A program made the translations under genes and the position numbers. Source: Candidatus Omnitrophica bacterium CG11_big_fil_rev_8_21_14_0_20_41_12 (GTDB lineage Bacteria; Omnitrophota; Gorgyraeia; Gygaellales; Profunditerraquicolaceae). Taken from it: a DNA stretch of 64,000 nucleotides. Under the pieces are notes generated by a model. It ran no database searches. It was not told the origin of the DNA and saw only the letters and a list, made by a program, of their open reading frames with translations. Location: assembly GCA_002796135.1 (NCBI GenBank), contig PCWB01000027.1, forward strand, positions 1,724 to 65,723, given 5' to 3'. Below, one piece after another: positions 1 to 64,000 of the stretch (within the stretch, counting starts at the first letter, position 1; each line of letters opens with the position of its first letter).

Positions 1-773
1 AATACCGGTAATTTCAATATCTGCTTATCAAACCAATATCTACCTTTTTCAGTCTTAAGATAATTTTTGAATAAATATATACCTACACCAATACCAATCA
101 CGGTATACAAGAAATATTTTCTTAAAAGGTCACTGGCAAAAATTAAAACCTGCGTCGGCATAGGCAGTGTCCCGCCGAGAGAATCAAATATCCCTTTAAA
201 CGTAGGAACCACCTTAAGCAAAAGCACTGCTGTAATAACCGCTGCCATACTCACAACTACTGCAGGATAAACCAGGCTTGAAGTAATCTTTCGGTTAAGC
301 GCTGCCTGCTTTTCCATAAAGGTGGCTAAACGATCCAGGATCTCATTTAACATACCGGATGCCTCTCCGGCTTTGGTCATATTAACAAACAGCTCTGAAA
401 AAACCGCCGGGTGCTTGGCCAAAGCATCACAAAAACTTACTCCCCCTTCTATATCATTTTTTACTCCCCCGACAATACCTCTTAAATTTTCATTTTCAAT
501 CTGTTCAGATAGAATCCCTAGGGCATTGACCAGGGGAATACCTGCATCGATCATCGTGGCCAGCTGACGGGAAAAGATAACCAGATCTTCAAGCTTAACT
601 TTCTTATCACCGGACTTGCGCTTAACCGCAGCAGCTTTAGCAGCTCCTATAGAAACAACCACCAAATCTTTTTTGTGCAAGATATCGGCAACCTCTGTTT
701 CACTTTCAGCCTGAAGTATTCCGGTAATCGTCTGACCTTTTATATCTTTTGCGCTATATTGATAGGAGTTCAT
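1..773 (-). CDS. pilC: Type IV pilus assembly / T2SS platform protein PilC (GspF family). The N-terminal ~257 aa are in the window; the 3' end runs off the window edge.
   Basis: Reverse-complement translation from ATG at 773 gives MNSYQYSAKDIKGQTITGILQAESETEVADILHKKDLVVVSI...DLVIFSRQLATMIDAGIPLVNAL..., a typical GspF/PilC N-terminal domain. It is not in the ORF track because there is no in-window stop. Its ATG overlaps the TGA of the upstream HD-GYP gene (ATGA). Confidence 0.85.
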   Translation of the reverse strand, partial: MNSYQYSAKDIKGQTITGILQAESETEVADILHKKDLVVVSIGAAKAAAVKRKSGDKKVKLEDLVIFSRQLATMIDAGIPLVNALGILSEQIENENLRGIVGGVKNDIEGGVSFCDALAKHPAVFSELFVNMTKAGEASGMLNEILDRLATFMEKQAALNRKITSSLVYPAVVVSMAAVITAVLLLKVVPTFKGIFDSLGGTLPMPTQVLIFASDLLRKYFLYTVIGIGVGIYLFKNYLKTEKGRYWFDKQILKLPV

Positions 774-1840
774 AGATTATCCATTATTTTTAAAAATGCA
801 TCAACAATTTTTGGGTCAAATTGCGTTCCGCTATTACGCTTAATCTCCAAAACCGCCTCGTCTTTAAGGAACGGCACTTTCCTGTAGGAGCGGGCCGAAC
901 GCATCGCCTCATAAGCATCGGCAACATGGATTATGCGGGCACCCAAAAGAATATCATTACCTTTTCTACCTTCCGGATAGCCTGAACCGTCATAATGTTC
1001 ATGATGTTGCCTAATTAAGTCTACCACTTCGTTTAAAAAAGTCAACGGTTCCAGGATTTGGGCCCCGATAGTCGGATGCTTACGTATCTGCTCCCACTCA
1101 ATGCTGGTAAGAGCGGTTGTCTTTAATAATATGTTATCGCTAATCCCGATCTTACCTAAATCATGCAATTCACAAGCCTGCCGCAATACCTCAATCTCTT
1201 TTGCCGAAATTTTTAGATAATTTGCGATAGCAATAGCAATCCGCGCAACATTCTCAGAATGACTATGCGTATAATGATCTCTAGCATCGATTGCCTGGGC
1301 CAAAACCTTAATCGTACGCATATAGGTTGACCGTAGATCCTCATAAAGGCGGCTTAAATTAGTCGTGGCATCCTCAATCCTTCTGGCCAAAAGCGTATTC
1401 TGTTTTTCAAGGGCCTGATTGGCCTCTTTCAAGCCTTGAGAAAATTTACGGTTAGCCAAAAGTAAGGCGTGTAATTTAACCCCTTTTTCAATAATAAATT
1501 TTAATTTCTCTATGTTGAACGGGCGGATTAAAGAATCATATATTCCCGCCTCGGCCAGCTCTTTTGCTTTTTGTTCTTCACCGTTCTCAAGCAGAATAAC
1601 GATTATACAATCAGGATCAATTTTTTTAAGTTCATTGATCAGCCAAAGCGCATCTGCCTGAGAGATCGCATACCTTATAAAAACTAAATCATAATTATTC
1701 TGATTTAGGCTCGTAATACCTGAATGCGGATTGGATTCCACGCGAATAGAATAAGCCCCCAAGCCAAGTATCTGTTCTTTAACGTAACCAGAATATGCTG
1801 TATCTTCACAAAATAAAAGTATTTTCCCGCCGTTGCTCAT
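770..1840 (-). CDS. HD-GYP c-di-GMP phosphodiesterase with a degenerate (pseudo) receiver domain, RpfG-like
   Basis: The C-terminal HD-GYP domain carries HDLGK...HHEHYDGSGYP. The N-terminal CheY-like fold has the phospho-acceptor position occupied by Arg (DLVFIR versus DLVLLD), and K109 is also replaced by Arg (SLIRPF). Confidence 0.85.
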   Translation of the reverse strand: MSNGGKILLFCEDTAYSGYVKEQILGLGAYSIRVESNPHSGITSLNQNNYDLVFIRYAISQADALWLINELKKIDPDCIIVILLENGEEQKAKELAEAGIYDSLIRPFNIEKLKFIIEKGVKLHALLLANRKFSQGLKEANQALEKQNTLLARRIEDATTNLSRLYEDLRSTYMRTIKVLAQAIDARDHYTHSHSENVARIAIAIANYLKISAKEIEVLRQACELHDLGKIGISDNILLKTTALTSIEWEQIRKHPTIGAQILEPLTFLNEVVDLIRQHHEHYDGSGYPEGRKGNDILLGARIIHVADAYEAMRSARSYRKVPFLKDEAVLEIKRNSGTQFDPKIVDAFLKIMDNL

Positions 1841-1842
1841 AC

Positions 1843-3558
1843 CTATTCCTCGGTAGTAATCCTGATTGCCTCATCCAAAGTAGTCTGCTCTTCCCTAACT
1901 TTCAGAAAAGCATCATCGCGCAAAGTTTTCATACCTAATTTCTTAATTGCATAAGCCTTAATTTCATCTAAAGAATTTCTACGGATGATCATCTCTCTTA
2001 TGTTATCATCAATGAGCAGCGTTTCGAGCACCGCAACCCGTCCATAAAAACCGGTATTATTGCAATACTTACAACCCTGAGCAGCATAAAATGTGGTTTT
2101 GCCGCTACTAAAGCCTATTTGTTTAAGAAAATCTTCAGGAACCTCTATTGGTTTACGACATTTAAGACAAATTTTTCGCGCCAGCCGCTGCGCACAAAGC
2201 ATAATTACACTGGAAGCAACTAAAAATGGCTCCACCCCCATATCAATAAGGCGGGTAATGCTGGAAATCGCATCATTAGTATGCAAGGTAGAAAGTACGA
2301 GTTGGCCGGTTAATGCCGCTTTGATAGCGATATCGGCGGTTTCAGCGTCCCGGATCTCGCCGATCATAATTACATCCGGGCTTTGCCGCAAGATAGAACG
2401 CAATCCTGAAGCAAAATCTAAACCGATATCCGGCTTAACCTGCATCTGAGTAATTCCATCAACTTGATATTCTACCGGATCCTCGATAGTAATAATATTT
2501 TTTTCCGGAGTATTCAGCTGATTTAAAACAGAATAAAGCGTCGTGGATTTCCCTGAGCCGGTCGGCCCGGTAACCAGCATCATGCCAAAAGGCTTGGCCA
2601 CAGCTTTCTTAAAGTTAGTATCCGGCTGTTCGGAAAACCCCAATTTATCCAAGCCGATCGATAGATTACCTTTATCTAAAGCGCGCAAAACAAATTTCTG
2701 CCCGAAAGTCGTCGGAAGGCTGGAAACTCGAAAATCTATCTCCCGGCCTTCTGTTCTTACCTTAAATCTGCCATCTTGAGGAATGCGATTTTCAGTAATA
2801 TCCAGATTAGAAATAATTTTAAGTCTGGCTAAAATTGCATTTTGATTTATTTTCGGAACCTTTAAAATATCATGCAAGGAGCCGTCTACGCGATATCGAA
2901 TACGCAGACAATCAATCTCCGGCTCGATATGAATATCCGAAGCCCTTCTTTTTAAAGCTTGCGCTAATATAATATCGACTAGTTGCACAATGGGAGCCTT
3001 CTGGCTATCCTGAAGGGTGCCGCTCAACTCAATCGCATCAGCTTTAACCAGTTCTAAATTCTTTTCCAGATCTCCGACGTGACCCAGTGTTACTTCATCA
3101 AGGACACTCTGCATCTCCTTAACTTCTTTACGATATTGGCTATCAATAGCACGATTGATCTCATCCTCAGGGCTTACGACAATATCAATCTTACTTCCGG
3201 TAAAATTACCTAAATCATCTAACGCAAAAATATTTAACGGATCCGACATCGCCACAGTAAGGGTATTGCCGATTTTCGATAAAGGAATAGTATTATAAAG
3301 CTTGGCCATCTGCTCGGGAATCAAATTAACAATCTCGGTATCAAACCTGAATTTAGCCAAACGCAAAGAAGGCAGATAAAGCTGTTCTGAGAATAATGAA
3401 AGCAGGATCTCTTCCGTAATAATTCCTTCATCAATCAAAACTTTTCTTAAAGGCATCTCCTTCTCTTTTTGTAAACTTAAAGCCCGATCCAGCTGCTCTT
3501 TGGTAATATGGTTGCTCTTTAAAAGTATCTCGATTATATTTTCTCTTAATGAATGCAT
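1843..3558 (-). CDS. pilB: Type IV pilus assembly ATPase PilB / GspE family, copy 1
   Basis: N-terminal GSPII_E_N/MshEN-like domain, Walker A GPTGSGKSTT, and a C-terminal tetra-Cys zinc motif (CLKC...CKYC). Confidence 0.85.
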   Translation of the reverse strand: MHSLRENIIEILLKSNHITKEQLDRALSLQKEKEMPLRKVLIDEGIITEEILLSLFSEQLYLPSLRLAKFRFDTEIVNLIPEQMAKLYNTIPLSKIGNTLTVAMSDPLNIFALDDLGNFTGSKIDIVVSPEDEINRAIDSQYRKEVKEMQSVLDEVTLGHVGDLEKNLELVKADAIELSGTLQDSQKAPIVQLVDIILAQALKRRASDIHIEPEIDCLRIRYRVDGSLHDILKVPKINQNAILARLKIISNLDITENRIPQDGRFKVRTEGREIDFRVSSLPTTFGQKFVLRALDKGNLSIGLDKLGFSEQPDTNFKKAVAKPFGMMLVTGPTGSGKSTTLYSVLNQLNTPEKNIITIEDPVEYQVDGITQMQVKPDIGLDFASGLRSILRQSPDVIMIGEIRDAETADIAIKAALTGQLVLSTLHTNDAISSITRLIDMGVEPFLVASSVIMLCAQRLARKICLKCRKPIEVPEDFLKQIGFSSGKTTFYAAQGCKYCNNTGFYGRVAVLETLLIDDNIREMIIRRNSLDEIKAYAIKKLGMKTLRDDAFLKVREEQTTLDEAIRITTEE

Positions 3559-3563
3559 TATCG

Positions 3564-5279
3564 TTATTCGTCCGGTGCGGTTACCCGCAGGACCTCTGCG
3601 ATTGTGGTATGCCCGGCTAAAACAGCCCTAAGCCCATCCTCACGTAAAGTCTTCATACCCTCAAGGCGCGCTTGCTGCTTAATAAACTGCTCCTGCGAAC
3701 CGCTAAGGATTAACTCCCGAACCTTAGGGCTAACCTGTAAAACCTCGGCAATTACCGTTCTTCCGGAATAACCGCTATTAAAACAATGCTGGCAACCTTT
3801 GCCTTTATAGAATTTTAATTTATCAGTTCCTGCCGGCTTCAATTTCAAACTAGCAACAACTTCATCCTTAAGAACATATGCCTCCTTACAATAAGAACAG
3901 ACTTTGCGTACGAGGCGCTGTGCCATAACACAGACTAAAGAAGAGTTGATCAAATAAGGCTCAACTCCCATGTTCACTAAACGCACTACAGCACCGGCAG
4001 CGGTAGTCGTATGTAAAGTAGAAAGAACCAAATGTCCGGTAAGGGCACTTTTAATCGCGATATCCACAGTTTCATAATCACGTATTTCTCCGATCATAAT
4101 GACATTAGGATCCTGTCGTAAGATCGATCGGAGTGCTGCTGCAAAACTAAGACCAATCTCAGGCCTTGAAGTTACCTGATTGATGCCCTCCAGTTGAAAC
4201 TCAACCGGGTCCTCCACGGTAACAATATTTTTATCCGGGCTATCTACGGATTTTAGTACCGCATAAAGCGTCGTAGTTTTACCGCTCCCTGTCGGTCCAC
4301 AAACCAAAATCATACCATGAGGAAGCAGAGAAACTTTACGCAAAACCTCCAAAGCATAATCGCTAAAACCTAATTTCTTCATATCCAGATTTGCCTGCGA
4401 TTTATCCAGAATACGTAAAGCAACCTTCTCCCCGAAGCTGGATGGTAAAATAGAAACGCGGAAATCTATCTCACGATTAAGTATTTTAACCTTAAAACGC
4501 CCGTCTTGGGGGATACGGTGTTCGGCAATATCCAGCTGAGACATAACCTTAATACGTGATACTATCGACGGATGCATATTCTTTGACGGAGTCTTCTGCT
4601 CTTGAAGAATACCGTCAATGCGGAAACGTATGCGTAATTTTTTATCAAACGGCTCAACCAACACGTCAGAGGCCTTCTTTTTAATTGACTCCTCCAGAAT
4701 CATATTAACAACCTTGATCACCGGAGCCTCTTGGCTGATCCTGCCTAACTCCTGATCGCTAGGCAATATTTCCTTTTCCTCCTTAATTAATTCAATGGAA
4801 GAAACAGTCATTTCTTTAACCAAATCATCGATCAAGCCCTTAGTCGTATCAGGATAAGATAATTCTATGGCCTGAGTGATATCCTGAACCGGAGAAATGA
4901 TAGGATTAATTTTAAAACCAGTGAGCGACTGTACGTGGTCAATGGCAAATATATTCAATGGATCAGCCATCGCCAGAGTAATCGTATCTCCCATTTTTGA
5001 TATAGGGATGATCTGGTAATGCCGGGCAATTTCAACTGAAATTATTTTTACGATATCAAGATCGATCTTAAAACGTTTTAAATCAATTAAAGGCAAGCCC
5101 AACCCCTCGCTCAAAGCGGTGATTAACTCATTTCCCTTAACAAACTTAAGCTCTACAATAATATCGCTCAGCTTTCCCCCCTTAGTGGTTTGGACACTAA
5201 GTGCCTGCTTAAGCTGGTCTTCAGTAATAAGTTTATTATGGATTAATATTTCGGTGAGTCGGTCTTTAAGGGATAGCAT
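3564..5279 (-). CDS. Type IV pilus assembly ATPase PilB / GspE family, copy 2 (tandem paralog of identical length)
   Basis: Same architecture as copy 1: GSPII_E_N domain, Walker A GPTGSGKTTT, tetra-Cys CSYC...CQHC. It lies 5 nt upstream of copy 1. Confidence 0.85.
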   Translation of the reverse strand: MLSLKDRLTEILIHNKLITEDQLKQALSVQTTKGGKLSDIIVELKFVKGNELITALSEGLGLPLIDLKRFKIDLDIVKIISVEIARHYQIIPISKMGDTITLAMADPLNIFAIDHVQSLTGFKINPIISPVQDITQAIELSYPDTTKGLIDDLVKEMTVSSIELIKEEKEILPSDQELGRISQEAPVIKVVNMILEESIKKKASDVLVEPFDKKLRIRFRIDGILQEQKTPSKNMHPSIVSRIKVMSQLDIAEHRIPQDGRFKVKILNREIDFRVSILPSSFGEKVALRILDKSQANLDMKKLGFSDYALEVLRKVSLLPHGMILVCGPTGSGKTTTLYAVLKSVDSPDKNIVTVEDPVEFQLEGINQVTSRPEIGLSFAAALRSILRQDPNVIMIGEIRDYETVDIAIKSALTGHLVLSTLHTTTAAGAVVRLVNMGVEPYLINSSLVCVMAQRLVRKVCSYCKEAYVLKDEVVASLKLKPAGTDKLKFYKGKGCQHCFNSGYSGRTVIAEVLQVSPKVRELILSGSQEQFIKQQARLEGMKTLREDGLRAVLAGHTTIAEVLRVTAPDE

Positions 5280-5323
5280 AGATATTTAGGATATCAGCGC
5301 TAAAATACTTAAGTACTTTGCAG

Positions 5324-5770
5324 TTATTCAGTTTCCTTATAGTATTTTTCGATTGCTTTTTTTATATCAGAGGAGGTTGAAACAAACGTTTGTACGCTGC
5401 ATCCGCTAAGCAATTCCACATCCTCAATAGCCTGAACGTTTAAAGGATTCGACATGGCCAAAGTCAGATTATTACCGATTTTATCTATCGGCACAAGCAG
5501 ATATTGCCGGGCAACTCTGCCGGGAATAATACTGGTAATTTCAGTATTCACATCATAGCTGCCTAAGGGCAGATAAGGAAAGCCATATTGAGCGGTTAAT
5601 GACTGGGCAATATCATCTTCTTTAACAAATCCCAGTTCAACTAAAATCTCACCGATTAATCCCCCCTTATCCCGCTGAACTCCTAAAGCCTGATCAAGCT
5701 GAGACTGGTTAAGGATCCCGCGCTCAAGTAAAAGCTCGCCTAATTGTTTTTTATTAACTCTTCTGATCAT
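5324..5770 (-). CDS. Standalone T2SS-E N-terminal (MshEN-type) domain protein, putative c-di-GMP receptor
   Basis: 148 aa with no ATPase domain. It contains two tandem approx. 24-aa motifs matching the MshEN c-di-GMP-binding pattern (QLGELLLERGILNQSQLDQALGVQ and LIGEILVELGFVKEDDIAQSLTAQ), followed by the conserved ...LLVPI...GNxLTLAMSNPLN... region. Confidence 0.7.
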   Translation of the reverse strand: MIRRVNKKQLGELLLERGILNQSQLDQALGVQRDKGGLIGEILVELGFVKEDDIAQSLTAQYGFPYLPLGSYDVNTEITSIIPGRVARQYLLVPIDKIGNNLTLAMSNPLNVQAIEDVELLSGCSVQTFVSTSSDIKKAIEKYYKETE

Positions 5771-5789
5771 CGCTTAAACATTTTACTAT

Positions 5790-7211
5790 TTAAAAAACTA
5801 CTACCCGGTTTTTTCCCAAGCCCTTGGCTTGCTTCAACAGTTCCTTAGCCTTATCAATTAGCTGTTGAGCATTAACTCCATCAAGCGGATTTTCAGAAAC
5901 CCCTGCGCTCACAGTAATACTTTTTATGCTATCCTGATCCAGTAGAAAAGCCGTCTGGATTTTCTTACGTATATCCTCTGCCACCTCTTGAGCCTGACGC
6001 TTATTTTTTTCCGGAAGAATCAGGGAAAATTCATCATCATCAGTTCTGCCTGCCCGGTCAACTTCGCCAATTCCGCTTTTCAATAAAACCGCGATCTTCT
6101 TTAACGCTGCTTCGGCATTAATTAATCCAAGCTTTTCGCGGTAATTTTTAAAATTATCAATATCAAAAATAATAAAAGCACATGGTCGCTGATAAACAAT
6201 CGCCCTTTTAATCTCCTCTTGCAAGCGCATAGAAATAAAATTCTGATTGTAAAGTCCGGTGAGGATATCCTTGGTTTCCAGTTTCTCGACACGGTGGGCT
6301 AAAATATCATTCTCGATAGCAATGGCAATCTGCTTTGAGAATATATCCAGGAGTTCGATATCTTCTTTAGAATATAAAAAATCCTCTCGGCTATTGGTAA
6401 TTCCCAACACACCTTTAACTTTGCCGGTTAAAAATATCGGTACGGATAAACAATTTTTTACCTGAAACTTGGCAAAAAAATCAGTGGCAAGGCCACTATC
6501 TAATGAATTTTTTTTATCTAAGATTAGAGATTTATTCAAATTAAAAACCTTATTATATAAATTCTCCCATGCCCCTACTTCTACAGTCATTAGATGATCC
6601 GCCCCTGCTCCATCGGCAGTTCTTATATGGAAGGATTCCCTGCCTTCCTCTTTAAAAAGTAAAAACGCGGTTTCTGAGTTAGCTAAAAGCCTGGATTTTT
6701 CTACTGCAATTTTTAAGATATCTTCGAATGTCCCACCCTGAGAGATAAGTGAACTTACCTGTAATAAATTCGAAAGGATAAATATTTTTTTCTGAATCTC
6801 TAAGTTGATCTCACTGGTCTTTTCACTGTAAGCTTTAAGCTCATCCATATTGCCCCGGATACGGTTGGTAAGCTGATTTAATACGTTGCCCAACTCCCCA
6901 ACCTCATCACCTTCCCGCACATCCAATTTACGGCTAATATCACCCGCAGCAATAACCTTGGCCTCTGTGGCTACCTTGGAAAGGCGGTCAAAGATCTCTT
7001 TAACCACAAAAAGGCCGATAACCGCTACAAATACACTAATAACAAGGGAGGCAACAACATCAACCTTAAACCCGAATTTAGGCAAAATATAATTTGAGAC
7101 CAGATATGCGCAAACTAAAAACGGTAAAATAGACATTAGCTGAAAAGCAATCATCAGCTTTTGTTTTATGGTACGCGAACTTAATGACAAACGGTTGATT
7201 TTCTTATTCAT
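5790..7211 (-). CDS. Membrane HAMP-GAF-GGDEF domain protein with a degenerate active site (DDDEF)
   Basis: Two N-terminal TM helices, a HAMP region, a GAF-like middle, and a C-terminal GGDEF fold (LTGLYNQNF...FDIDNFKNY...). The signature reads RTDDDEF instead of GG(D/E)EF, and no RxxD I-site lies upstream of it. The start was moved to the internal ATG at 7211 (GGAGATAAC-ATG RBS); the ORF-track start at 7250 has no RBS. Confidence 0.8.
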   Translation of the reverse strand: MNKKINRLSLSSRTIKQKLMIAFQLMSILPFLVCAYLVSNYILPKFGFKVDVVASLVISVFVAVIGLFVVKEIFDRLSKVATEAKVIAAGDISRKLDVREGDEVGELGNVLNQLTNRIRGNMDELKAYSEKTSEINLEIQKKIFILSNLLQVSSLISQGGTFEDILKIAVEKSRLLANSETAFLLFKEEGRESFHIRTADGAGADHLMTVEVGAWENLYNKVFNLNKSLILDKKNSLDSGLATDFFAKFQVKNCLSVPIFLTGKVKGVLGITNSREDFLYSKEDIELLDIFSKQIAIAIENDILAHRVEKLETKDILTGLYNQNFISMRLQEEIKRAIVYQRPCAFIIFDIDNFKNYREKLGLINAEAALKKIAVLLKSGIGEVDRAGRTDDDEFSLILPEKNKRQAQEVAEDIRKKIQTAFLLDQDSIKSITVSAGVSENPLDGVNAQQLIDKAKELLKQAKGLGKNRVVVF

Positions 7212-7283
7212 GTTATCTCCGTAATCTATTCCGAATACTGGAAAAACCAATTAATTTATCTAATAATTATATCCCGTAACTCA

Positions 7284-9035
7284 TCATATATCAATAGATT
7301 TGTTGAATTCTGTCAACAGTCCTTCCTTGGCTACCCCGGTATCAATAAAATCCCAGGGCAACGCACAGGCAGTTGACTTGTCACCAAGATATGCCTGCGG
7401 ATCAATCCCCTCTTCAGAGAATGCTTCTTGCCACTTAGTAAATGAAAAATAATTCGACCAAGCATCAAACTTGGCCCCTTTTCTATAAGCAGTAAGGATG
7501 ACTTTACCCAGCTTTCTATCCCCCCTGGAAAGTATCCCTTCCAAAAAACTTATCTGTGAATTATGAAAACTGAATTTAAGCCTCCGGTTTTTACAATTTG
7601 ACCTTAAATAGTCCTGCTTTTCCTGGATTTGGGTAATTGAATCCATCTTTAACCATTGTAAAGGCGTATGGGGCTTGGGAATTAAGGGATTTACGCTGAT
7701 ATTAATTTGAGCTGCAGCTCCGCTGATTTCCCTTTTTAATTCCGAAGACCGTTTTGCAAAATCGATTATCCCCTGCAAATCTGCTTGAGTCTCCCCGGGT
7801 AAACCAATAAGAAAATATAACTTCAAATGCTGATAGCCGCATTTATAAGCATCGGCGATAGCTTTAAAAAACTCTTCTTCGGAAAAATCCTTAGCCAAAG
7901 CCTGGCGCAACCTGTGTGTTCCTGCCTCCGGAGCAAAAGTCAGGCCTGTCTTTTTTGCTTTGGCAATTAGTGTAGAAACATTGCCTAACAAAGCTTTAGC
8001 TTTTAACGAAGGCAGGGACAGGCTAACTCCCTGCTCTTTAAAATTTCCAGTTAAAGAAGAAACAAGGGCTTCTAAGTCAGGATAATCGCTTACGGATAAA
8101 CCCGCTAAAGATAATTCCTCATATCCGGTAGCCAGATAGGCAAGATTAGCCTGTGAAATTATTTTTTCTTTACTTTTTATTCTCAGAGGATAATATTGGC
8201 TCCTGGCCTGGCAAAAACGGCAGCGGTTAGGGCAACCGCGCATAATCTCTAAAGTAATCCGGTCATGTATCACCGGAACATTAGGCACCATCCAATTACA
8301 GGGAAAATATGACGATTCAAAATCAACGACTACCCGTTTTTTAATTTTTAAGGGCAAGCTATCGACCCTAGGATAAAAGGCGGCAAACTCTCCTGTAGCA
8401 TTATAATCTACTGAATACAAAGACGGCGCGTATACTCCTTCTATTTTAGTCAGCTCAATCAACAGTTTTTCTTTCGGCAGGCGGCCGCTTTTATAATCTT
8501 GCTTAAGACGCCGATATAAAACTAATAGCTCTACAATCGCCTCTTCTGCCTCACCGATAATAAATAAATCAATAAAATCAGCCATCGGCTCAGGATTAAG
8601 AGTAGCGGGGCCTCCGGCGATAACCAAAGGAAGTTTATGATCACGTAAGCAGGATTGTAGCGGCAGGCCGGCAAGATCTAAAATATTTAATACGTTAGTA
8701 TAATTTAATTCCGAACCAAGAGAGAAGCCCAACATATCAAAATTGATCAGCTCCTGATTTGATTCCCAGGAAAAAAGCCGCCTGTTGGCATTTTTTAAAG
8801 ATGCCTCCATGTCAGCTTCACAGGCAAAAAACCTTTCACAAACTACATCCTCAAGATTATTTAAAACGCCGTAGATGATACGCAAGCCTAAATTACTCAT
8901 CCCCACTTCATATAGATCAGGAAAACCTAAAGCAAAATTTATTAAAGCAGGATCGAAGTGTTTTTGGGATACATTCCATTCATTACCCAGATATTGTGCA
9001 GGGCGGTGCACATTTAAAAACAAATCTTCAATCAT
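7284..9035 (-). CDS. B12-binding-like/radical SAM domain protein (TIGR03960-like, uncharacterised)
   Basis: CxxxCxxC cluster motif in RGCPNRCRFCQ and a long N-terminal extension. It is 2 nt upstream-adjacent to rodA. Confidence 0.8.
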   Translation of the reverse strand: MIEDLFLNVHRPAQYLGNEWNVSQKHFDPALINFALGFPDLYEVGMSNLGLRIIYGVLNNLEDVVCERFFACEADMEASLKNANRRLFSWESNQELINFDMLGFSLGSELNYTNVLNILDLAGLPLQSCLRDHKLPLVIAGGPATLNPEPMADFIDLFIIGEAEEAIVELLVLYRRLKQDYKSGRLPKEKLLIELTKIEGVYAPSLYSVDYNATGEFAAFYPRVDSLPLKIKKRVVVDFESSYFPCNWMVPNVPVIHDRITLEIMRGCPNRCRFCQARSQYYPLRIKSKEKIISQANLAYLATGYEELSLAGLSVSDYPDLEALVSSLTGNFKEQGVSLSLPSLKAKALLGNVSTLIAKAKKTGLTFAPEAGTHRLRQALAKDFSEEEFFKAIADAYKCGYQHLKLYFLIGLPGETQADLQGIIDFAKRSSELKREISGAAAQINISVNPLIPKPHTPLQWLKMDSITQIQEKQDYLRSNCKNRRLKFSFHNSQISFLEGILSRGDRKLGKVILTAYRKGAKFDAWSNYFSFTKWQEAFSEEGIDPQAYLGDKSTACALPWDFIDTGVAKEGLLTEFNKSIDI

Positions 9036-9037
9036 AA

Positions 9038-18731: not shown

Positions 18732-19115
18732 TTATTTTTTCTCTCTTTTTTTCTGACACTTGATGCACAGCCTGGCTGAAGGAACCGCTCTTAAGCGGAT
18801 TTTAGGAATGCCGCCTTTACAATCGTCACAAATACCAAATGTTCCCTCTTCAATTCTCTTTAAAGCATCATCTAATTCATAGAGTGATTTTCTTTCATTA
18901 GAAGCCAGGCCCAATGAAAACTCACGGTCATAATTATCGGTAGCCACATCCGCCATGTGATATGTATATCCGGAGATATTCCCAGAGGCCTCTTTTTGCG
19001 ATTTTCTTAAAGTATCGTCAGAAATATGCTTAAGATCGTCCAATATTTCTTCCTTCTTCTTAAGCACGATTTTTTTAAAATCCTTTAAATCCTTTTTTAA
19101 AAATCTTTTTTTCAC
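18732..19115 (-). CDS. DksA/TraR-family C4 zinc-finger protein
   Basis: C-terminal CDDCKGGIPKIRLRAVPSARLCIKCQ (Cx2C-x17-Cx2C) preceded by an acidic coiled region. It is ATGA-coupled to ileS. Confidence 0.7.
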   Translation of the reverse strand: MKKRFLKKDLKDFKKIVLKKKEEILDDLKHISDDTLRKSQKEASGNISGYTYHMADVATDNYDREFSLGLASNERKSLYELDDALKRIEEGTFGICDDCKGGIPKIRLRAVPSARLCIKCQKKREKK

Positions 19116-21898
19116 TTAACTTCCCCCTTCACTACCAGAAGGCAATTATCACAAATTAAAGGATGCTCTTGATCCTTACCTACCTCTAAAGAATAATTCC
19201 AGCAACGCAGGCATTTAGTTCCGCTTGCTTTGCCGACTTTGATAGAGAGCTCCTCGCAATTTCCCTTCTCCAGAGTGATCTCAATCTGTGAAACCTTAAA
19301 AATCTCACAGAGCTCAACTCTAAAGCTTTGTAAGAATGTATACCGTTCCTGGTCTTTTGTCAATATATTTATTTGCGCGTCAAAGGAGCTGCCGATGCTA
19401 CCGGCAGAGCGCATCTCTTCCAAAGCTTTTGCCGCAACCGGGATCAAATCAATGACCGGTTGAAGCTTGCTTTCCAAGAGCCTATCCTCCTGGCTGAAAA
19501 CATATGGCTTTGGCCAATCCAGAAGATGCACGCTTATAAATTGAGACTGATCTTTTTCTTTGGGCATATTCTGCCAGATCTCCTCAGCGGTAAAAACTAA
19601 AATCGGAGAGATAATCCTCACTAAAGAATTAAGCACTTCATATAATGCGGTTTGGGCTGCTCTCCTCTCTGGCGATGCAGCAGCGCAAGTATAGAGCCTG
19701 CCTTTAGCCATATCCAGATAATACATCGAGAGGTCTTCATTACAAAAATCATAAATTAATTTATAAGCCTTTTGAAACTGAAAATCCTCGTAAGCCTTAT
19801 CAACCGCAAGGCATAAGGAATCCAGGCGCAAAAGTATCCATTTATCAATTCTTCGAAAATCTTTATCCCCTGCTTTATGAATATCCGGATTATAATCATA
19901 CAAATTACTTAAAATAAAACGCGCGGTATTTCTTATCTTGCGATACGCTTCGGATAAGCGGGTTAAAATCACCGCCGAGATGCGAATATCTTCATTGTAA
20001 TCGCTGGAAGCAACCCACATCCTTAAAATATCAGCGCCGTAATCTTTAATGATCTCAAAAGGCGAAATAACATTGCCGGCTGATTTTGACATTTTCCGCC
20101 CCGACCCATCGACTACAAAACCATGGGTAAGCACATTCTTAAACGGCGCCAGCTCCTCTACACACACCGAAGAAATAAGCGATGACTGGAACCATCCGCG
20201 ATGCTGATCCGAACCCTCAAGATAAAGGCTAGCAGGAAACTCCAATTCTTTTCTTTTCTTTAATACCGCCTGCGCGCTTACCCCGGAATCAAACCAGACA
20301 TCCAGAATATCGGCGCCTTTGGAAAAATTCTTACCTTTACAATGCGGACAGCTTACATTGCCTTCGAGAAAATTCTCAATCGGCTGTTCAAGCCAACAAT
20401 CCGTACCGGTTTTTACGCTTTGACAGGCAAAATTCCTAATTACTTGAGTTAAGAGAAATTCTTCTTTGCAATCATTACAGATTAAAGCCGGGATCGGTAC
20501 CCCCCAATATCTCTGACGGGATAAGCACCAATCCGGACGCATGGCCACCATCGCCAAAATCCTCTCCTGCCCTGAGGCAGGCACCCATTTTACGTTGCTG
20601 CGAATTATCTCTTGTAATTTATTCCTTAAATCCTTATGCTCCATATTTAAAAACCATTGTTTTGTTGCTCTAAAAATTACCGGATTTTTGCAACGCCAAC
20701 AATGTGGATACGAATGCCGGATATCGGAATGAAACAACAAATTGCCGGATTTTTCTAATTTTTCAAGGATCGGCTTATTGGCTTCATAAACAGGCAGCCC
20801 CTTGAATTCTCCACAGCTGGAATCAAAAATACCTTTGGCATCAACCGGCATGATCATCGGCAGCTTATATTTGATCCCCACAAAATAATCATCATTTCCG
20901 TGGCCGGGAGCAATATGCACTAAACCGGTACCATCCTCAGCCGAAACATAATCAGCTAAAACCAACTTCCCATCTCTTGACAAAAAAGGATGCGTATAGA
21001 TCAATCCCTCCAATGCCTTTCCACTAAATTCCTTAATAATCGCATGTTCCGTAATACCGCAATTAGTTAAGAAACTAGCTAGTAAATCTTTGGCAATGAT
21101 AAAATTACCTTTTCCGGTTTTAATATAAAGATAGGTAAACTGCGGGTGTGCGGCTACGGCAACATTAGCCAATAGCGTCCAGGGAGTAGTTGTCCAAATA
21201 ACCAAAAAACTTTCATCCTGAAAATTTTTTTGTGATTTAAGTTTAAATTTTACATAAACTGAAGGCGAACCTTTATCTTCATATTCAACTTCAGCTTCAG
21301 CCAGAGCCGTTTCGCACTTAGAACACCAATTTACCGGCTTTAACCCGTGATACAGGTAACCTTTTTCATTAAGTACGGCTAAACTATTAAGAATGCTCTC
21401 TTCATAATCATGGGTTAAAGTAAGATATGGATTTTCCCAGTCGGCAAACACGCCCAGGCGCTTAAACTGCTCTTTTTGTGTTTCCACAAATTTATTCGCA
21501 TAAACATATGCAGCTTTGCGGAAATCTAATTGAGAAATTTGAGATTTATGAATTTTAAGCTCTTTGAGCAGCTGGTGCTCAATCGGCAGACCATGGCAAT
21601 CCCAGCCGGGAACATAAGCGGATGAAAACCCCCGCAAAGTTTTGTATTTTACAATAATATCTTTAAGCGTTTTATTTAAAGCATGGCCGATATGGATATT
21701 ACCATTAGCATAAGGCGGGCCATCATGCAAAATATACTTTGGCTTTGAGCTAGATTTTTTACTGATGAGCTGATAAATACCCTGCTCTATCCATTTCTGC
21801 AATGAAAGCGGCTCTCTTCTCGGAAGATCCGCTTTCATTGGAAAATCCGTTTTAGGTAAATTCAGAGTGTCTTTATATCCGGGGTTCTCAGATTTCAT
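19112..21898 (-). CDS. ileS: Isoleucine-tRNA ligase (type 1, with C-terminal zinc finger)
   Basis: HIGH region (NIHIGHALN), KMSKS (KMSKSAGN), an editing domain, and C-terminal CLRCWNY...CDNC. Confidence 0.95.
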   Translation of the reverse strand: MKSENPGYKDTLNLPKTDFPMKADLPRREPLSLQKWIEQGIYQLISKKSSSKPKYILHDGPPYANGNIHIGHALNKTLKDIIVKYKTLRGFSSAYVPGWDCHGLPIEHQLLKELKIHKSQISQLDFRKAAYVYANKFVETQKEQFKRLGVFADWENPYLTLTHDYEESILNSLAVLNEKGYLYHGLKPVNWCSKCETALAEAEVEYEDKGSPSVYVKFKLKSQKNFQDESFLVIWTTTPWTLLANVAVAAHPQFTYLYIKTGKGNFIIAKDLLASFLTNCGITEHAIIKEFSGKALEGLIYTHPFLSRDGKLVLADYVSAEDGTGLVHIAPGHGNDDYFVGIKYKLPMIMPVDAKGIFDSSCGEFKGLPVYEANKPILEKLEKSGNLLFHSDIRHSYPHCWRCKNPVIFRATKQWFLNMEHKDLRNKLQEIIRSNVKWVPASGQERILAMVAMRPDWCLSRQRYWGVPIPALICNDCKEEFLLTQVIRNFACQSVKTGTDCWLEQPIENFLEGNVSCPHCKGKNFSKGADILDVWFDSGVSAQAVLKKRKELEFPASLYLEGSDQHRGWFQSSLISSVCVEELAPFKNVLTHGFVVDGSGRKMSKSAGNVISPFEIIKDYGADILRMWVASSDYNEDIRISAVILTRLSEAYRKIRNTARFILSNLYDYNPDIHKAGDKDFRRIDKWILLRLDSLCLAVDKAYEDFQFQKAYKLIYDFCNEDLSMYYLDMAKGRLYTCAAASPERRAAQTALYEVLNSLVRIISPILVFTAEEIWQNMPKEKDQSQFISVHLLDWPKPYVFSQEDRLLESKLQPVIDLIPVAAKALEEMRSAGSIGSSFDAQINILTKDQERYTFLQSFRVELCEIFKVSQIEITLEKGNCEELSIKVGKASGTKCLRCWNYSLEVGKDQEHPLICDNCLLVVKGEVK

Positions 21899-22755
21899 TT
21901 TACATATTTACCGATAATTATACCTAAATTCTTCTTAATTCTAGAGGGGATAAGTTTTTTATCTGTAACGATTGCGAATTTTAATGCATTTTGGCAACTA
22001 CATTTGCGTTCAGGCTTCAATTCTTTGATCACTTTAGAAATTATTTTTTTAGCATTATCAACATTTTTCTGCAAATTACTCATTACCATCTCTAAAGTTA
22101 CCGACCCATGCTCCGGATACCAACAGTCATAATCAGTAATGCAGGCAAGGGTAGCATAACAAATCTCAGCTTCACGGCAAAGCCTGGCTTCAGCTAAATT
22201 GGTCATTCCGATTACATCCATACCCCAGGAACGATAAAGCTTACTCTCGGCAAGAGTGGAAAATTGCGGGCCCTCCATATTAATATAAGTTCCGCTTTTA
22301 TGCATATTTAAATTTAATGACTTACCGGCTGTATAAATATTAGCGCAAAGCTCATGACATACCGGATGGCTAAAAACTATGTGGCTGACAATACCTTGAT
22401 CAAAAAAAGTCATATCGCGGCCGTGATTTGTACGATCTACAAACTGATCCACCACTACAAAATCCAGGGGCTTCATTTCTTCTTTCAGGCTTCCGCAGGC
22501 AGTTACCGAAATAATCCGCTCCACCCCTAATTTTTTCATCGCAAAAATATTAGCCCGGTAATTTATTTGGCTGGGCGAAATACGATGACCTACTCCATGG
22601 CGAGGAAGAAAAACTACTTCTTTATCTTCTAATTTTCCGAGAGTAAATTTATCCGAAGGATTTCCAAAAGGGGTCTTGACCGCTACCTTCTTGATTACCT
22701 CCATCCCTTCGATTTTATATAAACCACTTCCTCCGATAATTCCGATTTTTAACAT
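21895..22755 (-). CDS. mtnP: S-methyl-5'-thioadenosine phosphorylase (PNP/MTAP family)
   Basis: GIIGGSGLY...PRHGVGHRISPSQINYRANI, with an MTAP-type C-terminal extension. Confidence 0.8.
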   Translation of the reverse strand: MLKIGIIGGSGLYKIEGMEVIKKVAVKTPFGNPSDKFTLGKLEDKEVVFLPRHGVGHRISPSQINYRANIFAMKKLGVERIISVTACGSLKEEMKPLDFVVVDQFVDRTNHGRDMTFFDQGIVSHIVFSHPVCHELCANIYTAGKSLNLNMHKSGTYINMEGPQFSTLAESKLYRSWGMDVIGMTNLAEARLCREAEICYATLACITDYDCWYPEHGSVTLEMVMSNLQKNVDNAKKIISKVIKELKPERKCSCQNALKFAIVTDKKLIPSRIKKNLGIIIGKYVK

Positions 22756-22756
22756 A

Positions 22757-23611
22757 TTAAGCTCCCTGTCTGCCGGTAGGCAGGCTTTGCCCTAATTCAT
22801 CCGCTCGTTCTTTAGCTTTTTTCACTGCTTCATCCAGAGTCCCGCCTGCTTCTAATACTTCCAGGCCGGCTTGAGTAGTTCCTCCTTTTGAAGCAACCAT
22901 TTTGATTATATCTTCGCACGATAAATTCTTCTGGATCAACATAGCAATGATACCGTCAACAGTGCCTTGTGATAAAACCTTAGCCTCCCCACGGTCAAAA
23001 CCAAGATTCACCGCAGCATCGGCTAACATTTTAATAAACTCCTCCCGTTTATTTTGCGCATTAGCTTTAGCTTTGATATAATAGCAGAAAAAAGCCGGGC
23101 CGCTTCCTGAAATTGCCGTTGCGGCATTGATCATCTCTTCATTATCCACCGCCAACTCTAAACCGAAATAACTGAATATCTGCCAGGCTAATTGCCAGTC
23201 TGAATTAAACTCTAATGCGGTAGCATTTTTGCCCTTGAATAAAACAGATACTCCTTGATTGATTTGAGCCGGCATATTCGGCATAACCCTGATGATGCGT
23301 GTTTCTTCACCTAAGCGGCTCTTGATGTAGCCAGTAGTAATACCGGCGGCAATAGTAACGATTAATTTATCTTGCGTAAAAGACTTGATCTCATTTAGCA
23401 GAACATCAAAATCTTGCGGCTTGACCGCTAAAATAATAATTTCGGATTGTTTAACTAAATCAGCAGGATTATCGGCAACAGCTATATTTTTTAAGCCTGA
23501 GACTTTATTCTTATCTTTATCAAAAACACAGACCGTATAGTTCTCTCTTATGCGTTCTGCGATCGTCTTGCCCATATTTCCATAACCAATAATACCGATT
23601 TTTTCCATCAT
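22757..23611 (-). CDS. proC: Pyrroline-5-carboxylate reductase
   Basis: N-terminal Rossmann IGIIGYGNMGKTIA and the ProC C-terminal dimerisation domain. Confidence 0.85.
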   Translation of the reverse strand: MMEKIGIIGYGNMGKTIAERIRENYTVCVFDKDKNKVSGLKNIAVADNPADLVKQSEIIILAVKPQDFDVLLNEIKSFTQDKLIVTIAAGITTGYIKSRLGEETRIIRVMPNMPAQINQGVSVLFKGKNATALEFNSDWQLAWQIFSYFGLELAVDNEEMINAATAISGSGPAFFCYYIKAKANAQNKREEFIKMLADAAVNLGFDRGEAKVLSQGTVDGIIAMLIQKNLSCEDIIKMVASKGGTTQAGLEVLEAGGTLDEAVKKAKERADELGQSLPTGRQGA

Positions 23612-23672
23612 TTCCCCTCTCCCGCAATTATGGCGTTATATTTCAATGTGGAATTCCCGCCTGATTCTAAAA

Positions 23673-24347
23673 TTACTGGCGGGAAAATATCGCTCTACCT
23701 AACCTTATAATATCAGCGCCTTCTGCAATAGCCACCTCGAAATCATCGCTCATCCCCATCGAAAGCAGCCATTCAGAATTTAATTTATCACGCAATTGCC
23801 TAAGCTCTGAGAAATACGGTCGCGCTGCTTCAACGTCACTCACAATAGGAGCAATGGTCATTAAACCTTTGATTCTTACATTCTTTAGCTTTTTTATTTC
23901 TGACCAAACTTCAGATAAATCCTGCAAGGCAAATCCGGATTTTGAAGCTTCTCCTGAAGTTTTGATCTCTAAAAGAATACCCTGAACTTTATTGATCTTT
24001 AAAGCCTGCTTATTAATCTCTTGCGCCAAACTAACGCTATCAACAGAATGAATAAGATCGAATATCTTTACTGCCTCTTTTACTTTATTCGACTGCAGGT
24101 GGCCGATCATATGCCAAGTTACTCCGGATATCTGGCTATACTTTTCCAAGGCCTCCTGGACTCTGCTTTCGCCGATATGCTTTAAACCTAAACTAACAGC
24201 CTCTAAAATCTGAGCGACCGTCCTGCCCTTAGTCACACAAACTAACGTAACCTTATCAGGATCAGTCTTGACCTTCCCACAAACCTGTTCAATCCTGTGT
24301 TTAACTCTGCTTATGTTCTCTTTAATCATAGATAATATATTATACAC
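23673..24347 (-). CDS. yggS: YggS-family pyridoxal phosphate homeostasis protein
   Basis: Single-domain alanine-racemase-N-like fold with ...HIGESRVQE...HMIGHLQSNK.... Confidence 0.85.
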   Translation of the reverse strand: MYNILSMIKENISRVKHRIEQVCGKVKTDPDKVTLVCVTKGRTVAQILEAVSLGLKHIGESRVQEALEKYSQISGVTWHMIGHLQSNKVKEAVKIFDLIHSVDSVSLAQEINKQALKINKVQGILLEIKTSGEASKSGFALQDLSEVWSEIKKLKNVRIKGLMTIAPIVSDVEAARPYFSELRQLRDKLNSEWLLSMGMSDDFEVAIAEGADIIRLGRAIFSRQ

Positions 24348-24411
24348 AATAACCCACGAGGGTCAAATACATAAAAGAACAAAACGGTAAACGTTAATTC
24401 GAATTTTTGAA

Positions 24412-24894
24412 TTAATTAGTTTTTGGGGATTCAACGGTGAGTTTTTTATAAGCACCTTCTGTATCAGAATAAGCGTACATCCATACGCAACAATGTAGAA
24501 GCTTTCTTGCCTGAGAAAAAACCATTTTCCATTGGCCAAAGATCGGATTTTTAACTTTAAAATGTAATGCTTTTCCTAATCCTTCAAGCGGACCGGAAGC
24601 ACGCTTATAAGGATATAAATTACCTTTTGGATCTATCAATTTTACATCTACTAGCTCACAATCAACATACCAACCCACAAAATCATCTACATCATAGATT
24701 TCGAACGTTACAGTAACTATAGTGTTTGGTAATACGTCAAAAAACTCGGTAGCTCGGGTTTGGAACTCTTTATAATCTTTTGGAGGCTTATGTTCATTAT
24801 CTTCACCAAAAGAGACATAACATCCTGCCAGGATTAAAATTACTAATATAATAATTCCTTGTTTAATCATAAACTTTTGCTTTCTCTTTTCCAT
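24412..24894 (-). CDS. Putative lipoprotein of unknown function
   Basis: Signal peptide with lipobox LAGC (ILILAGCYVSF). No recognisable domain. It occupies the position where ftsZ would be expected. Confidence 0.5.
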   Translation of the reverse strand: MEKRKQKFMIKQGIIILVILILAGCYVSFGEDNEHKPPKDYKEFQTRATEFFDVLPNTIVTVTFEIYDVDDFVGWYVDCELVDVKLIDPKGNLYPYKRASGPLEGLGKALHFKVKNPIFGQWKMVFSQARKLLHCCVWMYAYSDTEGAYKKLTVESPKTN

Positions 24895-25000
24895 CCCTCT
24901 TCCTATTTTTTATTTCCTTTCCACTGCTTTCAGTACTATAAAAATACGTTGCTAATTTATATTACTATACCACAAATCCTAAGATTTTAAAAAATTAATA

Positions 25001-25200
25001 GCGTCTGGCTGGGCTGTGTTTTCGAGGGACGTGGAGGCAAGGAGCGGGCACGATTCACCGGCTATTGATACTCAATGAAAGCGACGCCAGCCGATCCGAG
25101 CGCAGTTACGGCACGCCGAGCCGTAACAAGCGTTCCCGAGAAAACACAGACAAAACAGATGCGTACACCCGGTGCTTAATGGTATTGCGCCGGTGTTCCG
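25001..25200. ncRNA. GC-rich, highly structured element of about 200 nt, a candidate small RNA (6S-like?). Identity and strand are unresolved.
   Basis: The segment is conspicuously GC-rich in an AT-rich genome and no ORF of 60 aa or more lies in the 318-bp gap. A long-range 18-bp closing stem pairs CTGTGTTTTCGAGGGACG (25014-25031) with CGTTCCCGAGAAAACACAG (25131-25149). There is an internal hairpin GTTACGG-N9-CCGTAAC (25105-25127) and a 3' hairpin CCGGTGC-N11-GCGCCGG (25169-25193). No tmRNA, RNase P or SRP signature motifs were found. Confidence 0.3.
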
Positions 25201-25212
25201 CAGGTGCGTAAA

Positions 25213-26466
25213 TTAAAAATATTCCTGATAAACTTCTTTGCAGCGGTTAATTACTTTGAAAAGCAGGTTCTTGGCGGGCTTTACTATTGCAAGATTTCCT
25301 ATTGTTTTACCTTCCAGGTCTTCACAGATCATTCCCAGACAGGTCAGATAAGTCAAATATTTCTGTCCGGATAGATCACTATTCTCTTTGGCTAACGCTG
25401 CAATCTCCGGATTATGGATCCTGCCGATACTTACGGGAATGCCCGTCACAGTCTCCATCATCTCAATAAATCCGTCAGTAAGCAGGGTTTTACCGACCAT
25501 AATAAAATTATCAACTTCATGCAATGCCACTTTTCTCTCCACAACCTCTTTAATCTGCGAACAGATCAGGCGTCCGAAGTTAGTGGCCATCTGCACTACT
25601 TCGCGCTGCCTGATCGGCTTATAAAATTCATCTTTCTTAACTAAAATTTCTTTATTTTCCGGAATACTGCTTGCATCCGCAATAATTCCATAGGAACGCT
25701 TGATATCTTCGGCCAGCTCAAAATTAATTTTCAATCCTTCGGAAAGCTGTTCGGTCATGCTGTTGCCGCCTAAGGGCAGGATCTGAATATCCTGCAGAAG
25801 TCCGTCTTTAAATATAAGCAACTCCGTAACATCGCTACCTACATCGCAAAATACGCTTAACCCTTTCTTTTCTTTACTACCCAGCACCGCCTTACTGGTA
25901 GCTAGCCCTGAAAAAGAAAGACTTCTGATTTCGCATCCGCATTGGCTTACAGCGCGGCTTAAACTTTGCAAAGAGGAAAGCCTAGCACAAACTAAATATA
26001 AATCTACCTCCAGCCTGTGGCTGTATAAACCGATCGGATTAATAACATTGCTTTTAGAATCTATAGAATAACTGGACGGAATCACATGAATTATTTCATC
26101 TTCTAAGCTTGAGCCCAGGATACGCGCCTGTTCATTAGCAGAGGCTATATCGGTTGAAGTAACTACTTTATTACCGCGCTCAGCAAGCGGAATAATCGCA
26201 TGGCTATGTTTAGTGGAGATATCTTTGCCGGAAAAATTAGTATGGATAAATTTTATCTTTAATCCGGATTTGGCCCGCAGGCTTTTGATGATCTTACCCA
26301 GACAAACAACCAGTTGCGTAGCGTCGACGATAACTCCTTCTTTTACTCCGCTAGAAGGCAGGCAATCAAAAAAGATATCCTCAATACGATTCTTCTTTAT
26401 TTTTGCCAATGAAGCAGAAATTTTATTTGAACCTATGTCAATTGCGCAGATATAATTATTTAGCAT
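25213..26466 (-). CDS. ftsA: Cell division protein FtsA (actin-like)
   Basis: ICAIDIGSNKISASLAK N-terminus, ...DVGSDVTELLIFKDG... and a C-terminal amphipathic tail. It overlaps ftsQ by 11 nt. Confidence 0.8.
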   Translation of the reverse strand: MLNNYICAIDIGSNKISASLAKIKKNRIEDIFFDCLPSSGVKEGVIVDATQLVVCLGKIIKSLRAKSGLKIKFIHTNFSGKDISTKHSHAIIPLAERGNKVVTSTDIASANEQARILGSSLEDEIIHVIPSSYSIDSKSNVINPIGLYSHRLEVDLYLVCARLSSLQSLSRAVSQCGCEIRSLSFSGLATSKAVLGSKEKKGLSVFCDVGSDVTELLIFKDGLLQDIQILPLGGNSMTEQLSEGLKINFELAEDIKRSYGIIADASSIPENKEILVKKDEFYKPIRQREVVQMATNFGRLICSQIKEVVERKVALHEVDNFIMVGKTLLTDGFIEMMETVTGIPVSIGRIHNPEIAALAKENSDLSGQKYLTYLTCLGMICEDLEGKTIGNLAIVKPAKNLLFKVINRCKEVYQEYF

Positions 26467-27244
26467 TATTTAGCTTAATTACCGCCTCCTTAAACCTTAA
26501 ATCAATATATTTAATATTTCCCCAATCCTTATGAGCCTGTATGACTAGTCCACCGAGAATCATCATCTTGCCTCTGATATTAGTCTCTCCGGTACGCACC
26601 TCGAACCCAGATCCCGGTAACGGAGCAGCTGGCTTTTTATAATCAACGATCAGCTTGGACAAAAGAACAAAAAAACCTGCGCTGGAAAGATCTCTCACAT
26701 CAACGCTTTTTAAAGTAAAATCACGAAATGATTTGTTGGCGTTAAATTCTTTTATAATACTTATGGCCAGATCAAGCTCCAGTCTCTTATATTTTGTCCC
26801 CGGCTTAGGAGCAAATATCTTTGTCTCTAAGCCATAGATTACCGGTAGCCCGGATTCCTCGTCAGTTGAATCCGAATAAAACAATACACCTTGCTCATCA
26901 ATTACAAAATTCCGATAGAATTTAACTAAGGCCAGCGGCTTGCGTTTTAAAAAATCAATGAATATACAATTGGGAAATACTCTGGTAAATCTTACTTTAC
27001 GGCAATCCGGGCACCCCGCAGCAACCTGGCGCGATTGGACGCCTAAATCTAAACTGAAAATATTCCTTCCCTTTAGATAATCAAATGACGCATCGGAATT
27101 TCTAACGATAACCTGCTTAACCGAAAAAAATTCCGAAGTCGTCAATACCTTCCAAATATATCCTATTAAAAAAGAGATAGCAAGTGAAATTATCGCCAGA
27201 GTAATAATAATTTTTACGGGTAGATTAAATCTTCTTTTTCTCAT
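26456..27244 (-). CDS. ftsQ: Cell division protein FtsQ/DivIB
   Basis: N-terminal TM helix and a POTRA-like region (FFSVKQVIVRN). Located at the ddl-ftsQ-ftsA position. Confidence 0.75.
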   Translation of the reverse strand: MRKRRFNLPVKIIITLAIISLAISFLIGYIWKVLTTSEFFSVKQVIVRNSDASFDYLKGRNIFSLDLGVQSRQVAAGCPDCRKVRFTRVFPNCIFIDFLKRKPLALVKFYRNFVIDEQGVLFYSDSTDEESGLPVIYGLETKIFAPKPGTKYKRLELDLAISIIKEFNANKSFRDFTLKSVDVRDLSSAGFFVLLSKLIVDYKKPAAPLPGSGFEVRTGETNIRGKMMILGGLVIQAHKDWGNIKYIDLRFKEAVIKLNNAK

Positions 27245-28169
27245 AAGCTAATTCCAATAATTTAATGCAAAGGTGGTTGAAATCTATGCCCGCAATCCTG
27301 GCGGCCTTAGGCAGAAGGCTGCTGGAGGTCATCCCTGGGATAGTATTAATCTCTAGAACATATGGACAATTATCTTTACTTAATATGATATCCGTACGCG
27401 AACAGCCAAAACAACCAAGAAGCCTGTGGGCTTCTCTAGCCGTCTGCTGAACTTTTCTAAAAATACTTTCCTCTAAATGGGCCGGAACAATATATTTGGT
27501 TAAAGCAGATTGATACTTTGCTTCAAAATCAAAAAACTTTCCTTCAGGCACGATTTCAATAACCGGCAAAGCCTCCTGCCCCAGGATCCCCACTGTAAGT
27601 TCCCGGCCGGATATAAACTCCTCAATTATTATACGTTCATCAAACTGAAAAGCAAGATCGATAGCCGCAAATATCTCTTCATTGCGCTCAATAAATGAAA
27701 TCCCGATACTTGAACCATGATTAGCCGGTTTGACTACTAAAGGCAGCCCTAGGTCATTTTTAAAAATTTTTGTTTTCTGATAATCCGTTTTATCGACAGC
27801 CCGAAATATAGGGACATCTAGTCCTCCGGCTTTTAATCTCTCCAGCGAGCCGATTTTATCCATTGCCAGCCGGCTGGCCGCAACCCCTGAAGCAGTATAG
27901 GGCAAATCCATCTTCTCCAGGATCTCCTGAATTACCCCATCCTCACCAAAGCGTCCGTGTAAAGCAATAAATGCTGCGTTTAAATTATTCTCTTTGAGCA
28001 GCTTGATATTCTCTTCCTGGTTATCCGTGGTTATTTCTATACCTACCGCCTCTACCCTTAAGCCTAATAACGCCGACAATACGGCTTGCCCGCTTTTCAA
28101 AGAGATCCCTCTCTCAGAAGAAGGACCTCCCATTAAAACTCCCACTCTACCAAAATCTTTTATTTCCAT
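27225..28169 (-). CDS. ddl: D-alanine-D-alanine ligase
   Basis: ATP-grasp fold beginning VGVLMGGPSSERGISLKSG. Confidence 0.9.
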   Translation of the reverse strand: MEIKDFGRVGVLMGGPSSERGISLKSGQAVLSALLGLRVEAVGIEITTDNQEENIKLLKENNLNAAFIALHGRFGEDGVIQEILEKMDLPYTASGVAASRLAMDKIGSLERLKAGGLDVPIFRAVDKTDYQKTKIFKNDLGLPLVVKPANHGSSIGISFIERNEEIFAAIDLAFQFDERIIIEEFISGRELTVGILGQEALPVIEIVPEGKFFDFEAKYQSALTKYIVPAHLEESIFRKVQQTAREAHRLLGCFGCSRTDIILSKDNCPYVLEINTIPGMTSSSLLPKAARIAGIDFNHLCIKLLELAYEKKKI

Positions 28170-29041
28170 ATTTTTATCTCAGGCTTAAGCTTAACTTTAA
28201 ACCTTGATTTAATTTTTTTCTGAATTAAATCCATAAGCGCTAAAACATCGCCGGATTTTGCTTGATGCGAATTTAAAATAAAATTAGCATGTGTCCTGGA
28301 AACCGATGCACCGCCTCTGGCTTTGCCCTTCAGTCCGCATTTATCAATCAGAGCCCCTGCCAAATTACGTCCCGGATTTTTAAAAATACATCCTGCGTTA
28401 GGAAGGCGGTGATCTTGAGTTTTGCTGCGTTTTAAAAGATAATCTTTTATCTTTTGCACAATCGAATTTCTATCTGCAGCTTGCAGCCTAAGTGTAGCGG
28501 AAATAATAACACACTTATCTAAATTGGATTTACGATAAGCAAATTTTAATTCTTTATAATTGATTATTCTGGGGATCCCGCGATAATCTAAAACATCTAC
28601 CTGCTTAACCAGCTTTCCGATCGATCTATCCCAGGCTCCGGCATTTCCCGCCAGTGCTCCTCCTAATGTGCCGGGAATCCCGGCGAGAAACTCTAATCCG
28701 GTTAATCCTTTTTTTTGAGCAAATAAGATCAGCTGGCTTAATTTTGAAGCACCTCCCGCTATTATACAAGTGCCTTGAGCGTGATTAGCCCTAAACACCT
28801 TGGCCGTTAATCTGATTACCAGCCCGTCTACTCCTGAATCGCTGACCAATACATTGCTCCCTGAGCCTAAAATAAAAACCTTGATACCGCTACGCCAAGC
28901 TAAAGCTAAGACCCGCTGTAAACTTTTAATATCCGCAGGCTCAAAGAAAAATTTTGCCGGCCCCCCGATCTTAAAGCTCGTAAGGTTGGCTAACTTAGTT
29001 TTAGTTTTTATTTTTTTACTTAAGTTTTTGGGCCAAAGCAT
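28160..29041 (-). CDS. murB: UDP-N-acetylenolpyruvoylglucosamine reductase
   Basis: FAD-binding ...LTSFKIGGPAKFF... and the MurB C-terminal domain. Confidence 0.85.
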   Translation of the reverse strand: MLWPKNLSKKIKTKTKLANLTSFKIGGPAKFFFEPADIKSLQRVLALAWRSGIKVFILGSGSNVLVSDSGVDGLVIRLTAKVFRANHAQGTCIIAGGASKLSQLILFAQKKGLTGLEFLAGIPGTLGGALAGNAGAWDRSIGKLVKQVDVLDYRGIPRIINYKELKFAYRKSNLDKCVIISATLRLQAADRNSIVQKIKDYLLKRSKTQDHRLPNAGCIFKNPGRNLAGALIDKCGLKGKARGGASVSRTHANFILNSHQAKSGDVLALMDLIQKKIKSRFKVKLKPEIKIWK

Positions 29042-30374
29042 CGCTTACCTTTACAATATCCCCTGCTCCCAGGGTAATCACCAGATCATCCTTGAGAATA
29101 ATACTTAAGAGATGCTCAAGAATATCCTCTTTAGGCAAATATAATACCGGTTTATTTTTTGTATATTCCTGTATTTTTTTCAATAAACTCTGCGCGCACA
29201 CCCCGTCTATCGGCTTTTCGCCTGCCGCATAAATATCCGTAATAATCAGATAATCCGCCAGGTCAAAAGATTTAGTAAATTCCTCTAAGAGTAACTGGGT
29301 GCGGCTATAACGATGCGGCTGAAAAACAACGATTTTACGTCCGGCATTCAAATTAGTAATCGCTTCAAGAGTAGCTTTGATCTCAGAAGGATGATGAGCA
29401 TAATCATCAATGATCAAATATTTATCATCTTTAAATTTTGTTTCTAATCTACGCCCGGCTCCCCTATACCCTGCTAAGGCCCTGCGTATACATTCTAAAT
29501 CAATACCCAGCTCTTCCCCCAGTCCGATTACCGCCAAAGCATTGGAAATATTATGCCTGCCTCCTAGAGCCAGATGAAAATGCCCGAGTAATTTATTTTT
29601 AAAGTAGCAATCAAAATTAGAGGATAAACCGGTAAATGAAATATTCTTAGCCTGGATATCAGCATTATCATTGAGGCCGAAAAATAAATGTTTTCCTTGA
29701 TAAGAGTTGGCCATTTTAAAAAGATGAGGATCATCTGAACAAGCTATAACAGTGCCTCCTTCTTTAGTGCGCCTGACAAAAGAATCAAATGCCGCTAATT
29801 CCCGCTTGAAATCATGATAATAATCTAAATGCTCCCGGTCAATATTAGTGATAATTGAATACTTGGGGCTATAGTTTAAAAATGACCCATCAGATTCATC
29901 GGCCTCGGCAACAAAAAATTCCCCGCTGCCTAAGCAGGCGTTGGCATTGATATTCTTAAGTATTCCGCCGATAACTACTGTAGGATTTAGCCCTGCCTCA
30001 AGCAACATGCAAGAAACCAGTGAAGTAGTCGTAGTTTTACCGTGGCTGCCGGCAATGGTTATCGCTGTCTTCTCCTGCATCAAGAGAGCCAAGACTTCTG
30101 CCCTTTTAATTAAGGGTAGGCCTAAAATTTGCGCTTGGCGCAATTCACAATTGTCTTTGTCTATTGCCGATGAATAAACTACTGCATCCTGGCCGTCTAT
30201 ATTCTGCGCATTGTGCCCGATGCATATCTTTGCTCCCAGACTTTTAAGTTCTTCGGTAATCTGATTACCCTTAAGATCCGAGCCGCTCACTTTAGAGCCG
30301 CCCTTAAGCAGTAGATGAGCAATCCCGCTCATCCCTATTCCGCCAATACCGATAAAATGATAATATTTTTTCAT
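29016..30374 (-). CDS. murC: UDP-N-acetylmuramate-L-alanine ligase
   Basis: MKKYYHFIGIGGIGMSGIA...GSHGKTTTT. Start placed at ATG 30374, which forms an ATGA overlap with the upstream peptidase gene; the ORF-track start at 30395 is 7 codons longer. Confidence 0.9.
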   Translation of the reverse strand: MKKYYHFIGIGGIGMSGIAHLLLKGGSKVSGSDLKGNQITEELKSLGAKICIGHNAQNIDGQDAVVYSSAIDKDNCELRQAQILGLPLIKRAEVLALLMQEKTAITIAGSHGKTTTTSLVSCMLLEAGLNPTVVIGGILKNINANACLGSGEFFVAEADESDGSFLNYSPKYSIITNIDREHLDYYHDFKRELAAFDSFVRRTKEGGTVIACSDDPHLFKMANSYQGKHLFFGLNDNADIQAKNISFTGLSSNFDCYFKNKLLGHFHLALGGRHNISNALAVIGLGEELGIDLECIRRALAGYRGAGRRLETKFKDDKYLIIDDYAHHPSEIKATLEAITNLNAGRKIVVFQPHRYSRTQLLLEEFTKSFDLADYLIITDIYAAGEKPIDGVCAQSLLKKIQEYTKNKPVLYLPKEDILEHLLSIILKDDLVITLGAGDIVKVSDALAQKLK

Positions 30375-31141
30375 CTTAAGATATAAGCCTTCCAACCTTC
30401 TTCAAAATTAGCCATATTGGAAAAGGAATATGCCTTGGATAATGCCGCCGCAAGATTCCGGCTGTCCCGCAGGCTCTGGCAGAAAAATACAAACTTACCT
30501 CTGCCGAATTCCGAAATTAAATATTTTACCAAACTATATGCTTCTGCATAAAATAATGCTGCCCTGGCTTTATCCTCAGACTTTGATAATCCCAACCTGC
30601 TTAAATCACCCAGTGAAATAAAATTCCCGCTCCTTATTCCTTCGGCTAACTTTGCTTTAACCGCATAAATATTTTCCCCTTGATAACTTGCCACCCCCTC
30701 CTCAAGCCAGAGAGGCACAGCAGGATTATTAAAACCAACCATCTCTCTAAAAATTATATGCGCCAATTCATGAGGAAGAATATTATTTAAAAATCCCGGA
30801 GCAGTCACAAAGGTCTTGATCAATTTATTTGCTACGGCGGCCTGCCCGGCTGACCAATCAGGAGCATCGGTGTCTTTACGGTAATCCTGCTGAGTATCAA
30901 ATATATAAATTCTTGCCCTCCTGTCCCAAGTCCAAAAATTAAAACGGTTAAAACCTAACTCATTGGTAATATTACTATAACAGCTCTCTGCAGCCTGGGC
31001 TAACCGCTCAACTGTGCTCTGCGGCGCCTCTTTATAATAAATAAAAAAATGCGTAGATTTCAACAGCTGCCAATCCCCCTTAGCCGCAAAGGCAACGATG
31101 GGGAAAAATAAAAATAATAATAAAAATCTGAATCGGCACAT
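30371..31141 (-). CDS. Secreted HExxH zinc metallopeptidase-like protein (Peptidase_MA-like), embedded in the dcw cluster
   Basis: Signal peptide, then HELAHIIF...LWLEEGVASYQ (HExxH with a downstream EGxA glutamate). It lies between murG and murC and is translationally coupled to murC. Confidence 0.6.
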   Translation of the reverse strand: MCRFRFLLLFLFFPIVAFAAKGDWQLLKSTHFFIYYKEAPQSTVERLAQAAESCYSNITNELGFNRFNFWTWDRRARIYIFDTQQDYRKDTDAPDWSAGQAAVANKLIKTFVTAPGFLNNILPHELAHIIFREMVGFNNPAVPLWLEEGVASYQGENIYAVKAKLAEGIRSGNFISLGDLSRLGLSKSEDKARAALFYAEAYSLVKYLISEFGRGKFVFFCQSLRDSRNLAAALSKAYSFSNMANFEEGWKAYILR

Positions 31142-32247
31142 TACTTTAAATTTAATACCTCTTTTGCCAATAAGAATGCGGCATCCGTAGAGATTTGCTG
31201 CCCATAAGCCTTGCGCATCGCTTTGAGTTTATCGGGATTCATTAAAAGATCATCTAATCTATCGGTTAAATTTTCAGCGGTCAACTCCTCATCTTTAATA
31301 ATCAAAGCGGCTTTAAGATCTTGCAGCACGCAGGCATTGGCTTTCTGATGAGCATATGCAAAAGGATAGGGAATCAGAATTGCCGGGATTGCGAATCTCT
31401 GTAATTCCGCAACGGTAGTGGCCCCGGCCCGGCAGATTATCAGATCCGCTACGCTATAAGCATATTGCATGGTTAAAAAAAATTCAAAAACTTTGCTCGT
31501 CAAATTCAAAGCGCGGTATTTTTTCTGCAGCGCCAGGAAATCCCCTGTTCCGGTAATGTGGATTATCTGAAAATTATCTTTTTTCTGCGATATAGATACT
31601 GCCTCGGAGCAAACAGTATTTAATCTGTGCGACCCCTGGCTGCCTCCGGTGATCAAAATGTTGAATTTCCCATCGGTAAAACCTAAAAAATCAAGCGCCT
31701 TTTTTCTGTCTATACGGATCAAATCCTGGCGCAGCGGGTTACCGGTGAAGATTATTTTTTTTGCGGATATATTCAAATATTTTTTCGTTTGGCTAAAAGA
31801 TACTGCCACCCGGTCCACCAGCTTAGCCAACAGGCGATTTGCCCTACCGGGGATGACATTCTGTTCATGAATTATGGTTTTTATTCTGAACAACCAGGCC
31901 CAGAACACTAAGGCCACCGTATTTAAGCTGCCGAATCCTACCACCACCTCGGGCCTGAACTTTATAACAATACGCAGGCTCTCCCAGGCACCTGACAAAA
32001 ACAAAAACACCCCTTTTATATTTTTACTATTTAAATTATAACTCAAATTAGATGCGGGAATATATTTAACTTGCACGGCCTCCACAACAATAAAACTATC
32101 TTGATTTTTTTTAGGCAGAACCAATAATAAATCATTAGCTGAATCTTTCAGTGAATCAATTAAAGCCAACGCCGGATAAATATGCCCGCCGCTTGAACCG
32201 GTAACGATCAAAATTCGCATCTTATGGATACTCTCCGCAACGTGCAA
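31141..32247 (-). CDS. murG: Undecaprenyldiphospho-muramoylpentapeptide beta-N-acetylglucosaminyltransferase
   Basis: GT28 fold with ILIVTGSSGGHIYPALAL. The true start may be the internal ATG at 32220 (MRILIVTG), 1 nt after the ftsW stop. Confidence 0.9.
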   Translation of the reverse strand: MHVAESIHKMRILIVTGSSGGHIYPALALIDSLKDSANDLLLVLPKKNQDSFIVVEAVQVKYIPASNLSYNLNSKNIKGVFLFLSGAWESLRIVIKFRPEVVVGFGSLNTVALVFWAWLFRIKTIIHEQNVIPGRANRLLAKLVDRVAVSFSQTKKYLNISAKKIIFTGNPLRQDLIRIDRKKALDFLGFTDGKFNILITGGSQGSHRLNTVCSEAVSISQKKDNFQIIHITGTGDFLALQKKYRALNLTSKVFEFFLTMQYAYSVADLIICRAGATTVAELQRFAIPAILIPYPFAYAHQKANACVLQDLKAALIIKDEELTAENLTDRLDDLLMNPDKLKAMRKAYGQQISTDAAFLLAKEVLNLK

Positions 32248-33316
32248 TATTAATCAAGATACCTAAACTAACCATATCAAATAACAACGAAGAACCGCCG
32301 TAACTAATAAATGGTAGCGGCAGGCCTTTAGTCGGAAACAATCCGCAAGAGACCCCGATATTGATAATCGCCTTAAGCGAGATCATTAAAACTAATCCCA
32401 AAGCAAGAAAATACCCGAATTTATCTTGGGCGTTTTTAATAATCTTGAGTCCTTGCTGAATAAAAATCATAAACAATATGATAACGCCCAATGTGCCGAT
32501 TAGCCCGAGTTCTTCCCCGATAATTGAAAAAATAAAATCAGTATGAGCAGCCGGCAAATAAAAAAGCTTCTGCTGTGAATGGCCCAGCCCCCTGCCAAAT
32601 ATCCCCCCTGAACCAATAGCGATCTGTGATTGAATAATCTGAAAACCGGTTCCCTTTGGATCAAGCCAGGGATTCAAAAAAGCCATAATCCTGGCTCTAC
32701 GGTACGGCACGCTAAATACTAAGAAATAAGCTGCCGGCAAACTACAAAGTATTAAACTCAAAATATAACTGCCGCGGGTTCCTGCGACAAAAAGCATAAT
32801 CAGAATCACGCTACCTAAAGCAACCACCGTACCCAGATCCGGCTGTATCAGTATTAATAAAGCTGTTGCACCCAATACGCATATCGGTGGAATAAACCCT
32901 TTAAAAAGAGACTTAATCTTATCCCCTTTACGGGCAATAAAATCAGCCATATAAATAATCAGCGCAAGATTGGCAAACTCTGAAGGCTGAAAACTGATAA
33001 ATTTAAATCTAAACCAACGCCTGGCTCCGGAGACCTCTCTACCTATACCGGGAATAAGCACTAAGACAAGCGCGACCAAAGCAATCCAAAGCATAAACCG
33101 GGCATGCTTCCTAAATAAACGGTAATCAAAAAACATCGTTAAAAAAGCCAGCAAAACGCCGACTGCCAAAAAAACTAAATGCCGCTTTAAAAAATAAAAA
33201 CTATCCCTGTATCTTTCCCAGGCATAAATACTTGAAGAGCTGTAAATCATTACTATGCCCACAGAGATAAGTATAACTGAAACAGTAAGCAAATTAATGC
33301 GCGTCTTTCTAACCAC
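32222..33316 (-). CDS. ftsW: Cell division SEDS protein FtsW (lipid II flippase/polymerase)
   Basis: FtsW/RodA family protein located between murD and murG. Confidence 0.85.
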   Translation of the reverse strand: MVRKTRINLLTVSVILISVGIVMIYSSSSIYAWERYRDSFYFLKRHLVFLAVGVLLAFLTMFFDYRLFRKHARFMLWIALVALVLVLIPGIGREVSGARRWFRFKFISFQPSEFANLALIIYMADFIARKGDKIKSLFKGFIPPICVLGATALLILIQPDLGTVVALGSVILIMLFVAGTRGSYILSLILCSLPAAYFLVFSVPYRRARIMAFLNPWLDPKGTGFQIIQSQIAIGSGGIFGRGLGHSQQKLFYLPAAHTDFIFSIIGEELGLIGTLGVIILFMIFIQQGLKIIKNAQDKFGYFLALGLVLMISLKAIINIGVSCGLFPTKGLPLPFISYGGSSLLFDMVSLGILINIARCGEYP

Positions 33317-34585
33317 CTAAACTTTCTCCCTTGCTAAATTCAACACGATTTTTTTAAAAGCCCTTCCCCTCTCTTCATAATCTGTGAACATATCATAACT
33401 TGAGCACATCGGAGAAAATAATACGGTATACCCCGGCTTAGCCAGAATAAAAGCTCTCTGCACAGCATCCTTTAACGTAGCGGCATTTTCGATCGTAAAT
33501 TTATTTTTCAGAGCAGTCGCTATCTCTCCTTGCGCCTCTCCAATCAGAATTATTTGTTTCACTTTATTTTTAGCCGGTTCAATAACAACCCGGTAATCGA
33601 TACCTTTATGCCTTCCCCCGGCAATAAAAATTATAGGAGTATTAATATTATTGATCGCCCAGGTTGCCGAATCCGCCGTAGTTGCCTTAGAATCATTAAT
33701 AAATTTTACTCCGTTAATATTACGCACTTCCTCTATACGGTGCTCAAGCCCCTTGAAGTCATTAAAAACTTTAAGCATAACCTCTGGATCTACCCCGAAA
33801 ATATTCCCTACGCTAAGCACCGCGCTTTGATTAGGATTTAAACCTTCCTGCTTACCAAAGTAAACTGCTTTTGAATTTACATTCTTGGCAATATCGCTAA
33901 GCAACGGATCATCCTTATTCAAAACCAGAAAATCATTATTATCCTGATTCATCGCAATACGCTTTTTAGCATCACCGTATTCCTGAATATCTTTATAACG
34001 ATCAAGATGATTAGAGGTTAAATTCAGAATGACGGCAACCTTAGGTTTAAAATCTTTAATTGTCTCCAGCTGAAATGAGCTTACCTCAAGAGCAACGAAA
34101 TCTGCCTCCTGCATCTTTTCTACTTCACCGCAAAAAGGATTACCGATATTACCACAGAGGAAAACATTTTTTCCGGATGCAGCCAGCACTTTTCCGATTA
34201 AGGTAGTAACTGTGGTTTTCCCGTTGGAACCGGTTACCGCAATAATCGTCGACGGACATAAGATACCGGCGATCTCAATCTCGCTGATCACCGGCTTATT
34301 AAATTCTCTGGCCCATCTAACCGGCTGAGTATCCAAAGCAACCCCGGGGGAAATAACGATCAAATCCGCATCTTTAATAAATTCTGGGCTATGTTTTCCC
34401 AGCTCAACTATAATATCCTTTGAACAAAGTTTAGCGCCTGCCTTCCTGGTCTGCGCATTATCTTGAATATCCGTAACCTTAACCTGAGACCCTAATCGAT
34501 ATAATAAATTCGCGCAAGCTACCCCTGAACGGGCAAGGCCGACAATTGTAATTTTTTTGTTTTTGAAGTACTTAATATTACGCAT
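33317..34585 (-). CDS. murD: UDP-N-acetylmuramoylalanine-D-glutamate ligase
   Basis: Mur ligase fold with GSNGKTT and a MurD-type N-terminus. Confidence 0.9.
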   Translation of the reverse strand: MRNIKYFKNKKITIVGLARSGVACANLLYRLGSQVKVTDIQDNAQTRKAGAKLCSKDIIVELGKHSPEFIKDADLIVISPGVALDTQPVRWAREFNKPVISEIEIAGILCPSTIIAVTGSNGKTTVTTLIGKVLAASGKNVFLCGNIGNPFCGEVEKMQEADFVALEVSSFQLETIKDFKPKVAVILNLTSNHLDRYKDIQEYGDAKKRIAMNQDNNDFLVLNKDDPLLSDIAKNVNSKAVYFGKQEGLNPNQSAVLSVGNIFGVDPEVMLKVFNDFKGLEHRIEEVRNINGVKFINDSKATTADSATWAINNINTPIIFIAGGRHKGIDYRVVIEPAKNKVKQIILIGEAQGEIATALKNKFTIENAATLKDAVQRAFILAKPGYTVLFSPMCSSYDMFTDYEERGRAFKKIVLNLAREKV

Positions 34586-34592
34586 GGACAGG

Positions 34593-35681
34593 TTATCTGA
34601 TCTTTAAAGTAACCAAAGTAAAGAGGGCAAGCAAACCGGCAATAATCCAAAATCTAACGATCACTTTATTTTCGGGCCAATTTAAAAATTGGAAATGATG
34701 ATGCAGCGGAGCAATCTTAAAAATACGTTTTTTTGTCAGCTTAAAACTTGCCACCTGCAATATAACTGAAAGCGCCTCCACAACAAATATGCCTCCGACA
34801 ATAATCAGCAGCAACTCTTTTTTAATTAATAACGCTACGGTTCCGATCGCCCCGCCTAAAGCCAGGGATCCGACATCCCCCATAAAGATTGAGGCAGGAT
34901 AACAGTTAAACCATAAAAAGCCTAAACCGGCTCCCACAATACTAGCGCAGAAAATAGCCAACTCCCCGCCTCCTTTGATATAAGGGATGAGCAGGTAGCT
35001 GCTTAAGTTAATGTTACCCGAGACATAACACAGTATGGAAAATGCAATCCCCACCATTACCACAATCCCGATCGCCAATCCATCTAAGCCATCAGTAAGA
35101 TTTACGGCATTCGATGAACCGGTAATCACCAATATTACAAATAAAATATATAAACCATCTAAATCAAGATTAATGCCTTTTAAAAAGGGAATCTCTAAGC
35201 CTGCTTTATGCCCGGCATCCGTAATCAGAATGATCCCCAATATCAAACCCAGAACAATCTGACTGGTAATTTTAATGCCGGAAGATAACCCGTTGGATTT
35301 TTTCTTTACCTGCTTTAAATAATCATCCATAAAGCCGGTTAATCCCAGCCAAATAGTGCTAAACAGAACAATCCAGATGCAGCGGTTAGAGATATCCGCC
35401 CAGAGCAAAGTTGAAATTGTAATCACCGCCAAAATCAGAATACCTCCCATCGTCGGCGTGCTCTGCTTATGCTTATGTAAATCATCCAGCTTAATACTGT
35501 CAGCCTTATTGATTTTCTCACCGATTTTTAAAGCTTTTAATTTTCTAATCAGCGGCGGGCCAAAAATCAAGCTTAAGATAAAAGCGGTTAAGGCAGCCAT
35601 GCTGGCGCGAAAAGTAATATAGCGGAATAGATTAAATGCGGAAATGAAATCTCTTAAAGGATAAAGCAGATGATAAAGCAT
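34593..35681 (-). CDS. mraY: Phospho-N-acetylmuramoyl-pentapeptide transferase
   Basis: Ten-TM MraY/WecA family protein containing ...DDYLKQ.... It shares 1 nt with the murF stop (TAATG). Confidence 0.9.
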   Translation of the reverse strand: MLYHLLYPLRDFISAFNLFRYITFRASMAALTAFILSLIFGPPLIRKLKALKIGEKINKADSIKLDDLHKHKQSTPTMGGILILAVITISTLLWADISNRCIWIVLFSTIWLGLTGFMDDYLKQVKKKSNGLSSGIKITSQIVLGLILGIILITDAGHKAGLEIPFLKGINLDLDGLYILFVILVITGSSNAVNLTDGLDGLAIGIVVMVGIAFSILCYVSGNINLSSYLLIPYIKGGGELAIFCASIVGAGLGFLWFNCYPASIFMGDVGSLALGGAIGTVALLIKKELLLIIVGGIFVVEALSVILQVASFKLTKKRIFKIAPLHHHFQFLNWPENKVIVRFWIIAGLLALFTLVTLKIR

Positions 35682-37042
35682 TAAATTTCTAAAACCTCTT
35701 CCATTTTCATCGACCGGGATCCTTTTACCAGAATCAGGTCATTTCTTCCCGGAGATATTTTGTTTAACAATAGGTCTTTTGCTTCTTGGGAATTCTGACA
35801 GCAGAATATGTCTTCCTTCTTAAATCCGCTTCCCTGGGCTGCCTCTGCGGTGAGCCTGGCTAAACTACCTACTGCCACCAGCAGATCACAGCTATTAGTT
35901 ATACTCCTTGCGATTTGCCTATGCAATAATTCTTTTTGTTCCCCTAACTCCAACATATCACCCATAATCAGGATCTTTTTGCCCCTGCACTTTGCGCTAT
36001 CTAAAGCAGAGAGCGCAGCTTTAAATGAAAAAGGATTGGAATTATAGGTATCATCAATGAATTTAAGCCCATTACGCACAATAAGATTAAGCCTTCCTTT
36101 GGGAAATTTAAAAGCCGCTAATCTTGATCCGATCTGCGCATAGCTAAAACCTAATATCCGTGCAACTGAAATTGCCCCTAAGGCATTATAAATATTATAA
36201 TATCCCAATGTTGACAGCATAAAATTAGATTCACGGTTAACTTTAAATTCCACCTTTCCATCCCCGACTTGAATAGCTGAAGCACAAAAATCACTTTTTT
36301 CATCGATCCCATAACTAAAAACACACCCTTCACGGTTTTTTTCAAACATGATCCGCCTGAGCAGTTTATCGTCGGCGCAAAGCACGGAAATTGCGGGTTT
36401 TTTCAGATTATCCAATAAGGTTGACTTTTCTTTTAATACTCCGTTTAAATTTTTCAAAAACTCCAGGTGGCTTGGAGCAATATTAGTAATTAATCCGATA
36501 TTGGGCCGGGCAATTTTAGCCAGATAATCAACCTCCCCAAAGTGATTGGTGCCGATCTCAACCACCGCAAAATTATCTTTCTCGGTAAGCTGGATCAATG
36601 TTTGCGGCAGGCCGATAGCATTATTCTTGGTCCCTTCATTCTTTAATACCCTGGCATTACCAGATAAGATCCAGGCAAGCATCTCCTTGGTGGTAGTTTT
36701 GCCGTTTGAGCCGGTAACAGCAATGATCGGCAAATTAAATTTTTCCCTCTGATACCCGGCGATATCCCCCAGAGCTAAAATCGTATCCTTAACCCTGATA
36801 ACTGCAATCTCTTTAGGAACCGCAAAATCCAGCTCTTTATCTACGATTAAACAGCCGGCTTTTGCTTTTAAAGCTTCATCAATAAAATCATGCCCGTCAA
36901 AATTAGTTCCTTTAAGCGCAAGAAACGCTTCCTGCGCAGTTAAGCTTCTTGAATCGGTAGAAATACCGCTTAGCTCATTCTTAAAGCTACCCTGAAGGAG
37001 CCTGCCGGATGCAGCTTTAATTATTTCATTAACTTTAAACAC
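35681..37042 (-). CDS. murF: UDP-N-acetylmuramoyl-tripeptide-D-alanyl-D-alanine ligase
   Basis: Mur ligase with GSNGKTTTKEM, in the murF position. Confidence 0.9.
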   Translation of the reverse strand: MFKVNEIIKAASGRLLQGSFKNELSGISTDSRSLTAQEAFLALKGTNFDGHDFIDEALKAKAGCLIVDKELDFAVPKEIAVIRVKDTILALGDIAGYQREKFNLPIIAVTGSNGKTTTKEMLAWILSGNARVLKNEGTKNNAIGLPQTLIQLTEKDNFAVVEIGTNHFGEVDYLAKIARPNIGLITNIAPSHLEFLKNLNGVLKEKSTLLDNLKKPAISVLCADDKLLRRIMFEKNREGCVFSYGIDEKSDFCASAIQVGDGKVEFKVNRESNFMLSTLGYYNIYNALGAISVARILGFSYAQIGSRLAAFKFPKGRLNLIVRNGLKFIDDTYNSNPFSFKAALSALDSAKCRGKKILIMGDMLELGEQKELLHRQIARSITNSCDLLVAVGSLARLTAEAAQGSGFKKEDIFCCQNSQEAKDLLLNKISPGRNDLILVKGSRSMKMEEVLEI

Positions 37043-38436
37043 TCTTGGGCTACCTTTCGATCGCTAAAATTCAAAACTTTATTCTTTAATATCTGATAGT
37101 TTTCATGGCCTTTACCTGCAATAAGCAGGCAGTCTTCTTTTTTTATCAAAGCTAAACCTTTGCGTATAGCTTGAGCGCGCTCAACGATTAAACAGTAGTT
37201 ATCCTTAACAATACCCGCACAGATATCATCAATAATCTGCCCAGGATTCTCACTACGCGGATTATCGCTGGTAAGGATCGCATAATCTGCCAATTCTGTA
37301 ACTATCTTGCCCATTTCCGGACGCTTTAACTTATCCCGCTCTCCTCCGCAACCAAAAACAACCACAATCCTACCTTTAACTAACGATCTCAAAGTACTAA
37401 TCACATTAAATAAAGCATCCGGAGTATGCGCATAATCTACAAAGACAGCGTACCCTTGCTTAGAGCTAATTCTTTCCAGCCTTCCGGGGACATTTTTAAA
37501 TTTCTCAATCGCAGATTTAATATCCGTAATCTTTAATCTCTCACTTATTCCCCAGGCAATTGCTGCCAGTATATTATAAATATTATACCGGCCGGTCAAA
37601 TTTGTCTTAATCCTAAGCTTTATTTTCGGAGCAATTAAAGTAAACTCAGTTGCCTGCATCCGGAAATCAATATCAGAGGCCATAACTGTAGAACGATTTT
37701 TAATTCCATAGGTTATGATTTTAGCCGGCGTTAATCTTTTGATCCGACAGGCGTATTTATCATCGTTATTGATTATCGCAACGCTTGAAGGCACTAGAGA
37801 TCCGAAGAGCTTGGCCTTAGCAGAAAAATAATTCTCTAAATTCTTATGGTAATCAAGATGGTCCTGGGTAAGATTAGTAAAAATAGCCCGGCTAAAATTA
37901 ATTCCGGCTACCCTATCCTGATCTAAGGCATGAGATGAAACCTCCAACGCACAATACTTAACTCTTCGGGCCAGCATTTGCGCAAGTAATTTTTGCAACT
38001 CCTCGGAGCCGGGGGTAGTATTCTTAGCTACGACAGTTTTGCCCGGAAAACGGTAATTGATCGTGCCGATAACTCCGCTTGATGCGCCGGATTCATTAGC
38101 TAAGGCCTCAATCAAATAAGCAATAGTCGTTTTTCCGTTGGTGCCGGTGATCCCGGCGATTTTAAGTTTATTTGATGCGGACCCGTAAAATTTACTTACT
38201 TCTTTTGCTAAAAATTCCCGGCAATCATTTACCAGAACTAATTTAATTTCTTGAGGGATTATAATTTTCACCGGCTTTTTTTCTACCACAACGGCGCTTG
38301 CACCATTAGCAATTGCTTCATTAATAAAGACGCTGCCATCCTGCCGGTTTCCCTTAATCGCCACAAAAACAAACCCCTTCCTCACTTTTTTAGAATCAGC
38401 AGTAATACCCTTAATTTCAATACCTGCGATTTTCAT
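37021..38436 (-). CDS. murE: UDP-N-acetylmuramoyl-L-alanyl-D-glutamate-2,6-diaminopimelate ligase
   Basis: Mur ligase with GTNGKTTIAYL and a DNPR-containing C-terminus. Confidence 0.9.
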   Translation of the reverse strand: MKIAGIEIKGITADSKKVRKGFVFVAIKGNRQDGSVFINEAIANGASAVVVEKKPVKIIIPQEIKLVLVNDCREFLAKEVSKFYGSASNKLKIAGITGTNGKTTIAYLIEALANESGASSGVIGTINYRFPGKTVVAKNTTPGSEELQKLLAQMLARRVKYCALEVSSHALDQDRVAGINFSRAIFTNLTQDHLDYHKNLENYFSAKAKLFGSLVPSSVAIINNDDKYACRIKRLTPAKIITYGIKNRSTVMASDIDFRMQATEFTLIAPKIKLRIKTNLTGRYNIYNILAAIAWGISERLKITDIKSAIEKFKNVPGRLERISSKQGYAVFVDYAHTPDALFNVISTLRSLVKGRIVVVFGCGGERDKLKRPEMGKIVTELADYAILTSDNPRSENPGQIIDDICAGIVKDNYCLIVERAQAIRKGLALIKKEDCLLIAGKGHENYQILKNKVLNFSDRKVAQECLKLMK

Positions 38437-40130
38437 TGTCTCGATACCTCAACAGGCGTCTCATTTCCTTTTATATAACGTATCGCATCAGCGGCAACTC
38501 TTTGAAATACCGGAGCAGCAATTACCCCGCCAAAATGTGACCCATGTGGCTCATCAACCGTAACAACAATAGTTAAAATGGGATCTTCTACCGGAGCAAA
38601 GCCTATAAATGATGCAACAAATTTACTATCCGAATATCTTCCATTTTCCTCGATTTTTTGAGCAGTACCAGTTTTTCCTGCGGCGCTAAAACCCGGAACC
38701 TTAGCCATCTTACCGGTGCCTTCCTCGATTACTCCGGTAAGGATCTTCTTGATCCGCATAGCCGTATCTACCGAAATAACCTTACGGATCAATGTCGGTT
38801 TATTTTGTTTGATTATCTGCCCCTGGTTATCGCGTATGGAATCGATAATATAAGGCTTCATCAACTGGCCTCCATTGGCAATTGCAGAAATTGCACTCGC
38901 CAATTGCAAAACAGTCACACCAACTTCCTGCCCCATAGGTATAGCTGTAATCGAAGTTTTGGACCACTGCTTAACCGGGCTGACCATCCCGGAAATCTCA
39001 CCCGATAAATCAAATCCTAATTTTGCTCCAAAACCAAAACCTTTTACATACCGGTAAAGTGTATCCGGCCCCAAAAGCATGGCTACTTTAACTGTGCCGA
39101 TATTGCTAGACTCCTCAATTACCTGCCTGAAGGTAAGCTTACCATAGGGATGATAATCATGCAGGATACGCCCTCCTATTTTATACGCCCCGTTTTCACA
39201 AAAAATAATTGCATCCTCGGTAACCTTCTTTTCTTCCAGGGCCGCCGCAGCAGTAACAATTTTAAAAACAGATCCCGGCTCAAACAAATCGCAGATCGAA
39301 CGATTGCGCATTGAATCCTTATTGACTCTGGAATGGCTATTTAAATCATAGGTAGGACGGCTGGCCATCGCCAGAATTCTACCTGTATGCGGATCCATTA
39401 CGATAATGCTGGCGCTTTTTGCGCGAGAATTTTTAAAAGCTTTTTCCAGCTCTCTTTCGGCAATATACTGAATAACTTCATCAACAGTTAAAACCAGATC
39501 AAGCCCGTCGATAGGTAGAACCATCTTTTCCCAGATATCTAATTTCTTTAACCGGGCATCGCGCAAGAAGATCGCCCAACCGGCTGTTCCAGACAGATAT
39601 TTATTAAAATCCCTTTCTGAGCCTTCTAGTCCGATATTATCCATACCGCTAAAACCGATAACATGGCTAGCTAAATAACTATTAGGATAAATACGTTTGG
39701 TTTCTTTCATGAAACCCAACCCTTTAATGTTAAGCTTCTTAATCTCTTCAGACTTCTCCGGGGTCAACTTTCTGGCAATCCAGATAAAAGCTTTTTTACG
39801 ATAAAGCCTGTCCTCAAGATATACACGCTCTAAACCCAGAATAGGCAATAATTTATTAATAACATACTCTTTATCTTTAATGCTATTGGGAACTGCATAT
39901 AAAGAATCCAGAGACATATTAAATGCTTGAGTCTTAAGGTTGCAATCATAAATTGCTCCGCGACGCGGCTCCAGCTCTACAAGCTGATTATGCTGTTTAT
40001 TGGCTATTGAAGTAAGATAAGCTGAACGGAAAAACTGGATGAAGAAAAGCCGGCCGACACAGAGCAGAAGAAAAATAAAGAAAACTAAAAATACCGCCTT
40101 ATTCCTTCGGCGATAATTACTGATATACAC
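38433..40130 (-). CDS. ftsI: Penicillin-binding protein 3 (septal class B transpeptidase)
   Basis: TM anchor plus transpeptidase domain (SVFK, KTGTA). Located in the ftsL-ftsI-murE context. Confidence 0.85.
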   Translation of the reverse strand: MYISNYRRRNKAVFLVFFIFLLLCVGRLFFIQFFRSAYLTSIANKQHNQLVELEPRRGAIYDCNLKTQAFNMSLDSLYAVPNSIKDKEYVINKLLPILGLERVYLEDRLYRKKAFIWIARKLTPEKSEEIKKLNIKGLGFMKETKRIYPNSYLASHVIGFSGMDNIGLEGSERDFNKYLSGTAGWAIFLRDARLKKLDIWEKMVLPIDGLDLVLTVDEVIQYIAERELEKAFKNSRAKSASIIVMDPHTGRILAMASRPTYDLNSHSRVNKDSMRNRSICDLFEPGSVFKIVTAAAALEEKKVTEDAIIFCENGAYKIGGRILHDYHPYGKLTFRQVIEESSNIGTVKVAMLLGPDTLYRYVKGFGFGAKLGFDLSGEISGMVSPVKQWSKTSITAIPMGQEVGVTVLQLASAISAIANGGQLMKPYIIDSIRDNQGQIIKQNKPTLIRKVISVDTAMRIKKILTGVIEEGTGKMAKVPGFSAAGKTGTAQKIEENGRYSDSKFVASFIGFAPVEDPILTIVVTVDEPHGSHFGGVIAAPVFQRVAADAIRYIKGNETPVEVSRQ

Positions 40131-40154
40131 TAAATTTTTTAGGAGTAATAAATA

Positions 40155-40523
40155 TTAGGGGTTAATTGTTTTTGCTTGAGCTTCGCGCTTTAAACTAAAG
40201 ATGTGCGCCAGCAAGCCTTCCCTGTTTTGATTCTCATCCGCAACCTTCAAACCATCCCTTGAAGAAACAAATTTAACAAAACGGTAATTATCCGGCATCT
40301 GGAAATCAGCGCTTTGATCGATGCGTTCGCCGATATTCACCAAAGAAGAACTTTTGTTAATATTATATCTTAAGGCGGTGTTTTTATCCAGTAATTCCGT
40401 GAATATTGCTTGTTTCTTCTGGCCTAAATAAGCCAGGCGGAAAATTTCACTCTGTTGATAGACATAGAGAACGGAAAACGAGGTGACAAATACAACTGCG
40501 GATAGGAATTTGGTAAGCTTCAT
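40155..40523 (-). CDS. ftsL: Cell division protein FtsL-like (small bitopic membrane protein)
   Basis: 122 aa with an N-terminal TM helix. Called only from its position between rsmH and ftsI. Confidence 0.55.
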   Translation of the reverse strand: MKLTKFLSAVVFVTSFSVLYVYQQSEIFRLAYLGQKKQAIFTELLDKNTALRYNINKSSSLVNIGERIDQSADFQMPDNYRFVKFVSSRDGLKVADENQNREGLLAHIFSLKREAQAKTINP

Positions 40524-40524
40524 C

Positions 40525-41430
40525 TTATGATATCCTTTGGGCTACCCTTAATTTACTGCTGCGGCTAGGAGGATTTCTCTCTATCTCGCTTACAGTAGGA
40601 GTCAGGGGTTTAGGTGTAATAATATCGACCATTCCTTCGGCTTTGAGCGCGCGGAATGTATGTTTAATTATCCGGTCTTCTAAAGAATGAAACGAAATAA
40701 CGCATATCCTGGCCTGTTCATTTAAAACGGCGACCGCTTTTTTGACAACACTTTCTAAAATTTCTAATTCACGGTTTACCGCAATTCTGATTGCCTGAAA
40801 AGTACGCGTGGCAGGATGGATGCGGTAGTAACTCTTACGGTACTTAAAAGGAATGGCCCGCATCACTAAAGTAGCTAATTGCGCAGTAGTGGCGATAGGC
40901 TGATTCCTGCGTTCTTCAATAATGTAACGAGCAATACGATTATGCCAGCGCTCCTGCCCGAAATTCCAGAGCATATGGCTGATCTCGTTTTCATTGAGAT
41001 TATTCACCAAGTCATACGCTGATATATAACTGCTCTTATCTAAACGCATATCTAACGGCCCCTCCTCCTGAAAACTAAAACCCCGCTGCGCATCTTTGAG
41101 CTGATGCGTGGAAATCCCCAAATCAAAAACAATTCCGTCAATCTTATCAATTCCCTGCTTTTCTAAAACTTGATCGAGATCTGAAAAATTAGCATGTACA
41201 AATTCACAAGACTCTTTAAATTCACTCAGTCTTTCCTTGCAGATTGCCAATGAATCCTCATCGCGGTCTAAGCCGATAAGCCTGCCGCCGGGGGTAATTC
41301 TTTTTAAAATCTCTAAGCTGTGTCCGCCGCAGCCAAGAGTTGCATCTACAATTGTTTGTCCCGGTTCAAGCCTTAAATAATCTATAACTTCCTGCAGCAT
41401 TACCGGCACATGCCAAACTGTTTCTAACAT
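40525..41430 (-). CDS. rsmH: 16S rRNA m4C1402 methyltransferase RsmH (MraW)
   Basis: VPVMLQEV...DATLGCGGHS SAM-MTase N-terminus. Confidence 0.9.
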   Translation of the reverse strand: MLETVWHVPVMLQEVIDYLRLEPGQTIVDATLGCGGHSLEILKRITPGGRLIGLDRDEDSLAICKERLSEFKESCEFVHANFSDLDQVLEKQGIDKIDGIVFDLGISTHQLKDAQRGFSFQEEGPLDMRLDKSSYISAYDLVNNLNENEISHMLWNFGQERWHNRIARYIIEERRNQPIATTAQLATLVMRAIPFKYRKSYYRIHPATRTFQAIRIAVNRELEILESVVKKAVAVLNEQARICVISFHSLEDRIIKHTFRALKAEGMVDIITPKPLTPTVSEIERNPPSRSSKLRVAQRIS

Positions 41431-41868
41431 TTATACATCCATTAATTTTTCGGCAATTTCTTCAAAAGACTGACGGTTATTAGCGTAAAAATCCTGCCAT
41501 AAATTTTTAGCCCAGATCTCGATGCGGCTGGAAACCCCGACGATCATCACATCCTTTTTGATCTCGGCAAAATCTTTCAGGTATTGCGGCAGCAGGATCC
41601 TGCCCTGCTTATCAAAAGTTACATCTTGCGCCCCGCTAAAAAACATCCGGTTGAAAATACGCGGCTGCTGTTTAGTAAAAGACATGGATTTAAATTTATT
41701 TTCCTGAGAACGCCACTCCTCCTCAGAAAACATAAAAAGACATTTATCCAGGCCGCGGGTGACATAAAATTTTTCCACGAATTGGCTTTTGGCAACTTCG
41801 CGAAATTTAGCCGGCAAAATCAGCCTGCCCTTACGATCTATAGAATGTTCGAACTCACCATAAAACAT
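41431..41868 (-). CDS. mraZ: Transcriptional regulator MraZ
   Basis: Tandem MraZ domains (MFYGEFEHSIDRKGRLILPAKFR...). It is the first gene of the dcw cluster. Confidence 0.9.
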   Translation of the reverse strand: MFYGEFEHSIDRKGRLILPAKFREVAKSQFVEKFYVTRGLDKCLFMFSEEEWRSQENKFKSMSFTKQQPRIFNRMFFSGAQDVTFDKQGRILLPQYLKDFAEIKKDVMIVGVSSRIEIWAKNLWQDFYANNRQSFEEIAEKLMDV

Positions 41869-41880
41869 TTTTTCTGTCCT

Positions 41881-41905
41881 ACCACTTTACTCCACTTTCT
41901 CCCAC
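41881..41905 (-). promoter_or_regulatory. Putative MraZ operator: three direct GTGG(N) repeats with 5-nt spacers
   Basis: The transcribed strand reads AGTGGGAGAAAGTGGAGTAAAGTGGT between the -10 box and the mraZ RBS. This matches the known GTGGG-N5 triple-repeat MraZ binding architecture. Confidence 0.5.
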
Positions 41906-41915
41906 TAATAGCCAA

Positions 41916-41944
41916 AGTATAGACAAAATCATCCCTTTTGTCAA
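41916..41944 (-). promoter_or_regulatory. dcw cluster promoter (sigma70 consensus)
   Basis: The transcribed strand reads TTGACA-N17-TATACT (-35 at 41944-41939, -10 at 41921-41916), with an AGGA RBS before the mraZ ATG. Confidence 0.5.
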
Positions 41945-42029
41945 GAGAAAATTTTACCTAAATACAGTAAACACAATAAATTGTGGACTAAAGGGCTGCA
42001 AACATCTAGGGATAGTGGTATTTAGCGGA

Positions 42030-42932
42030 TTAACGCAGAAGCTTGTGTGCAGTAATTACGTCTTTTTGAATCTGGTAGGATAAATCCCGGATAGAAGTGA
42101 ATTTTTTATCCGTGCGGATCCTTCTTATAAATTGGATTTCAAGTAACTTATCATAAATATTTTTACGGAAATTAAATATGTGCGCCTCTACATGAATGGA
42201 GCGATTCTTAGTATGAATCGTAGGCCGTCTACCGATATAACAAATACCATTGTAGACCTTAGCGCAAAATATAATCTGCACCGCATAGATCCCGGAAGAG
42301 GGAATAACCTCATGATGCGGATTAATGTTGGCCGTCGGGAAACCTAATAACCTGCCGAGCTTTGTACCTCTAATCACTGAGCCTAAGATACTTACCCTGC
42401 GGCCAAGCAGCTCCTCTGCTTTTTTAATCTCGGAGCTCTTAATTAATTTCCTGATCACAGTGCTGCTGATCACCAGGCCTTTTGATCTTATGATATTAAA
42501 AGCTTTAAGTTTAAAATTATATTTACCGGCGGCCTGCTTCAATAATTTATAATCTCCCCTGGCCTGATTACCAAAACGAAAATTCTTACCCACACAAATA
42601 AAGCGGGCGCCGATTTTCTTGACTAATATTTTAGTTATAAAATCAACCGGGGAAATCTTAGCAAAACTACGGCTGAATTTAGCCACCACACATACATCAA
42701 CCCCCAATTCGGCAATCAACCTCAAGCGGTGCTCCAGAGAATAAAGGCTTTCTTTATTCTGAGGGTGCGGAAAAAAAGTTAAAGCAATACTGGTGCCCTT
42801 GATCCTACGGGCGATTTTTACGGTATCCTGTAAAATATTACGGTGCCCGCGATGCATTCCGTCAAAAACCCCCAGAGCAACCACCGCCCCTTTATACTTT
42901 TTAATTTTATTTATTCCGCGGATTATGATCAT
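42030..42932 (-). CDS. ribF: Bifunctional riboflavin kinase / FMN adenylyltransferase
   Basis: VALGVFDGMHRGHRNIL N-terminal nucleotidyltransferase motif and a C-terminal riboflavin kinase domain. Confidence 0.9.
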   Translation of the reverse strand: MIIIRGINKIKKYKGAVVALGVFDGMHRGHRNILQDTVKIARRIKGTSIALTFFPHPQNKESLYSLEHRLRLIAELGVDVCVVAKFSRSFAKISPVDFITKILVKKIGARFICVGKNFRFGNQARGDYKLLKQAAGKYNFKLKAFNIIRSKGLVISSTVIRKLIKSSEIKKAEELLGRRVSILGSVIRGTKLGRLLGFPTANINPHHEVIPSSGIYAVQIIFCAKVYNGICYIGRRPTIHTKNRSIHVEAHIFNFRKNIYDKLLEIQFIRRIRTDKKFTSIRDLSYQIQKDVITAHKLLR

Positions 42933-42938
42933 TTTTAA

Positions 42939-43928
42939 TTAAGTTAGGGACTCTTGAATTTTTGCAATAACTTTTTTCACGATTGTTTCAATTTTACCGT
43001 TTAAGGTACAACCGGCGGCCGGCTTATGCCCGCCGCCACCGAAAAAAGAAGCAACCTTATTCACATCGACATTGCCCTGACTTCTTAAATTAACGCGCAC
43101 TTCGCAATTATTCCCTAAATTCTCCTTAAACAGCACAACCACCTCTACTCCTTTAATTGAACGACCAAAATTTAAAAGCAAATCCGCTAAATCAATAAAT
43201 GACTTTTTACTCTTAACCAAATCTTTTTTAATTTGGAATCCTACGACTTTACCCTGACAAAAAAATTCGACCTTAGACATTAGCTTAAGCAGTAACCTGG
43301 CATCAGATACAGGTATATTCTCGTAGGTATTGCGGTAAACCTGTGTAACGTTGATCCCGAATTTCAAAAGTTCAGCAACAACCTTAAAAGTAAAACTGGA
43401 AGTGTTGGAATAATGAAAGCTCCCGGTATCAGTCATGATCCCCGTATATAAAGCTAAAGCGCTATCATAATCCAGAGGCAGGTGTAATTTTTTAAAAAGC
43501 CTGTAGACCATCTCCGAACATGAAGAAGCATACGGCTGGACCCAGTTGACATCGCCGAAATTACGGTTACTAATATGATGGTCGATATTAATTACCGGCA
43601 ACTTATCCTTATTCAATTTATAGACATCCCCGGTGCGTTTTAAATCCGCACAGTCTAGCACCGCCAAACAATCAAAATCAATATTTTTAGAGCTTTTATT
43701 TAATAGCCGGATAGATTTACACCCCGGGAGAAAATCATAACCGTAGGGCACTTTATCCTCATTGACCATGGTTGCCTGTTTGCCCATTTTCTTGATCAAG
43801 CTACGGAAAGCCAGTTGGGACCCTAAAGCATCCCCCTCAGGACTGGTATGTACGGTAATCAAAAAATTATTATATTTTTTTAAGCTTGCGCAAATCTCAT
43901 TTATCCCCATGCTGCTCCTTGATCTCAT
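42939..43928 (-). CDS. nrnA: DHH/DHHA1 phosphoesterase (NrnA-like oligoribonuclease / pAp phosphatase)
   Basis: DHH motif NIDHHISN and DHHA1 GGGGHKPAAG. Confidence 0.8.
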   Translation of the reverse strand: MRSRSSMGINEICASLKKYNNFLITVHTSPEGDALGSQLAFRSLIKKMGKQATMVNEDKVPYGYDFLPGCKSIRLLNKSSKNIDFDCLAVLDCADLKRTGDVYKLNKDKLPVINIDHHISNRNFGDVNWVQPYASSCSEMVYRLFKKLHLPLDYDSALALYTGIMTDTGSFHYSNTSSFTFKVVAELLKFGINVTQVYRNTYENIPVSDARLLLKLMSKVEFFCQGKVVGFQIKKDLVKSKKSFIDLADLLLNFGRSIKGVEVVVLFKENLGNNCEVRVNLRSQGNVDVNKVASFFGGGGHKPAAGCTLNGKIETIVKKVIAKIQESLT

Positions 43929-44247
43929 TAATTATTTCTTCAATATGTACGCTATATTCGGTTGAGCGATCCTCATGGAACATAAGCTCGGTCGCAAAGC
44001 GCATGTTGAGCCTCTGAGCCACCAGGCTGCGGACATAGCCTAAAGCCGAATCTAAAACCAGTTTTGTTTTTTTATGCGATTCCTCTTTGCCCAAAACGCT
44101 ATAATAAATCTTGGCGTTTCTTAGGTCCGGGGATAACTCTACCCGGGTAATCGTCACAAAACCAATTCGAGGATCTTTAAGTTCATCATGGATAATCAGA
44201 CTCACTTCTTTTTTTATCGCTTCGGCAACCCTCTCACGTCTAGGCAT
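43897..44247 (-). CDS. rbfA: Ribosome-binding factor A
   Basis: KH-like RbfA fold (RVAEAIKKEVSLII...VTITRVELSPDLRNAKIY). Confidence 0.85.
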   Translation of the reverse strand: MPRRERVAEAIKKEVSLIIHDELKDPRIGFVTITRVELSPDLRNAKIYYSVLGKEESHKKTKLVLDSALGYVRSLVAQRLNMRFATELMFHEDRSTEYSVHIEEIINEIKEQHGDK

Positions 44248-44269
44248 ATTCTAAACTCCGTTTCATTTT

Positions 44270-45541
44270 TTAACTCTTGATTAATTTTTTAATTAAGGCC
44301 AGCTCTTGGCTGCGGGTCTTCACTTCTGCGTTAAGCTTAGCCACTAAAACTTGGGCAAATATCTTCTCATACCTTGGTCCGGGCAAAATACCCAAACCAT
44401 GTAAATCATGGCCTGAAACAAAAAGACGCATCCCATTATAAATCTCAAGAAAATCCTTAATATATTTCTTAAGACACTTAACTTGGGAGCTGGCCCTCAG
44501 AAGAATAATCTCTTCATAGCTTAGGAGCTCAAGCAAGGTGAAAATATGGGCGGGCCTGACTCCACGCTTACTTAAAGACAGGGTGATCTTATGGCTATTT
44601 TGATGATCGTTAATAATGCGCTTCTCTTCCCCTTTGCGTAAGCCTAACTTTAGAATAATTATCTTTACTTGAGCCAGATTAAGAGATTTTAAAAGTGCCA
44701 TAAAATAAATCAACCAGCTATCGAGTTTCCGGCGGGAAGAAAAATTCTTAACAAACCAGCGGATCTCCTTGTCAATTAATTTAAACAAATCATGTGTTGA
44801 TTTAGTAAACCTTAATTTATCGCTCAGAAAAGACAGCCCTCCTAAATCGTTTAGTCTTTTCATCTGCTTAGAAGGATCTATCTCCTTCAGCATTAATATC
44901 AGCTCATCGCGCATTCTATGTGAATGAACTTTCTTCAATAAACCTTCCTCAATCGCCTGCTTGAGCAGCTTAAGAGTCTTAGGTTCGATCTTAAAATTAA
45001 AACGCTGCTGAAAGCGTATCGCTCTGAGTATGCGCGTAGGATCATCCCTGAAGCTTAGATCATGTAAGATGCGTATTCTGCCGGAGGCTAAATCATTTTG
45101 TCCGCCAAAAGGATCAATCAGCTTATGCTCATCTGCACCAACCAGGCTGGCCGCCATAGCATTGATCGTAAAATCACGCCGCCTAAGGTCCTCTTTTAAA
45201 GAGCCTGAACTTACTACCGGAAGACTGGCGCAAGACGGATACTTTTCAAGGCGCGCGGTAGCAACATCCACCTTTAAACAATTGCCTAAAGTTAAAGTTG
45301 CCGTCCCGAATCGCTCATGAATCCTTAAATCCGACTTTAATCTCTTAGCCAATGCCTGGGCAAAAACAATACCGCTACCTTCGACCGTAATATCAATATC
45401 AAAGTTCTGCACTCCTAAAATTAAATCCCGCAGAAACCCGCCAACCAAGTAAGCCGGCATCCCGATATCTTGGGAAACCTGTGCGGCGAGATTAATGATC
45501 TCCTTTAACTCTGCGGGTAATTTTTGAAGATATCTTTTCAT
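44270..45541 (-). CDS. cca: tRNA nucleotidyltransferase (CCA-adding enzyme) / poly(A) polymerase family
   Basis: Pol-beta-like head domain with GGFLRD...DIDI. The nearby tRNA-Pro has no genomically encoded CCA. Confidence 0.75.
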   Translation of the reverse strand: MKRYLQKLPAELKEIINLAAQVSQDIGMPAYLVGGFLRDLILGVQNFDIDITVEGSGIVFAQALAKRLKSDLRIHERFGTATLTLGNCLKVDVATARLEKYPSCASLPVVSSGSLKEDLRRRDFTINAMAASLVGADEHKLIDPFGGQNDLASGRIRILHDLSFRDDPTRILRAIRFQQRFNFKIEPKTLKLLKQAIEEGLLKKVHSHRMRDELILMLKEIDPSKQMKRLNDLGGLSFLSDKLRFTKSTHDLFKLIDKEIRWFVKNFSSRRKLDSWLIYFMALLKSLNLAQVKIIILKLGLRKGEEKRIINDHQNSHKITLSLSKRGVRPAHIFTLLELLSYEEIILLRASSQVKCLKKYIKDFLEIYNGMRLFVSGHDLHGLGILPGPRYEKIFAQVLVAKLNAEVKTRSQELALIKKLIKS

Positions 45542-45544
45542 TTT

Positions 45545-46432
45545 CTATGGGCGCGGATGAAACATTTTATGGATTGATTTAAGCCGCTCTTTATCAATAT
45601 GTGTGTAAATTTGAGTTGTGGAAATATTTGAATGCCCGAGCATCTCCTGTACTGAGCGCAGATCCGCCCCTCTTTCCAATAAATGCGTGGCAAATGAATG
45701 CCTTAAAGTATGCACCTTGATCGATTTTTTAATTTTTGCTTCTTTAGCGTAGCGTTTGATCAGCTTCCAAACCGACTGCCGGGATAATTTTGCCCCAGAA
45801 CGACTGATAAAAAGCTGCTCTGAACTCTTGTTTTTTAAAAAATGCGGCCGGCTAAATTCCAGGTATCTCTTAATGCTATGAATTGCTTTTTTACCTAACG
45901 GAATAATCCGCTCCTTATTGCCTTTGCCGATACAACGCAAGAAACCGATATCTAAATTTACGTTATTGGTTTTAAGATCGCAGGATTCAGAAACCCGCAT
46001 TCCTGTAGCATAGAGCGTCTCTAAAATTGCTTTATCCCTTGCCCCCTGGTGATTCCGTACTTCAGGCTGGCTGATCAAAGCCTCGACTTCATTTAAAGAA
46101 AGCGTGTCCGGAACCTTCTTCCATAATTTCGGCGAATCAATTAATATGCTCGGGTCAGTCTTTAATATTCTTTCTCTGCTTAAAAAACGATGGAACATGC
46201 GTATTGCCGCCAGCCTGCGGGATATGCTCGTTGGAGATACTCCACTATCTTTCTGAGAAAACATAAACTCAACAATATCATTTTTATCGATTTTGGAAAG
46301 TGCCTGTATCTGGCGCTTAATCATAAAATCCAGATAGATATTTAAATCCTGCCGGTAAGCCAGAATGGTATTCTTGGCCAATGCCCGTTCCACTGAAAGA
46401 TAATCTAGAAATGAATTAATAAGTTCCTTCAT
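45545..46432 (-). CDS. xerD: Tyrosine site-specific recombinase XerD
   Basis: ETLYATGMRVSE and a C-terminal HTLRHSFATHLL...LGHSNISTTQIYTH catalytic region. Confidence 0.8.
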   Translation of the reverse strand: MKELINSFLDYLSVERALAKNTILAYRQDLNIYLDFMIKRQIQALSKIDKNDIVEFMFSQKDSGVSPTSISRRLAAIRMFHRFLSRERILKTDPSILIDSPKLWKKVPDTLSLNEVEALISQPEVRNHQGARDKAILETLYATGMRVSESCDLKTNNVNLDIGFLRCIGKGNKERIIPLGKKAIHSIKRYLEFSRPHFLKNKSSEQLFISRSGAKLSRQSVWKLIKRYAKEAKIKKSIKVHTLRHSFATHLLERGADLRSVQEMLGHSNISTTQIYTHIDKERLKSIHKMFHPRP

Positions 46433-47051
46433 CAGTCTCCGAATAGATTGTGATCTTTCTCCTCACCTATCGTAGTTGTCGGGCCGTGTCCGGGATAAAC
46501 TATTGTATCCGCAGGTAAAGTAAATAATTTTTGTTTAATTGCTTGTTCTAACTGGGTGCGGCTTCCGCCATCAAGATCATAACGGCCGATACCGCGGTTA
46601 AACAAGGTGTCTCCGGTAAAGATAATATCCGTCTGCGGCTTTTTCATTAAAAGGCCGATCCCCCCGCGGGTGTGGCCGGGTAAATGTAAAACTTCCAATT
46701 CGAAACAATCTAATTTAATAATTTCTTGATCTGCTAAAGTTTTAATTTCAGATTTAACCGCATATGGGGCCGGCGCATAATTGGCAGATAGATTTTTCCC
46801 TGCATTCTGCAGCATCGGTAAATCAAGTTTATGCACATAAACCGTCACCCCGAATTCATCGTCACTGCCGATATGATCATAATGGCCATGCGTATTAATT
46901 ACCATTACGGGTTTTAATTTATACTTTTTTAAAACCAGATTAATCTTATGATACTGGTCTCCGGGATCGATGATCATTGCTTTGCCGCCCTCGGCACAGG
47001 CCAGCACATAACAGTTAACCTGCATTGGGCCGACTTCAATAGTTTCAAAAA

Positions 47052-47055
<4 letters not shown>
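46432..47055 (-). CDS. MBL-fold metallo-hydrolase (glyoxalase II-like)
   Basis: THGHYDHIG metal-binding motif in a single approx. 200-aa domain. Confidence 0.75.
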
Positions 47056-49827
<2,772 letters not shown>

Positions 49828-49830
49828 AAC

Positions 49831-50172
49831 TCATCTTAAAGATTTAACATATCTTGTAATCCTTCTGCCTAAAACTATTGCCACAAATAAAATAAATAAA
49901 TAACCCAAAATATGCGAAAATTTTGTTAAGATGATTACCAACAAAAGAAAAGTTAAAAAACCCAGCGCAAACAATAATCCCCTCTTCCAGCCTCCTCCGG
50001 TACAATAACCTCCAAAGAACATCATCAAACTAAGCGATAAAGGATAAGCAAGAACTGCCGGCTCATGAATAGAATCTCTAAAAGCACCCAATGTAAAAAA
50101 TACAGCCATACTGACAAACGCTCCAATGATACCGATAATGTAATTTTTATTACTTTTTACGGATCCAGGCAT
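49831..50172 (-). CDS. Small integral membrane protein (hypothetical)
   Basis: 113 aa with three predicted TM helices. AGGAGG-5nt-ATG RBS. It starts 22 nt downstream of tRNA-Pro. Confidence 0.4.
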   Translation of the reverse strand: MPGSVKSNKNYIIGIIGAFVSMAVFFTLGAFRDSIHEPAVLAYPLSLSLMMFFGGYCTGGGWKRGLLFALGFLTFLLLVIILTKFSHILGYLFILFVAIVLGRRITRYVKSLR

Positions 50173-50194
50173 ACACGCCTCCTAATGGATTTAA

Positions 50195-50268
50195 TCGGGG
50201 CGGTGCGACTTGAACGCACGGCCTCTTGCTCCCGAAGCAAGCGCTCTACCAAACTGAGCCACGCCCCG
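50195..50268 (-). tRNA. tRNA-Pro (anticodon CGG); the 3' CCA is not encoded
   Basis: The reverse complement folds as a cloverleaf. The acceptor stem is CGGGGCG/CGCCCCG, with U8, a D-arm GCUC-AGUUUGGUA-GAGC, an anticodon stem CUUGC/GCAAG with loop UUCGGGA, a T-arm GUGCG-UUCAAGU-CGCAC, and discriminator A followed by UU rather than CCA. Confidence 0.85.
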
Positions 50269-50289
50269 TTACTAACCAATTATTTGATA

Positions 50290-50318
50290 AGTATATCAGA
50301 AATTTATGGGTAGCGCAA
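50290..50318 (-). promoter_or_regulatory. Candidate promoter for tRNA-Pro
   Basis: TTGCGC-N17-TATACT on the transcribed strand, placed 21 nt upstream of the mature tRNA 5' end. Confidence 0.35.
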
Positions 50319-50335
50319 TCAGAGAAAGGACCATT

Positions 50336-51187
50336 CTAGACCTGCAGGCTATCAATAAGACGGGCCATAATAAAATCATTCTCAGTAAGGCCTCCGGCAA
50401 CAAATGTAGTCAGCGTGACCTTTAGCATGCTATAGACAATCATCATCATCGGATGATGCCCCTGCTCCTGGGCAATGATTGAGATTAAATCCAGAAAATA
50501 TTTGGCATCTACAAAATCCTTGAATTTAAATTCTTTAACCATTTTTCTAAAATCCGATGACTCCCAACCGGGATACTCCGGCAGTAATTTTTCTACTTTC
50601 TCCTTGGGCATCGCCGATACTACGCCTTTACAAGGTTGACATTCATAAATCAACTCTTCTTTAATCGGGCTAGCCGGACTTTTAATCACTGTTTCCAAAT
50701 TACTCAGTACTTCATCGTAATTTAGCGGCGCGGTTAACTCCGGGGCTATCTGCAAATAACGCAAAACGTTATTTTTATCTATAATCAAGGCCGCCCTGGC
50801 CAAGAGATTCAGCCCTTTGATCAATAAGCCGTAGTTTATCCCGAATGAAGAAGTTTTATAATCAGAAAAAACATGCACATCTTTTATATCAAAACTTTCA
50901 CAGAAACGCTGCTGCGCAAAAGGCAGGTCCTTACTGATCCCTAAAATCACCGCCTCCTGCGACAACCCGGCTGCCCTTTTATTAAACTCTTTTACCTGTA
51001 AATCACAAACCGGAGTATCCAGCGACGGGAATAAATTAATTACCTTGATCTTATTTTTAAAATCAACTAAACCTGTTTCTTTAAGGTCGTGAGAAAATAC
51101 CTTAAAATCCGGAGCAGGATCTCCTGGCTTCAAATTTCTTCCAACTAGAGTAAGCGGATTACCTTTAAAAGTTATGCTCCTGCCCAT
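50336..51187 (-). CDS. Fusion protein: thiol peroxidase (Tpx, atypical 2-Cys peroxiredoxin) fused to pterin-4a-carbinolamine dehydratase (PCD/DCoH)
   Basis: Residues 1 to about 170 align end-to-end with Tpx (FKGNPLTL...FPSLDTPVCDLQV...DLPFAQQRFC...). Residues from about 185 to 283 are a complete PCD domain (EYPGWESSDF...EFKFKDFVDAKYF...GHHPMMMIVYSMLKVTLTTFVAGGLTENDFIMARLID). The reading frame is continuous, with no internal stop. Confidence 0.8.
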   Translation of the reverse strand: MGRSITFKGNPLTLVGRNLKPGDPAPDFKVFSHDLKETGLVDFKNKIKVINLFPSLDTPVCDLQVKEFNKRAAGLSQEAVILGISKDLPFAQQRFCESFDIKDVHVFSDYKTSSFGINYGLLIKGLNLLARAALIIDKNNVLRYLQIAPELTAPLNYDEVLSNLETVIKSPASPIKEELIYECQPCKGVVSAMPKEKVEKLLPEYPGWESSDFRKMVKEFKFKDFVDAKYFLDLISIIAQEQGHHPMMMIVYSMLKVTLTTFVAGGLTENDFIMARLIDSLQV

Positions 51188-51217
51188 AAATACCTCCTTA
51201 AAAGTATTAATAAATTC

Positions 51218-51787
51218 TTAAGGTCTTTTAGCCAGCATATCGAACTCTACATTAAGCTTATCCGACGGGCCTTTAAAATTCAACGTAGTATTTTTAAGCG
51301 TATGCGGGATAATACAGACATTAAAAACATTTCCTCTGATTTTGGCTAAGGTCAAACTTATGCCATCCAGCGATATCGACCCCTTAGGCAAACAGTAGCG
51401 CAAAAATTCAGGCGGAACCGCAACTTCTAATTCCACGCTGCCGTTACGCAGTCCTCTCTTACGCACCAGGCCCAGGCAATCAACATGGCCGCTGACAAAA
51501 TGGCCGCTGACCCTGTCCCCGACCTTTAAACTGCGCTCAAGGTTGACTTTTTTACCGATGCTCAGTAATCCTAAATTAGTACTCTTAAATGTAGTATTCA
51601 TAACTTCAAATCTAAGCGAATTACTTCCAAGAGTCACAGCCGTCAGGCATACTCCGTTGACCGAAACACTGTCGCCGAGCTTAGTATCAATTAGAACTTC
51701 CTTGGCACTAATTTCCAAGGAAGTTACTCCTGCCTGATGCGTTATTTTTTTTACCTCTCCCAATTCTTCGACGATTCCGGTAAACAT
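51218..51787 (-). CDS. ribE: Riboflavin synthase alpha subunit
   Basis: MFTGIVEELGEV lumazine-binding repeat. Start set at the internal ATG 51787 (AAGGTG RBS), 1 nt after the ribD stop. Confidence 0.85.
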   Translation of the reverse strand: MFTGIVEELGEVKKITHQAGVTSLEISAKEVLIDTKLGDSVSVNGVCLTAVTLGSNSLRFEVMNTTFKSTNLGLLSIGKKVNLERSLKVGDRVSGHFVSGHVDCLGLVRKRGLRNGSVELEVAVPPEFLRYCLPKGSISLDGISLTLAKIRGNVFNVCIIPHTLKNTTLNFKGPSDKLNVEFDMLAKRP

Positions 51788-51788
51788 T

Positions 51789-52883
51789 TTATAGCACCTT
51801 CGCTGCAAATAAGAATTCCTGGCCAAACCGTTTTATTTTCAAATCACTTAATTTTATTGCCTGATCTACGCGTTTAACCCCAATACCCATGACCGAAGAA
51901 ACAGCGTCTTTGCCGCCGATTATCTTCGGACTGACAAAAAATAAAATTCTGTCTACAAGCTTCTCATCAAAAAGCGAGCCGATCAACGTACCGCCGCCTT
52001 CAACGATCATGTTAGTAATTTTCAATTGGGCAATTTTTTTAAGAGCATCGCGTAGATTAATCTGTCCGGATTTTTCTTTCACTTCAAGAATTTTAGCTTT
52101 TGCCGCCAGCCTTTTGCGATTCTCTGTCTCCTGGCCCGGGCGGCTTGGCAAAGTAATAATGATCACCTGAGAGTCATCTGAAAAAATATTGGAATCCTCA
52201 GGAGTACTTAAAGTGCTATCGACAATAAGCTTAATCAGTTTTTTCTTGGTAAACCAAGTGTTCAAGCGCGGATTATCCCGCAGCACAGTATTGACCCCCA
52301 CCATAATCGCATCATAATTCTCACGCAACTTATGCGCATAACTGCGCGATTTATCAGAAGTAATCCACTTTGAATCTCCGGTACGGGTAGCAATTCTGCC
52401 GTCTAATGACTGGCCGACCTTAACTGTAACAAACGGAATCCTGGCAGTAATATATTTTATGAAACTCTCATTAATTTCTTTTAACTGGCTCTCTAAAAAA
52501 CCTACCCTTACTTTAATATTATTCTGCTTAAGCAGCATAACCCCTCTTCCGTTATTCAAGGGGTTCGGATCATACATCCCGACAACCACCTCTTTAATCC
52601 CGCTTTCAATTATACGATTAACACAAGGCGGGGTGCACCCGGTATGCGCACAAGGTTCAAGGGTGACATATAAAGTAGCTCCTTTTGCTTTTTTCTTGGC
52701 TTGATCCAAAGCAAGGATCTCCGCATGGGCTAACCCAGCTTTAGCATGGAAACCTTGACCGATGATTTTGCCTCTCTTAACCACCAAGGCTCCGACCAAA
52801 GGATTAGGATAAGTTTTTCCTTTTGCCTTTAAAGCTAACTTTAAAGCCAGCCCCATATAGTCTGCGTCGGTTTTTTTAATCAT
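51789..52883 (-). CDS. ribD: Bifunctional diaminohydroxyphosphoribosylaminopyrimidine deaminase / 5-amino-6-(5-phosphoribosylamino)uracil reductase
   Basis: CMP/dCMP deaminase zinc motif HAEILAL...TLEPCAHTGCTPPC and a C-terminal RibD reductase domain. Confidence 0.9.
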   Translation of the reverse strand: MIKKTDADYMGLALKLALKAKGKTYPNPLVGALVVKRGKIIGQGFHAKAGLAHAEILALDQAKKKAKGATLYVTLEPCAHTGCTPPCVNRIIESGIKEVVVGMYDPNPLNNGRGVMLLKQNNIKVRVGFLESQLKEINESFIKYITARIPFVTVKVGQSLDGRIATRTGDSKWITSDKSRSYAHKLRENYDAIMVGVNTVLRDNPRLNTWFTKKKLIKLIVDSTLSTPEDSNIFSDDSQVIIITLPSRPGQETENRKRLAAKAKILEVKEKSGQINLRDALKKIAQLKITNMIVEGGGTLIGSLFDEKLVDRILFFVSPKIIGGKDAVSSVMGIGVKRVDQAIKLSDLKIKRFGQEFLFAAKVL

Positions 52884-53695
52884 TTTTTAGCTTCGCGAAG
52901 TTTTTCTACCAGCTCAAGTGGTATTTTAATCATCCCTAATTTTATATCCGGTTTAGCGTTGCCGTGAAAATCGCTTCCTCCGGTAACCAAAAGATTCAAC
53001 TGCTTAGCTAAATTTAGGTAAAAATTAACCATGGATTGTGAATGTTCAGTGTAATAAATTTCTATCCCGTCTAAACCATACCCGCTGAATTCAGTGATCA
53101 GCTCGTCGTTATGCAAAATATAAGGATGCGCTAGTACTGCCAGGCCGCCGGCATCATGGATCATCTTGATTGCATCCGGGACCGTAAGATAAAAACCTAA
53201 AACATAAGCCGGGGACTTATCTCCGATATATTTACGAAATGCCTCCTGAATAGTTCTTACATTACCTTCTTGAACTAATGCCCTGGCGATATGCATCCTG
53301 CCTACCGTAGATTTTCCGGAGATCTTAAAAACAGCATCGGCATTAAGCTCAACTCCCAACCCTTTTAAATTTTCTATAATTTTATGTACCCGTTCAATGC
53401 GATTGGCCTGTAATAATTTTAATTTCTCTCGCAGCGTAGCATTGCGATAATCCATAAAATATCCCAGGATATGGATCTCCAGCCCTTCATGCTGGGCAGT
53501 CAATTCAATCCCGGGAATTATCTCTAAATCCGTGTCTTTGGCCGCCTCGATTGCTTCCTCAATCGCATCCAGCGTATCATGGTCAACAATGGCAATTGCC
53601 GAAAGATTGCGCTTAAGGCCTTCTTTGACTAATTGCGCAGGGGTATATGTACCGTCGCTGGCCAAAGTATGTACATGTAAATCAGCGAATTTCAT
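52880..53695 (-). CDS. PHP-domain phosphoesterase (TrpH/YciV-like)
   Basis: N-terminal DLHVHTLASDG followed by the His/Asp metal ligands of the PHP fold. It is embedded in the rib operon between nusB and ribD. Confidence 0.75.
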   Translation of the reverse strand: MKFADLHVHTLASDGTYTPAQLVKEGLKRNLSAIAIVDHDTLDAIEEAIEAAKDTDLEIIPGIELTAQHEGLEIHILGYFMDYRNATLREKLKLLQANRIERVHKIIENLKGLGVELNADAVFKISGKSTVGRMHIARALVQEGNVRTIQEAFRKYIGDKSPAYVLGFYLTVPDAIKMIHDAGGLAVLAHPYILHNDELITEFSGYGLDGIEIYYTEHSQSMVNFYLNLAKQLNLLVTGGSDFHGNAKPDIKLGMIKIPLELVEKLREAKK

Positions 53696-54108
53696 TTTTC
53701 TTTCTCAATTTTTACCTGATCCAAAATAGCATTTACAAACTTCCCAGATTCAATGCCGGAATATTTCTTAGCCAGCTCTACCGCCTCGTTAATTGCCACC
53801 TTAGGCGGAATATCCTGCCGGTACAGCAATTCAAAACATCCCAGGCGCATGATATTGCGATCAACAAAAGCCATGCGTTCAAGTTGCCAGTTAGCCGCAT
53901 ACTTGCTGATCTTTTTATCGATATCCTCCAGATGCCCGACTACTCCGCCAAGTAATTCCGTGGAAAAGTCTTTGGAGTCTGCGGCAGTATCATCCAGCTT
54001 ATTGCTTTGCCAGAAACTTTCGAAAACTTCCTTCCAGTCTCCCCGGGTGATATCTACCTGATAAAGCATCTGCAATACATATTCACGTGCTTTAGTCCGT
54101 TTACGCAT
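53692..54108 (-). CDS. nusB: Transcription antitermination factor NusB
   Basis: RTKAREYVLQMLYQVDI N-terminus. Shows the common ribH-nusB linkage. Confidence 0.9.
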   Translation of the reverse strand: MRKRTKAREYVLQMLYQVDITRGDWKEVFESFWQSNKLDDTAADSKDFSTELLGGVVGHLEDIDKKISKYAANWQLERMAFVDRNIMRLGCFELLYRQDIPPKVAINEAVELAKKYSGIESGKFVNAILDQVKIEKEK

Positions 54109-54112
54109 AGGT

Positions 54113-54580
54113 TTATTTTAATTGTCCGGATAAGCTAACCATCTCAATAGCTGACAAAGCGGCATCTCTACCTTTGTTACCGTCTTTAGAGCCTGCGCGC
54201 TCCACTGCCTGCTCGATACTATCGGCGGTAATTATACCAAAGATGACCGGTATTCCGCTATCTAAAGAAACTTTAGCAACCCCTTTAGCTGCTTCCGAAG
54301 CAATATAATCAAAATGCGGAGTTGCTCCGCGGATAACCGTACCTAAACAAATCAAAGCGTCAAAAGATTTGGTTTTAGCCATCTTCTGAGCAACCAGCGG
54401 AACCTCAAATGCGCCGGGAACCCAGGCTACCGTAATATCCTTATCTTCTGCTCCGTGCCGGACTAAAGTATCAATACAACCACTGACTAACTCTTTAGTC
54501 ATGAAATCATTGAAACGTGAAGCCACCAAACCAAAGGTTTGGCCTTTTGCCAACAGCTTGCCTTCAATTACCTTTGCCAT
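54113..54580 (-). CDS. ribH: 6,7-dimethyl-8-ribityllumazine synthase
   Basis: Lumazine synthase fold ([10 protein letters not shown]...[10 protein letters not shown]). Confidence 0.9.
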
Positions 54581-54594
54581 CTTTCCTCCTTGTG

Positions 54595-55803
54595 TTAGAG
54601 ATCTAGATAATGCCCTAGTTTCTCTTTTTTTGTTTTTAAATATTTATAATTCTGAGCGCCGGGTTTAATCTCTAACGATATGCGCTCGGCAACCTCTAAG
54701 CCATAACCTTCTAAACCTACGATCTTACGCGGATTATTCGTTAATAACTTTATTTTTTTAACTCCCAAATCAACCAGGATCTGAGCTCCGATGCCGTAAT
54801 CACGCAAATCAGCTTTATGCCCCAAGGCTTCATTGGCCTGAACAGTATCCATTCCCTGATCCTGAAGATTATACGCACGTATCTTTTCAACTAAGCCGAT
54901 ACCCCGGCCCTCCTGATTCATATAAAGGATTATGCCTTTTTTCTCGCCTCCGATGATCTCCATCGCTTTTTCTAATTGATGCCCGCAATCACAGCGTAGC
55001 GAACCAAAGACATCTCCGGTTAAACACTCCGAATGAACGCGCACCAATATTGACTCATCCGACCAGCTGCCCATACACAAAGCAATATGCGTTTGGGCGT
55101 TGGTTTTGTCGCGGTAAATAATTAATTTAAATTCTCCGAATTTTGTAGGTAATATTGTCTGAACCACTACTTCGACTAATTTTTCCCTCCTGCGGCGGTA
55201 TTCGATCAGGCTGGCAATCGAACAAATTTTTAAAGCGTGCTTTTTAGAAAATTCCAGAAGTTGCGGCAGGCGAGCCATTGAACCATCGTCATTCATAATC
55301 TCGCAAATTACTCCCGCCGAATAAAGCCCACAAAGACGCATTAAATCCAGGCTTGCCTCAGTATGCCCGGCGCGCACCAATACTCCACCGAGGCGCGAGC
55401 GTAGAGGAAAAACATGCCCCGGACGAATTAAGTCCTCAGGCTTGGTTTTAAGATTAGTTAAGATTTCAATTGTCTTGGCCCGATCAGCCGCAGAGATCCC
55501 CGTGCTTATCGAGCGCGCCGCATCAACCGAGATCATCCAGGCAGTCTTAAAAGGATCCTCCTTAGTCGCCGCCAGAGTATTTTTAAGCATTGGATCAAGC
55601 TCCAAAAAACGCAACCTCTCCTCTTCCATCGGAACACAGATCAGCCCCCGGCCGAATTTAGCCATAAAGTTTATATCTTCCGGCTTGGCACTTGAGGCAG
55701 CCATGATTAAATCACCTTCATTTTCGCGGTCTTCATCATCAACCACGATAACCATTTTGCCTGCTTTTAAATCTTCTAAAATTTCCGGTATTGAATTAAA
55801 CAT
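54595..55803 (-). CDS. ribBA: Bifunctional 3,4-dihydroxy-2-butanone-4-phosphate synthase / GTP cyclohydrolase II
   Basis: N-terminal DHBP synthase domain ([11 protein letters not shown]) and a C-terminal GCH-II zinc site (CxxGHxxxxxC type). Confidence 0.9.
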
Positions 55804-55810
55804 AAGCCCC

Positions 55811-56081
55811 TGTAAAAAATAAGCCCAAAAAGATAATCCTCGGGCATCGTAATTTTAATCTTCTTCCATCTGGACTTTCTCATACGCTTTTACACCCCGC
55901 GTTTATAAGATATTACGCGGGTGTTCGTTCGTACGAACCATCGGCCCTGGAATCTCACCAGATCTGCCTAGCACATTGTTTAAGCACCCAGCGCTAAATT
56001 GCATTGCGCTGGTGCCTGCTCGTGCAGGGCTCGCGGGCTAAACCGCCGGTAAGGAATTTCACCTTGCCCTAAAGATTAATT
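55811..56081 (-). promoter_or_regulatory. FMN riboswitch (RFN element) with a terminator-type expression platform, leader of the rib operon
   Basis: The reverse complement contains the RFN cores GGGCAAGGUGAAAUUCCUUACCGGCGGU, AGCCCGCGAGC and GAUCUGGUGAGAUUCCAGGGCCGAUGGU, plus the 3' strand GUCCAGAUGGAAGAAGAU. An extra inserted hairpin (CACCCCGCG...CGCGGGGUG) is present. A hairpin GCCCGAGGAUUAUCUUUUUGGGC followed by UUAUUUUUU lies just before the ribBA RBS. Confidence 0.8.
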
Positions 56082-56087
56082 GTTAGT

Positions 56088-56115
56088 ATTTTAACAGAAA
56101 ATCTAACCTTGTCAA
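56088..56115 (-). promoter_or_regulatory. Promoter of the FMN riboswitch / rib operon
   Basis: The transcribed strand reads TTGACA-N16-TAAAAT. The predicted start falls at the riboswitch 5' end, about 56081. Confidence 0.45.
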
Positions 56116-56137
56116 TACAATTAAAAACGATTATAAT
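56109..56137 (+). promoter_or_regulatory. Promoter of cinA-C/thpR, divergent from the rib promoter and overlapping it; predicts a leaderless transcript
   Basis: TTGTCA-N17-TATAAT. The -35 hexamer overlaps the -35 of the opposing rib promoter in the palindromic TTGTCAA. The -10 ends 6 nt before the cinA ATG and no SD is present. Confidence 0.45.
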
Positions 56138-56143
56138 ACCTTT

Positions 56144-56614
56144 ATGGCCAATGAAATTTTAAAACAGGCGCATAAAAAATTGCTGGCAAAGGGCAAAACC
56201 ATCGCAATTGCCGAATCCTGCTCCGGAGGACTACTCTCCTGCCTCTTAACCGAGCTACCCGGATCCTCCAAATACTTTATCTCAGGAGTAGTTACCTACA
56301 GCAATAGCTCTAAAGAAAAAATCCTGAATATTCCCGCAAAAATAATCGCTAAATACGGAGCAGTCTCTAAAAATGTTGCGCTACTAATGGCAGAAAATAT
56401 CCGTAAAAAATCAAATTCCGACTTTGCCCTTAGCCTAACCGGAATTGCCGGACCTGCCGGCTCAACTAAAAATAAACCCATCGGTACGGTCTTTGTCTGT
56501 TTATCCTCTAAGAATAAAAATATCTGCCGTAAATTTTCTTTACGCGGCAGCCGCCAAGCTATCCGTAAAAAATCTGCTTACCAGGCTCTACGTCTATTAT
56601 GCGCGCATTTATAG
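56144..56614 (+). CDS. CinA C-terminal domain protein (nicotinamide-nucleotide amidohydrolase PncC-like)
   Basis: Standalone CinA_C domain (TIAIAESCSGGLLS...LTGIAGP). Confidence 0.8.
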   Translation: MANEILKQAHKKLLAKGKTIAIAESCSGGLLSCLLTELPGSSKYFISGVVTYSNSSKEKILNIPAKIIAKYGAVSKNVALLMAENIRKKSNSDFALSLTGIAGPAGSTKNKPIGTVFVCLSSKNKNICRKFSLRGSRQAIRKKSAYQALRLLCAHL

Positions 56615-57171
56615 CAATTGATCTGCCACCGCAAATCAAAGATGCAATCTCAAAAACACAGGATAAATTTAAAAATGCCTTACCTAAAATCAGCTGGGTA
56701 AAACCGGTTAACCTCCATCTTACTTTAAAGTTTCTTGGAGAAATATCTCCTAAACAGCTAGATTTGATAAATCAGATCATTGATAAGATTTGCAGCAAAG
56801 CCAATAACTTTAAGATCAGGCTGGAGGCCATGGATCTCCTCCCCGATATTGCTCGCGCACGGATAATCTGGATAGGTACTGAAAAAATAGAGGCGCAATT
56901 ACAGCAAATTGTCGAAGAGTTAGAGACAAAACTTTCACAATTAGGAATTCCTAAAGAAAAACGCCACTTTTGTGCGCATATTACTATCGGCCGCATCAAA
57001 ACGCATATTGCGCCTTCTATTCTAGAAGAAACGCTCGGGAAATTAAAAAATGGGCTGTTAAGAGAAAAATTGAAGTTTGCTGCAGAAAAGATTACTCTAT
57101 TCCAAAGCACACTTGGCCCGGCAGGGCCGGATTATGCGGTTTTAAAAGAAGCTAATTTTAAGATCACCTGA
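56599..57171 (+). CDS. thpR: RNA 2',3'-cyclic phosphodiesterase (2'-5' RNA ligase family, LigT/ThpR)
   Basis: Two HxT/Sx motifs (HLTLKF and HITIGR) in a 2H phosphoesterase fold. It overlaps the cinA stop. Confidence 0.8.
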   Translation: MRAFIAIDLPPQIKDAISKTQDKFKNALPKISWVKPVNLHLTLKFLGEISPKQLDLINQIIDKICSKANNFKIRLEAMDLLPDIARARIIWIGTEKIEAQLQQIVEELETKLSQLGIPKEKRHFCAHITIGRIKTHIAPSILEETLGKLKNGLLREKLKFAAEKITLFQSTLGPAGPDYAVLKEANFKIT

Positions 57172-57611
57172 AGCACGATATTTGTATATATACCTGCGAC
57201 TAAATCATCGATCATTATCCCGGATGCGCCATGCAGATACTGCAACCTGCCCACCGGAAACGGCTTAAGCGTATCCAGAATTCTAAAGATAAGAAAAGCC
57301 AAAATGATTATCTTCAAATCATACGGCATAAAACTCAAAGCCACCAACATACCCATGACTTCATCGATCACAACGCAGGAAGGATCTTTTTTATTGATTA
57401 ATTTTTCCATCCTGCCGCCGGTTAAAAACCCTAAAATTATTACGCACAAGATTACCGAAAAATAAGCCGGCTGACTTGCCCCCTTAAACAGATAAAATAA
57501 ACCAATTCCGGCAACGGTGCCGAAAGTCCCCGGCATCAAAGGCAAATATCCGATAAAAAAAACCGAAGCAACTGCCTTAGTCAAAAAATTACTAAAATCA
57601 TTTAGTTTCAT
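57132..57611 (-). CDS. pgpA: Phosphatidylglycerophosphatase A
   Basis: PgpA family membrane protein (FFIGYLPLMPGTFGT). Its 3' end overlaps the thpR 3' end by 40 nt in convergent orientation. Confidence 0.8.
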   Translation of the reverse strand: MKLNDFSNFLTKAVASVFFIGYLPLMPGTFGTVAGIGLFYLFKGASQPAYFSVILCVIILGFLTGGRMEKLINKKDPSCVVIDEVMGMLVALSFMPYDLKIIILAFLIFRILDTLKPFPVGRLQYLHGASGIMIDDLVAGIYTNIVLQVILKLASFKTA

Positions 57612-58195
57612 AAGCGGGTAATAATTTTGCGGTTATCCCAAAGATAGGATAATCCGGAGTAAAGGGTCAGGGCCACGGTAAGCAGCATAAGATAAAAAAT
57701 TCCCTGACGGAAAACACTCTCCCAGGCGGGATTCCAGGTGAAATATTTCAGCACAACTTCTTTAAGCAGGATAAAACCTAAAATTGTAAAAATCACCAGC
57801 ATTTGCAAAACTGTTTTATGCTTGCCGGCGCGCGCTGCGGATAATACCTTGCCTTTATTTAAAGCAAATAGGCGCAAAGAAGTAATCAGAATTTCCCTGG
57901 AGACAATGATCATAAACATCCAGGCGTCGATCAATTGCAACTGCACAAATGCCGCAAAAGCCGTCAAGACCAGAATTTTATCAGCAATCGGATCCATAAA
58001 CCTACCGAAATCCGTAACCATATTCCTGCGTTTAGCTATAAAACCATCGAGAAAATCAGAAACGGCAGCAAAAATAAATATAACCAAAGCCAATAGCTTT
58101 GTCCACCAGATCTTATCCAGTGCCGGCAGAAAAAGTAAAGCAAAGACAAAAGTAAGAATTATCCGAAGCATGGTTATTTTATTGGCAAGATTCAT
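57608..58195 (-). CDS. pgsA: CDP-diacylglycerol-glycerol-3-phosphate 3-phosphatidyltransferase
   Basis: CDP-alcohol phosphatidyltransferase motif DFLDGFIAKRRNMVTDFGRFMDPIADK. Confidence 0.85.
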   Translation of the reverse strand: MNLANKITMLRIILTFVFALLFLPALDKIWWTKLLALVIFIFAAVSDFLDGFIAKRRNMVTDFGRFMDPIADKILVLTAFAAFVQLQLIDAWMFMIIVSREILITSLRLFALNKGKVLSAARAGKHKTVLQMLVIFTILGFILLKEVVLKYFTWNPAWESVFRQGIFYLMLLTVALTLYSGLSYLWDNRKIITRL

Positions 58196-59439
58196 TGTTT
58201 TAGCTCCCCCACTAAATCATACTCTAATGTATCAATAATTTTTACCCGGCAAAACTCTCCGGTCTTAAGTCTTCGATTAGTCTTGACATAGACTACTCCG
58301 TCTACTTCCGGAGCGTCAAACTGGCTACGTCCGATATAGGCACCATCTTGCTTATCTTCAATAAGCACATCCATACTCTGAGCCATAAATTTCTTATTTA
58401 ATTCAGCGGCTATTTTTTGCTGTTCGGACATAATCATATCAAACCTCTCTTCTTTGGCCTTCTTAGAGATCTGTCCGCCAAAGCAATAGGCCGGGGTATC
58501 CTCTTCCCGGGAATAAATAAAAGCGCCCAGCCTGTCGAATTTTACTTCCTTAATAAAATCTAAGAGTTCATTAAATTCTGCCTTAGTTTCCGAAGGAAAA
58601 CCGACGATCAGGGAGGTACGTAAACAAACCCCGGGAATAACCGACCTGATCTTCTTAATTAAAGCAATGATTTGCTCTTTGCTAAATCTACGGTTCATCA
58701 GCTTCAAGATACGGTTATTAATATGCTGAATCGGCAGATCAATATACTTGCAAACCCGCTTATTTTTCGCAATCAATTCAAGCAACTCTTCAGTGATCCT
58801 CTCGGGATGCAGATACAAAAGACGGATCCAGGAAATATCGGGAGAATTCTTGATTATCTTTTTCAAAAGAACGGCTAATTTGCTCTTGCCAGAGCTATCT
58901 ACGCCGAAACCGGTAATGTCCTGGCCGATAATATTGAGCTCGGAAATTTTTTCCCGGTTCAGCTGCCTGACTTTTTGAATGATTGTCTTCTCATCCAGGC
59001 TCTTCAGCCTTCCTTTAATCCGGGGAATTACGCAATAGCTGCAATTATTCAGGCATCCTTCACAAATTTTCAAATATGCATAATGCTTAGGGGTCAGAGC
59101 ATATCTCTTTAATCCATGATCCTGCTCAAGAGAACCGATGAAAGCATCAACTTCAGGCAGCTCATCCTTTAGATCTTTATAACGCTGCGGCAGACAACCG
59201 CAAACAATTATTTTTTTAAGTTTCCCCTGCTTCTTTAATTCTATTGTCTCAAGAATAGCATCAATTGATTCGCGCCTGGCCTCTTCAATAAAAGCGCAGG
59301 TATTCACCAGAGCAATTTGGGCTTTCCCTAAATCATCGACAATCGAATAACCTTTGGCGTGAAGCCTGCCAGCCAGGGTTTCAGCATCAACCAGATTCCG
59401 CGGACAGCCTAAAGACAGTATTCCCAATTTTTGTTTCAT
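58192..59439 (-). CDS. rimO: Ribosomal protein S12 methylthiotransferase RimO (MiaB-family radical SAM)
   Basis: N-terminal MTTase domain LSLGCPRNLVDAE, radical SAM CLNNCSYC, and a C-terminal TRAM domain. Confidence 0.85.
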   Translation of the reverse strand: MKQKLGILSLGCPRNLVDAETLAGRLHAKGYSIVDDLGKAQIALVNTCAFIEEARRESIDAILETIELKKQGKLKKIIVCGCLPQRYKDLKDELPEVDAFIGSLEQDHGLKRYALTPKHYAYLKICEGCLNNCSYCVIPRIKGRLKSLDEKTIIQKVRQLNREKISELNIIGQDITGFGVDSSGKSKLAVLLKKIIKNSPDISWIRLLYLHPERITEELLELIAKNKRVCKYIDLPIQHINNRILKLMNRRFSKEQIIALIKKIRSVIPGVCLRTSLIVGFPSETKAEFNELLDFIKEVKFDRLGAFIYSREEDTPAYCFGGQISKKAKEERFDMIMSEQQKIAAELNKKFMAQSMDVLIEDKQDGAYIGRSQFDAPEVDGVVYVKTNRRLKTGEFCRVKIIDTLEYDLVGELKQ

Positions 59440-60233
59440 CGAGGAGCTTTTAAACCGTCCTTGTTGATGAGGATATTTTTTAAAGGCTTACCGGGCCGAC
59501 CGAGATTAGAAATACGCTCATCATTAACCTGAAGTTCTACCGCACCGGCATCACTCAGAGTTAATTCAACTTTTTCTTTGGCATGCCAGGTCTGGCTTCT
59601 GCCGCGGGCAAGTACACCATGAAAGATTGTCTTTCCATCAGCCTTAGCAGATATCCATGATTTCTGGCGGGCGAATACTCCAACAATGATCTCCTGAGTC
59701 AGCCCTTTTTTCGCATCAGCCTGCTGCTTGACAGTATTATTTTTTGCCGACGTAAAAGCCATAAGAACCTTAGCTTTTTCTAAAGGAGTCTTACGCCGGC
59801 TTGACATAAATTTAACTAAATTAACAACTAAAAACAAGCAAACTAACGCTGATATTCCGATAATAATTATTTTTCTAAAATCATATAGTGGCTTTATCGT
59901 GCTCAGCTTAATTGAAGTATCTTTGATAAAAGAGGGTTTCTTTTCCATGCGCTCGCTACGCCCGCCTATCGGCCTGCCGATAGTGGCATTTAATACCGGT
60001 TTTTGCGTCGGATTAAGAGGTCCGGTATATTCTTTAGGATCAAGACCGAGAGCTGTGCAATAGATTTTGATAAAACCTTTAAGATAAATCGGACTTAGAT
60101 CCGAAATGCTATCGCCTTCAATTGCGCGCAGGACATTAGGATGGACCTTAGTCTTCTTCTGCATATCCTCAAGAGTCAACCCTCTCTCCTGACGAATCTT
60201 TTTTAACTTGGATCCGACTGCTTCGATATTCAT
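59436..60233 (-). CDS. rodZ: RodZ-like cytoskeleton protein (HTH-XRE plus TM plus DUF4115)
   Basis: N-terminal helix-turn-helix (LKKIRQERGLTLEDMQKKTKV), a single TM helix, and a C-terminal DUF4115-like beta domain. Confidence 0.6.
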   Translation of the reverse strand: MNIEAVGSKLKKIRQERGLTLEDMQKKTKVHPNVLRAIEGDSISDLSPIYLKGFIKIYCTALGLDPKEYTGPLNPTQKPVLNATIGRPIGGRSERMEKKPSFIKDTSIKLSTIKPLYDFRKIIIIGISALVCLFLVVNLVKFMSSRRKTPLEKAKVLMAFTSAKNNTVKQQADAKKGLTQEIIVGVFARQKSWISAKADGKTIFHGVLARGRSQTWHAKEKVELTLSDAGAVELQVNDERISNLGRPGKPLKNILINKDGLKAPR

Positions 60234-62416
60234 TGCTTATCAATCTCCCTGCCACTGGTTAAATCTTTCAGCCAGGCATCCCGATCAACTAAAATTTTTC
60301 GCGGTTTACTTCCTTCAAATTGCCCAACCAGCCCCTCCATCTCCATAGTATCGATAATCCGGGCAGCGCGAGTATATCCTAAACGCATCCGTCTTTGCAA
60401 TATAGAGACTGAGGCCTGATTGCTTTCCATAATCACGCGCACCGCTTCATCATAAAGCTCGTCTTTTTCCCCACCACTGCCTGAGCCGCCTTTATGCTGA
60501 TCCCTAAGGATCTGTTCATTATAAACCGGTTCAGCCTGAGCTTTAATAAACTCAACCACCCGCTCAATTTCAGCATCTTTAACTAAAGCCCCCTGGATAC
60601 GGATCAGGTCTTCTCTCCCGGGCTTTAAAAACAACATATCGCCTTTACCTAATAAACTCTCGGCTCCATTCATATCCAGGACAGTACGCGAATCCACCTT
60701 AGAAGCTACTTTAAAAGATACACGCGCCGGTAAATTCGCCTTGATCACTCCGGTAATAACATCAACACTCGGCCGCTGTGTCGCCAAAATTAAATGTATA
60801 CCCACTGCCCGCGACAATTGCGCCAGACGCGTAATCGCATTCTCAATCTGATCACGCGCCACGCTCATTAAATCCGCAAATTCATCCACCACAACAATAA
60901 TATAGGGAAGCTTCTCCTGCTTTTGATTATAAGCTTCGATATTTCTTGCCCCGGCGCCGGACAAAAGTACATAGCGGGATTCCATTTCAGAAACCACCCA
61001 ATTAAGCGCAACTGCTGCTTTCTTGGCATCGGTAACTACCGGGCATAAAAGATGCGGCAAGCCGTTAAAAGGCATCAGCTCCACCATCTTCGGATCAATC
61101 ATTAAAAATTTTAAATCATTAGGAGACTCTTTAAAGAGTAAAGAAAGAATGCATGTATTTACGCAAACGGTTTTACCCGAACCGGTAGTTCCGGCAATCA
61201 AAAGATGCGGCATATCATCTAAATCACCGAATATCGGTTTACCGGTAATATCCTTGCCTAAAGCTAATGTCAGAGCTGATTTTTGTTTATGAAAATCCGC
61301 ACAGTTAAGTAAATCTTTAATACAAACTAAAGCGCTGTGTAAATTCGGAACCTCAATCCCCACCCTCCCCTTGCCGGGAATCGGAGCAATAATTCTTATC
61401 GACTGGGCTTTGATCGCCAGAGAAATATCGTCGCTCAACGCTTCAATCCTGTTGATCTTGACTCCGGCAGCCGGTTCAAGTTCGTAACGGGTGATCACCG
61501 GTCCGCGGATAATGTCGGTAACTTTAGCAGAGATCCCGAAATCTTCCAAAGTATCTTCTAGGGTTCGGGCGCAGGCCTCAAGGTCCTCTTTCATTTGCTT
61601 GGTATCGGCTATAGGAGGCTCATCCAATAAATCTAAAGAAGGAAAATGATAGTCGCCGATTTTTAACTCAGCCGGTTTAATTCGGGCCGGCTCTATCTGC
61701 GGCTTATCTCTAATTTGAATTTTTAATTTAGGGGCAACTGCCTCAGGCATGAATATCTTAGGTTTAAGATTAGCAGCTTGAGCATTCTGATTCCTAGAGA
61801 ACAGTCCACCTTTGATAAGATTCGGTTTTACTTTTACTTCAGTAGCTTTGCGCTTATTCGGGGAAAAAGAAAAACCGCCAAAAAAAGATTTTAATTTTGT
61901 CGTAAATTTTGAAAAGAACGAAGAGATCAGCGCCTCGTTGATCAAAGCCCAATAAATAATAATAAAGCTGACAAAGATTATAACCGCCCCCAGCGGAGCA
62001 AAATACCTGGCTGCCGTAGATGAGCTAAAGGCCCCGAAAAGTCCGGCGGTACGAAACCTGATCAGATCGTTATGTAAATTAAACATCCCGATAAGCGAGC
62101 TGATGGAAATAAGCATCACCAACACACCGATGATCCGGGCAATGCTCAGATAAGGCTTTTCTTGACGAAAAAATTTTATCCCGAGTGTAATTATTAAAAA
62201 CGGAATGACGAAGCTGGTGATGCTACCGAAAAACCATACGATTACGTTTGCCAGATGAGCGCCAAAAATACCTAAGAAGTTATTAGGGGGGAAATTCGGA
62301 TTCGAGGTGTAAAAAGCAAGGTCCAGACGGTCAAAGCGGATCAGGCTGGCTAAAACCATCAGCCCTACTGCTACTAATATAACGCCTTTAACCTCATTTA
62401 ATCTTCTTTCTCTCAC
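60230..62416 (-). CDS. ftsK: DNA translocase FtsK
   Basis: Four N-terminal TM helices, a linker, an AAA-type motor (GTTGSGKTV), and a C-terminal gamma winged-helix. Confidence 0.9.
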   Translation of the reverse strand: MRERRLNEVKGVILVAVGLMVLASLIRFDRLDLAFYTSNPNFPPNNFLGIFGAHLANVIVWFFGSITSFVIPFLIITLGIKFFRQEKPYLSIARIIGVLVMLISISSLIGMFNLHNDLIRFRTAGLFGAFSSSTAARYFAPLGAVIIFVSFIIIYWALINEALISSFFSKFTTKLKSFFGGFSFSPNKRKATEVKVKPNLIKGGLFSRNQNAQAANLKPKIFMPEAVAPKLKIQIRDKPQIEPARIKPAELKIGDYHFPSLDLLDEPPIADTKQMKEDLEACARTLEDTLEDFGISAKVTDIIRGPVITRYELEPAAGVKINRIEALSDDISLAIKAQSIRIIAPIPGKGRVGIEVPNLHSALVCIKDLLNCADFHKQKSALTLALGKDITGKPIFGDLDDMPHLLIAGTTGSGKTVCVNTCILSLLFKESPNDLKFLMIDPKMVELMPFNGLPHLLCPVVTDAKKAAVALNWVVSEMESRYVLLSGAGARNIEAYNQKQEKLPYIIVVVDEFADLMSVARDQIENAITRLAQLSRAVGIHLILATQRPSVDVITGVIKANLPARVSFKVASKVDSRTVLDMNGAESLLGKGDMLFLKPGREDLIRIQGALVKDAEIERVVEFIKAQAEPVYNEQILRDQHKGGSGSGGEKDELYDEAVRVIMESNQASVSILQRRMRLGYTRAARIIDTMEMEGLVGQFEGSKPRKILVDRDAWLKDLTSGREIDKQ

Positions 62417-62425
62417 TTCTAAAAA

Positions 62426-64000
62426 TTAACTATCCGGTTGATCGGCTTCAGCCTGTTTTTTACTTAAGTTAATCCTGCCCAGCTCATCTACGCCGATAAC
62501 TTTAACTTTAAATTCATCGCCGACCTTAACGATATCATCGATCTTCTTCACAAAATCCTTAGATAACTCAGAAACATGCACCAGCCCCTCTTTACGGGGA
62601 GCAATCTCCACAAAAGCGCCAAACTGCATAATCCGCTTTACCTTACCAAAATAAACCCTGCCAACCTCTACCTCATCGGTAATTGCTTTGATCATTTTGA
62701 TCGCCGCGTCAGATTTTTCAGCATCAATGGAGCCGACTAAAACCGTACCGTCGTCTTTAATATCGATACTCGCTCCGGTGGAAGCAATGATTGCCTTGAT
62801 CGTCTTTCCGCCCGGCCCGATCAGCTCTCCGATTTTTTCGGTATTGATCTTTAAAACATCAATACGCGGAGCAAAGCTGGAGAGTTCCTCTCTGGGGCTT
62901 GTCAAAGCCTCACTCATCTTATCCAAAATAAATAATCTTCCTTCCTTGGATTGAGCAAGGCACTCTTTAAGCAAATCTAAAGATATGCCGTCAATTTTAA
63001 GATCCAATTGCACGGCAGTCACTCCGGTTTTGGTTCCGGCAACCTTAAAATCCATATCCCCGAAATGGTCTTCAAGTCCGGCGATATCCGTTAAAATTAT
63101 CGATTTATTACCTTCTTTAACTAACCCTAAAGCAACTCCTCCTACGGCTTCTTTAATCGGAACCCCGGCATCCATTAATGAAAGAGCCGCAGCGCAAACT
63201 GAAGCCATAGAGCTGGAACCGTTGGATTCTAAAATCTCTGAAACGACCCTGACCGTATAAGGAAATTTTTCTTTATTAGGCATCACGGCAAGCAAAGCCT
63301 TTTCCGCTAAAGCGCCATGTCCGATCTCACGCCTTCCGGGGCCGCGCACCGGCCGGGTTTCCCCTACGGAAAATGAAGGAAAATTATAATGTAACATAAA
63401 AGATTTCTTCTTCTCTCCGTCTAAAGACTCAAACCTCTGCTCATCTTCACCGGTTCCTAAAGTCGTTATCGCCAGAGCCTGCGTTTGTCCGCGGGTAAAA
63501 AGTCCTGTACCATGAGTACGCGGAAGCACAGAAACTTCACAAGCAATCGGACGGATCTCTTTAAAAGAACGGCCATCAATACGGATATTCTCATCGGTGA
63601 TCATTTTGCGGACCTGTCTTTTCTCTACTTCATGCAAACCGGTACTGATATCCGCAGCTAAAAATCCTTCTGTGGTTAATTGCGTTTCTAATTCTTTAGC
63701 CAACAAAGCTACGTTCTCTTCGCGATCTTCTTTTTTACTTAATTTATAAACTTTGGCTAATTTTTCTTTAGCTAAAGTTTCGATCTTCTGCATTAAAACA
63801 GGATCAATTAATTTAAGTTCGACTTTAGCTTTTGGCTGGCCATAAAGACGGGCAAACTCTTCCTGCAGCTTAAGTATAGGTTTCAAGCTAGCCATCCCGA
63901 ATTTTACCGCTTCAAGATATTGTTCTTCGGAAACTTCTTTGGCCCTTGATTCAAGCATGACTACGCCGCTTTTATTGGCCGCCACAACTACTTCTAAATC
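62426..64000 (-). CDS. pnp: Polyribonucleotide nucleotidyltransferase (PNPase). Only the C-terminal two-thirds is in the window; the 5' end lies beyond it.
   Basis: Second RNase PH domain, KH (IGELIGPGGKTIKAI) and S1 (GRVYFGKVKRIMQFGAFVEI) domains. The reading frame is open to the window edge, so the ATG at 63985 is an internal Met. Confidence 0.9.
   Translation of the reverse strand, partial: DLEVVVAANKSGVVMLESRAKEVSEEQYLEAVKFGMASLKPILKLQEEFARLYGQPKAKVELKLIDPVLMQKIETLAKEKLAKVYKLSKKEDREENVALLAKELETQLTTEGFLAADISTGLHEVEKRQVRKMITDENIRIDGRSFKEIRPIACEVSVLPRTHGTGLFTRGQTQALAITTLGTGEDEQRFESLDGEKKKSFMLHYNFPSFSVGETRPVRGPGRREIGHGALAEKALLAVMPNKEKFPYTVRVVSEILESNGSSSMASVCAAALSLMDAGVPIKEAVGGVALGLVKEGNKSIILTDIAGLEDHFGDMDFKVAGTKTGVTAVQLDLKIDGISLDLLKECLAQSKEGRLFILDKMSEALTSPREELSSFAPRIDVLKINTEKIGELIGPGGKTIKAIIASTGASIDIKDDGTVLVGSIDAEKSDAAIKMIKAITDEVEVGRVYFGKVKRIMQFGAFVEIAPRKEGLVHVSELSKDFVKKIDDIVKVGDEFKVKVIGVDELGRINLSKKQAEADQPDS

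Follow-up and report, generated by a model that had tools for sequence, protein, structure and literature searches.

MshEN is one of the few widespread c-di-GMP receptor domains, and PilZ-FimX is a known trans-acting c-di-GMP sensor for PilB; the principle of trans sensing for PilB is thus not new, and a short ATPase-less MshEN protein (PA3740) is also already known. The coupling of ligand binding by the N1/MshEN domain to PilB function is treated as an open question in a review (PMC11656802), and several described proteins provide points of comparison. First, Vibrio cholerae MshE (VcMshE; MshEN structure PDB 5HTL) combines a two-subdomain fold and two 24-residue motifs that flank a 5-residue spacer with a fused T2SSE ATPase, and the isolated MshEN_N subdomain binds c-di-GMP without the C-subdomain (PMC5013675). 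Secondly, T. thermophilus PilF carries an array of several GSPII tiers before its motor; GSPII-B (PDB 8PDK), one of these tiers and covalently part of the ATPase, binds with a KD of 6 nM (PMC11731258), and GSPII-A (PDB 9G1W) is a non-binding 'landing pad' that shows no c-di-GMP binding even when the full consensus is restored, a property attributed to an N-cap together with inter-subdomain hydrophobic contacts (PMC12002112). Thirdly, MshEN proteins without an ATPase include PA3740 ('MshEN - xT2SSE_N1') of P. aeruginosa, which is treated by Wang et al. as an experimentally characterised c-di-GMP binder and is linked to swarming, and Cyanothece cce_1044 ((MshEN_N)2) (PMC5013675). Literature searches found neither a characterised free-standing MshEN in a pilB operon nor work on PilB and c-di-GMP in Omnitrophota.

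The window analysed here, the whole stretch of 64,000 nucleotides, encodes a free-standing MshEN (GSPII) domain protein at positions 5324–5770, in an ATG-to-stop open reading frame of 148 codons plus stop on the minus strand (the strand is absent from an earlier, sequence-only reading of this DNA). That reading had taken the protein to consist only of the T2SS-E N-terminal domain, and we confirm this: a whole MshEN/GSPII domain makes up the entire protein. Both profiles bearing on its proposed HMM check score above cutoff: Pfam MshEN PF05157 matches residues 62–147 (66.2 bits, E 2.7e-18; cutoff 23.1 bits) and the 53-residue NCBIfam model NF053729 'c-di-GMP_motif' matches residues 9–61 (59.0 bits, E 2.9e-16; cutoff 38 bits), although the NF053729 match is weak evidence by itself, as the neighbouring PilB2, whose motif is clearly broken, likewise scores above cutoff (44.4). 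The Pfam scan found no PF00437 T2SSE ATPase domain and no PilZ, EAL or GGDEF domain before the chain ends at residue 148, and the TIGR02538 score is 78.7 against a cutoff of 675. The AlphaFold2 (AF2) model (pLDDT 87.4) has helices at residues 10–16, 22–35, 39–45 and 51–62 followed by a beta/alpha unit, giving the two-subdomain fold of a four-helix N-terminal bundle and an alpha/beta T2SSE_N1 subdomain. When compared with the PDB by Foldseek it matches 5HTL (VcMshE with c-di-GMP) with the best E-value (1.3e-11), and also matches 9G1W and 8PDK. Superposition gives a TM-score of 0.85 (rmsd 1.8) to GSPII-A and 0.69 to holo MshE, the lower value being one to read in the light of the apo-like form expected of an AF2 model.

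The two tandem 24-residue repeats quoted by the sequence-only reading are both present and in register, motif I at residues 9–32 (QLGELLLERGILNQSQLDQALGVQ; 5675–5746, minus strand) and motif II at residues 38–61 (LIGEILVELGFVKEDDIAQSLTAQ; 5588–5659, minus strand), with the canonical five-residue spacer at residues 33–37. Although overall identity to VcMshE is only about 29–30%, residues 7–69 of VcMshE, including motif I at 9–32, align without gaps, and L10, G11, G18, L25, L29, Q32, G40, G47, L58 and Q61 are identical; the differences are R9 to Q, R38 to L, L39 to I, L54 to I and D108 to N. All of the Gly, Leu/Ile and Gln residues through which VcMshE and PilF GSPII-B contact c-di-GMP are kept, including the motif glycines (G11, G18, G40 and G47) and glutamines (Q32 and Q61). 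At the hydrophobic-triangle positions (L10/L54/L58 and L25/L29/L39), L10, L25, L29 and L58 are present, and residues 39 and 54 are Ile, a conservative change; Ile for Leu has been shown to be tolerated at the counterparts of 54 and 58 (PMC12002112). Binding is abolished by replacement of glycines with bulky residues and by glutamine loss, as in XpsE (PMC5013675) and at A41, H33 and R62 (PMC12002112). Among the best 80 of 440 species-level relatives, motif I retains L10 and G11 in 80/80, L25 and L29 in 79/80, and G18 and Q32 in 74/80, and motif II retains L38, G40, I54, L58 and Q61 in 80/80 and G47 in 77/80. The 26 diverse free-standing relatives keep G11 in 26/26, G40 in 25/26, Q61 in 22/26 and Q32 in 18/26.

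Where the consensus has Arg as the first residue of each motif, motif I has Q9 and motif II has L38; we note that this position had been masked as 'x' in the pattern used by the sequence-only reading. An extended consensus admits R, K or L here, with Leu giving nanomolar affinity (PMC11731258). L38 (80/80) falls within this set and corresponds to L196 of motif II in GSPII-B, the 6 nM binder, and Q9 falls outside it. The start of motif I in the free protein, QLGELLL, resembles the KLGELLL of GSPII-B; K167, D266 and R268 of PilF correspond to Q9, N108 and L110. Position 9 is Q in 62, P in 13, H in 3, A in 1 and R in 1 of the 80 species, and roughly one in three close orthologues has P. Proline in this position is accepted in the relaxed pattern of Wang et al. 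(PMC5013675) and occurs in motif II of PilF GSPII-C, and in the remote free-standing relatives the residue is mostly R, K or L (17/26). A motif I starting with Q or P nevertheless lies outside the characterised binders and counts against a receptor role.

Relatives of the free MshEN protein are encoded in 440 species-level genomes; the best 80 are essentially all from Candidatus Omnitrophota, as are the named remote relatives. The 120 best homologues are all 146–149 amino acids long with 84–99% identity, and in comparison with locus L001 the free protein is 92.6% identical, the PilBs 88–89%, and the GGDEF and HD-GYP proteins 81–83%, placing the gene second only to MreB in conservation within the cluster. 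The gene is thus a real and constrained one. A pseudogene or fragment is ruled out by the fixed length, by evolution slower than that of the PilBs and by the 44-nucleotide gap to the next gene. Many orthologues are labelled 'type IV pilus assembly protein PilB' by JGI, as might be expected of a gene-calling artefact or of what is left of a third pilB after truncation, but the same fixed length and slow evolution, and a gap between its stop and pilB1 too short for ATPase remnants, leave that origin with a negligible probability.

The gene lies just upstream of pilB, as had been described, with pilB1 44 nucleotides downstream on the same strand. PilB1 (3564–5279, minus strand; T2SSE 456 bits, TIGR02538 634 bits) and PilB2 (1843–3558, minus strand; T2SSE 438 bits) are MshEN-T2SSE assembly ATPases with degenerate c-di-GMP motifs. 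The proposal that the repeats are better conserved in the free protein than in the adjacent PilBs is borne out both by the NF053729 scores (59.0 versus 52.8 for PilB1 and 44.4 for PilB2) and by the ligand-contacting residues, which are kept in the former and replaced in the latter. PilB1 of the window has G11T, G18K, G40S, G47K and Q61G, and PilB2 has G11I, G18N, G40R and L38P; among orthologues these changes recur in PilB1 (G11T 60/67, G40S 67/67, Q61G 61/67) and in PilB2 (G11I 39/50, G40R 50/50, L38P 44/50), and an intact free protein beside degenerate PilBs is also seen in the remote clusters L084, L086 and L087. The further suggestion that the sensor had been split off from the ATPase does not hold: each of the two PilBs still carries a full MshEN-type N-domain of its own (Pfam scores of 66 and 67.5 bits), and PilB1_N (39% identity), PilB2_N (33%) and Geobacter PilB_N (40%) are all about equally distant from the free protein. 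These values rule out a recent split or duplication of a neighbouring pilB, and, judged by them, the free protein is a long-standing additional paralogue rather than the product of a recent fission.

The C-terminal T2SSE_N1-like subdomain (residues 62–148; 5327–5587, minus strand) is a candidate partner-docking surface. Over 50 species its mean identity is 88%, and 48 of 84 columns reach 95% invariance or more. This exceeds the conservation of the PilB ATPase cores, and within the free protein itself the ligand subdomain is the less conserved of the two. Because MshEN_N alone is sufficient to bind ligand, this extreme conservation points to a putative second function in partner contact. The subdomain resembles its PilB1 and PilB2 counterparts, with a common PxxK.G..T.AM.[ND]PLN block, and is homologous to the GspL-binding N1 domain of GspE (weak Foldseek matches to 2BH1 and 4PHT; reviewed in PMC11656802). 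The free protein might therefore be a decoy N1 domain that competes with the PilB N-domains for PilM/PilC docking and inhibits extension, possibly being released by c-di-GMP. We consider this very unlikely, as the features in which this family invariably departs from the PilBs, N108 in place of D and a QYGFPYLPL linker, suggest a distinct surface; this reading differs from our preferred explanation, a trans-acting receptor for the pilus machine, solely in the sign of the effect.

Conservation of the C-subdomain above that of the ligand subdomain is also compatible with a non-binding adaptor or 'landing pad' of the GSPII-A type, a protein-protein module in which the motif is kept for structure. 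GSPII-A is the closest structure by TM-score, and the free protein resembles it in having N108 (PilF N111) at the D108 position, L110 (PilF L113) and Y62 (PilF F63), the last two being equivalents of the GSPII-A inter-subdomain lock. These likenesses weigh against a receptor role, as does the residue at position 9, and the consensus by itself is insufficient for binding (PMC12002112). L110, Y62, L58 and L10 could form a hydrophobic cluster like that of GSPII-A, a feature for which AF2 is reported to be unreliable. However, GSPII-A (H33, S39, A41 and R62) and both PilB paralogues have drifted at the ligand positions, so that the fold evidently does not need G11, G40, Q32 and Q61, and yet the free protein retains all four in 74–80 of the 80 species, with G11, G40 and Q61 in 22–26 of the 26 remote relatives (Q32 in 18). 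Moreover, the N-cap residue T5 of GSPII-A corresponds to an invariant Arg and PilF L116 to Q113. The N-cap positions of the free protein are R4 and K7 rather than T/S/D and E/Q/D, and a GSPII-A-type N-cap is absent at the homologous register, an N6..Q9 capping box being possible. On this balance an adaptor without ligand is unlikely.

Comparison of gene order places the protein within a pilus locus. The order degenerate GGDEF–MshEN–PilB1–PilB2–pseudo-REC-HD-GYP–PilC is kept in nearly all of the 80 loci, and the core MshEN–PilB–PilB–...–PilC–pilin is kept in L084, L086 and L087, the three remote loci that contain PilB, whose free proteins are 40–53% identical to that of the window. Preceding the free gene in this order is a HAMP-GAF-GGDEF protein (5790–7250, minus strand; GGDEF 104 bits) with the degenerate active-site motif DDDEF. 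Its orthologues have [G/D]-x-[D/N]-E-F, mostly GDDEF or DDDEF. Among the 33 orthologues listed from a 70-orthologue alignment, which represent 25 distinct motif strings, not one has a canonical GG, and the window protein has no RxxD I-site; it is probably catalytically dead. Directly upstream of it is the region's best match to a sigma-70-like promoter (7266–7294, minus strand; TTGATA-17-TATAAT, 11/12 matches), a consensus match only. The free MshEN gene is probably co-transcribed with pilB1, pilB2, the HD-GYP gene and pilC. The N-terminal part of PilC (T2SSF platform protein; 1–773, minus strand) is an open frame starting MNSYQYSAKD that runs off the window start, with its ATG at 773–771 overlapping the HD-GYP stop; its orthologue in L001 has 402 residues and T2SSF domains. 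The Pfam scan found no further pilus or c-di-GMP genes among ten open reading frames at 54113–63985, which are housekeeping only.

Between PilB2 and PilC is a pseudo-receiver HD-GYP protein (770–1840, minus strand; HD_5 110 bits, weak Response_reg 36 bits), a candidate c-di-GMP phosphodiesterase with HD and HHEHYDGSGYP motifs. Aligned orthologues never have Asp where CheY has D57 (the commonest five residues are K25, R10, N3, Q2 and A2), and a receiver without a phospho-acceptor would need another input. The free MshEN could be that input, regulating or partnering the HD-GYP enzyme in a c-di-GMP-dependent manner, in feedback or local buffering, and not acting on the PilB motors. Loci L059, L070 and L050 fit such a role, having the arrangement rSAM–MshEN–HD-GYP, from which GGDEF, PilB and PilC are all missing, and with MshEN proteins that are about 81–83% identical and intact in the C-subdomain; these loci count against a pilus receptor, as do the L082 remote paralogue, which adjoins no PilB, and the inactive appearance of the sole GGDEF protein of the locus. 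However, PilB and PilC may lie elsewhere in the L059, L070 and L050 genomes, and L087 has MshEN–PilB–PilB–PilC without HD-GYP, the place of which is taken in L086 by another free MshEN. A role confined to the phosphodiesterase is thus distinctly unlikely.

The explanation that we favor, with modest confidence, is that the 148-residue protein acts in trans as a c-di-GMP receptor for a type IV pilus machine with two PilB-type motors. The comparative data strengthen the receptor role, which is plausible, and because the two neighbouring motors have broken sensor sites the free protein probably senses c-di-GMP for them. A single c-di-GMP would be bound across motifs I and II in the N-terminal four-helix bundle, with L38 stacking on one guanine in the manner of L196 in GSPII-B. 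The ligand-dependent state would be relayed through the near-invariant C-terminal subdomain, which could dock on PilB1 and PilB2, adding as a subunit of its own one more GSPII tier to an N-terminal array like that of PilF, or alternatively on the PilC/PilM platform, so as to gate pilus extension. The neighbouring HD-GYP enzyme may set the local c-di-GMP level, and, given that the adjacent GGDEF protein is probably dead, the signal itself is likely made outside the locus.

Such an arrangement departs from the described systems in several respects. It is alike in principle to the PilZ–FimX–PilB relay of Xanthomonas and Pseudomonas, but has no PilZ or EAL domain, the putative trans sensor being itself an MshEN paralogue, and differs from PilF and VcMshE in that the domain is a separate polypeptide. 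The architecture of the free protein matches that given for PA3740 in Supplementary Table 4 of PMC5013675, PA3740 and cce_1044 being compared by description only; the C-subdomain of PA3740 is highly diverged and that of cce_1044 missing, unlike the canonical and hyper-conserved T2SSE_N1 that is fixed upstream of two PilBs in the Omnitrophota family. A separate hyper-conserved sensor beside motors with dead sensor sites would be a natural separation of functions and implies a conserved docking partner for the N1 C-subdomain. The free MshEN is a small soluble protein for biochemistry and makes trans-complementation possible, and Omnitrophota, an uncultured phylum, gain a concrete candidate c-di-GMP output.

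We also entertain a bolder version, unlikely as it stands, in which the N1 tier of the Omnitrophota pilus motor is a dissociable c-di-GMP-sensing subunit common to two c-di-GMP-blind PilBs, with occupancy picking which ATPase engages PilC. If true, this would be a second-messenger switch between two motors in a split PilF-like architecture, with the two motors possibly taking the place of a PilB/PilT extension-retraction pair. We note that the apparent PilB1–PilB2 fusions of 1170 and 1173 amino acids in L006 and L042, which at first suggested a hetero-oligomer, are artefacts, with a run of 100 N at each junction.

The 148-residue MshEN-only protein is encoded on the minus strand at 5324..5770 by an ATG-to-stop open reading frame, within a group of genes that all lie on this strand. 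In transcription order these are a radical-SAM gene (7284-9035), a HAMP-GAF-GGDEF gene (5790-7250), the free MshEN gene, the genes for the two MshEN-T2SSE assembly ATPases PilB1 (3564-5279) and PilB2 (1843-3558), a REC-HD-GYP gene (770-1840), and pilC, which starts with an ATG at 773-771 and extends beyond the window. The spacings from the radical-SAM gene through to the HD-GYP gene are 33, 19, 44, 5 and 2 nt, and the HD-GYP stop codon and pilC start codon share a 4-nt overlap (770-773), which suggests translational coupling. The region's best sigma-70-like match, a consensus match only, is directly upstream of the GGDEF gene, and we infer a cluster that looks like one operon. Upstream of the module is the cell-elongation cluster mreB-mreC-mreD-pbp2-rodA (Pfam labels from an orthologous locus); this cluster, the radical-SAM gene and the pilus/c-di-GMP module directly downstream (770-14351) lie on one strand with short gaps, and the synteny is kept in about 80 species (loci L001-L081). 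Ten ORFs scanned with Pfam in the interval 54113-63985 are all of housekeeping type.

The translation contains both 24-residue peptides picked out in the sequence-only reading, at residues 9-32 (motif I) and 38-61 (motif II) with a 5-residue spacer; that reading had not given the strand, and it correctly placed the gene just upstream of pilB (44 nt before PilB1, same strand). It had also described the protein as the N-terminal domain only and named a profile search and a structure comparison as checks, both of which recognize the domain. The MshEN model PF05157 matches residues 62-147 with 66.2 bits (Pfam; cutoff 23.1) and the 53-residue NF053729 'c-di-GMP_motif' model matches residues 9-61 with 59.0 bits (NCBIfam; cutoff 38), and no ATPase domain was detected in the Pfam and NCBIfam scans; this confirms the sequence-only observation, far above chance. 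The protein is not a PilB/GspE ATPase. Phmmer against PDB sequences gives full-length matches to Thermus thermophilus PilF, Geobacter PilB and Vibrio cholerae MshE (VcMshE), and the N-terminal 63 residues align without a gap to VcMshE 7-69. In an AF2 model built from a 19-sequence alignment (mean pLDDT 87.4), a four-helix N-subdomain is followed by a beta/alpha C-subdomain. In a Foldseek search of the PDB the lowest E-value belongs to the MshE-c-di-GMP complex (5HTL, 1.3e-11, TM 0.69) and the top superposition to PilF GSPII-A (9G1W, TM 0.85), which is apo and non-binding, followed by c-di-GMP-bound GSPII-B structures. In sequence and fold the protein agrees with the MshEN family except at the first residue of motif I and perhaps in a partial inter-subdomain lock (below).

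The ligand-site residues that define MshEN, taken from Wang et al. 2016 (PMC5013675), distinguish the free protein sharply from its neighbors. Across 80 species L10, G11, L38, G40, I54, L58 and Q61 are each present in 80/80, L25, L29 and I39 each in 79/80, G47 in 77/80, and G18 and Q32 each in 74/80. The PilB1 orthologues, in contrast, carry G11T (60/67), G18K (63/67), G40S (67/67), G47K (55/67) and Q61G (61/67), and those of PilB2 carry G11I (39/50), G40R (50/50) and L38P (44/50), as expected from the earlier suggestion that the repeats are better kept in the free protein than in the PilBs. Wang et al. ascribe the lack of binding by XpsE to G11V, G40L, Q61V and other changes (PMC5013675); because PilB1 and PilB2 have XpsE-like changes, both are predicted to be unable to bind c-di-GMP as MshEN does, and the complete set is left to the free protein. 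As two paralogues in these genomes have kept the fold without these residues, the fact that the free protein has them invariantly speaks for selection on ligand binding. The pattern recurs in the remote clusters L084, L086 and L087, where an intact free MshEN (sharing 40%, 53% and 45% of residues, respectively, with the window protein in alignment A3) precedes two PilBs without G11 and G40, and among 26 diverse free-standing relatives, which have G11 in 26, G40 in 25 and Q61 in 22.

The sequence-only reading's description of the sensor domain as apparently split off from the ATPase does not fit well. The free protein shares 39% identity with the PilB1 N-domain, 33% with that of PilB2 and 40% with that of Geobacter PilB, the PilB N-domains are equally distant from one another, and neither PilB has lost its N-domain (Pfam). 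By these identities the free protein is a paralogue of long standing rather than an N-terminus detached in recent times, and an extra MshEN tier with a gene of its own therefore fits better.

Several departures from the consensus bear on whether the protein binds. First, motif II opens with L38, invariant in the free family and Arg in VcMshE. PilF GSPII-B (KD 6 nM) has Leu at this position; its affinity falls with L196R and rises to 2 nM with K167L, and the consensus has accordingly been widened to (R/K/L)LG... (PMC11731258). Judged by these data L38 is in full agreement with binding and characteristic of the high-affinity type. Secondly, the first residue of motif I, Q9 in the window, is Q in 62 species, P in 13 and H in 3. 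Q lies outside the widened R/K/L set; Pro opens motif II of the binder GSPII-C (PMC11731258) and is permitted at the motif first position in Wang's relaxed pattern (PMC5013675), and R, K or L is found at motif I in 17 of the 26 remote free-standing relatives. Thirdly, Leu is replaced by I39 and I54; Ile at the 54- and 58-equivalent positions has been shown to make no difference (PMC12002112). Lastly, N108 (5447-5449; AMSNPLN) is invariant in the free family, and PilB1 and PilB2 keep D. D108 of VcMshE, equivalent to D266 of GSPII-B, makes a guanine contact from the C-subdomain (PMC5013675, PMC11731258); the remote free-standing relatives have N in 22 of 26 and D in 3. GSPII-A remains non-binding with a fully restored consensus, blocked by an extra N-cap-stabilized turn of helix 1 and by hydrophobic inter-subdomain contacts of I6, L11, I59, F63, L113 and L116 (PMC12002112). 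The free protein resembles it in N108, which matches GSPII-A N111, and this lock could be formed in part by its L10, L58, Y62 and L110; it differs at the N-cap positions, occupied by R4 and K7, neither a cap-forming residue, and in having Q113 at the L116 equivalent. Overall we consider physiologically relevant c-di-GMP binding likely.

The gene is real and strongly constrained. Searching 5.8 billion protein clusters yields 4075 matches; the best 120, each 146-149 aa long, show 84-99% identity, and those with names stem from Candidatus Omnitrophota MAGs. When each GTDB species is represented by a single genome, a relative is encoded in 440; the 80 best matches, with 73-92% identity, belong to Omnitrophota or to other-labelled MAGs with the same locus, and the order from radical-SAM gene to pilC is the same in nearly every sufficiently long locus. 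The other-labelled MAGs include some deposited as 'uncultured Planctomycetales' (L003, L005, L012, L030, L037 and others) and one as 'Candidatus Margulisiibacteriota' (L074), in which the protein is 74-91% identical to that of Omnitrophota; errors of taxonomic labelling or wrongly binned contigs are the probable cause. Within the cluster the small protein is second in conservation only to MreB, with identities in L044 of 80% for MshEN, 68% for PilB1, 50% for GGDEF, 51% for PBP2 and 82% for MreB, and in L001 of 92.6% for MshEN and 88-89% for the PilBs. Apparent PilB1-PilB2 fusions of 1170 aa (L006, 8595-12107) and 1173 aa (L042, 7321-10842) were rejected, a run of 100 Ns lying exactly at each junction. 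In the subclade of L035 (7045-7980), L037 and L051 (7137-7985) the GGDEF gene encodes only 267-311 aa and appears to have lost its sensor part, and the PilBs have diverged to an unusual degree (60-70% identity, versus 75-93% for housekeeping neighbors).

The window GGDEF protein has DDDEF in place of GGDEF (residues 404-408, 6027-6041). In 33 orthologues from a 70-orthologue alignment (25 distinct strings) the motif reads GDDEF, DDDEF, DADEF, DSDEF, DYDEF or GDNEF, with neither a canonical GG nor an RxxD I-site, and the protein is probably an inactive cyclase. The HD-GYP protein retains its HD and HHExxDGxGYP motifs (HHEHYDGSGYP in the window), and the one apparently active c-di-GMP enzyme of the locus is thus a phosphodiesterase. 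Its receiver domain has R56 (1673-1675) at the CheY D57 position, where the commonest residues among aligned orthologues are K (25), R (10), N (3), Q (2) and A (2) and Asp was not seen, while the T87 position holds L, I or V; these columns were fixed with what we take to be the CheY and PleD reference sequences. By these residues it is a pseudo-receiver. The receiver of L087, taken from the data, has Asp in the phospho-acceptor column.

This enzyme is itself a candidate partner. In three Omnitrophota species, L059 (7989-9634), L070 (7995-9545) and L050 (1908-3284), the radical-SAM, MshEN and HD-GYP genes are adjacent with no GGDEF, PilB1, PilB2 or PilC at the locus, MshEN is still ~81-83% identical, and one remote paralogue, in L082, has no adjoining PilB; that the protein works with the HD-GYP enzyme is therefore a viable alternative. 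The L059 MshEN carries G47E, and ORFs are few after the HD-GYP gene there, perhaps a sign of an rRNA operon.

A role with the pilus motor is nevertheless favored, from the C-subdomain and the gene neighbors. In the 50 species with all three genes complete, and with the window copy as reference, the MshEN C-subdomain (T2SSE_N1-like, residues 62-148) is 88% identical, with 48/84 columns at least 95% invariant, compared with 77.7% for the N-subdomain and 77.8% and 83.1% for the PilB1 and PilB2 ATPase cores. On its own, the MshEN_N subdomain is no weaker a c-di-GMP binder than the complete domain (Wang et al., PMC5013675), so the greater conservation of the C-subdomain points to a second role in protein contact. 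In GspE the homologous N1 domain is the binding site for GspL, in PilB it is believed to point towards stator and platform (PMC11656802), and PilF stacks several GSPII domains before its motor (PMC11731258). With two PilBs and PilC as constant neighbors, we favor the free MshEN as a trans-acting c-di-GMP sensor tier that would serve the PilB1/PilB2-PilC motor. This logic is already known, PilZ-FimX likewise being a sensor acting on a non-binding PilB N-domain.

Nor is the free-standing architecture new, since Wang et al. already list the ATPase-less proteins cce_1044 ((MshEN_N)2) and PA3740 ('MshEN - xT2SSE_N1'), the latter treated as an experimentally characterized binder (PMC5013675), and 52 of the best 150 matches in a representative-level search are <=215 aa, mostly single-domain proteins of 145-180 aa. 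A phylum-wide, operon-fixed and motif-intact free MshEN beside two motif-dead PilBs was not found described in a 2024 PilB-cofactor review or the MshEN literature searched. Such a clean natural separation of sensor from motor, here inferred and in an uncultured phylum, would allow what the N1 domain does to be tested. The remote Omnitrophota cluster L086 has a second free-standing MshEN of 150 aa (11034-11486) with a largely intact motif (G18N) between PilB2 and PilC, the place of the HD-GYP gene in the window, and the 145-aa P0261 protein is likewise encoded immediately before PilC.

Follow-up and report, generated by a model that had tools for sequence, protein, structure and literature searches.

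The termination of the dcw cluster at ftsA, without ftsZ, is a normal and already known trait of the phylum Omnitrophota, and the junction in the genome analyzed here is best explained by an ancient loss of ftsZ combined with a recent insertion of a lipoprotein gene and of one copy of a structured element (hereafter RNA1) that represents a dispersed repeat. We place the probability of this reading at roughly 70%. The analysis was centered on a stretch of 64,000 nucleotides from an Omnitrophota metagenome-assembled genome (MAG; contig PCWB01000027.1), which is called the window, and all coordinates refer to it.

The canonical dcw cluster ends with ftsQ-ftsA-ftsZ and has ylmE/yggS 3' of ftsZ, as is known from Gram-positive dcw regions. 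In the window, Pfam and NCBIfam assignments supported the minus-strand order mraZ-rsmH-ftsL position-ftsI-murE-murF-mraY-murD-ftsW-murG, which continues as Peptidase_MA_2-murC-murB-ddl-ftsQ-ftsA and is collinear with the canonical cluster from mraZ to ftsA (positionally for ftsL). The upstream part of the cluster covers 26456..41868 on the minus strand (Pfam and precomputed Pfam of identical contigs), from mraZ (41431-41868, minus strand) to ftsQ (26456-27244, minus strand). An extra gene, Peptidase_MA_2 (30371-31141, minus strand), lies in the murG/murC interval, and the 122-aa ORF at the ftsL position (40155-40523, minus strand) had no Pfam match and is named ftsL by position alone. The last dcw gene is ftsA (25213..26466, minus strand), which is followed not immediately by ftsZ but by a spacer of 318 nt and a lipoprotein ORF. 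The next genes are yggS (23673..24329, minus strand; TIGR00044 at 175.7 bits, Ala_racemase_N, PLP-binding YggS family), whose true start is probably the ATG at 24329 (judged from the 218-aa gene call in identical contigs), and proC for pyrroline-5-carboxylate reductase (22757..23611, minus strand; P5CR_dimer and F420_oxidored domains), with PNP_UDP_1 and ileS 3' of proC. The window also contains mreBCD-pbp2-rodA and ftsK-rodZ. The initial annotation had given the same cluster order with ftsA at its end and no ftsZ, and the same succession of a 318-nt spacer, a 160-aa lipoprotein ORF and yggS-proC 3' of ftsA, and the ORF, Pfam and NCBIfam evidence agrees with both descriptions. The locus resembles a canonical dcw end in which mraZ...ddl-ftsQ-ftsA is kept and the next conserved gene is already yggS, as though a cut had taken out ftsZ alone; the flanks do look as though ftsZ was taken out between ftsA and yggS.

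The initial annotation had suggested comparing this junction in related genomes. Among 46 species-representative Omnitrophota loci, yggS was found 23-650 nt past ftsA, with proC-PNP next, in 33, and the remaining loci have unrelated genes 3' of ftsA, never ftsZ. In the nearest relative (L054, FtsA 93% identical) the ftsA-yggS spacer is 55 nt, and the direct junction is also found in L183, L180 and L182 (FtsA identity 43, 36 and 35%, respectively). In L181 (FtsA identity 32%) lysS is next to ftsA; the ORF in this position was considered as an FtsZ candidate and turned out to be lysS. All four of these distant neighbors are without ftsZ 3' of ftsA, and in all ~55 Omnitrophota junctions (FtsA identities 32-100%) ftsZ is missing after ftsA, which sets the phylum apart from the canonical dcw end, while the synteny yggS-proC-PNP-ileS is kept across Omnitrophota. 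Because the direct ftsA-yggS junction is shared by the nearest relative and by lineages down to 35% FtsA identity, the ftsZ-less junction is ancient. A precise replacement of ftsZ by the lipoprotein gene and the GC-rich element, as had been proposed, is contradicted by the 33 of 46 loci in which ftsA and yggS are directly joined: since the ftsZ-less junctions of the relatives have no lipoprotein gene, these elements did not replace ftsZ.

The lipoprotein ORF (24412..24894, minus strand; 160 aa, PIQ90811.1, annotated as hypothetical) starts with MEKRKQKFMIKQGIIILVILILAGC, in which the K/R-rich N-terminus is followed by the lipobox LILAGC; the pattern [LVI][ASTVI][GAS]C is satisfied, a prediction from the sequence motif only. 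The protein had no Pfam or NCBIfam match, its homologues among 5.8 billion proteins were confined to its own 90% cluster, and its gene was not found at any related ftsA locus. The AlphaFold model was unusable (mean pLDDT 49). By these searches, the lipoprotein gene is a species-level orphan. A promoter-like site (24964..24991, minus strand; TTTAAA, 16-nt spacer, TATAGT, with TG) and a Shine-Dalgarno-like AGGAAGAGGG (24895-24904, minus strand) precede it, both as consensus matches only. The yggS operon has a sigma-70 promoter close to consensus at 24339..24366 on the minus strand (TTGACC, 16-nt spacer, TATAAT; 11/12 consensus), and its sequence is also present in the 55-nt spacer of the empty-site relative L054. 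Because homologues of the lipoprotein are limited to its species cluster and the yggS promoter is common with this empty site, the insertion is judged to be recent; its polarity runs from the empty to the filled site, and the inserted DNA appears to be species-specific.

To the extent that it could be searched, this genome is without ftsZ. The ftsA-ftsZ linkage, described as broken in the initial annotation, is indeed broken: no tubulin signature was found in the six-frame translation of the window, and tblastn with E. coli FtsZ gave no match in it. The probe was checked as full-length FtsZ and picks up archaeal FtsZ at 1e-84. No Tubulin/FtsZ Pfam families were found in the ~12 kb beyond the window ends on a 102-kb ENA contig, which brings the genome coverage of the search to ~76 kb. 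Beyond the ~76 kb covered, we infer that ftsZ is most likely missing from the whole genome. A tblastn search with FtsZ over 1.33 Mb of contigs, most of them from Omnitrophota, was likewise negative, which is weak evidence because the expected count is <1.

The usual role of FtsA is the tethering of FtsZ, and a highly conserved FtsA without its partner would be unusual. FtsA of the window (PIQ90812.1 of the Omnitrophota MAG, 100% identity) carries the SHS2_FTSA and FtsA Pfam domains (PF02491, PF14450), passes the equivalog model TIGR01174 (189.7 bits, cut-off 175.85), and has FtsA chains as its closest PDB matches (e.g., 7q6g at 1.9e-30). Solved structures of FtsA align poorly with its C-terminal half, including subdomain 2B, where the FtsZ-tail binding surface lies, and the T. 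maritima protein was not among the matches. In the same genomes, identity among relatives was 77-93% for FtsA, 57-73% for FtsQ and 39-65% for ProC, so that FtsA is strongly constrained and ranks with the best-conserved proteins encoded at the locus. Such conservation of the normal FtsZ tether, together with its passing the equivalog model, speaks for an intact ftsZ elsewhere in this genome and its relatives, in which case division would be canonical and only the gene order unusual. The same can be said of the FtsZ that adjoins FtsA in OLB16, a genome labelled Omnitrophica, of a 2025 phyletic profile that counts Ca. Omnitrophota among the phyla with highly conserved dcw genes (using only reference complete genomes), and of the small visible part of the genome, only ~76 kb. 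However, FtsZ was missing from four of five Omnitrophica genomes in a published survey, with FtsA present in three of those four (PMC8178401), the 1.33 Mb of contigs point weakly in the same direction, and the move of one gene from an operon that is otherwise perfectly conserved, kept in lineages down to 35% FtsA identity, would be less parsimonious than loss. We therefore regard a relocated ftsZ as rather unlikely.

The survey in question recorded FtsZ in OLB16 alone among the five Omnitrophica genomes (Pende 2021, supplementary table, PMC8178401), and grouped Omnitrophica with Chlamydiota and Planctomycetota as FtsZ-lacking. With FtsZ in one-fifth of the surveyed genomes and FtsA kept, a non-canonical division arrangement, the second alternative of the initial annotation, is the likelier one. 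Two reviews of the PVC group stated that Omnitrophica has FtsZ, on the basis of OLB16 (PMC5147048, PMC5945725), and the supplementary files of a 2025 PVC paper are without Omnitrophota entries. Like the FtsZ-less Chlamydiota and Planctomycetota, the Omnitrophota analyzed here is PVC-affiliated, and it keeps dcw and peptidoglycan genes with ftsZ missing at the canonical place; the mur genes, ftsW and ftsI are all retained, as in FtsZ-less PVC, and FtsK, MreB and RodZ are encoded in the same window. In the other FtsZ-less PVC phyla FtsA is gone as well (PMC8178401), whereas here it is present and strongly conserved, so that the co-loss of both proteins is not seen. Unlike in those two phyla, the dcw cluster here is also intact, collinear and not fragmented, with the absence of FtsZ seen in ~76 kb.

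The spacer between ftsA and the lipoprotein ORF (318 nt, 24895-25212) is without any ORF of at least 60 aa. The initial annotation had taken it for a non-coding GC-rich segment; it is non-coding, but GC-rich only over ~215 nt (~24999-25212, with 56-59% GC versus 41% in the window), and the other ~100 nt have 23-29% GC. A hidden small protein in the spacer was rejected: the ORFs there are only 20-48 aa, and covariation favors base pairing over coding. The GC-rich part consists largely of RNA1 (~165 nt, 24999..25164, minus strand). Between the stop codon of ftsA and RNA1 there is a short GC-rich hairpin (25165..25196, minus strand, read from sequence and fold) that is species-specific and missing in relatives, and part of it was scored as a weak terminator-like site (25171-25156).

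The window copy of RNA1 matched covariance model R1 on the minus strand with 139 bits (E 8.8e-37), and its fold z-score was -3.4. A long stem closes RNA1; it is joined by a hairpin whose loop is conserved and by an irregular conserved stem that ends in a variable hairpin. Together they form a three-way junction, in which the loops are invariant and the G-U pairs strand-specific. In the family alignment, which is fitted to the model and biased toward structure, compensatory changes were found in 33 of 44 pairs. The proportion of paired cells was 93.4%, compared with 79.2% after shuffling and 34-49% when the partners were slid, and the covariation score was 0.318 versus 0.097; 0 of 500 shuffles reached the observed values. 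The fold is strand-specific because the G-U pairs are near-invariant; the two strands of the L012 copy, for example, scored 114 and 17.9 bits. The ends of the element are formed by the covarying closing stem (e.g., UUUUAGCGGG...CCCGCUAAAA) and not by fixed inverted repeats. None of the 4227 Rfam models matched 24800-25300, even at E<=10, or the relatives carrying RNA1 or either of two further structured elements, X and Y (window and 17 loci scanned), and ARAGORN tRNA/tmRNA scans gave no match. A likeness of the sequence 3' of RNA1 to tmRNA pseudoknot 1 did not hold up.

The GC-rich element is not peculiar to this junction, as the initial annotation implied, but one copy of a dispersed family: a pattern scan found RNA1 on at least 119 metagenome contigs, and model R1 gave 112 matches at 100 loci. 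RNA1 is thus an uncatalogued family of dispersed, multi-copy structured elements. Up to three copies occur in one 6-kb contig, where they share 77-82% identity and differ by compensatory changes; because copies within a contig are only 61-82% identical, there was no recent transposition burst. RNA1 is intergenic (median host spacer 391 nt), and its orientation is random over ~100 loci (35 same and 33 opposite relative to the upstream neighbor, 45 and 45 relative to the downstream one); the copies in L059 sit between co-directional genes. Size variants arise via internal insertions, and X and Y often adjoin RNA1. Certain copies appear nested or partly duplicated. In 640 kb of ftsA loci there were seven copies, all in the ftsA-yggS spacer and from at least six lineages, and the same spacer of L182 holds a distant relative of RNA1. 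This confinement within ftsA loci could reflect an ancestral resident and not repeated insertion. RNA1 is missing from the ftsA-yggS spacer in most relatives, the closest included. Comparison of filled and empty sites revealed no target-site duplication, and a transposase was also not found.

An RNA1 with its own sigma-70 promoter was rejected, since no -10 hexamer was enriched at any position in the upstream regions. A conserved protein partner (transposase, reverse transcriptase or integrase) was rejected as well: none recurs, no neighbor protein was found at more than 8 of 118 loci, and the largest clusters were housekeeping genes. A single-copy housekeeping RNA does not fit the several copies per contig in unrelated contexts.

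REP/BIME, ERIC, BOX, Correia/NEMIS and MITE-like elements are structured intergenic repeats. RNA1 resembles them in being non-coding, 100-200 nt long, multi-copy and an imperfect palindrome or stem-loop; as with REP, ERIC and BOX, it is found only between genes and in both orientations, and its modular association with X and Y and its insertion size variants are further likenesses to such repeats. It differs from such repeats in that neither a transposase nor a RAYT partner turned up (neighbors at 118 loci) and the filled site showed no target-site duplication, from MITEs in that its copies are 61-82% identical and not near-identical, and from structured intergenic repeats in general by the three-way junction and the unusually strong covariation. 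In its ~165 nt with covariation-backed helices, and as a GC-rich island in an AT-rich genome, RNA1 is like the bacterial ncRNAs of Rfam (6S, SRP, RNase P, tmRNA, HEARO), yet unlike housekeeping RNAs it is multi-copy and without fixed context. The strand-specific fold is better explained by a functional RNA, or by a single-stranded DNA form specific to one strand, than by a simple double-stranded repeat.

We infer that RNA1, which has neither its own promoter nor a fixed gene partner, most likely spreads, or once did so, as a small mobile element without coding capacity, tolerated at operon boundaries only. In a different explanation, RNA1 would be a family of self-expressed, functional or trans-acting ncRNAs, with the copy after ftsA as an ancestral resident of the dcw end and not a selfish repeat. 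Strong covariation with invariant internal loops, strand-specific folding with conserved G-U pairs, structure preserved even by diverged paralogues on one contig, and frequent neighborhood of X and Y all agree with it, as does the recurrence in the ftsA-yggS spacer of at least six lineages, with a distant version in L182. This explanation remains doubtful to us, however, considering that no promoter-like element lies at a fixed upstream distance, that most relatives, including the closest, lack RNA1 in this spacer, that L012 and L047 have it there in the inverted orientation, that some copies seem nested or duplicated in part, and that its surroundings are unrelated housekeeping genes.

A cis-acting role, as 3'-UTR or terminator of the ftsA/dcw mRNA or as 5' leader of the lipoprotein gene, is suggested by the window copy, which points in the same direction as ftsA and the lipoprotein ORF and has a U-rich tail (UAUUAAUUUUUUAAAA, 24983..24998, minus strand, read from sequence) immediately past its closing stem. 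In this genome, the closing stem and U run may form the candidate terminator of the dcw transcript; the terminator scan made no call at this tail because the loop is too long. As a general function, cis action is already contradicted by the random orientation at ~100 loci and by the L012 and L047 copies, which lie antisense to both ftsA and yggS; in addition, the U run is missing in most other RNA1 copies and the lipoprotein gene is found nowhere else, which makes this role very improbable. An assembly gap or collapse at the junction, the other explanation offered by the initial annotation, can be dismissed: although the related contigs L056, L014 and L055 end within or just past RNA1, which can break assemblies, the junction is not an artefact because the same 318-nt spacer is bridged in the NCBI MAG and in six independent assemblies from ENA, JGI and Logan (99.7-100% identity among the six), the window has no N characters, and dozens of relatives are spanned uninterrupted from ftsA to yggS.

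In the reading we prefer, an ancient loss of ftsZ with recent insertion, an ancient ancestor of these PVC-related bacteria would have lost ftsZ from the ftsA/yggS interval and kept FtsA, FtsQ, FtsW, FtsI, FtsK, MreBCD and RodZ. The dcw operon of Omnitrophota ends with ftsA, and a separate yggS-proC-PNP-ileS operon with its own promoter comes directly after it. The DNA at the junction today would be a recent species-specific insertion of the orphan lipoprotein gene and one RNA1 copy, whose closing stem and U run probably also end dcw transcription here.

The ~55 contiguous junctions show that the absence of ftsZ at the canonical Omnitrophota locus is genuine and ancient and does not stem from incomplete genomes. 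The matter was unsettled in 2016 (PMC5147048), and later papers have been inconsistent. Work on FtsZ-less division has been nearly confined to Chlamydiae and Planctomycetes. Wider claims, that most of the phylum is without FtsZ and divides with an FtsA-based divisome lacking a tubulin homologue, and that RNA1 (with X and Y) is a new class of functional structured RNA, seem to us evenly balanced between true and false. RNA1, X and Y are uncatalogued, strongly covarying structured elements that are abundant in groundwater and sediment metagenomes, where they disrupt assemblies and flag operon boundaries that are prone to insertion. If the wider claims are true, a strongly constrained, membrane-anchoring FtsA, kept with FtsQ, FtsL, FtsW, FtsI and FtsK while the dcw operon stays intact, would work without FtsZ. 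Such division would be of a third FtsZ-independent type, apart from those of Chlamydiota and Planctomycetota, in which FtsA has been lost too. Because FtsA is kept and highly conserved, Omnitrophota would be a natural test case for the role of FtsA without FtsZ.

Genes surrounding the ftsA junction all lie on the minus strand, and Pfam/NCBIfam assignments revealed a dcw cluster that starts with mraZ (41431-41868) and continues collinearly with rsmH, a 122-aa ORF in the ftsL position, ftsI, murE, murF, mraY, murD, ftsW and murG, followed by a Peptidase_MA_2 gene (30371-31141), murC, murB, ddl, ftsQ and, as the last dcw gene, ftsA (25213-26466). At 189.7 bits, FtsA clears the TIGR01174 equivalog cut-off of 175.85 bits, and its top solved-structure matches are FtsA chains. 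A spacer of 318 nt (24895-25212, minus strand) lies 3' of the ftsA stop codon, and the 160-aa ORF, yggS, proC, a PNP_UDP_1 gene and ileS are located downstream (Pfam/NCBIfam from yggS onward). No tubulin signature was found in any frame of the window, which contains no N, and tblastn with E. coli FtsZ gave no match to it; the same probe aligns along its entire length with PDB FtsZ and picks up archaeal FtsZ at 1e-84. The dcw cluster thus ends at ftsA without ftsZ, as the initial annotation had proposed. Its description of the spacer as non-coding also holds (the ORFs there do not exceed 48 aa). GC richness is confined to about 215 nt (56-59%, against 41% in the window). The Peptidase_MA_2 gene that separates murG from murC in this dcw cluster was also detected in the distant Omnitrophota locus L182 (FtsA identity 35%) and is missing from the locus L183.

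The junction is not the product of an assembly gap or collapse. The identical FtsA protein is present on 14 contigs, and six independent assemblies (ENA, JGI, Logan) reproduced the 318-nt spacer across the junction with 99.7-100% identity. The protein corresponds to PIQ90812.1 of the Candidatus Omnitrophica MAG CG11_big_fil_rev, and the lipoprotein encoded by the adjoining gene is PIQ90811.1, annotated as hypothetical.

Related genomes were compared by an FtsA-alignment scan with one genome per species, which yielded 46 Omnitrophota loci (FtsA identity 53-90%). In 33 of them, yggS starts 23-650 nt past ftsA and leads into proC and PNP; in five, the contig ends just past ftsA. Unrelated genes follow ftsA in the remaining loci, arranged in the non-yggS loci (L008, L019, L020, L037, L052; L036; L017; L009) as a MarC/GlgC-like/GNAT/acyl-CoA dehydrogenase (ACAD)/ETF block, a TetR-OEP pair, a 1717-aa Ser/Thr-kinase/histidine-kinase fusion or a 131-aa orphan; a pilin gene also occurs. 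The dcw operon has a hot spot of rearrangement at its 3' end. Neither ftsZ nor the lipoprotein follows ftsA in any of the 46 loci. In the nearest relative found (L054, FtsA 93% identical), the ftsA-yggS spacer is 55 nt and essentially consists of a TTGACC-16-TATAAT promoter, which is also present upstream of yggS in the window (24366-24339). Deeper FtsA relatives, whose Omnitrophota label derives from their sources, were obtained by an exhaustive representative search. The order murG...ftsQ-ftsA, then yggS-proC-PNP-ileS, was observed in L183 (FtsA 43%) and L182, and the gene next to ftsA is yggS in L180 (36%) and lysS in L181 (32%). Because close and deep relatives alike have ftsZ-less junctions, this junction is ancient and phylum-wide in the sampled diversity, and the ftsZ-less dcw end is the ancestral Omnitrophota state. 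It was already known from a phylum survey, and contiguous synteny now gives it much firmer support. The suggestion that the lipoprotein and the structured element had precisely replaced ftsZ is therefore wrong, since relatives' ftsA-yggS junctions have neither ftsZ nor the lipoprotein; the lipoprotein and the GC-rich segment are a species-level insertion into a junction already without ftsZ.

No Tubulin/FtsZ family member was found in about 12 kb past the window ends (102-kb ENA contig). FtsZ was also not detected in 1.33 Mb of mostly Omnitrophota contigs, which is weak evidence because the expected count is below 1. The literature on Omnitrophota FtsZ is inconsistent. Pende et al. (2021; PMC8178401) grouped Omnitrophica with Planctomycetes and Chlamydiae as FtsZ-lacking phyla, and their supplementary table lists FtsA without FtsZ in Ca. 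Omnitrophus magneticus, RIFOXYB12_FULL_50_7 and WOR_2 SM23_29, neither protein in GWA2_41_15, and OLB16 as the sole FtsZ carrier among these five Omnitrophica genomes. Rivas-Marin et al. (2016; PMC5147048) reported the same FtsA/FtsZ pattern and left incomplete data as a possible cause. A 2017 review and a 2025 study, the latter sampling reference complete genomes only, took Omnitrophota as FtsZ-bearing or dcw-conserving, and division genes are not a topic of the main genomics papers on Omnitrophota. FtsA is not decaying: its identity among relatives is 77-93%, compared with 57-73% for FtsQ and 39-65% for ProC in the same genomes. Besides the dcw cluster, the 64-kb window contains mreB-mreC-mreD-pbp2-rodA (9038-14351) and ftsK-rodZ (59436-62416), both on the minus strand, and therefore brings together most genes of cell elongation and division, with the exception of ftsZ. 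In Chlamydiae, the components encoded by mreBCD-pbp2-rodA and ftsK-rodZ are implicated in FtsZ-independent division. We consider it probable (about 0.65-0.7) that this genome has no ftsZ at all.

Other minus-strand features of the window include an FMN riboswitch (55854-56080, 90.4 bits) upstream of ribBA (54595-55803); the variable regions of the riboswitch contain two insertions of unusual length (54 and 63 nt). In the region 1843-7250, a tandem pair of PilB/T2SSE-type ATPases containing c-di-GMP-binding MshEN domains is encoded together with a separate MshEN ORF and a GAF-GGDEF protein; a T2SSF gene and one for an HD-domain response regulator lie alongside.

The 160-aa ORF carries a lipoprotein signal with the lipobox LILAGC. 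It has no Pfam/NCBIfam match and no homologues among 5.8 billion proteins beyond its own 90% cluster, and its structure model is unusable (mean pLDDT 49); the gene is a species-level orphan. A promoter-like site and a Shine-Dalgarno-like sequence lie upstream. Judging from the sequence, dcw transcription would continue past the ftsA stop codon, cross a short hairpin particular to this species (25165-25196) and enter the structured element RNA1, where the closing stem together with UAUUAAUUUUUU (24983-24998) would probably terminate it, and the lipoprotein ORF and the yggS operon would each start from a separate promoter-like site.

The window copy of RNA1 (24999-25164, minus strand) folds into a long closing stem around a multi-branch core (z = -3.4), and Rfam yields nothing for it, even at E<=10. 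The closing stem is about 19 bp and continues into covarying A/U pairs. The element also contains a hairpin with a conserved loop, CCCAGCGUG. Its two most conserved blocks make up an irregular stem, which has near-invariant G-U pairs and is capped by a variable hairpin. The fold is strand-specific (114 bits on one strand of locus L012 and 17.9 on the other). In an alignment to a covariance model built from 14 copies, which is fitted to the model and thus biased toward structure, 93.4% of cells were paired, against 79.2% after shuffling and 34-49% with slid partners; compensatory changes were found in 33 of 44 pairs, the covariation score was 0.318 against 0.097, and none of 500 shuffles reached any one of the observed measures. 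The same helices were recovered by independent MAFFT/RNAalifold analyses of four and of thirteen copies.

RNA1 homologues lie directly 3' of ftsA in five comparison loci (L007, L055, L056, L037, L014) and in reverse between ftsA and yggS in two (L012, L047). All seven copies within 640 kb of ftsA loci are in the ftsA-yggS spacer. The corresponding spacer of L182 (7282-7793, 512 nt; 48% GC, against 41% for the locus) holds a distant RNA1-like core (nhmmer E 5e-4) within a different long AU-rich closing stem. One scan with a two-block pattern of the conserved core found RNA1 on at least 119 metagenome contigs, and the covariance model gave 112 matches in 100 of these loci. Three copies occur on one 6-kb contig and two on at least seven others, with 61-82% identity within a contig and compensatory differences; in L059, copies in either orientation occupy spacers that separate co-directional genes. 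A survey of about 100 loci showed no preferred orientation with respect to the flanking ORFs (35 against 33 upstream, 45 against 45 downstream). No -10-like hexamer is enriched at any position upstream of RNA1, and recurrent neighbour families, all housekeeping genes, reach at most 8 of 118 loci. Some variants (L079, L086, L094, L095, L108, L132, L165) have an insertion of about 50 nt past the first hairpin, bordered in L095 by the short direct repeat CTTCG, and the ends look nested or partly duplicated in L080, L089, L106 and L123. Contigs end inside or within 150 nt of RNA1 in 34 of 128 matches, and also in L056, L014 and L055, which suggests that RNA1 breaks metagenome assemblies.

RNA1 is often accompanied by X (about 190 nt) and Y (about 215 nt), which are likewise conserved, GC-rich and hairpin-like. 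They follow it at about 35 of 112 metagenome loci, among them L066, L135 and L160, and X is in some cases nested inside Y. They occur at L007:7473-7691, L012:7261-7474 (minus strand), L052:492-664 (minus strand) and L045:8192-8334, and the RNA1+Y unit, taken as a whole, has opposite orientations in L012 and L007. Neither has an Rfam match, and both are absent from the window.

The behaviour of RNA1 is in keeping with a family of structured intergenic repeats and most resembles that of REP/BIME, ERIC, BOX or MITE-like elements. Copies share little identity, neither a target-site duplication nor a transposase accompanies them, and the fold is strand-specific with strong covariation; these three points argue against a simple selfish repeat. 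An alternative to be taken seriously is a functional RNA, or else a single-stranded DNA substrate that is strand-specific. Multiple copies, random orientation and unrelated neighbours do not agree with a housekeeping RNA or cis-regulatory element. Clustering at ftsA-yggS may be explained by this boundary being one of few insertion-tolerant gaps in compact loci, or by long residence of the element there. The new result is the RNA1 family of structured elements, together with X and Y.

What the first reader, a model, noticed from the sequence alone, without database searches (positions are those of the whole stretch)
25001..25200. Unassigned structured RNA candidate of about 200 nt (6S-like closing stem), between ftsA and the lipoprotein gene
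This is the only markedly GC-rich stretch in the window and it is ORF-free. It contains an 18-bp long-range helix closing about 135 nt, plus two internal hairpins. That architecture (long terminal stem enclosing internal loops) resembles 6S RNA. A cis-regulatory leader for the downstream lipoprotein gene, if transcribed on the minus strand, is an alternative. It carries none of the tmRNA, RNase P, SRP or GEMM signature sequences, so it may be a new RNA family.
Basis: seen in the sequence. Interest (0 to 1): 0.55.

Follow-up and report, generated by a model that had tools for sequence, protein, structure and literature searches.

The report
New multi-copy structured RNA family, Omnitrophota
The GC-rich gap after ftsA holds one copy of a conserved, about 180-nt folded RNA that is not in Rfam 15, occurs in over 100 varied copies in Candidatus Omnitrophota-like metagenome DNA, is not a 6S RNA or a gene leader, and has an unknown job.

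Summary
Window 25001-25200 is the GC maximum of the 64 kb (0.58 against a mean of 0.41). It has no conserved ORF, and it folds into the reported long closing helix.

The 6S reading is not supported. The element (24993-25169, + strand, antisense to ftsA) belongs to a large family that matches none of the 4227 Rfam 15 models, even at E<=10.

A pattern scan and a covariance model recovered 113 copies (109 distinct).
- 93.4% of pair cells are paired, against 70% in shuffles and 35-45% with slid partners.
- 39 of 41 pairs show compensatory changes.

The fold is a 35-40 bp rod with a tandem G.A, closing a three-way junction. Two arms carry conserved AGCG.AGCG modules.

Copies are old paralogues, 49-83% identical even on one contig, and up to four lie on one stretch. 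They have no orientation bias towards neighbouring genes and no linked protein family. They often form divergent pairs with a second copy or with two other unknown RNA families (B, C).

The most likely reading is a trans-acting, protein-binding stable RNA. A dispersed structured repeat is the main rival. Function and expression are untested.

The parts
24993..25169 (+). Whole element ('family A' RNA), full-length match to the family covariance model.
   Evidence: cmsearch with model R1: 125.2 bits, E = 7e-30, model positions 1-181 of 181. It is the only copy in the 64-kb window.
25001..25007 (+). P1a 5' strand GCGUCUG. It pairs with 25156-25162 (CAGAUGC), including one G.U pair.
   Evidence: Inverted repeat I1, MFE fold, helix 1 of the family with 6 of 6 pairs covarying.
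25156..25162 (+). P1a 3' strand.
25014..25023 (+). P1b 5' strand CUGUGUUUUC. It pairs with 25140-25149 (GAAAACACAG).
   Evidence: Helix 2 of the family has 12 of 12 pairs with compensatory changes.
25140..25149 (+). P1b 3' strand.
25024..25025 (+). GA of the conserved tandem G.A/A.G. It lies opposite GA 25138-25139 (UCGAG / CGAGAA).
   Evidence: Conserved in alignments A3 and A4. In paired columns G.A/A.G mismatches number 154, against 19 C.U/U.C.
25026..25030 (+). P1c 5' strand GGGAC. It pairs with 25132-25137 (GUUCCC, with U25133 bulged).
   Evidence: Helix 3 of the family, 6 of 7 pairs covarying, 96.3% of cells paired.
25033..25041 (+). P3 5' strand GGAGGCAAG. It pairs with 25085-25096 (CGCCAGCCGAUC): GGC/GCC core, GG/(U)C, and G-C at the top.
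   Evidence: P3 is complementary in at least 45 different sequence versions. Own-partner duplex energy is -9.0 kcal/mol against -4.6 for non-partners. Mutual-information pairs 77-188, 75-190 and 80-183.
25085..25096 (+). P3 3' strand.
25042..25055 (+). Conserved strand GAGCGGGCACGAUU (family consensus GAGCGGGCAYGGUU). AGCG 25043-25046 forms module I with AGCG 25080-25083.
   Evidence: Alignments A3 and A4. One copy found only by the model, L100 8162-8311, has GAACGG with GAGUGA, an A-U replacement of the G-C pair.
25055..25078 (+). P4 hairpin, weak in this copy (UCAC / AUGA = 3 bp plus a C.A mismatch), with a 16-nt loop.
   Evidence: Family helix 5: 4 of 4 pairs covary and 98.1% of cells are paired. 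The window copy is read.
25079..25084 (+). Conserved AAGCGA (family consensus GAGCGA), the 3' half of AGCG.AGCG module I.
25097..25105 (+). Conserved CGAGCGCAG. AGCG 25099-25102 forms module II with AGCG 25129-25132 (G25100-C25131, C25101-G25130).
   Evidence: The Y of CGAGYGC covaries with the R of CAARCG: CG 90, UA 14, UG 3, other 1. In the structure-blind MAFFT alignment the counts are CG 43, UA 11, UG 2, and no C-A.
25105..25127 (+). P5 hairpin GUUACGGC / GCCGUAAC with heptaloop ACGCCGA (family loop NCGCNGG).
   Evidence: Family helix 7: 8 of 8 pairs covary and 98.0% of cells are paired. Inverted repeat I2.
25127..25132 (+). Conserved CAAGCG, the 3' half of module II, which runs on into the P1c 3' strand.

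Best explanation
Window 24993-25169, read on the + strand (antisense to ftsA and the lipoprotein gene), is one gene copy of a large structured RNA family that has no match in Rfam 15. The family is found in Candidatus Omnitrophota genomes and related metagenome DNA.

Shown:
- The RNA folds into a 35-40 bp interrupted rod (P1) that carries a conserved tandem G.A.
- The rod closes a three-way junction with two arms, P3-P4 and P5.
- Each arm is anchored by an AGCG.AGCG module (A.G, G-C, C-G, G.A).

Inferred:
- The RNA is made as its own unit and acts in trans as a stable RNA.
- It most probably serves as a scaffold for one or more proteins that recognise the G.A-rich modules and the rod.
- The variable P3 and P4 stems and the P4 loop distinguish the paralogues.
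- The paired ends are either the transcript ends or are produced by processing of the rod.

It is not a 6S RNA, a riboswitch or a leader.
For: Structure is real and conserved:
- 113 copies, 109 distinct. 93.4% of pair cells are standard pairs, against 70.1 +/- 0.4% in shuffles and 35-45% with slid partners.
- 39 of 41 pairs and 837 cells show changes on both sides, against 187 +/- 13 cells in shuffles. No shuffle in 500 reaches any measure.
- The structure-blind MAFFT alignment already shows the compensatory pairs.
- The annotated pairs are the top mutual-information signals.

Strand:
- G.U/U.G 113 against A.C/C.A 53.
- G.A/A.G 154 against C.U/U.C 19.

Not cis-regulatory:
- Upstream gene is on the same strand in 51 cases and the opposite strand in 49. 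Downstream gene: 48 same, 52 opposite.
- Tandem-sense 34, tandem-antisense 32.

An asymmetry consistent with a gene of its own:
- Median spacer is 174 nt on the 5' side against 43.5 nt on the 3' side, whatever the neighbour's orientation.

Old functional paralogues rather than recent repeats:
- Copies on the same contig are 49-83% identical. The mean between contigs is 62%.
- They keep the fold through at least 45 different P3 sequences.

No mobility or partner gene nearby:
- No protein family lies within 5 kb in more than 5 of 97 loci. The most recurrent families read as housekeeping proteins (their sequences were read, not run against Pfam), and none looks like a transposase, reverse transcriptase or integrase.

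Not a known family:
- Nothing in Rfam 15 at E<=10 for the window copy or for the best-scoring copy.
- Nothing in phage, plasmid or viral collections.

A shared G.A-G-C-G.A module recurs in sibling families B and C, which suggests a common recognition element.
Against: Expression is untested.
- There is no sigma-70-like promoter at a fixed distance upstream, and no enrichment over the control strand (12 of 87 against 8 of 87).
- Yet a textbook TTGACC-N17-TGTGTATAAT promoter is visible for yggS in relatives.
- No intrinsic terminator follows the element.

Presence is patchy at the orthologous ftsA-yggS spacer. Only 5 of 41 related loci carry it, once in inverted orientation. That spacer is a hot spot for several repeat types, which looks like insertion behaviour.

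In divergent pairs the 5' ends are only about 12-36 nt apart, which leaves little room for two promoters.

No protein partner is identified.

Conservation of three core motifs is partly forced by the search pattern used to collect about 90 of the copies. The roughly 20 copies found only by the model show that the motifs are mostly, not absolutely, kept.
Confidence: 0.5

Rival explanations
1. It is a dispersed, structured intergenic repeat, comparable to ERIC, REPIN, BOX or Correia elements. On this reading it spreads or persists as a selfish or architectural element. Its fold matters for mobility, or for an RNA-end or stability effect on neighbouring transcripts, rather than for a trans-acting function.
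For: - Patchy presence and an inverted orientation at the same ftsA-yggS spacer among close relatives. That spacer also carries REP-like GGGGACGGTTCTATTT palindromes and other repeats.
- Random orientation relative to neighbouring genes.
- Clusters and inverted pairs.
- No promoter or terminator signal.
- The 3' end abuts neighbouring genes.
Against: - Copies on one contig are as divergent as copies from different contigs (49-83% against a mean of 62%). There is no sign of recent bursts.
- Stems change by compensatory substitutions, including G.U pairs, and unpaired junction nucleotides are conserved. That points to selection on a folded single strand with a complex three-way-junction core, not on terminal repeats read as double-stranded DNA.
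- No transposase, RAYT or integrase stood out among the recurrent families within 5 kb at 97 loci.
- No target-site duplication was seen.
- Absent from viral, phage and plasmid collections.
Confidence: 0.25
2. It is a new catalytic or self-processing RNA, for example a self-cleaving ribozyme class. The conserved junction and internal-loop nucleotides would form an active site, and the rod would bring the two ends together.
For: - About 40 highly conserved, mostly unpaired nucleotides are concentrated at a three-way junction and an internal loop, flanked by freely covarying helices.
- Multi-copy, both orientations, varied gene contexts and occurrence in pairs, as seen for small self-cleaving ribozymes.
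- No promoter or terminator of its own is evident.
Against: - No match to any ribozyme family in Rfam 15 at E<=10.
- The core, about 110 nt plus a 35-40 bp rod, is larger than the small self-cleaving classes.
- No cleavage site can be inferred from sequence.
- Nothing was tested biochemically.
Confidence: 0.1
3. It is the 6S RNA of this organism, a mimic of an open promoter that sequesters RNA polymerase.
For: Similar length and a long closing stem formed by the two ends. 6S RNAs are poorly conserved in sequence, so covariance models can miss them.
Against: - No hit to any Rfam family, which would include the 6S models, even at E<=10.
- Instead of a central bubble there is a three-way junction with a 2-3 nt 5' joiner.
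- Strong sequence conservation of unpaired motifs.
- Up to 3-4 divergent copies within 6-8 kb.
Confidence: 0.03
4. It is a minus-strand cis-regulatory element: a 3' UTR or terminator of ftsA, or a leader of the lipoprotein gene.
For: - It lies 44 nt after the ftsA stop codon and 99 nt before the lipoprotein start codon on the minus strand.
- The minus strand also folds well (-76.5 kcal/mol, z = -2.08).
- A weak terminator-like site was flagged at 25171-25156 on the minus strand.
Against: - Wobble and G.A statistics favour the + strand.
- In L006 the same element sits in the opposite orientation relative to ftsA.
- Family-wide there is no orientation preference and no recurrent neighbouring gene.
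Confidence: 0.02

Closest known systems
6S RNA (ssrS; Rfam 6S models)
   Same: About 180 nt. The 5' and 3' ends pair in a long, interrupted closing stem. It would be a stand-alone non-coding RNA.
   Different: It has a three-way junction instead of a large central bubble. It has strongly conserved unpaired sequence motifs. It occurs as multiple divergent paralogues, often in divergent pairs. There is no covariance-model match.
5S rRNA (topology only)
   Same: A closing helix made of both ends, a three-way junction, and two arms that each carry an internal loop rich in non-Watson-Crick G.A pairs and a terminal hairpin.
   Different: The closing helix is 35-40 bp instead of about 10 bp. There is no sequence or covariance-model similarity to any Rfam family, including the rRNA models, at E<=10. 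The copies are not in rRNA operons and are scattered in many paralogues.
Y RNAs / YrlA (Ro-associated RNAs)
   Same: A long basal stem made of both ends with conserved irregularities that could bind a protein. A variable apical module. Several paralogues that can lie next to each other.
   Different: No rsr, rtcB or other recurrent neighbour. No tRNA-like module is recognisable. No Rfam match. The Ro-binding motif was not specifically tested.
ERIC / REPIN / BOX / Correia-type intergenic palindromic repeats
   Same: Intergenic, in either orientation, with long imperfect palindromes, patchy presence at orthologous sites, and sometimes in inverted pairs.
   Different: Copies are old and divergent, yet they keep a complex three-way-junction fold through compensatory changes. 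Unpaired core nucleotides are conserved. No associated transposase and no target duplication was seen.
Ornate orphan bacterial RNAs (raiA motif, OLE, ROOL, GOLLD, HEARO)
   Same: Many conserved nucleotides, elaborate covarying structure, no obvious cis-regulatory logic, and unknown or only recently found function.
   Different: No sequence or covariance-model similarity to any of them. It is smaller than OLE, ROOL and GOLLD. It is not phage- or IS-linked. It is multi-copy and has divergently paired partners.

Membership tests
6S RNA | Match to the curated 6S covariance models. | tested here: not met
   cmscan against all 4227 Rfam 15 families gave no family-level hit at the gathering score or at E<=10, for the window copy and for the best-scoring family member.
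6S RNA | Two long helices that flank a large central bubble, as an open-promoter mimic. | tested here: not met
   The covariation-supported structure is a three-way junction. Only 2-3 nt join P1 to P3, and the 3' side carries a covarying hairpin (P5) and a paired module.
6S RNA | One or very few copies per genome. | tested here: not met
   3 copies on the 6-kb L045 contig and 4 on the 7.9-kb L158 stretch. There are many two-copy contigs.
6S RNA | Binds the RNA polymerase holoenzyme and templates product RNA. | not testable with these tools
   This needs biochemistry.
Riboswitch / cis-regulatory leader | Fixed orientation upstream of the regulated gene, with recurrent gene families downstream. 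| tested here: not met
   The downstream gene is on the same strand in 48 cases and the opposite strand in 52. The largest neighbour cluster is FtsA, in 5 loci.
Riboswitch / cis-regulatory leader | An expression platform, either a terminator or sequestration of the ribosome-binding site. | tested here: not met
   No U-tract or terminator follows the element. The 3' flank is A-rich.
MITE / REP-type mobile repeat | Many near-identical copies within a genome. | tested here: inconclusive
   Copies on the same contig are only 49-83% identical. No complete genome could be surveyed.
MITE / REP-type mobile repeat | Target-site duplication and a cognate transposase or RAYT. | tested here: not met
   No direct repeats were seen at the ends. 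The flanks extend the palindrome instead (UUUU...AAAA). No transposase-like family stood out among the most recurrent ORF families within 5 kb of 97 loci; the ORFs were not scanned against Pfam.
Integron attC site | R''/R' boxes RYYYAAC ... GTTRRRY, and arrays in one orientation separated by cassettes. | tested here: not met
   The ends are mostly ..UAGCGGG / CCCGCUA.., that is AGC/GCU rather than AAC/GUU. Both orientations occur, and the neighbours are housekeeping genes.
Known self-cleaving ribozyme classes | Match to the hammerhead, twister, twister-sister, pistol, hatchet, HDV-like or other models. | tested here: not met
   No Rfam hit at E<=10.
Y RNA / YrlA | A Ro-binding helix and genomic linkage to rsr. 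| tested here: inconclusive
   No recurrent neighbouring gene and no Rfam hit. The Ro-binding motif itself was not modelled.

The most novel reading that the evidence does not exclude
Families A, B and C are branches of one Omnitrophota-specific system of structured RNAs.
- They are typically encoded as divergent pairs across a short AT-rich spacer.
- They share a G.A-G-C-G.A ('AGCG.AGCG') module on a long rod.
- This would be either the RNA parts of an unknown ribonucleoprotein machine with many paralogous 'cartridges', or a new ribozyme class.
- No counterpart is known among bacterial RNAs.
Probability: 0.3. Interest if true: 0.85.

Novelty: categorically new. Interest (0 to 1): 0.7.

Why it matters
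Candidatus Omnitrophota is a widespread, uncultivated phylum of very small, probably host-dependent bacteria. Almost nothing is known about its non-coding RNAs.

This work defines a structured RNA family with over 100 representatives and very strong covariation. It has many paralogues per genome region, two sibling families and a shared non-canonical module. RNA classes this ornate have in the past pointed to new biochemistry, for example riboswitches, omega RNAs of IscB/TnpB, and RNA-only assemblies.

The family is now defined well enough to be tested directly by transcript mapping, probing, pull-down and cleavage assays. What exists is a covariance model, a secondary structure, the strand and the part coordinates.

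It also removes a tempting mis-annotation, because this is not the 6S RNA of these organisms.

Tried and rejected
- Rfam at the gathering score on the whole window and on 13 related loci, and at E<=10 on the window copy, a canonical A copy, the B+A region and a C copy. Only chance-level hits appeared: RAGATH-28 at E = 1.2, 5.8S, and a lncRNA.
- 6S RNA. Rejected on architecture and copy number.
- Minus-strand leader or terminator. Rejected on strand statistics and orientation data.
- Small toxic-peptide mRNA of a type I toxin-antitoxin system. Rejected because the variable stems change by indels that are not multiples of three and by compensatory pairs, and the SD-like GGAGG is present in only one P3 subtype.
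- Integron attC. The end motifs and array logic do not fit.
- tRNA linkage. tRNAs lie near the element in only about 7 of 60 loci.
- Conserved promoter. No -35/-10 or -10 peak at a fixed distance, and no enrichment over the control strand.
- Linked protein. Clustering of immediate neighbours and of all ORFs within 5 kb found nothing recurrent.
- Extra tertiary pairs. A mutual-information scan found only the nested helices and P3. A suspected pairing between the P5 loop and P1 was not supported.
- RNAalifold's GCG/YGC pairing across the P3 3' strand was set aside. It is sterically incompatible with the strongly covarying P3.
- Literature searches for Omnitrophota non-coding RNAs found nothing relevant.
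- Phage, plasmid and viral collections gave no match.

Full report
**1. The observation**

Window 25001-25200 is the GC maximum of the whole 64-kb window. Its GC is 0.58, against a mean of 0.411 and an sd of 0.041 for 200-nt windows, and it is the only window at or above 0.55.

It lies between ftsA and a 160-aa ORF.
- ftsA is at 25213-26466 on the minus strand, with Pfam FtsA and SHS2_FTSA domains.
- The 160-aa ORF is at 24412-24894 on the minus strand. Its N-terminus carries a signal peptide and an LAGC lipobox.

It is part of a longer interrupted inverted repeat, 25001-25029 / 25134-25162. The element alone (24993-25169) folds at -64.9 kcal/mol, z = -3.77, and 0 of 200 shuffles fold as well.

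**2. The organism and homologues**

The FtsA protein is 74-90% identical to FtsA in 40 genome loci. All are from Candidatus Omnitrophota MAGs, though some are labelled 'uncultured Planctomycetales'.

Only a few of these loci carry a homologue of the GC-rich element after ftsA: L001, L031, L008 (cut by the contig end) and L006. In L006 it lies in the opposite orientation relative to ftsA.

I scanned the metagenome collection with three motifs conserved in those copies (GAGCGGGCA..RAGCGA..CGAGYGCAG). About 90 of them share the full architecture. The rest are GC-rich coding false positives.

A covariance model built from 56 sequences found the following.
- One copy in the window: 24993-25169, + strand, 125 bits.
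- 117 matches in the metagenome loci, including more than 20 copies that do not fit the search pattern.

**3. The structure**

On the model-based alignment of 113 copies (109 distinct), 93.4% of pair cells are standard pairs.
- Column shuffles give 70.1 +/- 0.4%. Sliding the partners by 1-3 columns gives 35-45%.
- 39 of 41 pairs and 837 cells show changes on both sides, against 187 +/- 13 cells in shuffles.
- No shuffle in 500 reaches any of the five measures.

The alignment is fitted to the model, which leans towards the structure. However, the structure-blind MAFFT alignment already shows the same compensatory pairs. A mutual-information scan also ranks the annotated pairs first.

The fold has these parts.
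- **P1** is a rod of about 35 bp. In many copies U/A flanks extend it to about 40 bp. It has an asymmetric internal loop near its base and a conserved tandem G.A (UCGAG / GCGAGAA).
- **A three-way junction** sits on top of P1.
- **The P3-P4 arm.** P3 exists in at least 45 different complementary sequence versions. Own-partner duplex energy is -9.0 +/- 3.4 kcal/mol, against -4.6 +/- 2.8 for non-partners.
- **The P5 arm** is a hairpin with a conserved heptaloop, NCGCNGG.

The four conserved 'AGCG' strings pair two by two as A.G, G-C, C-G, G.A modules.
- Module II (CGAGYGC with CAARCG) shows Y-R covariation: CG 90, UA 14, UG 3. In the structure-blind alignment the counts are CG 43, UA 11, UG 2.
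- Module I (GAGCGG with GAGCGA) is supported by one copy found only by the model, which has GAACGG with GAGUGA.

The conservation of three core motifs is partly imposed by my search pattern. The pattern-independent copies show the motifs are largely, not absolutely, kept.

**4. The strand**

In paired columns, G.U/U.G pairs number 113, against 53 A.C/C.A. G.A/A.G mismatches number 154, against 19 C.U/U.C. The conserved unpaired strings are purine-rich on this strand.

The functional strand is therefore the window + strand, which is antisense to ftsA and the lipoprotein gene.

**5. Genomic behaviour**

- Orientation relative to neighbours is random. The upstream gene is on the same strand in 51 cases and the opposite strand in 49. 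For the downstream gene the counts are 48 and 52. Tandem-sense arrangements number 34, tandem-antisense 32, convergent 8 and divergent 6.
- There is a consistent asymmetry. The median non-coding spacer is 174 nt on the 5' side and 43.5 nt on the 3' side, whatever the neighbour's orientation.
- Neighbouring proteins are diverse. The most recurrent families read as housekeeping proteins (FtsA, a Ddl-like ligase, LeuRS, GlmS and others); they were identified by reading the sequences, not by a Pfam scan. No family occurs in more than 5 of 97 loci, and none looks like a transposase, reverse transcriptase or integrase.
- Many contigs carry 2-4 copies. Same-contig copies are only 49-83% identical, which is no closer than copies from different contigs (mean 62%). 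They are old paralogues.
- tRNA genes lie nearby in about 7 of 60 loci.
- Nothing similar exists in the phage, plasmid or viral collections.

**6. Partners**

Copies are often arranged as divergent pairs with the two 5' ends close together. Examples are L087, L107, L150, L137 and L158 (twice).

At the same position, in a fixed relative orientation, many loci carry one of two other conserved GC-rich elements instead.
- **Family B** is about 230 nt. It has 70 predicted pairs, 33 of them with compensatory changes. About 24 G.U pairs against 3 A.C pairs place it on the strand opposite to A.
- **Family C** is described.

Neither has an Rfam match. Both contain the same G.A-G-C-G.A module. The spacer between B and A is 12-30 nt, AT-rich and TATA-like. 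That would fit a compact bidirectional promoter, but this is inference only.

**7. What it is not**

- **6S RNA.** There is no covariance-model match, no central bubble, and the element is multi-copy with conserved unpaired sequence.
- **Riboswitch or leader.** There is no orientation bias, no recurrent downstream gene and no expression platform.
- **attC site.** The end motifs and the array logic do not fit.
- **Recent MITE.** Copies are divergent, and no target duplication or transposase was found.

**8. What argues for caution**

- I found no sigma-70-type promoter at a fixed distance upstream and no enrichment over the control strand (12 of 87 against 8 of 87). Yet a textbook TTGACC-N17-TGTGTATAAT promoter is obvious in front of yggS in relatives.
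- There is no terminator after the element.
- The ftsA-yggS spacer of the 40 relatives is a hot spot. It holds A, B+A in either orientation, C, REP-like GGGGACGGTTCTATTT palindromes, other repeats, or nothing. This looks like insertion and deletion dynamics.
- No complete genome could be surveyed, so true copy number and the existence of near-identical copies are unknown.
- Expression is untested.

**9. Interpretation**

Shown:
- A real, conserved, strand-specific folded RNA of a family that has no match among the 4227 families of Rfam 15.
- It is multi-copy and not linked to any gene.

Inferred (about 0.5):
- It is a stand-alone, trans-acting stable RNA.
- Its rod and G.A-rich modules bind protein, and its variable P3 and P4 distinguish paralogues.

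Rivals:
- A dispersed structured repeat acting through RNA or single-stranded DNA (about 0.25).
- A new self-processing or catalytic RNA (about 0.1).
- 6S RNA (about 0.03).
- A minus-strand cis element (about 0.02).

**10. Novelty and verdict**

The finding survives as an observation and as 'a new RNA family'. The 6S analogy does not survive.

I found no known family, by covariance model or by architecture, that accommodates it, and it comes with two sibling families. I rate it categorically new as an RNA class. The caveat is that its kind, whether ribonucleoprotein scaffold, ribozyme or selfish repeat, is unresolved. Interest is 0.7.

Noticed in passing
L006 5256-5480 (functional strand is minus in locus coordinates), L001 5470-5691. 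Also L152, L145, L066, L084, L118, L094, L056, L075.: 'Family B' is a second unknown GC-rich structured RNA of about 230 nt. It is rod-like with an apical junction. It has 70 predicted pairs, 33 of them compensatory, and carries two consecutive tandem G.A motifs (AGCGAAU / UGAGCGAG). It is almost always encoded divergently and immediately 5' of a family A copy. There is no Rfam match.
   Followed up: partly
L039 471-700. Also L133, L069, L111, L105, L098, L073, L061, L124, L151, L138 (two copies), L083, L077.: 'Family C' is a third unknown conserved GC-rich element (..GCAUUAGAAAAUUUUCGGCAA..GACGAGCG..GGGAGCGAG..CGGCGAAAAUUUUC..). It usually lies at the 5' side of a family A copy. In L039 it occupies the same post-ftsA position that A occupies in the window. 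There is no Rfam match.
   Followed up: partly
Window 25213-26466 and its surroundings, and L001-L040.: ftsZ does not follow ftsA. The gene order is ddl-ftsQ-ftsA, then the RNA, a lipoprotein gene or nothing, then yggS-proC. No tubulin signature GGGTG[ST]G is encoded anywhere in the 64-kb window or in the 40 related ftsA loci.
   Followed up: partly
L003, L010, L013, L020 and L037 (downstream of ftsA). Half-sites lie next to A copies in L045 and L086.: These are REP-like perfect palindromes built on GGGGACGGTTCTATTT. They are sometimes present in several copies in the same spacer. The ftsA-yggS spacer is a hot spot for several different repeat families (L005, L007, L024 and L027 carry yet another repeat, and L019 a GT-rich one).
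   Followed up: no
Window 25167-25196.: There is an extra hairpin, ACACCCGGUG..CGCCGGUGU, between the RNA's 3' end and the ftsA stop codon. It is not part of the family model. On the minus strand it is followed by a U-rich stretch, which is the complement of the A-rich P1 3' strand, so it could help terminate ftsA.
   Followed up: no
L125 2704-2938, L136 872-1106, L151 4258-4487, L093 8189-8422. Also L001 5264-5464 and L103 1881-2079.: These are family A variants with insertions. One group has an extra hairpin domain of about 55 nt between CGAGCGCAG and P5. L001 and L103 have a perfect palindrome, CCUGCCUGCCGGCAGGCAGG, inserted at the start of P3.
   Followed up: no
L107 831-1008, L087 1873-2050, L158 614-777, L137 8063-8232.: A divergent 'A2' subtype (GAGCGGCCAAGG.., CCAAGCGAGG.., P5 loop UCGGUGG) is usually the partner of a canonical copy in divergent pairs. 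GC-rich contigs (58-62% GC: L158, L150, L100, L064) also carry the family, so it may reach beyond the AT-rich Omnitrophota lineage. The taxonomy of those contigs was not determined.
   Followed up: partly
L015, L016, L018, L021, L032 and L038, about 30-60 nt after ftsA. L006 5683-5712.: A textbook promoter, TTGACC-N17-TGTGTATAAT (extended -10), is conserved in front of yggS. Promoters in this lineage therefore look sigma-70-like, which makes the lack of such a signal upstream of the RNA notable.
   Followed up: partly
Window 55854-56080 (minus strand) and 50195-50268 (minus strand).: These are the only Rfam hits in the window: an FMN riboswitch (90.4 bits) and a tRNA (66.6 bits).
   Followed up: no

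What the first reader, a model, noticed from the sequence alone, without database searches (positions are those of the whole stretch)
50336..51187. Single polypeptide fusing thiol peroxidase (Tpx) to pterin-4a-carbinolamine dehydratase (PCD)
Residues 1 to about 170 are a complete Tpx with the peroxidatic Cys (SLDTPVC) and resolving Cys (RFC). After a short linker containing CQPC, residues from about 185 to 283 are a complete PCD/DCoH domain (EFKFKDFVDAKYF, GHHP...LTTFVAGGLTENDF). This fusion is not a commonly described architecture. It sits at the tail of the riboflavin (pterin-type chemistry) operon. One hypothesis is that Tpx reduces a 4a-hydroperoxy-tetrahydropterin (the autoxidation product of reduced pterins) to the 4a-carbinolamine, which the fused PCD then dehydrates to quinonoid dihydropterin. 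That would be a dedicated pterin-peroxide detoxification and salvage enzyme.
Basis: partly seen in the sequence, partly recalled or inferred. Interest (0 to 1): 0.7.

Follow-up and report, generated by a model that had tools for sequence, protein, structure and literature searches.

The report
Thiol peroxidase fused to pterin dehydratase
This gene really does encode one protein joining a peroxide-destroying enzyme (Tpx) to a pterin dehydratase-type domain; the fusion recurs mainly in the uncultured anaerobic phylum Omnitrophota, normally sits among oxygen-defence genes rather than vitamin B2 genes, and hints that "orphan" pterin dehydratases deal with oxidative damage.

Summary
Window 50336..51187 (minus strand) is an uninterrupted 283-aa ORF with a canonical Tpx (CP C61, CR C96; NCBIfam equivalog 171.8 bits vs cutoff 123) followed by a full-length Pterin_4a domain (80 bits vs 26). 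It is not an assembly artefact: all 120 best database hits, from independent assemblies, share the architecture, mostly from Omnitrophota and named only "thiol peroxidase". No paper in the searched library describes it.

Three parts of the reading need correction.
- CQPC is not a linker. It is the native N-terminal CxxC of a large standalone PCD subfamily.
- Riboflavin-operon adjacency is specific to this lineage. In 20 of 30 fused loci the gene lies in an anaerobe O2/ROS-defence island, with no recurrent pterin, folate or Moco neighbour.
- This copy departs from the PCD signature (E240Q, H262F), although dN/dS is about 0.11 for both halves.

Close Tpx-only orthologues occupy the same island, so the PCD module is accessory.

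Most likely this is a thioredoxin-dependent peroxidase of the oxidative-stress regulon carrying a CxxC-PCD module that handles oxidised reduced pterins. Direct pterin-hydroperoxide channelling is unexcluded and unsupported. It is a new variant of known kinds, of moderate interest.

The parts
50336..51187 (-). Complete tpx-PCD fusion gene: 283 codons plus stop
   Evidence: ORF listing and sequence. Pfam and NCBIfam domain calls. All 120 best hits have the same architecture.
51193..51199 (-). Shine-Dalgarno sequence AAGGAGG, 5 nt upstream of the ATG
   Evidence: Read directly from the sequence.
50678..51187 (-). Tpx (atypical 2-Cys peroxiredoxin) domain, residues 1-170
   Evidence: NF001808 thiol peroxidase equivalog scores 171.8 bits against a cutoff of 123. 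It aligns end to end with B. subtilis and Aquifex Tpx. The AF2 model superposes on solved Tpx structures with TMt 0.84-0.94.
51005..51007 (-). Peroxidatic Cys C61, in PSLDTPVC
   Evidence: Invariant in 121 of 121 family members. Aligned with CP of solved Tpx.
50900..50902 (-). Resolving Cys C96, in QRFC
   Evidence: Invariant in 121 of 121. Aligned with CR of solved Tpx.
50642..50677 (-). True interdomain linker, residues 171-182
   Evidence: Variable in the family apart from P171, L179 and P180. AF2 pLDDT is about 74-75 over residues 171-190.
50630..50641 (-). C183-Q-P-C186, the N-terminal CxxC of the PCD subfamily (not a linker)
   Evidence: Both Cys are invariant in 121 of 121. The same motif occurs in 70 of 83 standalone-size PCD representatives and 114 of 119 relatives of standalone P0131. 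NCBIfam PCD models align from residue 182.
50345..50611 (-). Pterin_4a (PCD/DCoH fold) domain, residues 193-281
   Evidence: PF01329 scores 80.2 bits and covers profile positions 3-91 of 91. It aligns with solved PCD/DCoH structures.
50450..50458 (-). H244-H245-P246, the conserved PCD active-site His pair
   Evidence: H244 and H245 are invariant in 121 of 121. They align with the HHP of DCoH2 and 2ebb.
50402..50404 (-). F262, at the position of the third active-site His
   Evidence: The family has His in 112 of 121, Phe in 6 (the query and P0001-P0005) and Tyr in 3. The position aligns with His in DCoH2 and with Trp in Geobacillus PCD 2ebb.
51218..55803 (-). Upstream riboflavin operon: ribBA, ribH, nusB, PHP-domain gene, ribD, ribE. 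This is context only in this lineage.
   Evidence: ORFs. Pfam labels come from the syntenic locus L007.
55854..56080 (-). FMN riboswitch upstream of ribBA
   Evidence: Rfam RF00050 scores 90.4 bits against a gathering score of 66.2.
50195..50268 (-). tRNA-Pro (CGG), 67 nt downstream of the fusion gene on the same strand
   Evidence: ARAGORN and Rfam.

Best explanation
The gene encodes a two-domain oxidative-stress enzyme typical of Omnitrophota.

The N-terminal half is a fully canonical thioredoxin-dependent atypical 2-Cys thiol peroxidase. CP C61 attacks ROOH or H2O2, CR C96 forms the intramolecular disulfide, and a thioredoxin or glutaredoxin system re-reduces it.

The C-terminal half is a CxxC-type bacterial PCD (COG2154, PhhB-like) module that was fused once to the Tpx of the anaerobe O2/ROS-defence island.

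I infer that in most of the family the module still binds and dehydrates 4a-hydroxy-tetrahydropterin-type species, the products of oxidising reduced pterins when an anaerobe meets oxygen. On that view it is a damage-control activity co-delivered with the peroxidase, not an obligate second step on the peroxidase's product.

In this window's own subclade the third active-site His is Phe (and Glu-240 is Gln), yet the domain remains under strong constraint. Its dehydratase activity here is uncertain and may be altered.

What is shown: the architecture, its recurrence, residue conservation, genomic context and selection. What is inferred: the Tpx chemistry (by homology) and the role of the PCD module.
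For: - Domains and catalytic residues.
- Recurrence of the architecture in independent assemblies.
- Conservation in the 121-member family: T58, C61, C96, R131, C183, C186, H244, H245 and D271 are invariant, and H262 is His in 112 of 121. 97 of 121 members match the recalled PCD activity signature.
- Equal purifying selection on the two halves: dN/dS 0.116 and 0.112.
- AF2 model with pLDDT 87.9 and pTM 0.84, which suggests a defined two-domain arrangement.
- Context. In 30 fused loci the recurrent neighbours are an FNR-like reductase (11 loci), desulfoferrodoxin (10), flavodiiron protein (10), DJ-1/PfpI (9, of which 8 are immediately downstream), hybrid-cluster protein (6), ferritin (6), rubrerythrin (6), glutaredoxin (6), a PNPOx-like protein (6) and TrxR (3). 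20 of 30 loci have at least one of these.
- Further N-terminal fusions to rhodanese and rubrerythrin keep the redox theme.
- Retention of the His-His pocket argues for ligand binding or catalysis rather than a bare scaffold.
Against: - No recurrent neighbour cluster in the fused loci, and no gene annotated in the four standalone-PCD contexts, is a pterin, folate, Moco or aromatic amino acid hydroxylase gene.
- A clade of Tpx-only orthologues sits in the same island without PCD, so the module is dispensable.
- Some divergent fused proteins have lost the PCD His residues and others the Tpx Cys residues.
- The window's copy fails the recalled PCD signature (Q240, F262) and scores below every NCBIfam PCD equivalog cutoff.
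- The role of the invariant CxxC is unexplained.
- No biochemical data exist for any member.
Confidence: 0.55

Rival explanations
1. Coupled pterin-peroxide salvage. Tpx reduces a 4a-hydroperoxy-tetrahydropterin to the 4a-carbinolamine, and the fused PCD dehydrates it to quinonoid dihydropterin. In an extended version the adjacent CxxC reduces that product back to the tetrahydropterin.
For: - Both active sites are conserved together in the main family.
- pTM of 0.84 suggests a fixed arrangement of the two domains.
- Selection is equal on the two halves.
- From general knowledge, Tpx enzymes prefer organic hydroperoxides.
- The invariant CxxC lies next to the PCD domain.
- The two reactions would be consecutive chemically.
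Against: - No recurrent pterin, folate or Moco neighbour.
- The rib-operon adjacency is lineage-specific.
- Tpx-only orthologues occupy the same island.
- P0134 keeps an intact PCD with a dead Tpx. P0135, P0147 and P0252 keep CP with a degraded PCD pocket.
- The CxxC predates the fusion, since it occurs in standalone PCDs.
- This copy has F262 and Q240.
- From general knowledge, free 4a-hydroperoxypterins are transient.
- Nothing in the searched literature supports the reaction.
Confidence: 0.12
2. The PCD-like domain is non-catalytic here. It would act as an oligomerisation, scaffold or partner-binding module, as DCoH binds HNF1 and as the plant RAF2 and carboxysomal acRAF PCD-like proteins act in Rubisco assembly. 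Its role would be to change the quaternary state or the partners of the Tpx.
For: - In the window's subclade the third His is Phe and A263 is Val, yet dN/dS stays at 0.11. That means the fold is constrained even without the canonical pocket.
- Several divergent fused proteins have lost His residues but keep the domain.
- From general knowledge, both Tpx and bacterial PCD are homodimers, so a fusion could build higher-order assemblies.
- The module is dispensable in a related clade.
Against: - H244 and H245 are invariant, H262 is His in 112 of 121, and D271 and GGLTxND are invariant. A mere scaffold would not be expected to keep these.
- From memory, non-catalytic PCD-like proteins have lost these residues.
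- Trp occupies the third-His position in a protein deposited as a PCD (2ebb), so Phe may be tolerated.
Confidence: 0.2
3. The CxxC-PCD module is a built-in redox relay. The C183/C186 dithiol would reduce the Tpx CP-CR disulfide or the CP sulfenate, and would itself be recycled by glutaredoxin or TrxR. This would be analogous to Prx-Grx hybrid peroxiredoxins.
For: - The CxxC is invariant in 121 of 121.
- The four divergent fused representatives that lost CR (P0129, P0145, P0153, P0252) all keep the CxxC.
- Glutaredoxin and TrxR genes recur in the island.
- Rhodanese, another Cys-based domain, is added at the N-terminus in some forms.
Against: - The CxxC is a feature of standalone PCDs with no peroxiredoxin attached.
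- It is not in a thioredoxin fold.
- The sample of CR-less proteins is four, and P0145 is a singleton.
- The conserved His pocket is left unexplained.
Confidence: 0.1
4. Assembly or annotation artefact: a missed stop or frameshift, or a chimeric join of two adjacent genes.
For: None found. One GTDB locus (L041) does show the fusion split into two tblastn segments, so occasional frameshifts or sequencing errors occur in this family.
Against: The reading frame is uninterrupted. All 120 best hits, from four independent data sources, have the same 281-301 aa fusion. So do about 24 GTDB species representatives, including complete chromosomes.
Confidence: 0.01

Closest known systems
Tpx (thiol peroxidase, p20/scavengase; atypical 2-Cys peroxiredoxin; e.g. 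E. coli Tpx 3hvs, B. subtilis 2jsy, Aquifex 2yzh)
   Same: The N-terminal 170 residues match end to end at 36-46% identity. CP sits in the PxxxTxxC motif, CR is 35 residues later, and the Arg is conserved. The predicted fold matches solved Tpx with TMt 0.84-0.94.
   Different: All solved Tpx chains matched here are single-domain proteins of about 150-200 residues. This protein carries an extra 113 residues: a linker plus a CxxC-PCD module. No solved structure spans both domains.
Bacterial pterin-4a-carbinolamine dehydratase (PhhB, COG2154, PF01329), CxxC-bearing subfamily
   Same: The Pterin_4a domain is full length. It has the N-terminal C-x-P-C, the HHP, the aromatic residue after 5 positions, and GGLTxND.
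   Different: It is fused behind a peroxiredoxin rather than standing alone at about 110 aa. In this copy Phe replaces the third His and Gln replaces the Glu four residues before HHP. All NCBIfam equivalog scores are below cutoff. No hydroxylase partner gene lies nearby.
Hybrid peroxiredoxins with a fused redox partner (Prx-Grx such as Haemophilus PGdx); recalled, not tested
   Same: A peroxiredoxin with a C-terminal extra domain that carries a CxxC.
   Different: The extra domain here has the PCD/DCoH alpha-beta fold, not a thioredoxin fold. Its CxxC pre-exists in standalone PCDs.
Non-catalytic PCD-like proteins (plant RAF2/SDIRIP1, alpha-carboxysome acRAF) and DCoH as a dimerisation cofactor; recalled, with RAF2 cited in PMC5972614
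   Same: These show that the PCD fold can be used as a protein-binding module. This copy has a partly eroded catalytic signature.
   Different: The His-His pair and GGLTxND are fully retained here. There is no Rubisco or HNF1-type partner context.

Membership tests
Tpx subfamily of peroxiredoxins | Scores above the curated cutoff of the NCBIfam thiol peroxidase equivalog | tested here: met
   NF001808 scores 171.8 bits against a cutoff of 123, covering residues 4-164 and profile positions 3-165 of 167.
Tpx subfamily of peroxiredoxins | Peroxidatic Cys in a PxxxTxxC motif, with the conserved active-site Arg | tested here: met
   P54-S-L-D-T58-P-V-C61 and R131. T58, C61 and R131 are invariant in 121 of 121 and aligned to solved Tpx.
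Tpx subfamily of peroxiredoxins | Resolving Cys about 34-35 residues after CP (atypical 2-Cys mechanism) | tested here: met
   C96 in RFC is invariant in 121 of 121 and aligns with CR of B. subtilis and Aquifex Tpx.
Tpx subfamily of peroxiredoxins | Tpx fold | tested here: met
   The AF2 model compared with PDB Tpx chains gives TMt 0.84-0.94 and rmsd 1.6-2.5 A over 162-170 columns.
Tpx subfamily of peroxiredoxins | Thioredoxin-dependent hydroperoxide reduction | not testable with these tools
   This needs an enzyme assay. TrxR and Grx genes recur in relatives' islands but none was found in the annotated parts of this window.
Pterin-4a-carbinolamine dehydratase (PF01329, COG2154) | Pfam Pterin_4a domain above the gathering score, at full length | tested here: met
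   80.2 bits against 26, covering profile positions 3-91 of 91.
Pterin-4a-carbinolamine dehydratase (PF01329, COG2154) | NCBIfam 4a-hydroxytetrahydrobiopterin dehydratase equivalog cutoffs | tested here: not met
   The scores are 77.7 (cutoff 137), 69.3 (80), 67 (108), 61.1 (146) and 61 (133).
Pterin-4a-carbinolamine dehydratase (PF01329, COG2154) | Activity signature [EDKH]-x3-H-[HN]-[PCS]-x5,6-[YWF]-x9-[HW]-x8,15-D. This is recalled from Naponelli et al. 2008; the paper is not held in the library. | tested here: not met
   The query fails because of Q240 and F262. 97 of 121 family members match. His-262 is present in 112 of 121, and Phe only in the query and P0001-P0005.
Pterin-4a-carbinolamine dehydratase (PF01329, COG2154) | Dehydration of 4a-hydroxy-tetrahydropterin | not testable with these tools
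   This needs complementation or an in vitro assay.
Pterin-4a-carbinolamine dehydratase (PF01329, COG2154) | A pterin-dependent hydroxylase or Moco-gene partner in the genome or neighbourhood | tested here: inconclusive
   None appears among the recurrent neighbour clusters of the fused loci, in the four standalone-PCD loci or in the annotated parts of the window. Whole genomes could not be scanned.
Hybrid Prx-redoxin fusions (Prx-Grx type) | The fused partner domain is a thioredoxin-fold redoxin whose CxxC reduces the Prx | tested here: not met
   The only domain C-terminal to Tpx is Pterin_4a. The CxxC is the native N-terminus of standalone PCDs. Whether it exchanges electrons with Tpx was not testable.
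Non-catalytic PCD-like proteins (RAF2/acRAF type) | Loss of the catalytic His residues with the fold retained | tested here: inconclusive
   H244 and H245 are retained (121 of 121), while the third His is Phe in this subclade. The domain is still under dN/dS 0.11.

The most novel reading that the evidence does not exclude
The fusion would be a Rosetta-stone link showing that 'partnerless' CxxC-type PCDs are oxidative-damage enzymes for reduced pterins. These PCDs are widespread in Omnitrophota, CPR bacteria and DPANN archaea.

In the strongest version, Tpx-PCD is a self-contained pterin-peroxide salvage machine with three steps:
1. Tpx reduces a 4a-hydroperoxy-tetrahydropterin or folate adduct.
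2. The PCD pocket dehydrates the carbinolamine.
3. The adjacent CxxC dithiol reduces the quinonoid dihydropterin back to the tetrahydro form.

Thioredoxin or glutaredoxin would pay for both disulfides.
Probability: 0.12. Interest if true: 0.8.

Novelty: new variant of a known kind. Interest (0 to 1): 0.5.

Why it matters
From memory of Naponelli et al. 2008, which I could not re-read here, PCD/COG2154 proteins occur in many organisms that lack any pterin-dependent aromatic amino acid hydroxylase. Their role there has been open since that study. PMC3223725 records only 'a role in Moco metabolism'.

This work adds two leads to that question. First, there is a conserved fusion of a CxxC-type PCD to the Tpx of the anaerobe oxygen-defence island, with further rhodanese and rubrerythrin additions. 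That is independent comparative evidence tying this PCD subtype to peroxide and redox stress. Second, it supplies a concrete protein to test, together with natural variants: His-262 versus Phe-262 forms, Tpx-dead forms, PCD-dead forms and unfused forms.

The finding also flags a systematic annotation gap. Every fused hit that carries a source name is called a peroxidase ('thiol peroxidase', 'lipid hydroperoxide peroxidase' or 'thioredoxin-dependent peroxiredoxin') with the second domain unmentioned, apart from one divergent member named 'hypothetical protein'.

If the PCD half proves to be only a structural module, the finding is a modest addition to the list of peroxiredoxin fusions.

Tried and rejected
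- Artefact or frameshift: rejected, because the architecture recurs in independent assemblies.
- 'CQPC linker' as an invention of the fusion: rejected, because the motif is common in standalone PCDs.
- Riboflavin-operon linkage as a functional clue: rejected as lineage-specific, although co-transcription in this genome is plausible.
- Foldseek against AFDB50, to list UniProt entries with the same two-domain fold: the library was unavailable. The PDB search returned only single-domain Tpx chains.
- Reading Naponelli et al. 2008 to verify the PCD signature: the paper is not held, so the motif is quoted from memory.
- Searching for a clade with a 1-Cys Tpx and an intact CxxC-PCD, using P0145, to test the redox-relay idea: P0145 is a singleton with its nearest relative at 47% identity. 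This was uninformative.
- Contexts of four standalone CxxC-PCDs (Omnitrophica, Woesearchaeota, Levyibacteriota and one unnamed contig): heterogeneous, with no pterin or consistent redox neighbours.
- Literature searches for the fusion, for a CxxC role in PCD, and for peroxidase action on 4a-hydroperoxypterins: nothing relevant.
- The first bootstrap script timed out. It was redone with faster distances.
- Model coordinates are not exposed, so distances between C61, the CxxC and the His pocket could not be measured.
Full report
**1. Observation**

The window has an uninterrupted 283-codon ORF at 50336..51187 on the minus strand, with an ATG start. An AAGGAGG ribosome-binding site lies 5 nt upstream.

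Pfam finds Redoxin (residues 20-160, 75.8 bits), AhpC-TSA (21-144, 68.3 bits) and a full-length Pterin_4a domain (193-281, profile positions 3-91 of 91, 80.2 bits against a cutoff of 26). The NCBIfam thiol-peroxidase equivalog NF001808 scores 171.8 bits against a cutoff of 123. All five PCD equivalog models hit but stay below their cutoffs; the best ratio is 69.3 against 80.

The N-terminal half aligns end to end with B. subtilis Tpx (2jsy) and Aquifex Tpx (2yzh). The alignment includes SLDTPVC (C61, peroxidatic) and RFC (C96, resolving). The C-terminal half aligns with solved PCD/DCoH structures (2ebb, DCoH2 1ru0/4wil, Toxoplasma 2v6s, rat DCoH 1dch).

**2. Not an artefact, and not rare**

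A search of 5.8 billion proteins returned 3404 hits. All 120 best hits have the same Redoxin + Pterin_4a architecture at 281-301 aa and 62-99% identity. They come from ENA, NCBI, JGI and Logan assemblies. Where a source names them, they are called 'thiol peroxidase', 'lipid hydroperoxide peroxidase' or 'thioredoxin-dependent peroxiredoxin', mostly from Candidatus Omnitrophica/Omnitrophota. The PCD half never appears in the name.

An exhaustive HMMER scan of 1.84 billion 50%-identity representatives with residues 176-283 found further, more divergent fused clusters: P0124, P0129, P0133, P0134, P0135, P0136, P0145, P0147 and P0252.

A scan of GTDB species representatives found about 24 full-length fused loci. 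Most are labelled Omnitrophota. Others are labelled Planctomycetales or Planctomycetia (TPA MAGs), Chlamydiota, Gammaproteobacteria, Spirochaetota and Patescibacteria. Cluster look-ups add a Spirochaetales MAG and a Gammaproteobacteria MAG. MAG taxonomic labels should be treated with caution.

Six literature searches found no description of the fusion.

**3. Anatomy and conservation**

In a 121-sequence family alignment these residues are invariant:
- Tpx half: T58, C61, C96 and R131.
- CxxC: C183 and C186.
- PCD half: W208, H244, H245, G266, L267, N270 and D271.

His-262 is present in 112 of 121 sequences. About half of the columns are at least 85% conserved in each half: 88 of 170 for Tpx and 55 of 101 for PCD.

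The AF2 model built from this alignment is confident, with mean pLDDT 87.9 and pTM 0.84. Confidence dips at the CP loop (51-70), the CR region (91-100) and residues 171-190. A pTM this high for a two-domain chain suggests a defined arrangement of the domains, but I could not inspect coordinates. No solved structure covers both domains; the best alignments span no more than about 170 columns with TMq no higher than 0.55.

**4. The 'CQPC linker' is the PCD's own N-terminus**

The NCBIfam PCD models already align from residue 182. Among the 150 best PCD representatives, 113 carry C-x-x-C (mostly C-[VI]-P-C) 40-75 residues upstream of the HHP motif. That includes 70 of the 83 proteins of standalone size, 100-135 aa. 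Of 119 relatives of the standalone P0131, 114 have it.

The true linker is residues 171-182. What the CxxC does in any PCD is, as far as I could find, undescribed.

**5. This copy's PCD pocket is eroded but constrained**

Phe-262 aligns with the third active-site His of DCoH2 (TLTSH). It also aligns with Trp in the Geobacillus protein deposited as a PCD, 2ebb (KLSSW).

The activity signature I recall from Naponelli et al. 2008 is [EDKH]-x3-H-[HN]-[PCS]-x5,6-[YWF]-x9-[HW]-x8,15-D. The paper is not held in the library. The signature is matched by 97 of 121 family members but not by the query, because of Q240 and F262.

H262F and A263V are shared by the query and its five nearest relatives (P0001-P0005). 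N253S and K254M are shared only with P0001 and P0002. Positions 253 and 254 vary in the wider family and so matter less.

The query departs from consensus at 6 of 55 conserved PCD columns and at 2 of 88 conserved Tpx columns (Fisher p = 0.055). Yet dN/dS between the window and its closest relative with DNA (L007, 82% identity) is 0.116 for the Tpx half and 0.112 for the PCD half. The domain is still doing something that matters, even if canonical dehydratase activity in this lineage is uncertain.

**6. Genomic context**

In the window the gene follows ribE after 30 nt on the same strand. No terminator-like or promoter-like site lies between them. An FMN riboswitch sits upstream of ribBA (RF00050, 90.4 bits). 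Co-transcription with the rib operon is therefore plausible here.

That adjacency is not conserved. In L007 the same rib-nusB-PHP-ribD-ribE block and the same downstream genes (acylphosphatase, ligA and others) are present, but Flavodoxin_2 and the two subunits of a 2-oxoacid:ferredoxin oxidoreductase lie between ribE and the fusion gene.

I analysed 30 fused loci by ORF calling, clustering of neighbours within five genes, and Pfam annotation of the cluster representatives. The recurrent neighbours, nearly all on the same strand as the fusion gene, are:

| Neighbour | Loci |
|---|---|
| FNR-like NAD-binding reductase | 11 |
| Desulfoferrodoxin (superoxide reductase) | 10 |
| Flavodiiron protein | 10 |
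| DJ-1/PfpI | 9 (8 immediately downstream) |
| Hybrid-cluster protein | 6 |
| Ferritin | 6 (5 immediately upstream) |
| PNPOx-like protein | 6 |
| Rubrerythrin | 6 |
| Glutaredoxin | 6 |
| POR alpha/beta | 4 |
| Thioredoxin reductase | 3 |
| Flavin-reductase-rubredoxin | 3 |

Rrf2 or Fur regulators also appear. Twenty of the 30 loci carry at least one of these genes. rib genes occur only in the window and L007. No recurrent neighbour cluster is a pterin, folate, Moco or aromatic amino acid hydroxylase gene. The annotated parts of the window itself are housekeeping.

**7. The PCD module is accessory**

Six loci labelled Omnitrophota or Planctomycetales (L035-L040) encode a Tpx of 170-185 aa that is about 60% identical to the query's Tpx half. 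None has a PCD within the fetched flanks. Each lies in the same island: HCP, SOR, (ferritin), rubredoxin, Tpx, FNR-like, FDP, PNPOx-like, Grx, TrxR.

In NJ trees of the Tpx domain with 100 bootstrap replicates:
- These six form a clade in 100 of 100 replicates.
- Together with all fused proteins they are separated from other Tpx sequences in 100 of 100 replicates.
- The fused proteins alone are monophyletic in only 28 of 100 replicates.

A single origin of the fusion followed by one secondary loss is therefore favoured. A sister relationship, meaning gain after the split, is not excluded.

Divergent fused representatives show mosaic decay:
- P0134 has lost T58, C61, C96 and R131 but keeps a perfect PCD.
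- P0135, P0147 and P0252 keep CP but have degraded His pockets.
- P0136 has lost both active sites.
- P0129, P0145, P0153 and P0252 have lost only the resolving Cys and keep the CxxC.

The two active sites can therefore be lost independently, which argues against obligate coupling.

**8. Other architectures**

The Tpx-PCD core also occurs as Rhodanese-Tpx-PCD (P0126, P0153, and loci L029 and L033, labelled Gammaproteobacteria) and as Rubrerythrin-Tpx-PCD (P0143, where the Rubrerythrin score is just below its cutoff).

CxxC-PCDs are also fused to tRNA_bind, MazG, GST_N and RF-1 domains, and occur as 2x and 4x tandems. The nearest standalone relatives come from Omnitrophica, Patescibacteria (Levyibacteriota) and Woesearchaeota. 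Their contexts are heterogeneous. The Omnitrophica copy is followed by a gene with only weak Rubrerythrin and faint Ferritin hits.

**9. Interpretation**

Shown:
- A canonical Tpx is fused to a CxxC-type PCD domain.
- The fusion is conserved, selected on both halves, and embedded in the anaerobe O2/ROS-defence regulon.

Inferred, by homology with high confidence: the Tpx half is a thioredoxin- or glutaredoxin-dependent hydroperoxide reductase.

Inferred, with moderate confidence: the PCD half in most of the family retains a pterin-type pocket and dehydratase chemistry. Its rationale would be damage control for reduced pterins oxidised when the cell meets oxygen. It would be co-delivered with the peroxidase, not acting strictly on the peroxidase's product.

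It gains nothing from context, and the separability of the two halves weakens it. Two further rivals remain live, particularly for this window's Phe-262 copy: a non-catalytic scaffold role and a CxxC redox-relay role.

**10. Novelty and score**

Both domains belong to well-known families, and the proteins are already in public databases under incomplete names. The architecture, its distribution, its island context and its natural variants appear not to have been described. I rate it a new variant of a known kind, with interest 0.5.

The main value is a testable lead on the long-standing question of what 'partnerless' COG2154/PCD proteins do in organisms that lack pterin-dependent hydroxylases.

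Noticed in passing
window 55854..56080 (-): An FMN riboswitch (RF00050, 90.4 bits) lies upstream of ribBA. The rib operon here also contains nusB and a PHP-domain gene between ribH and ribD, and the same order is seen in L007.
   Followed up: partly
P0126, P0153; L029 around 7630..8835; L033 around 7550..8834: A three-domain Rhodanese-Tpx-PCD form occurs in MAGs labelled Gammaproteobacteria (e.g. OGT07178.1, named 'lipid hydroperoxide peroxidase'). A Rubrerythrin-Tpx-PCD form also exists (P0143, 439 aa; Rubrerythrin at 22.6 bits, just under its cutoff of 22.8).
   Followed up: partly
P0132, P0183, P0229, P0222, P0195, P0148, P0121: There are other unusual PCD architectures: PCD-tRNA_bind, PCD-MazG, PCD-GST_N, RF-1(ArfB-like)-PCD, and tandem 2x and 4x PCD repeats. 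The 4x form is 554 aa.
   Followed up: no
P0131 relatives; L092-L095: Standalone CxxC-type PCDs are common in Omnitrophica, CPR/Patescibacteria (Levyibacteriota) and Woesearchaeota. From memory, these small-genome lineages are not expected to have pterin-dependent hydroxylases. The four gene contexts examined gave no consistent clue.
   Followed up: partly
P0134 (MBD3246075.1, Omnitrophica): This fused protein has lost all four Tpx catalytic residues (T58, C61, C96, R131) while its CxxC-PCD half is fully canonical. It is named 'hypothetical protein'.
   Followed up: no
window 50813..50815 (-), residue 125: The query alone has Gly where 120 of 121 family members have Glu (LIKELNLLAR). Even the 99%-identical P0001 keeps Glu.
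   Followed up: no
L035 8001..8558: This Tpx-only orthologue ends in ...SPAVIRKPWGGCVCGK. The tail might be a remnant of the linker and CxxC region after loss of the PCD domain.
   Followed up: no
L041 7133..7967: The fusion gene in this Omnitrophota MAG matches in separate tblastn segments (Tpx 1-127, Tpx 134-169, then PCD). That suggests a frameshift, a pseudogene or a sequencing error.
   Followed up: no
window 1843..3558, 3564..5279, 10135..11850 (all -): There are three ORFs of exactly 571 aa. The first is a T2SSE/MshEN-type secretion or pilus ATPase (438 bits). The other two were not annotated but may be paralogues. A GGDEF-GAF-HAMP protein and an HD-domain response regulator lie nearby.
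   Followed up: partly
L001, L007, L008, L015: Genes for the two subunits of a 2-oxoacid:ferredoxin oxidoreductase (POR alpha and beta) recur next to the fusion gene. They lie immediately upstream in L007 and L015. This may have been the ancestral position in the window's subclade before the window's lineage lost them.
   Followed up: partly
window 49831..50172 (-): A 113-aa predicted membrane protein with no Pfam match lies between tRNA-Pro and the acylphosphatase gene.
   Followed up: no
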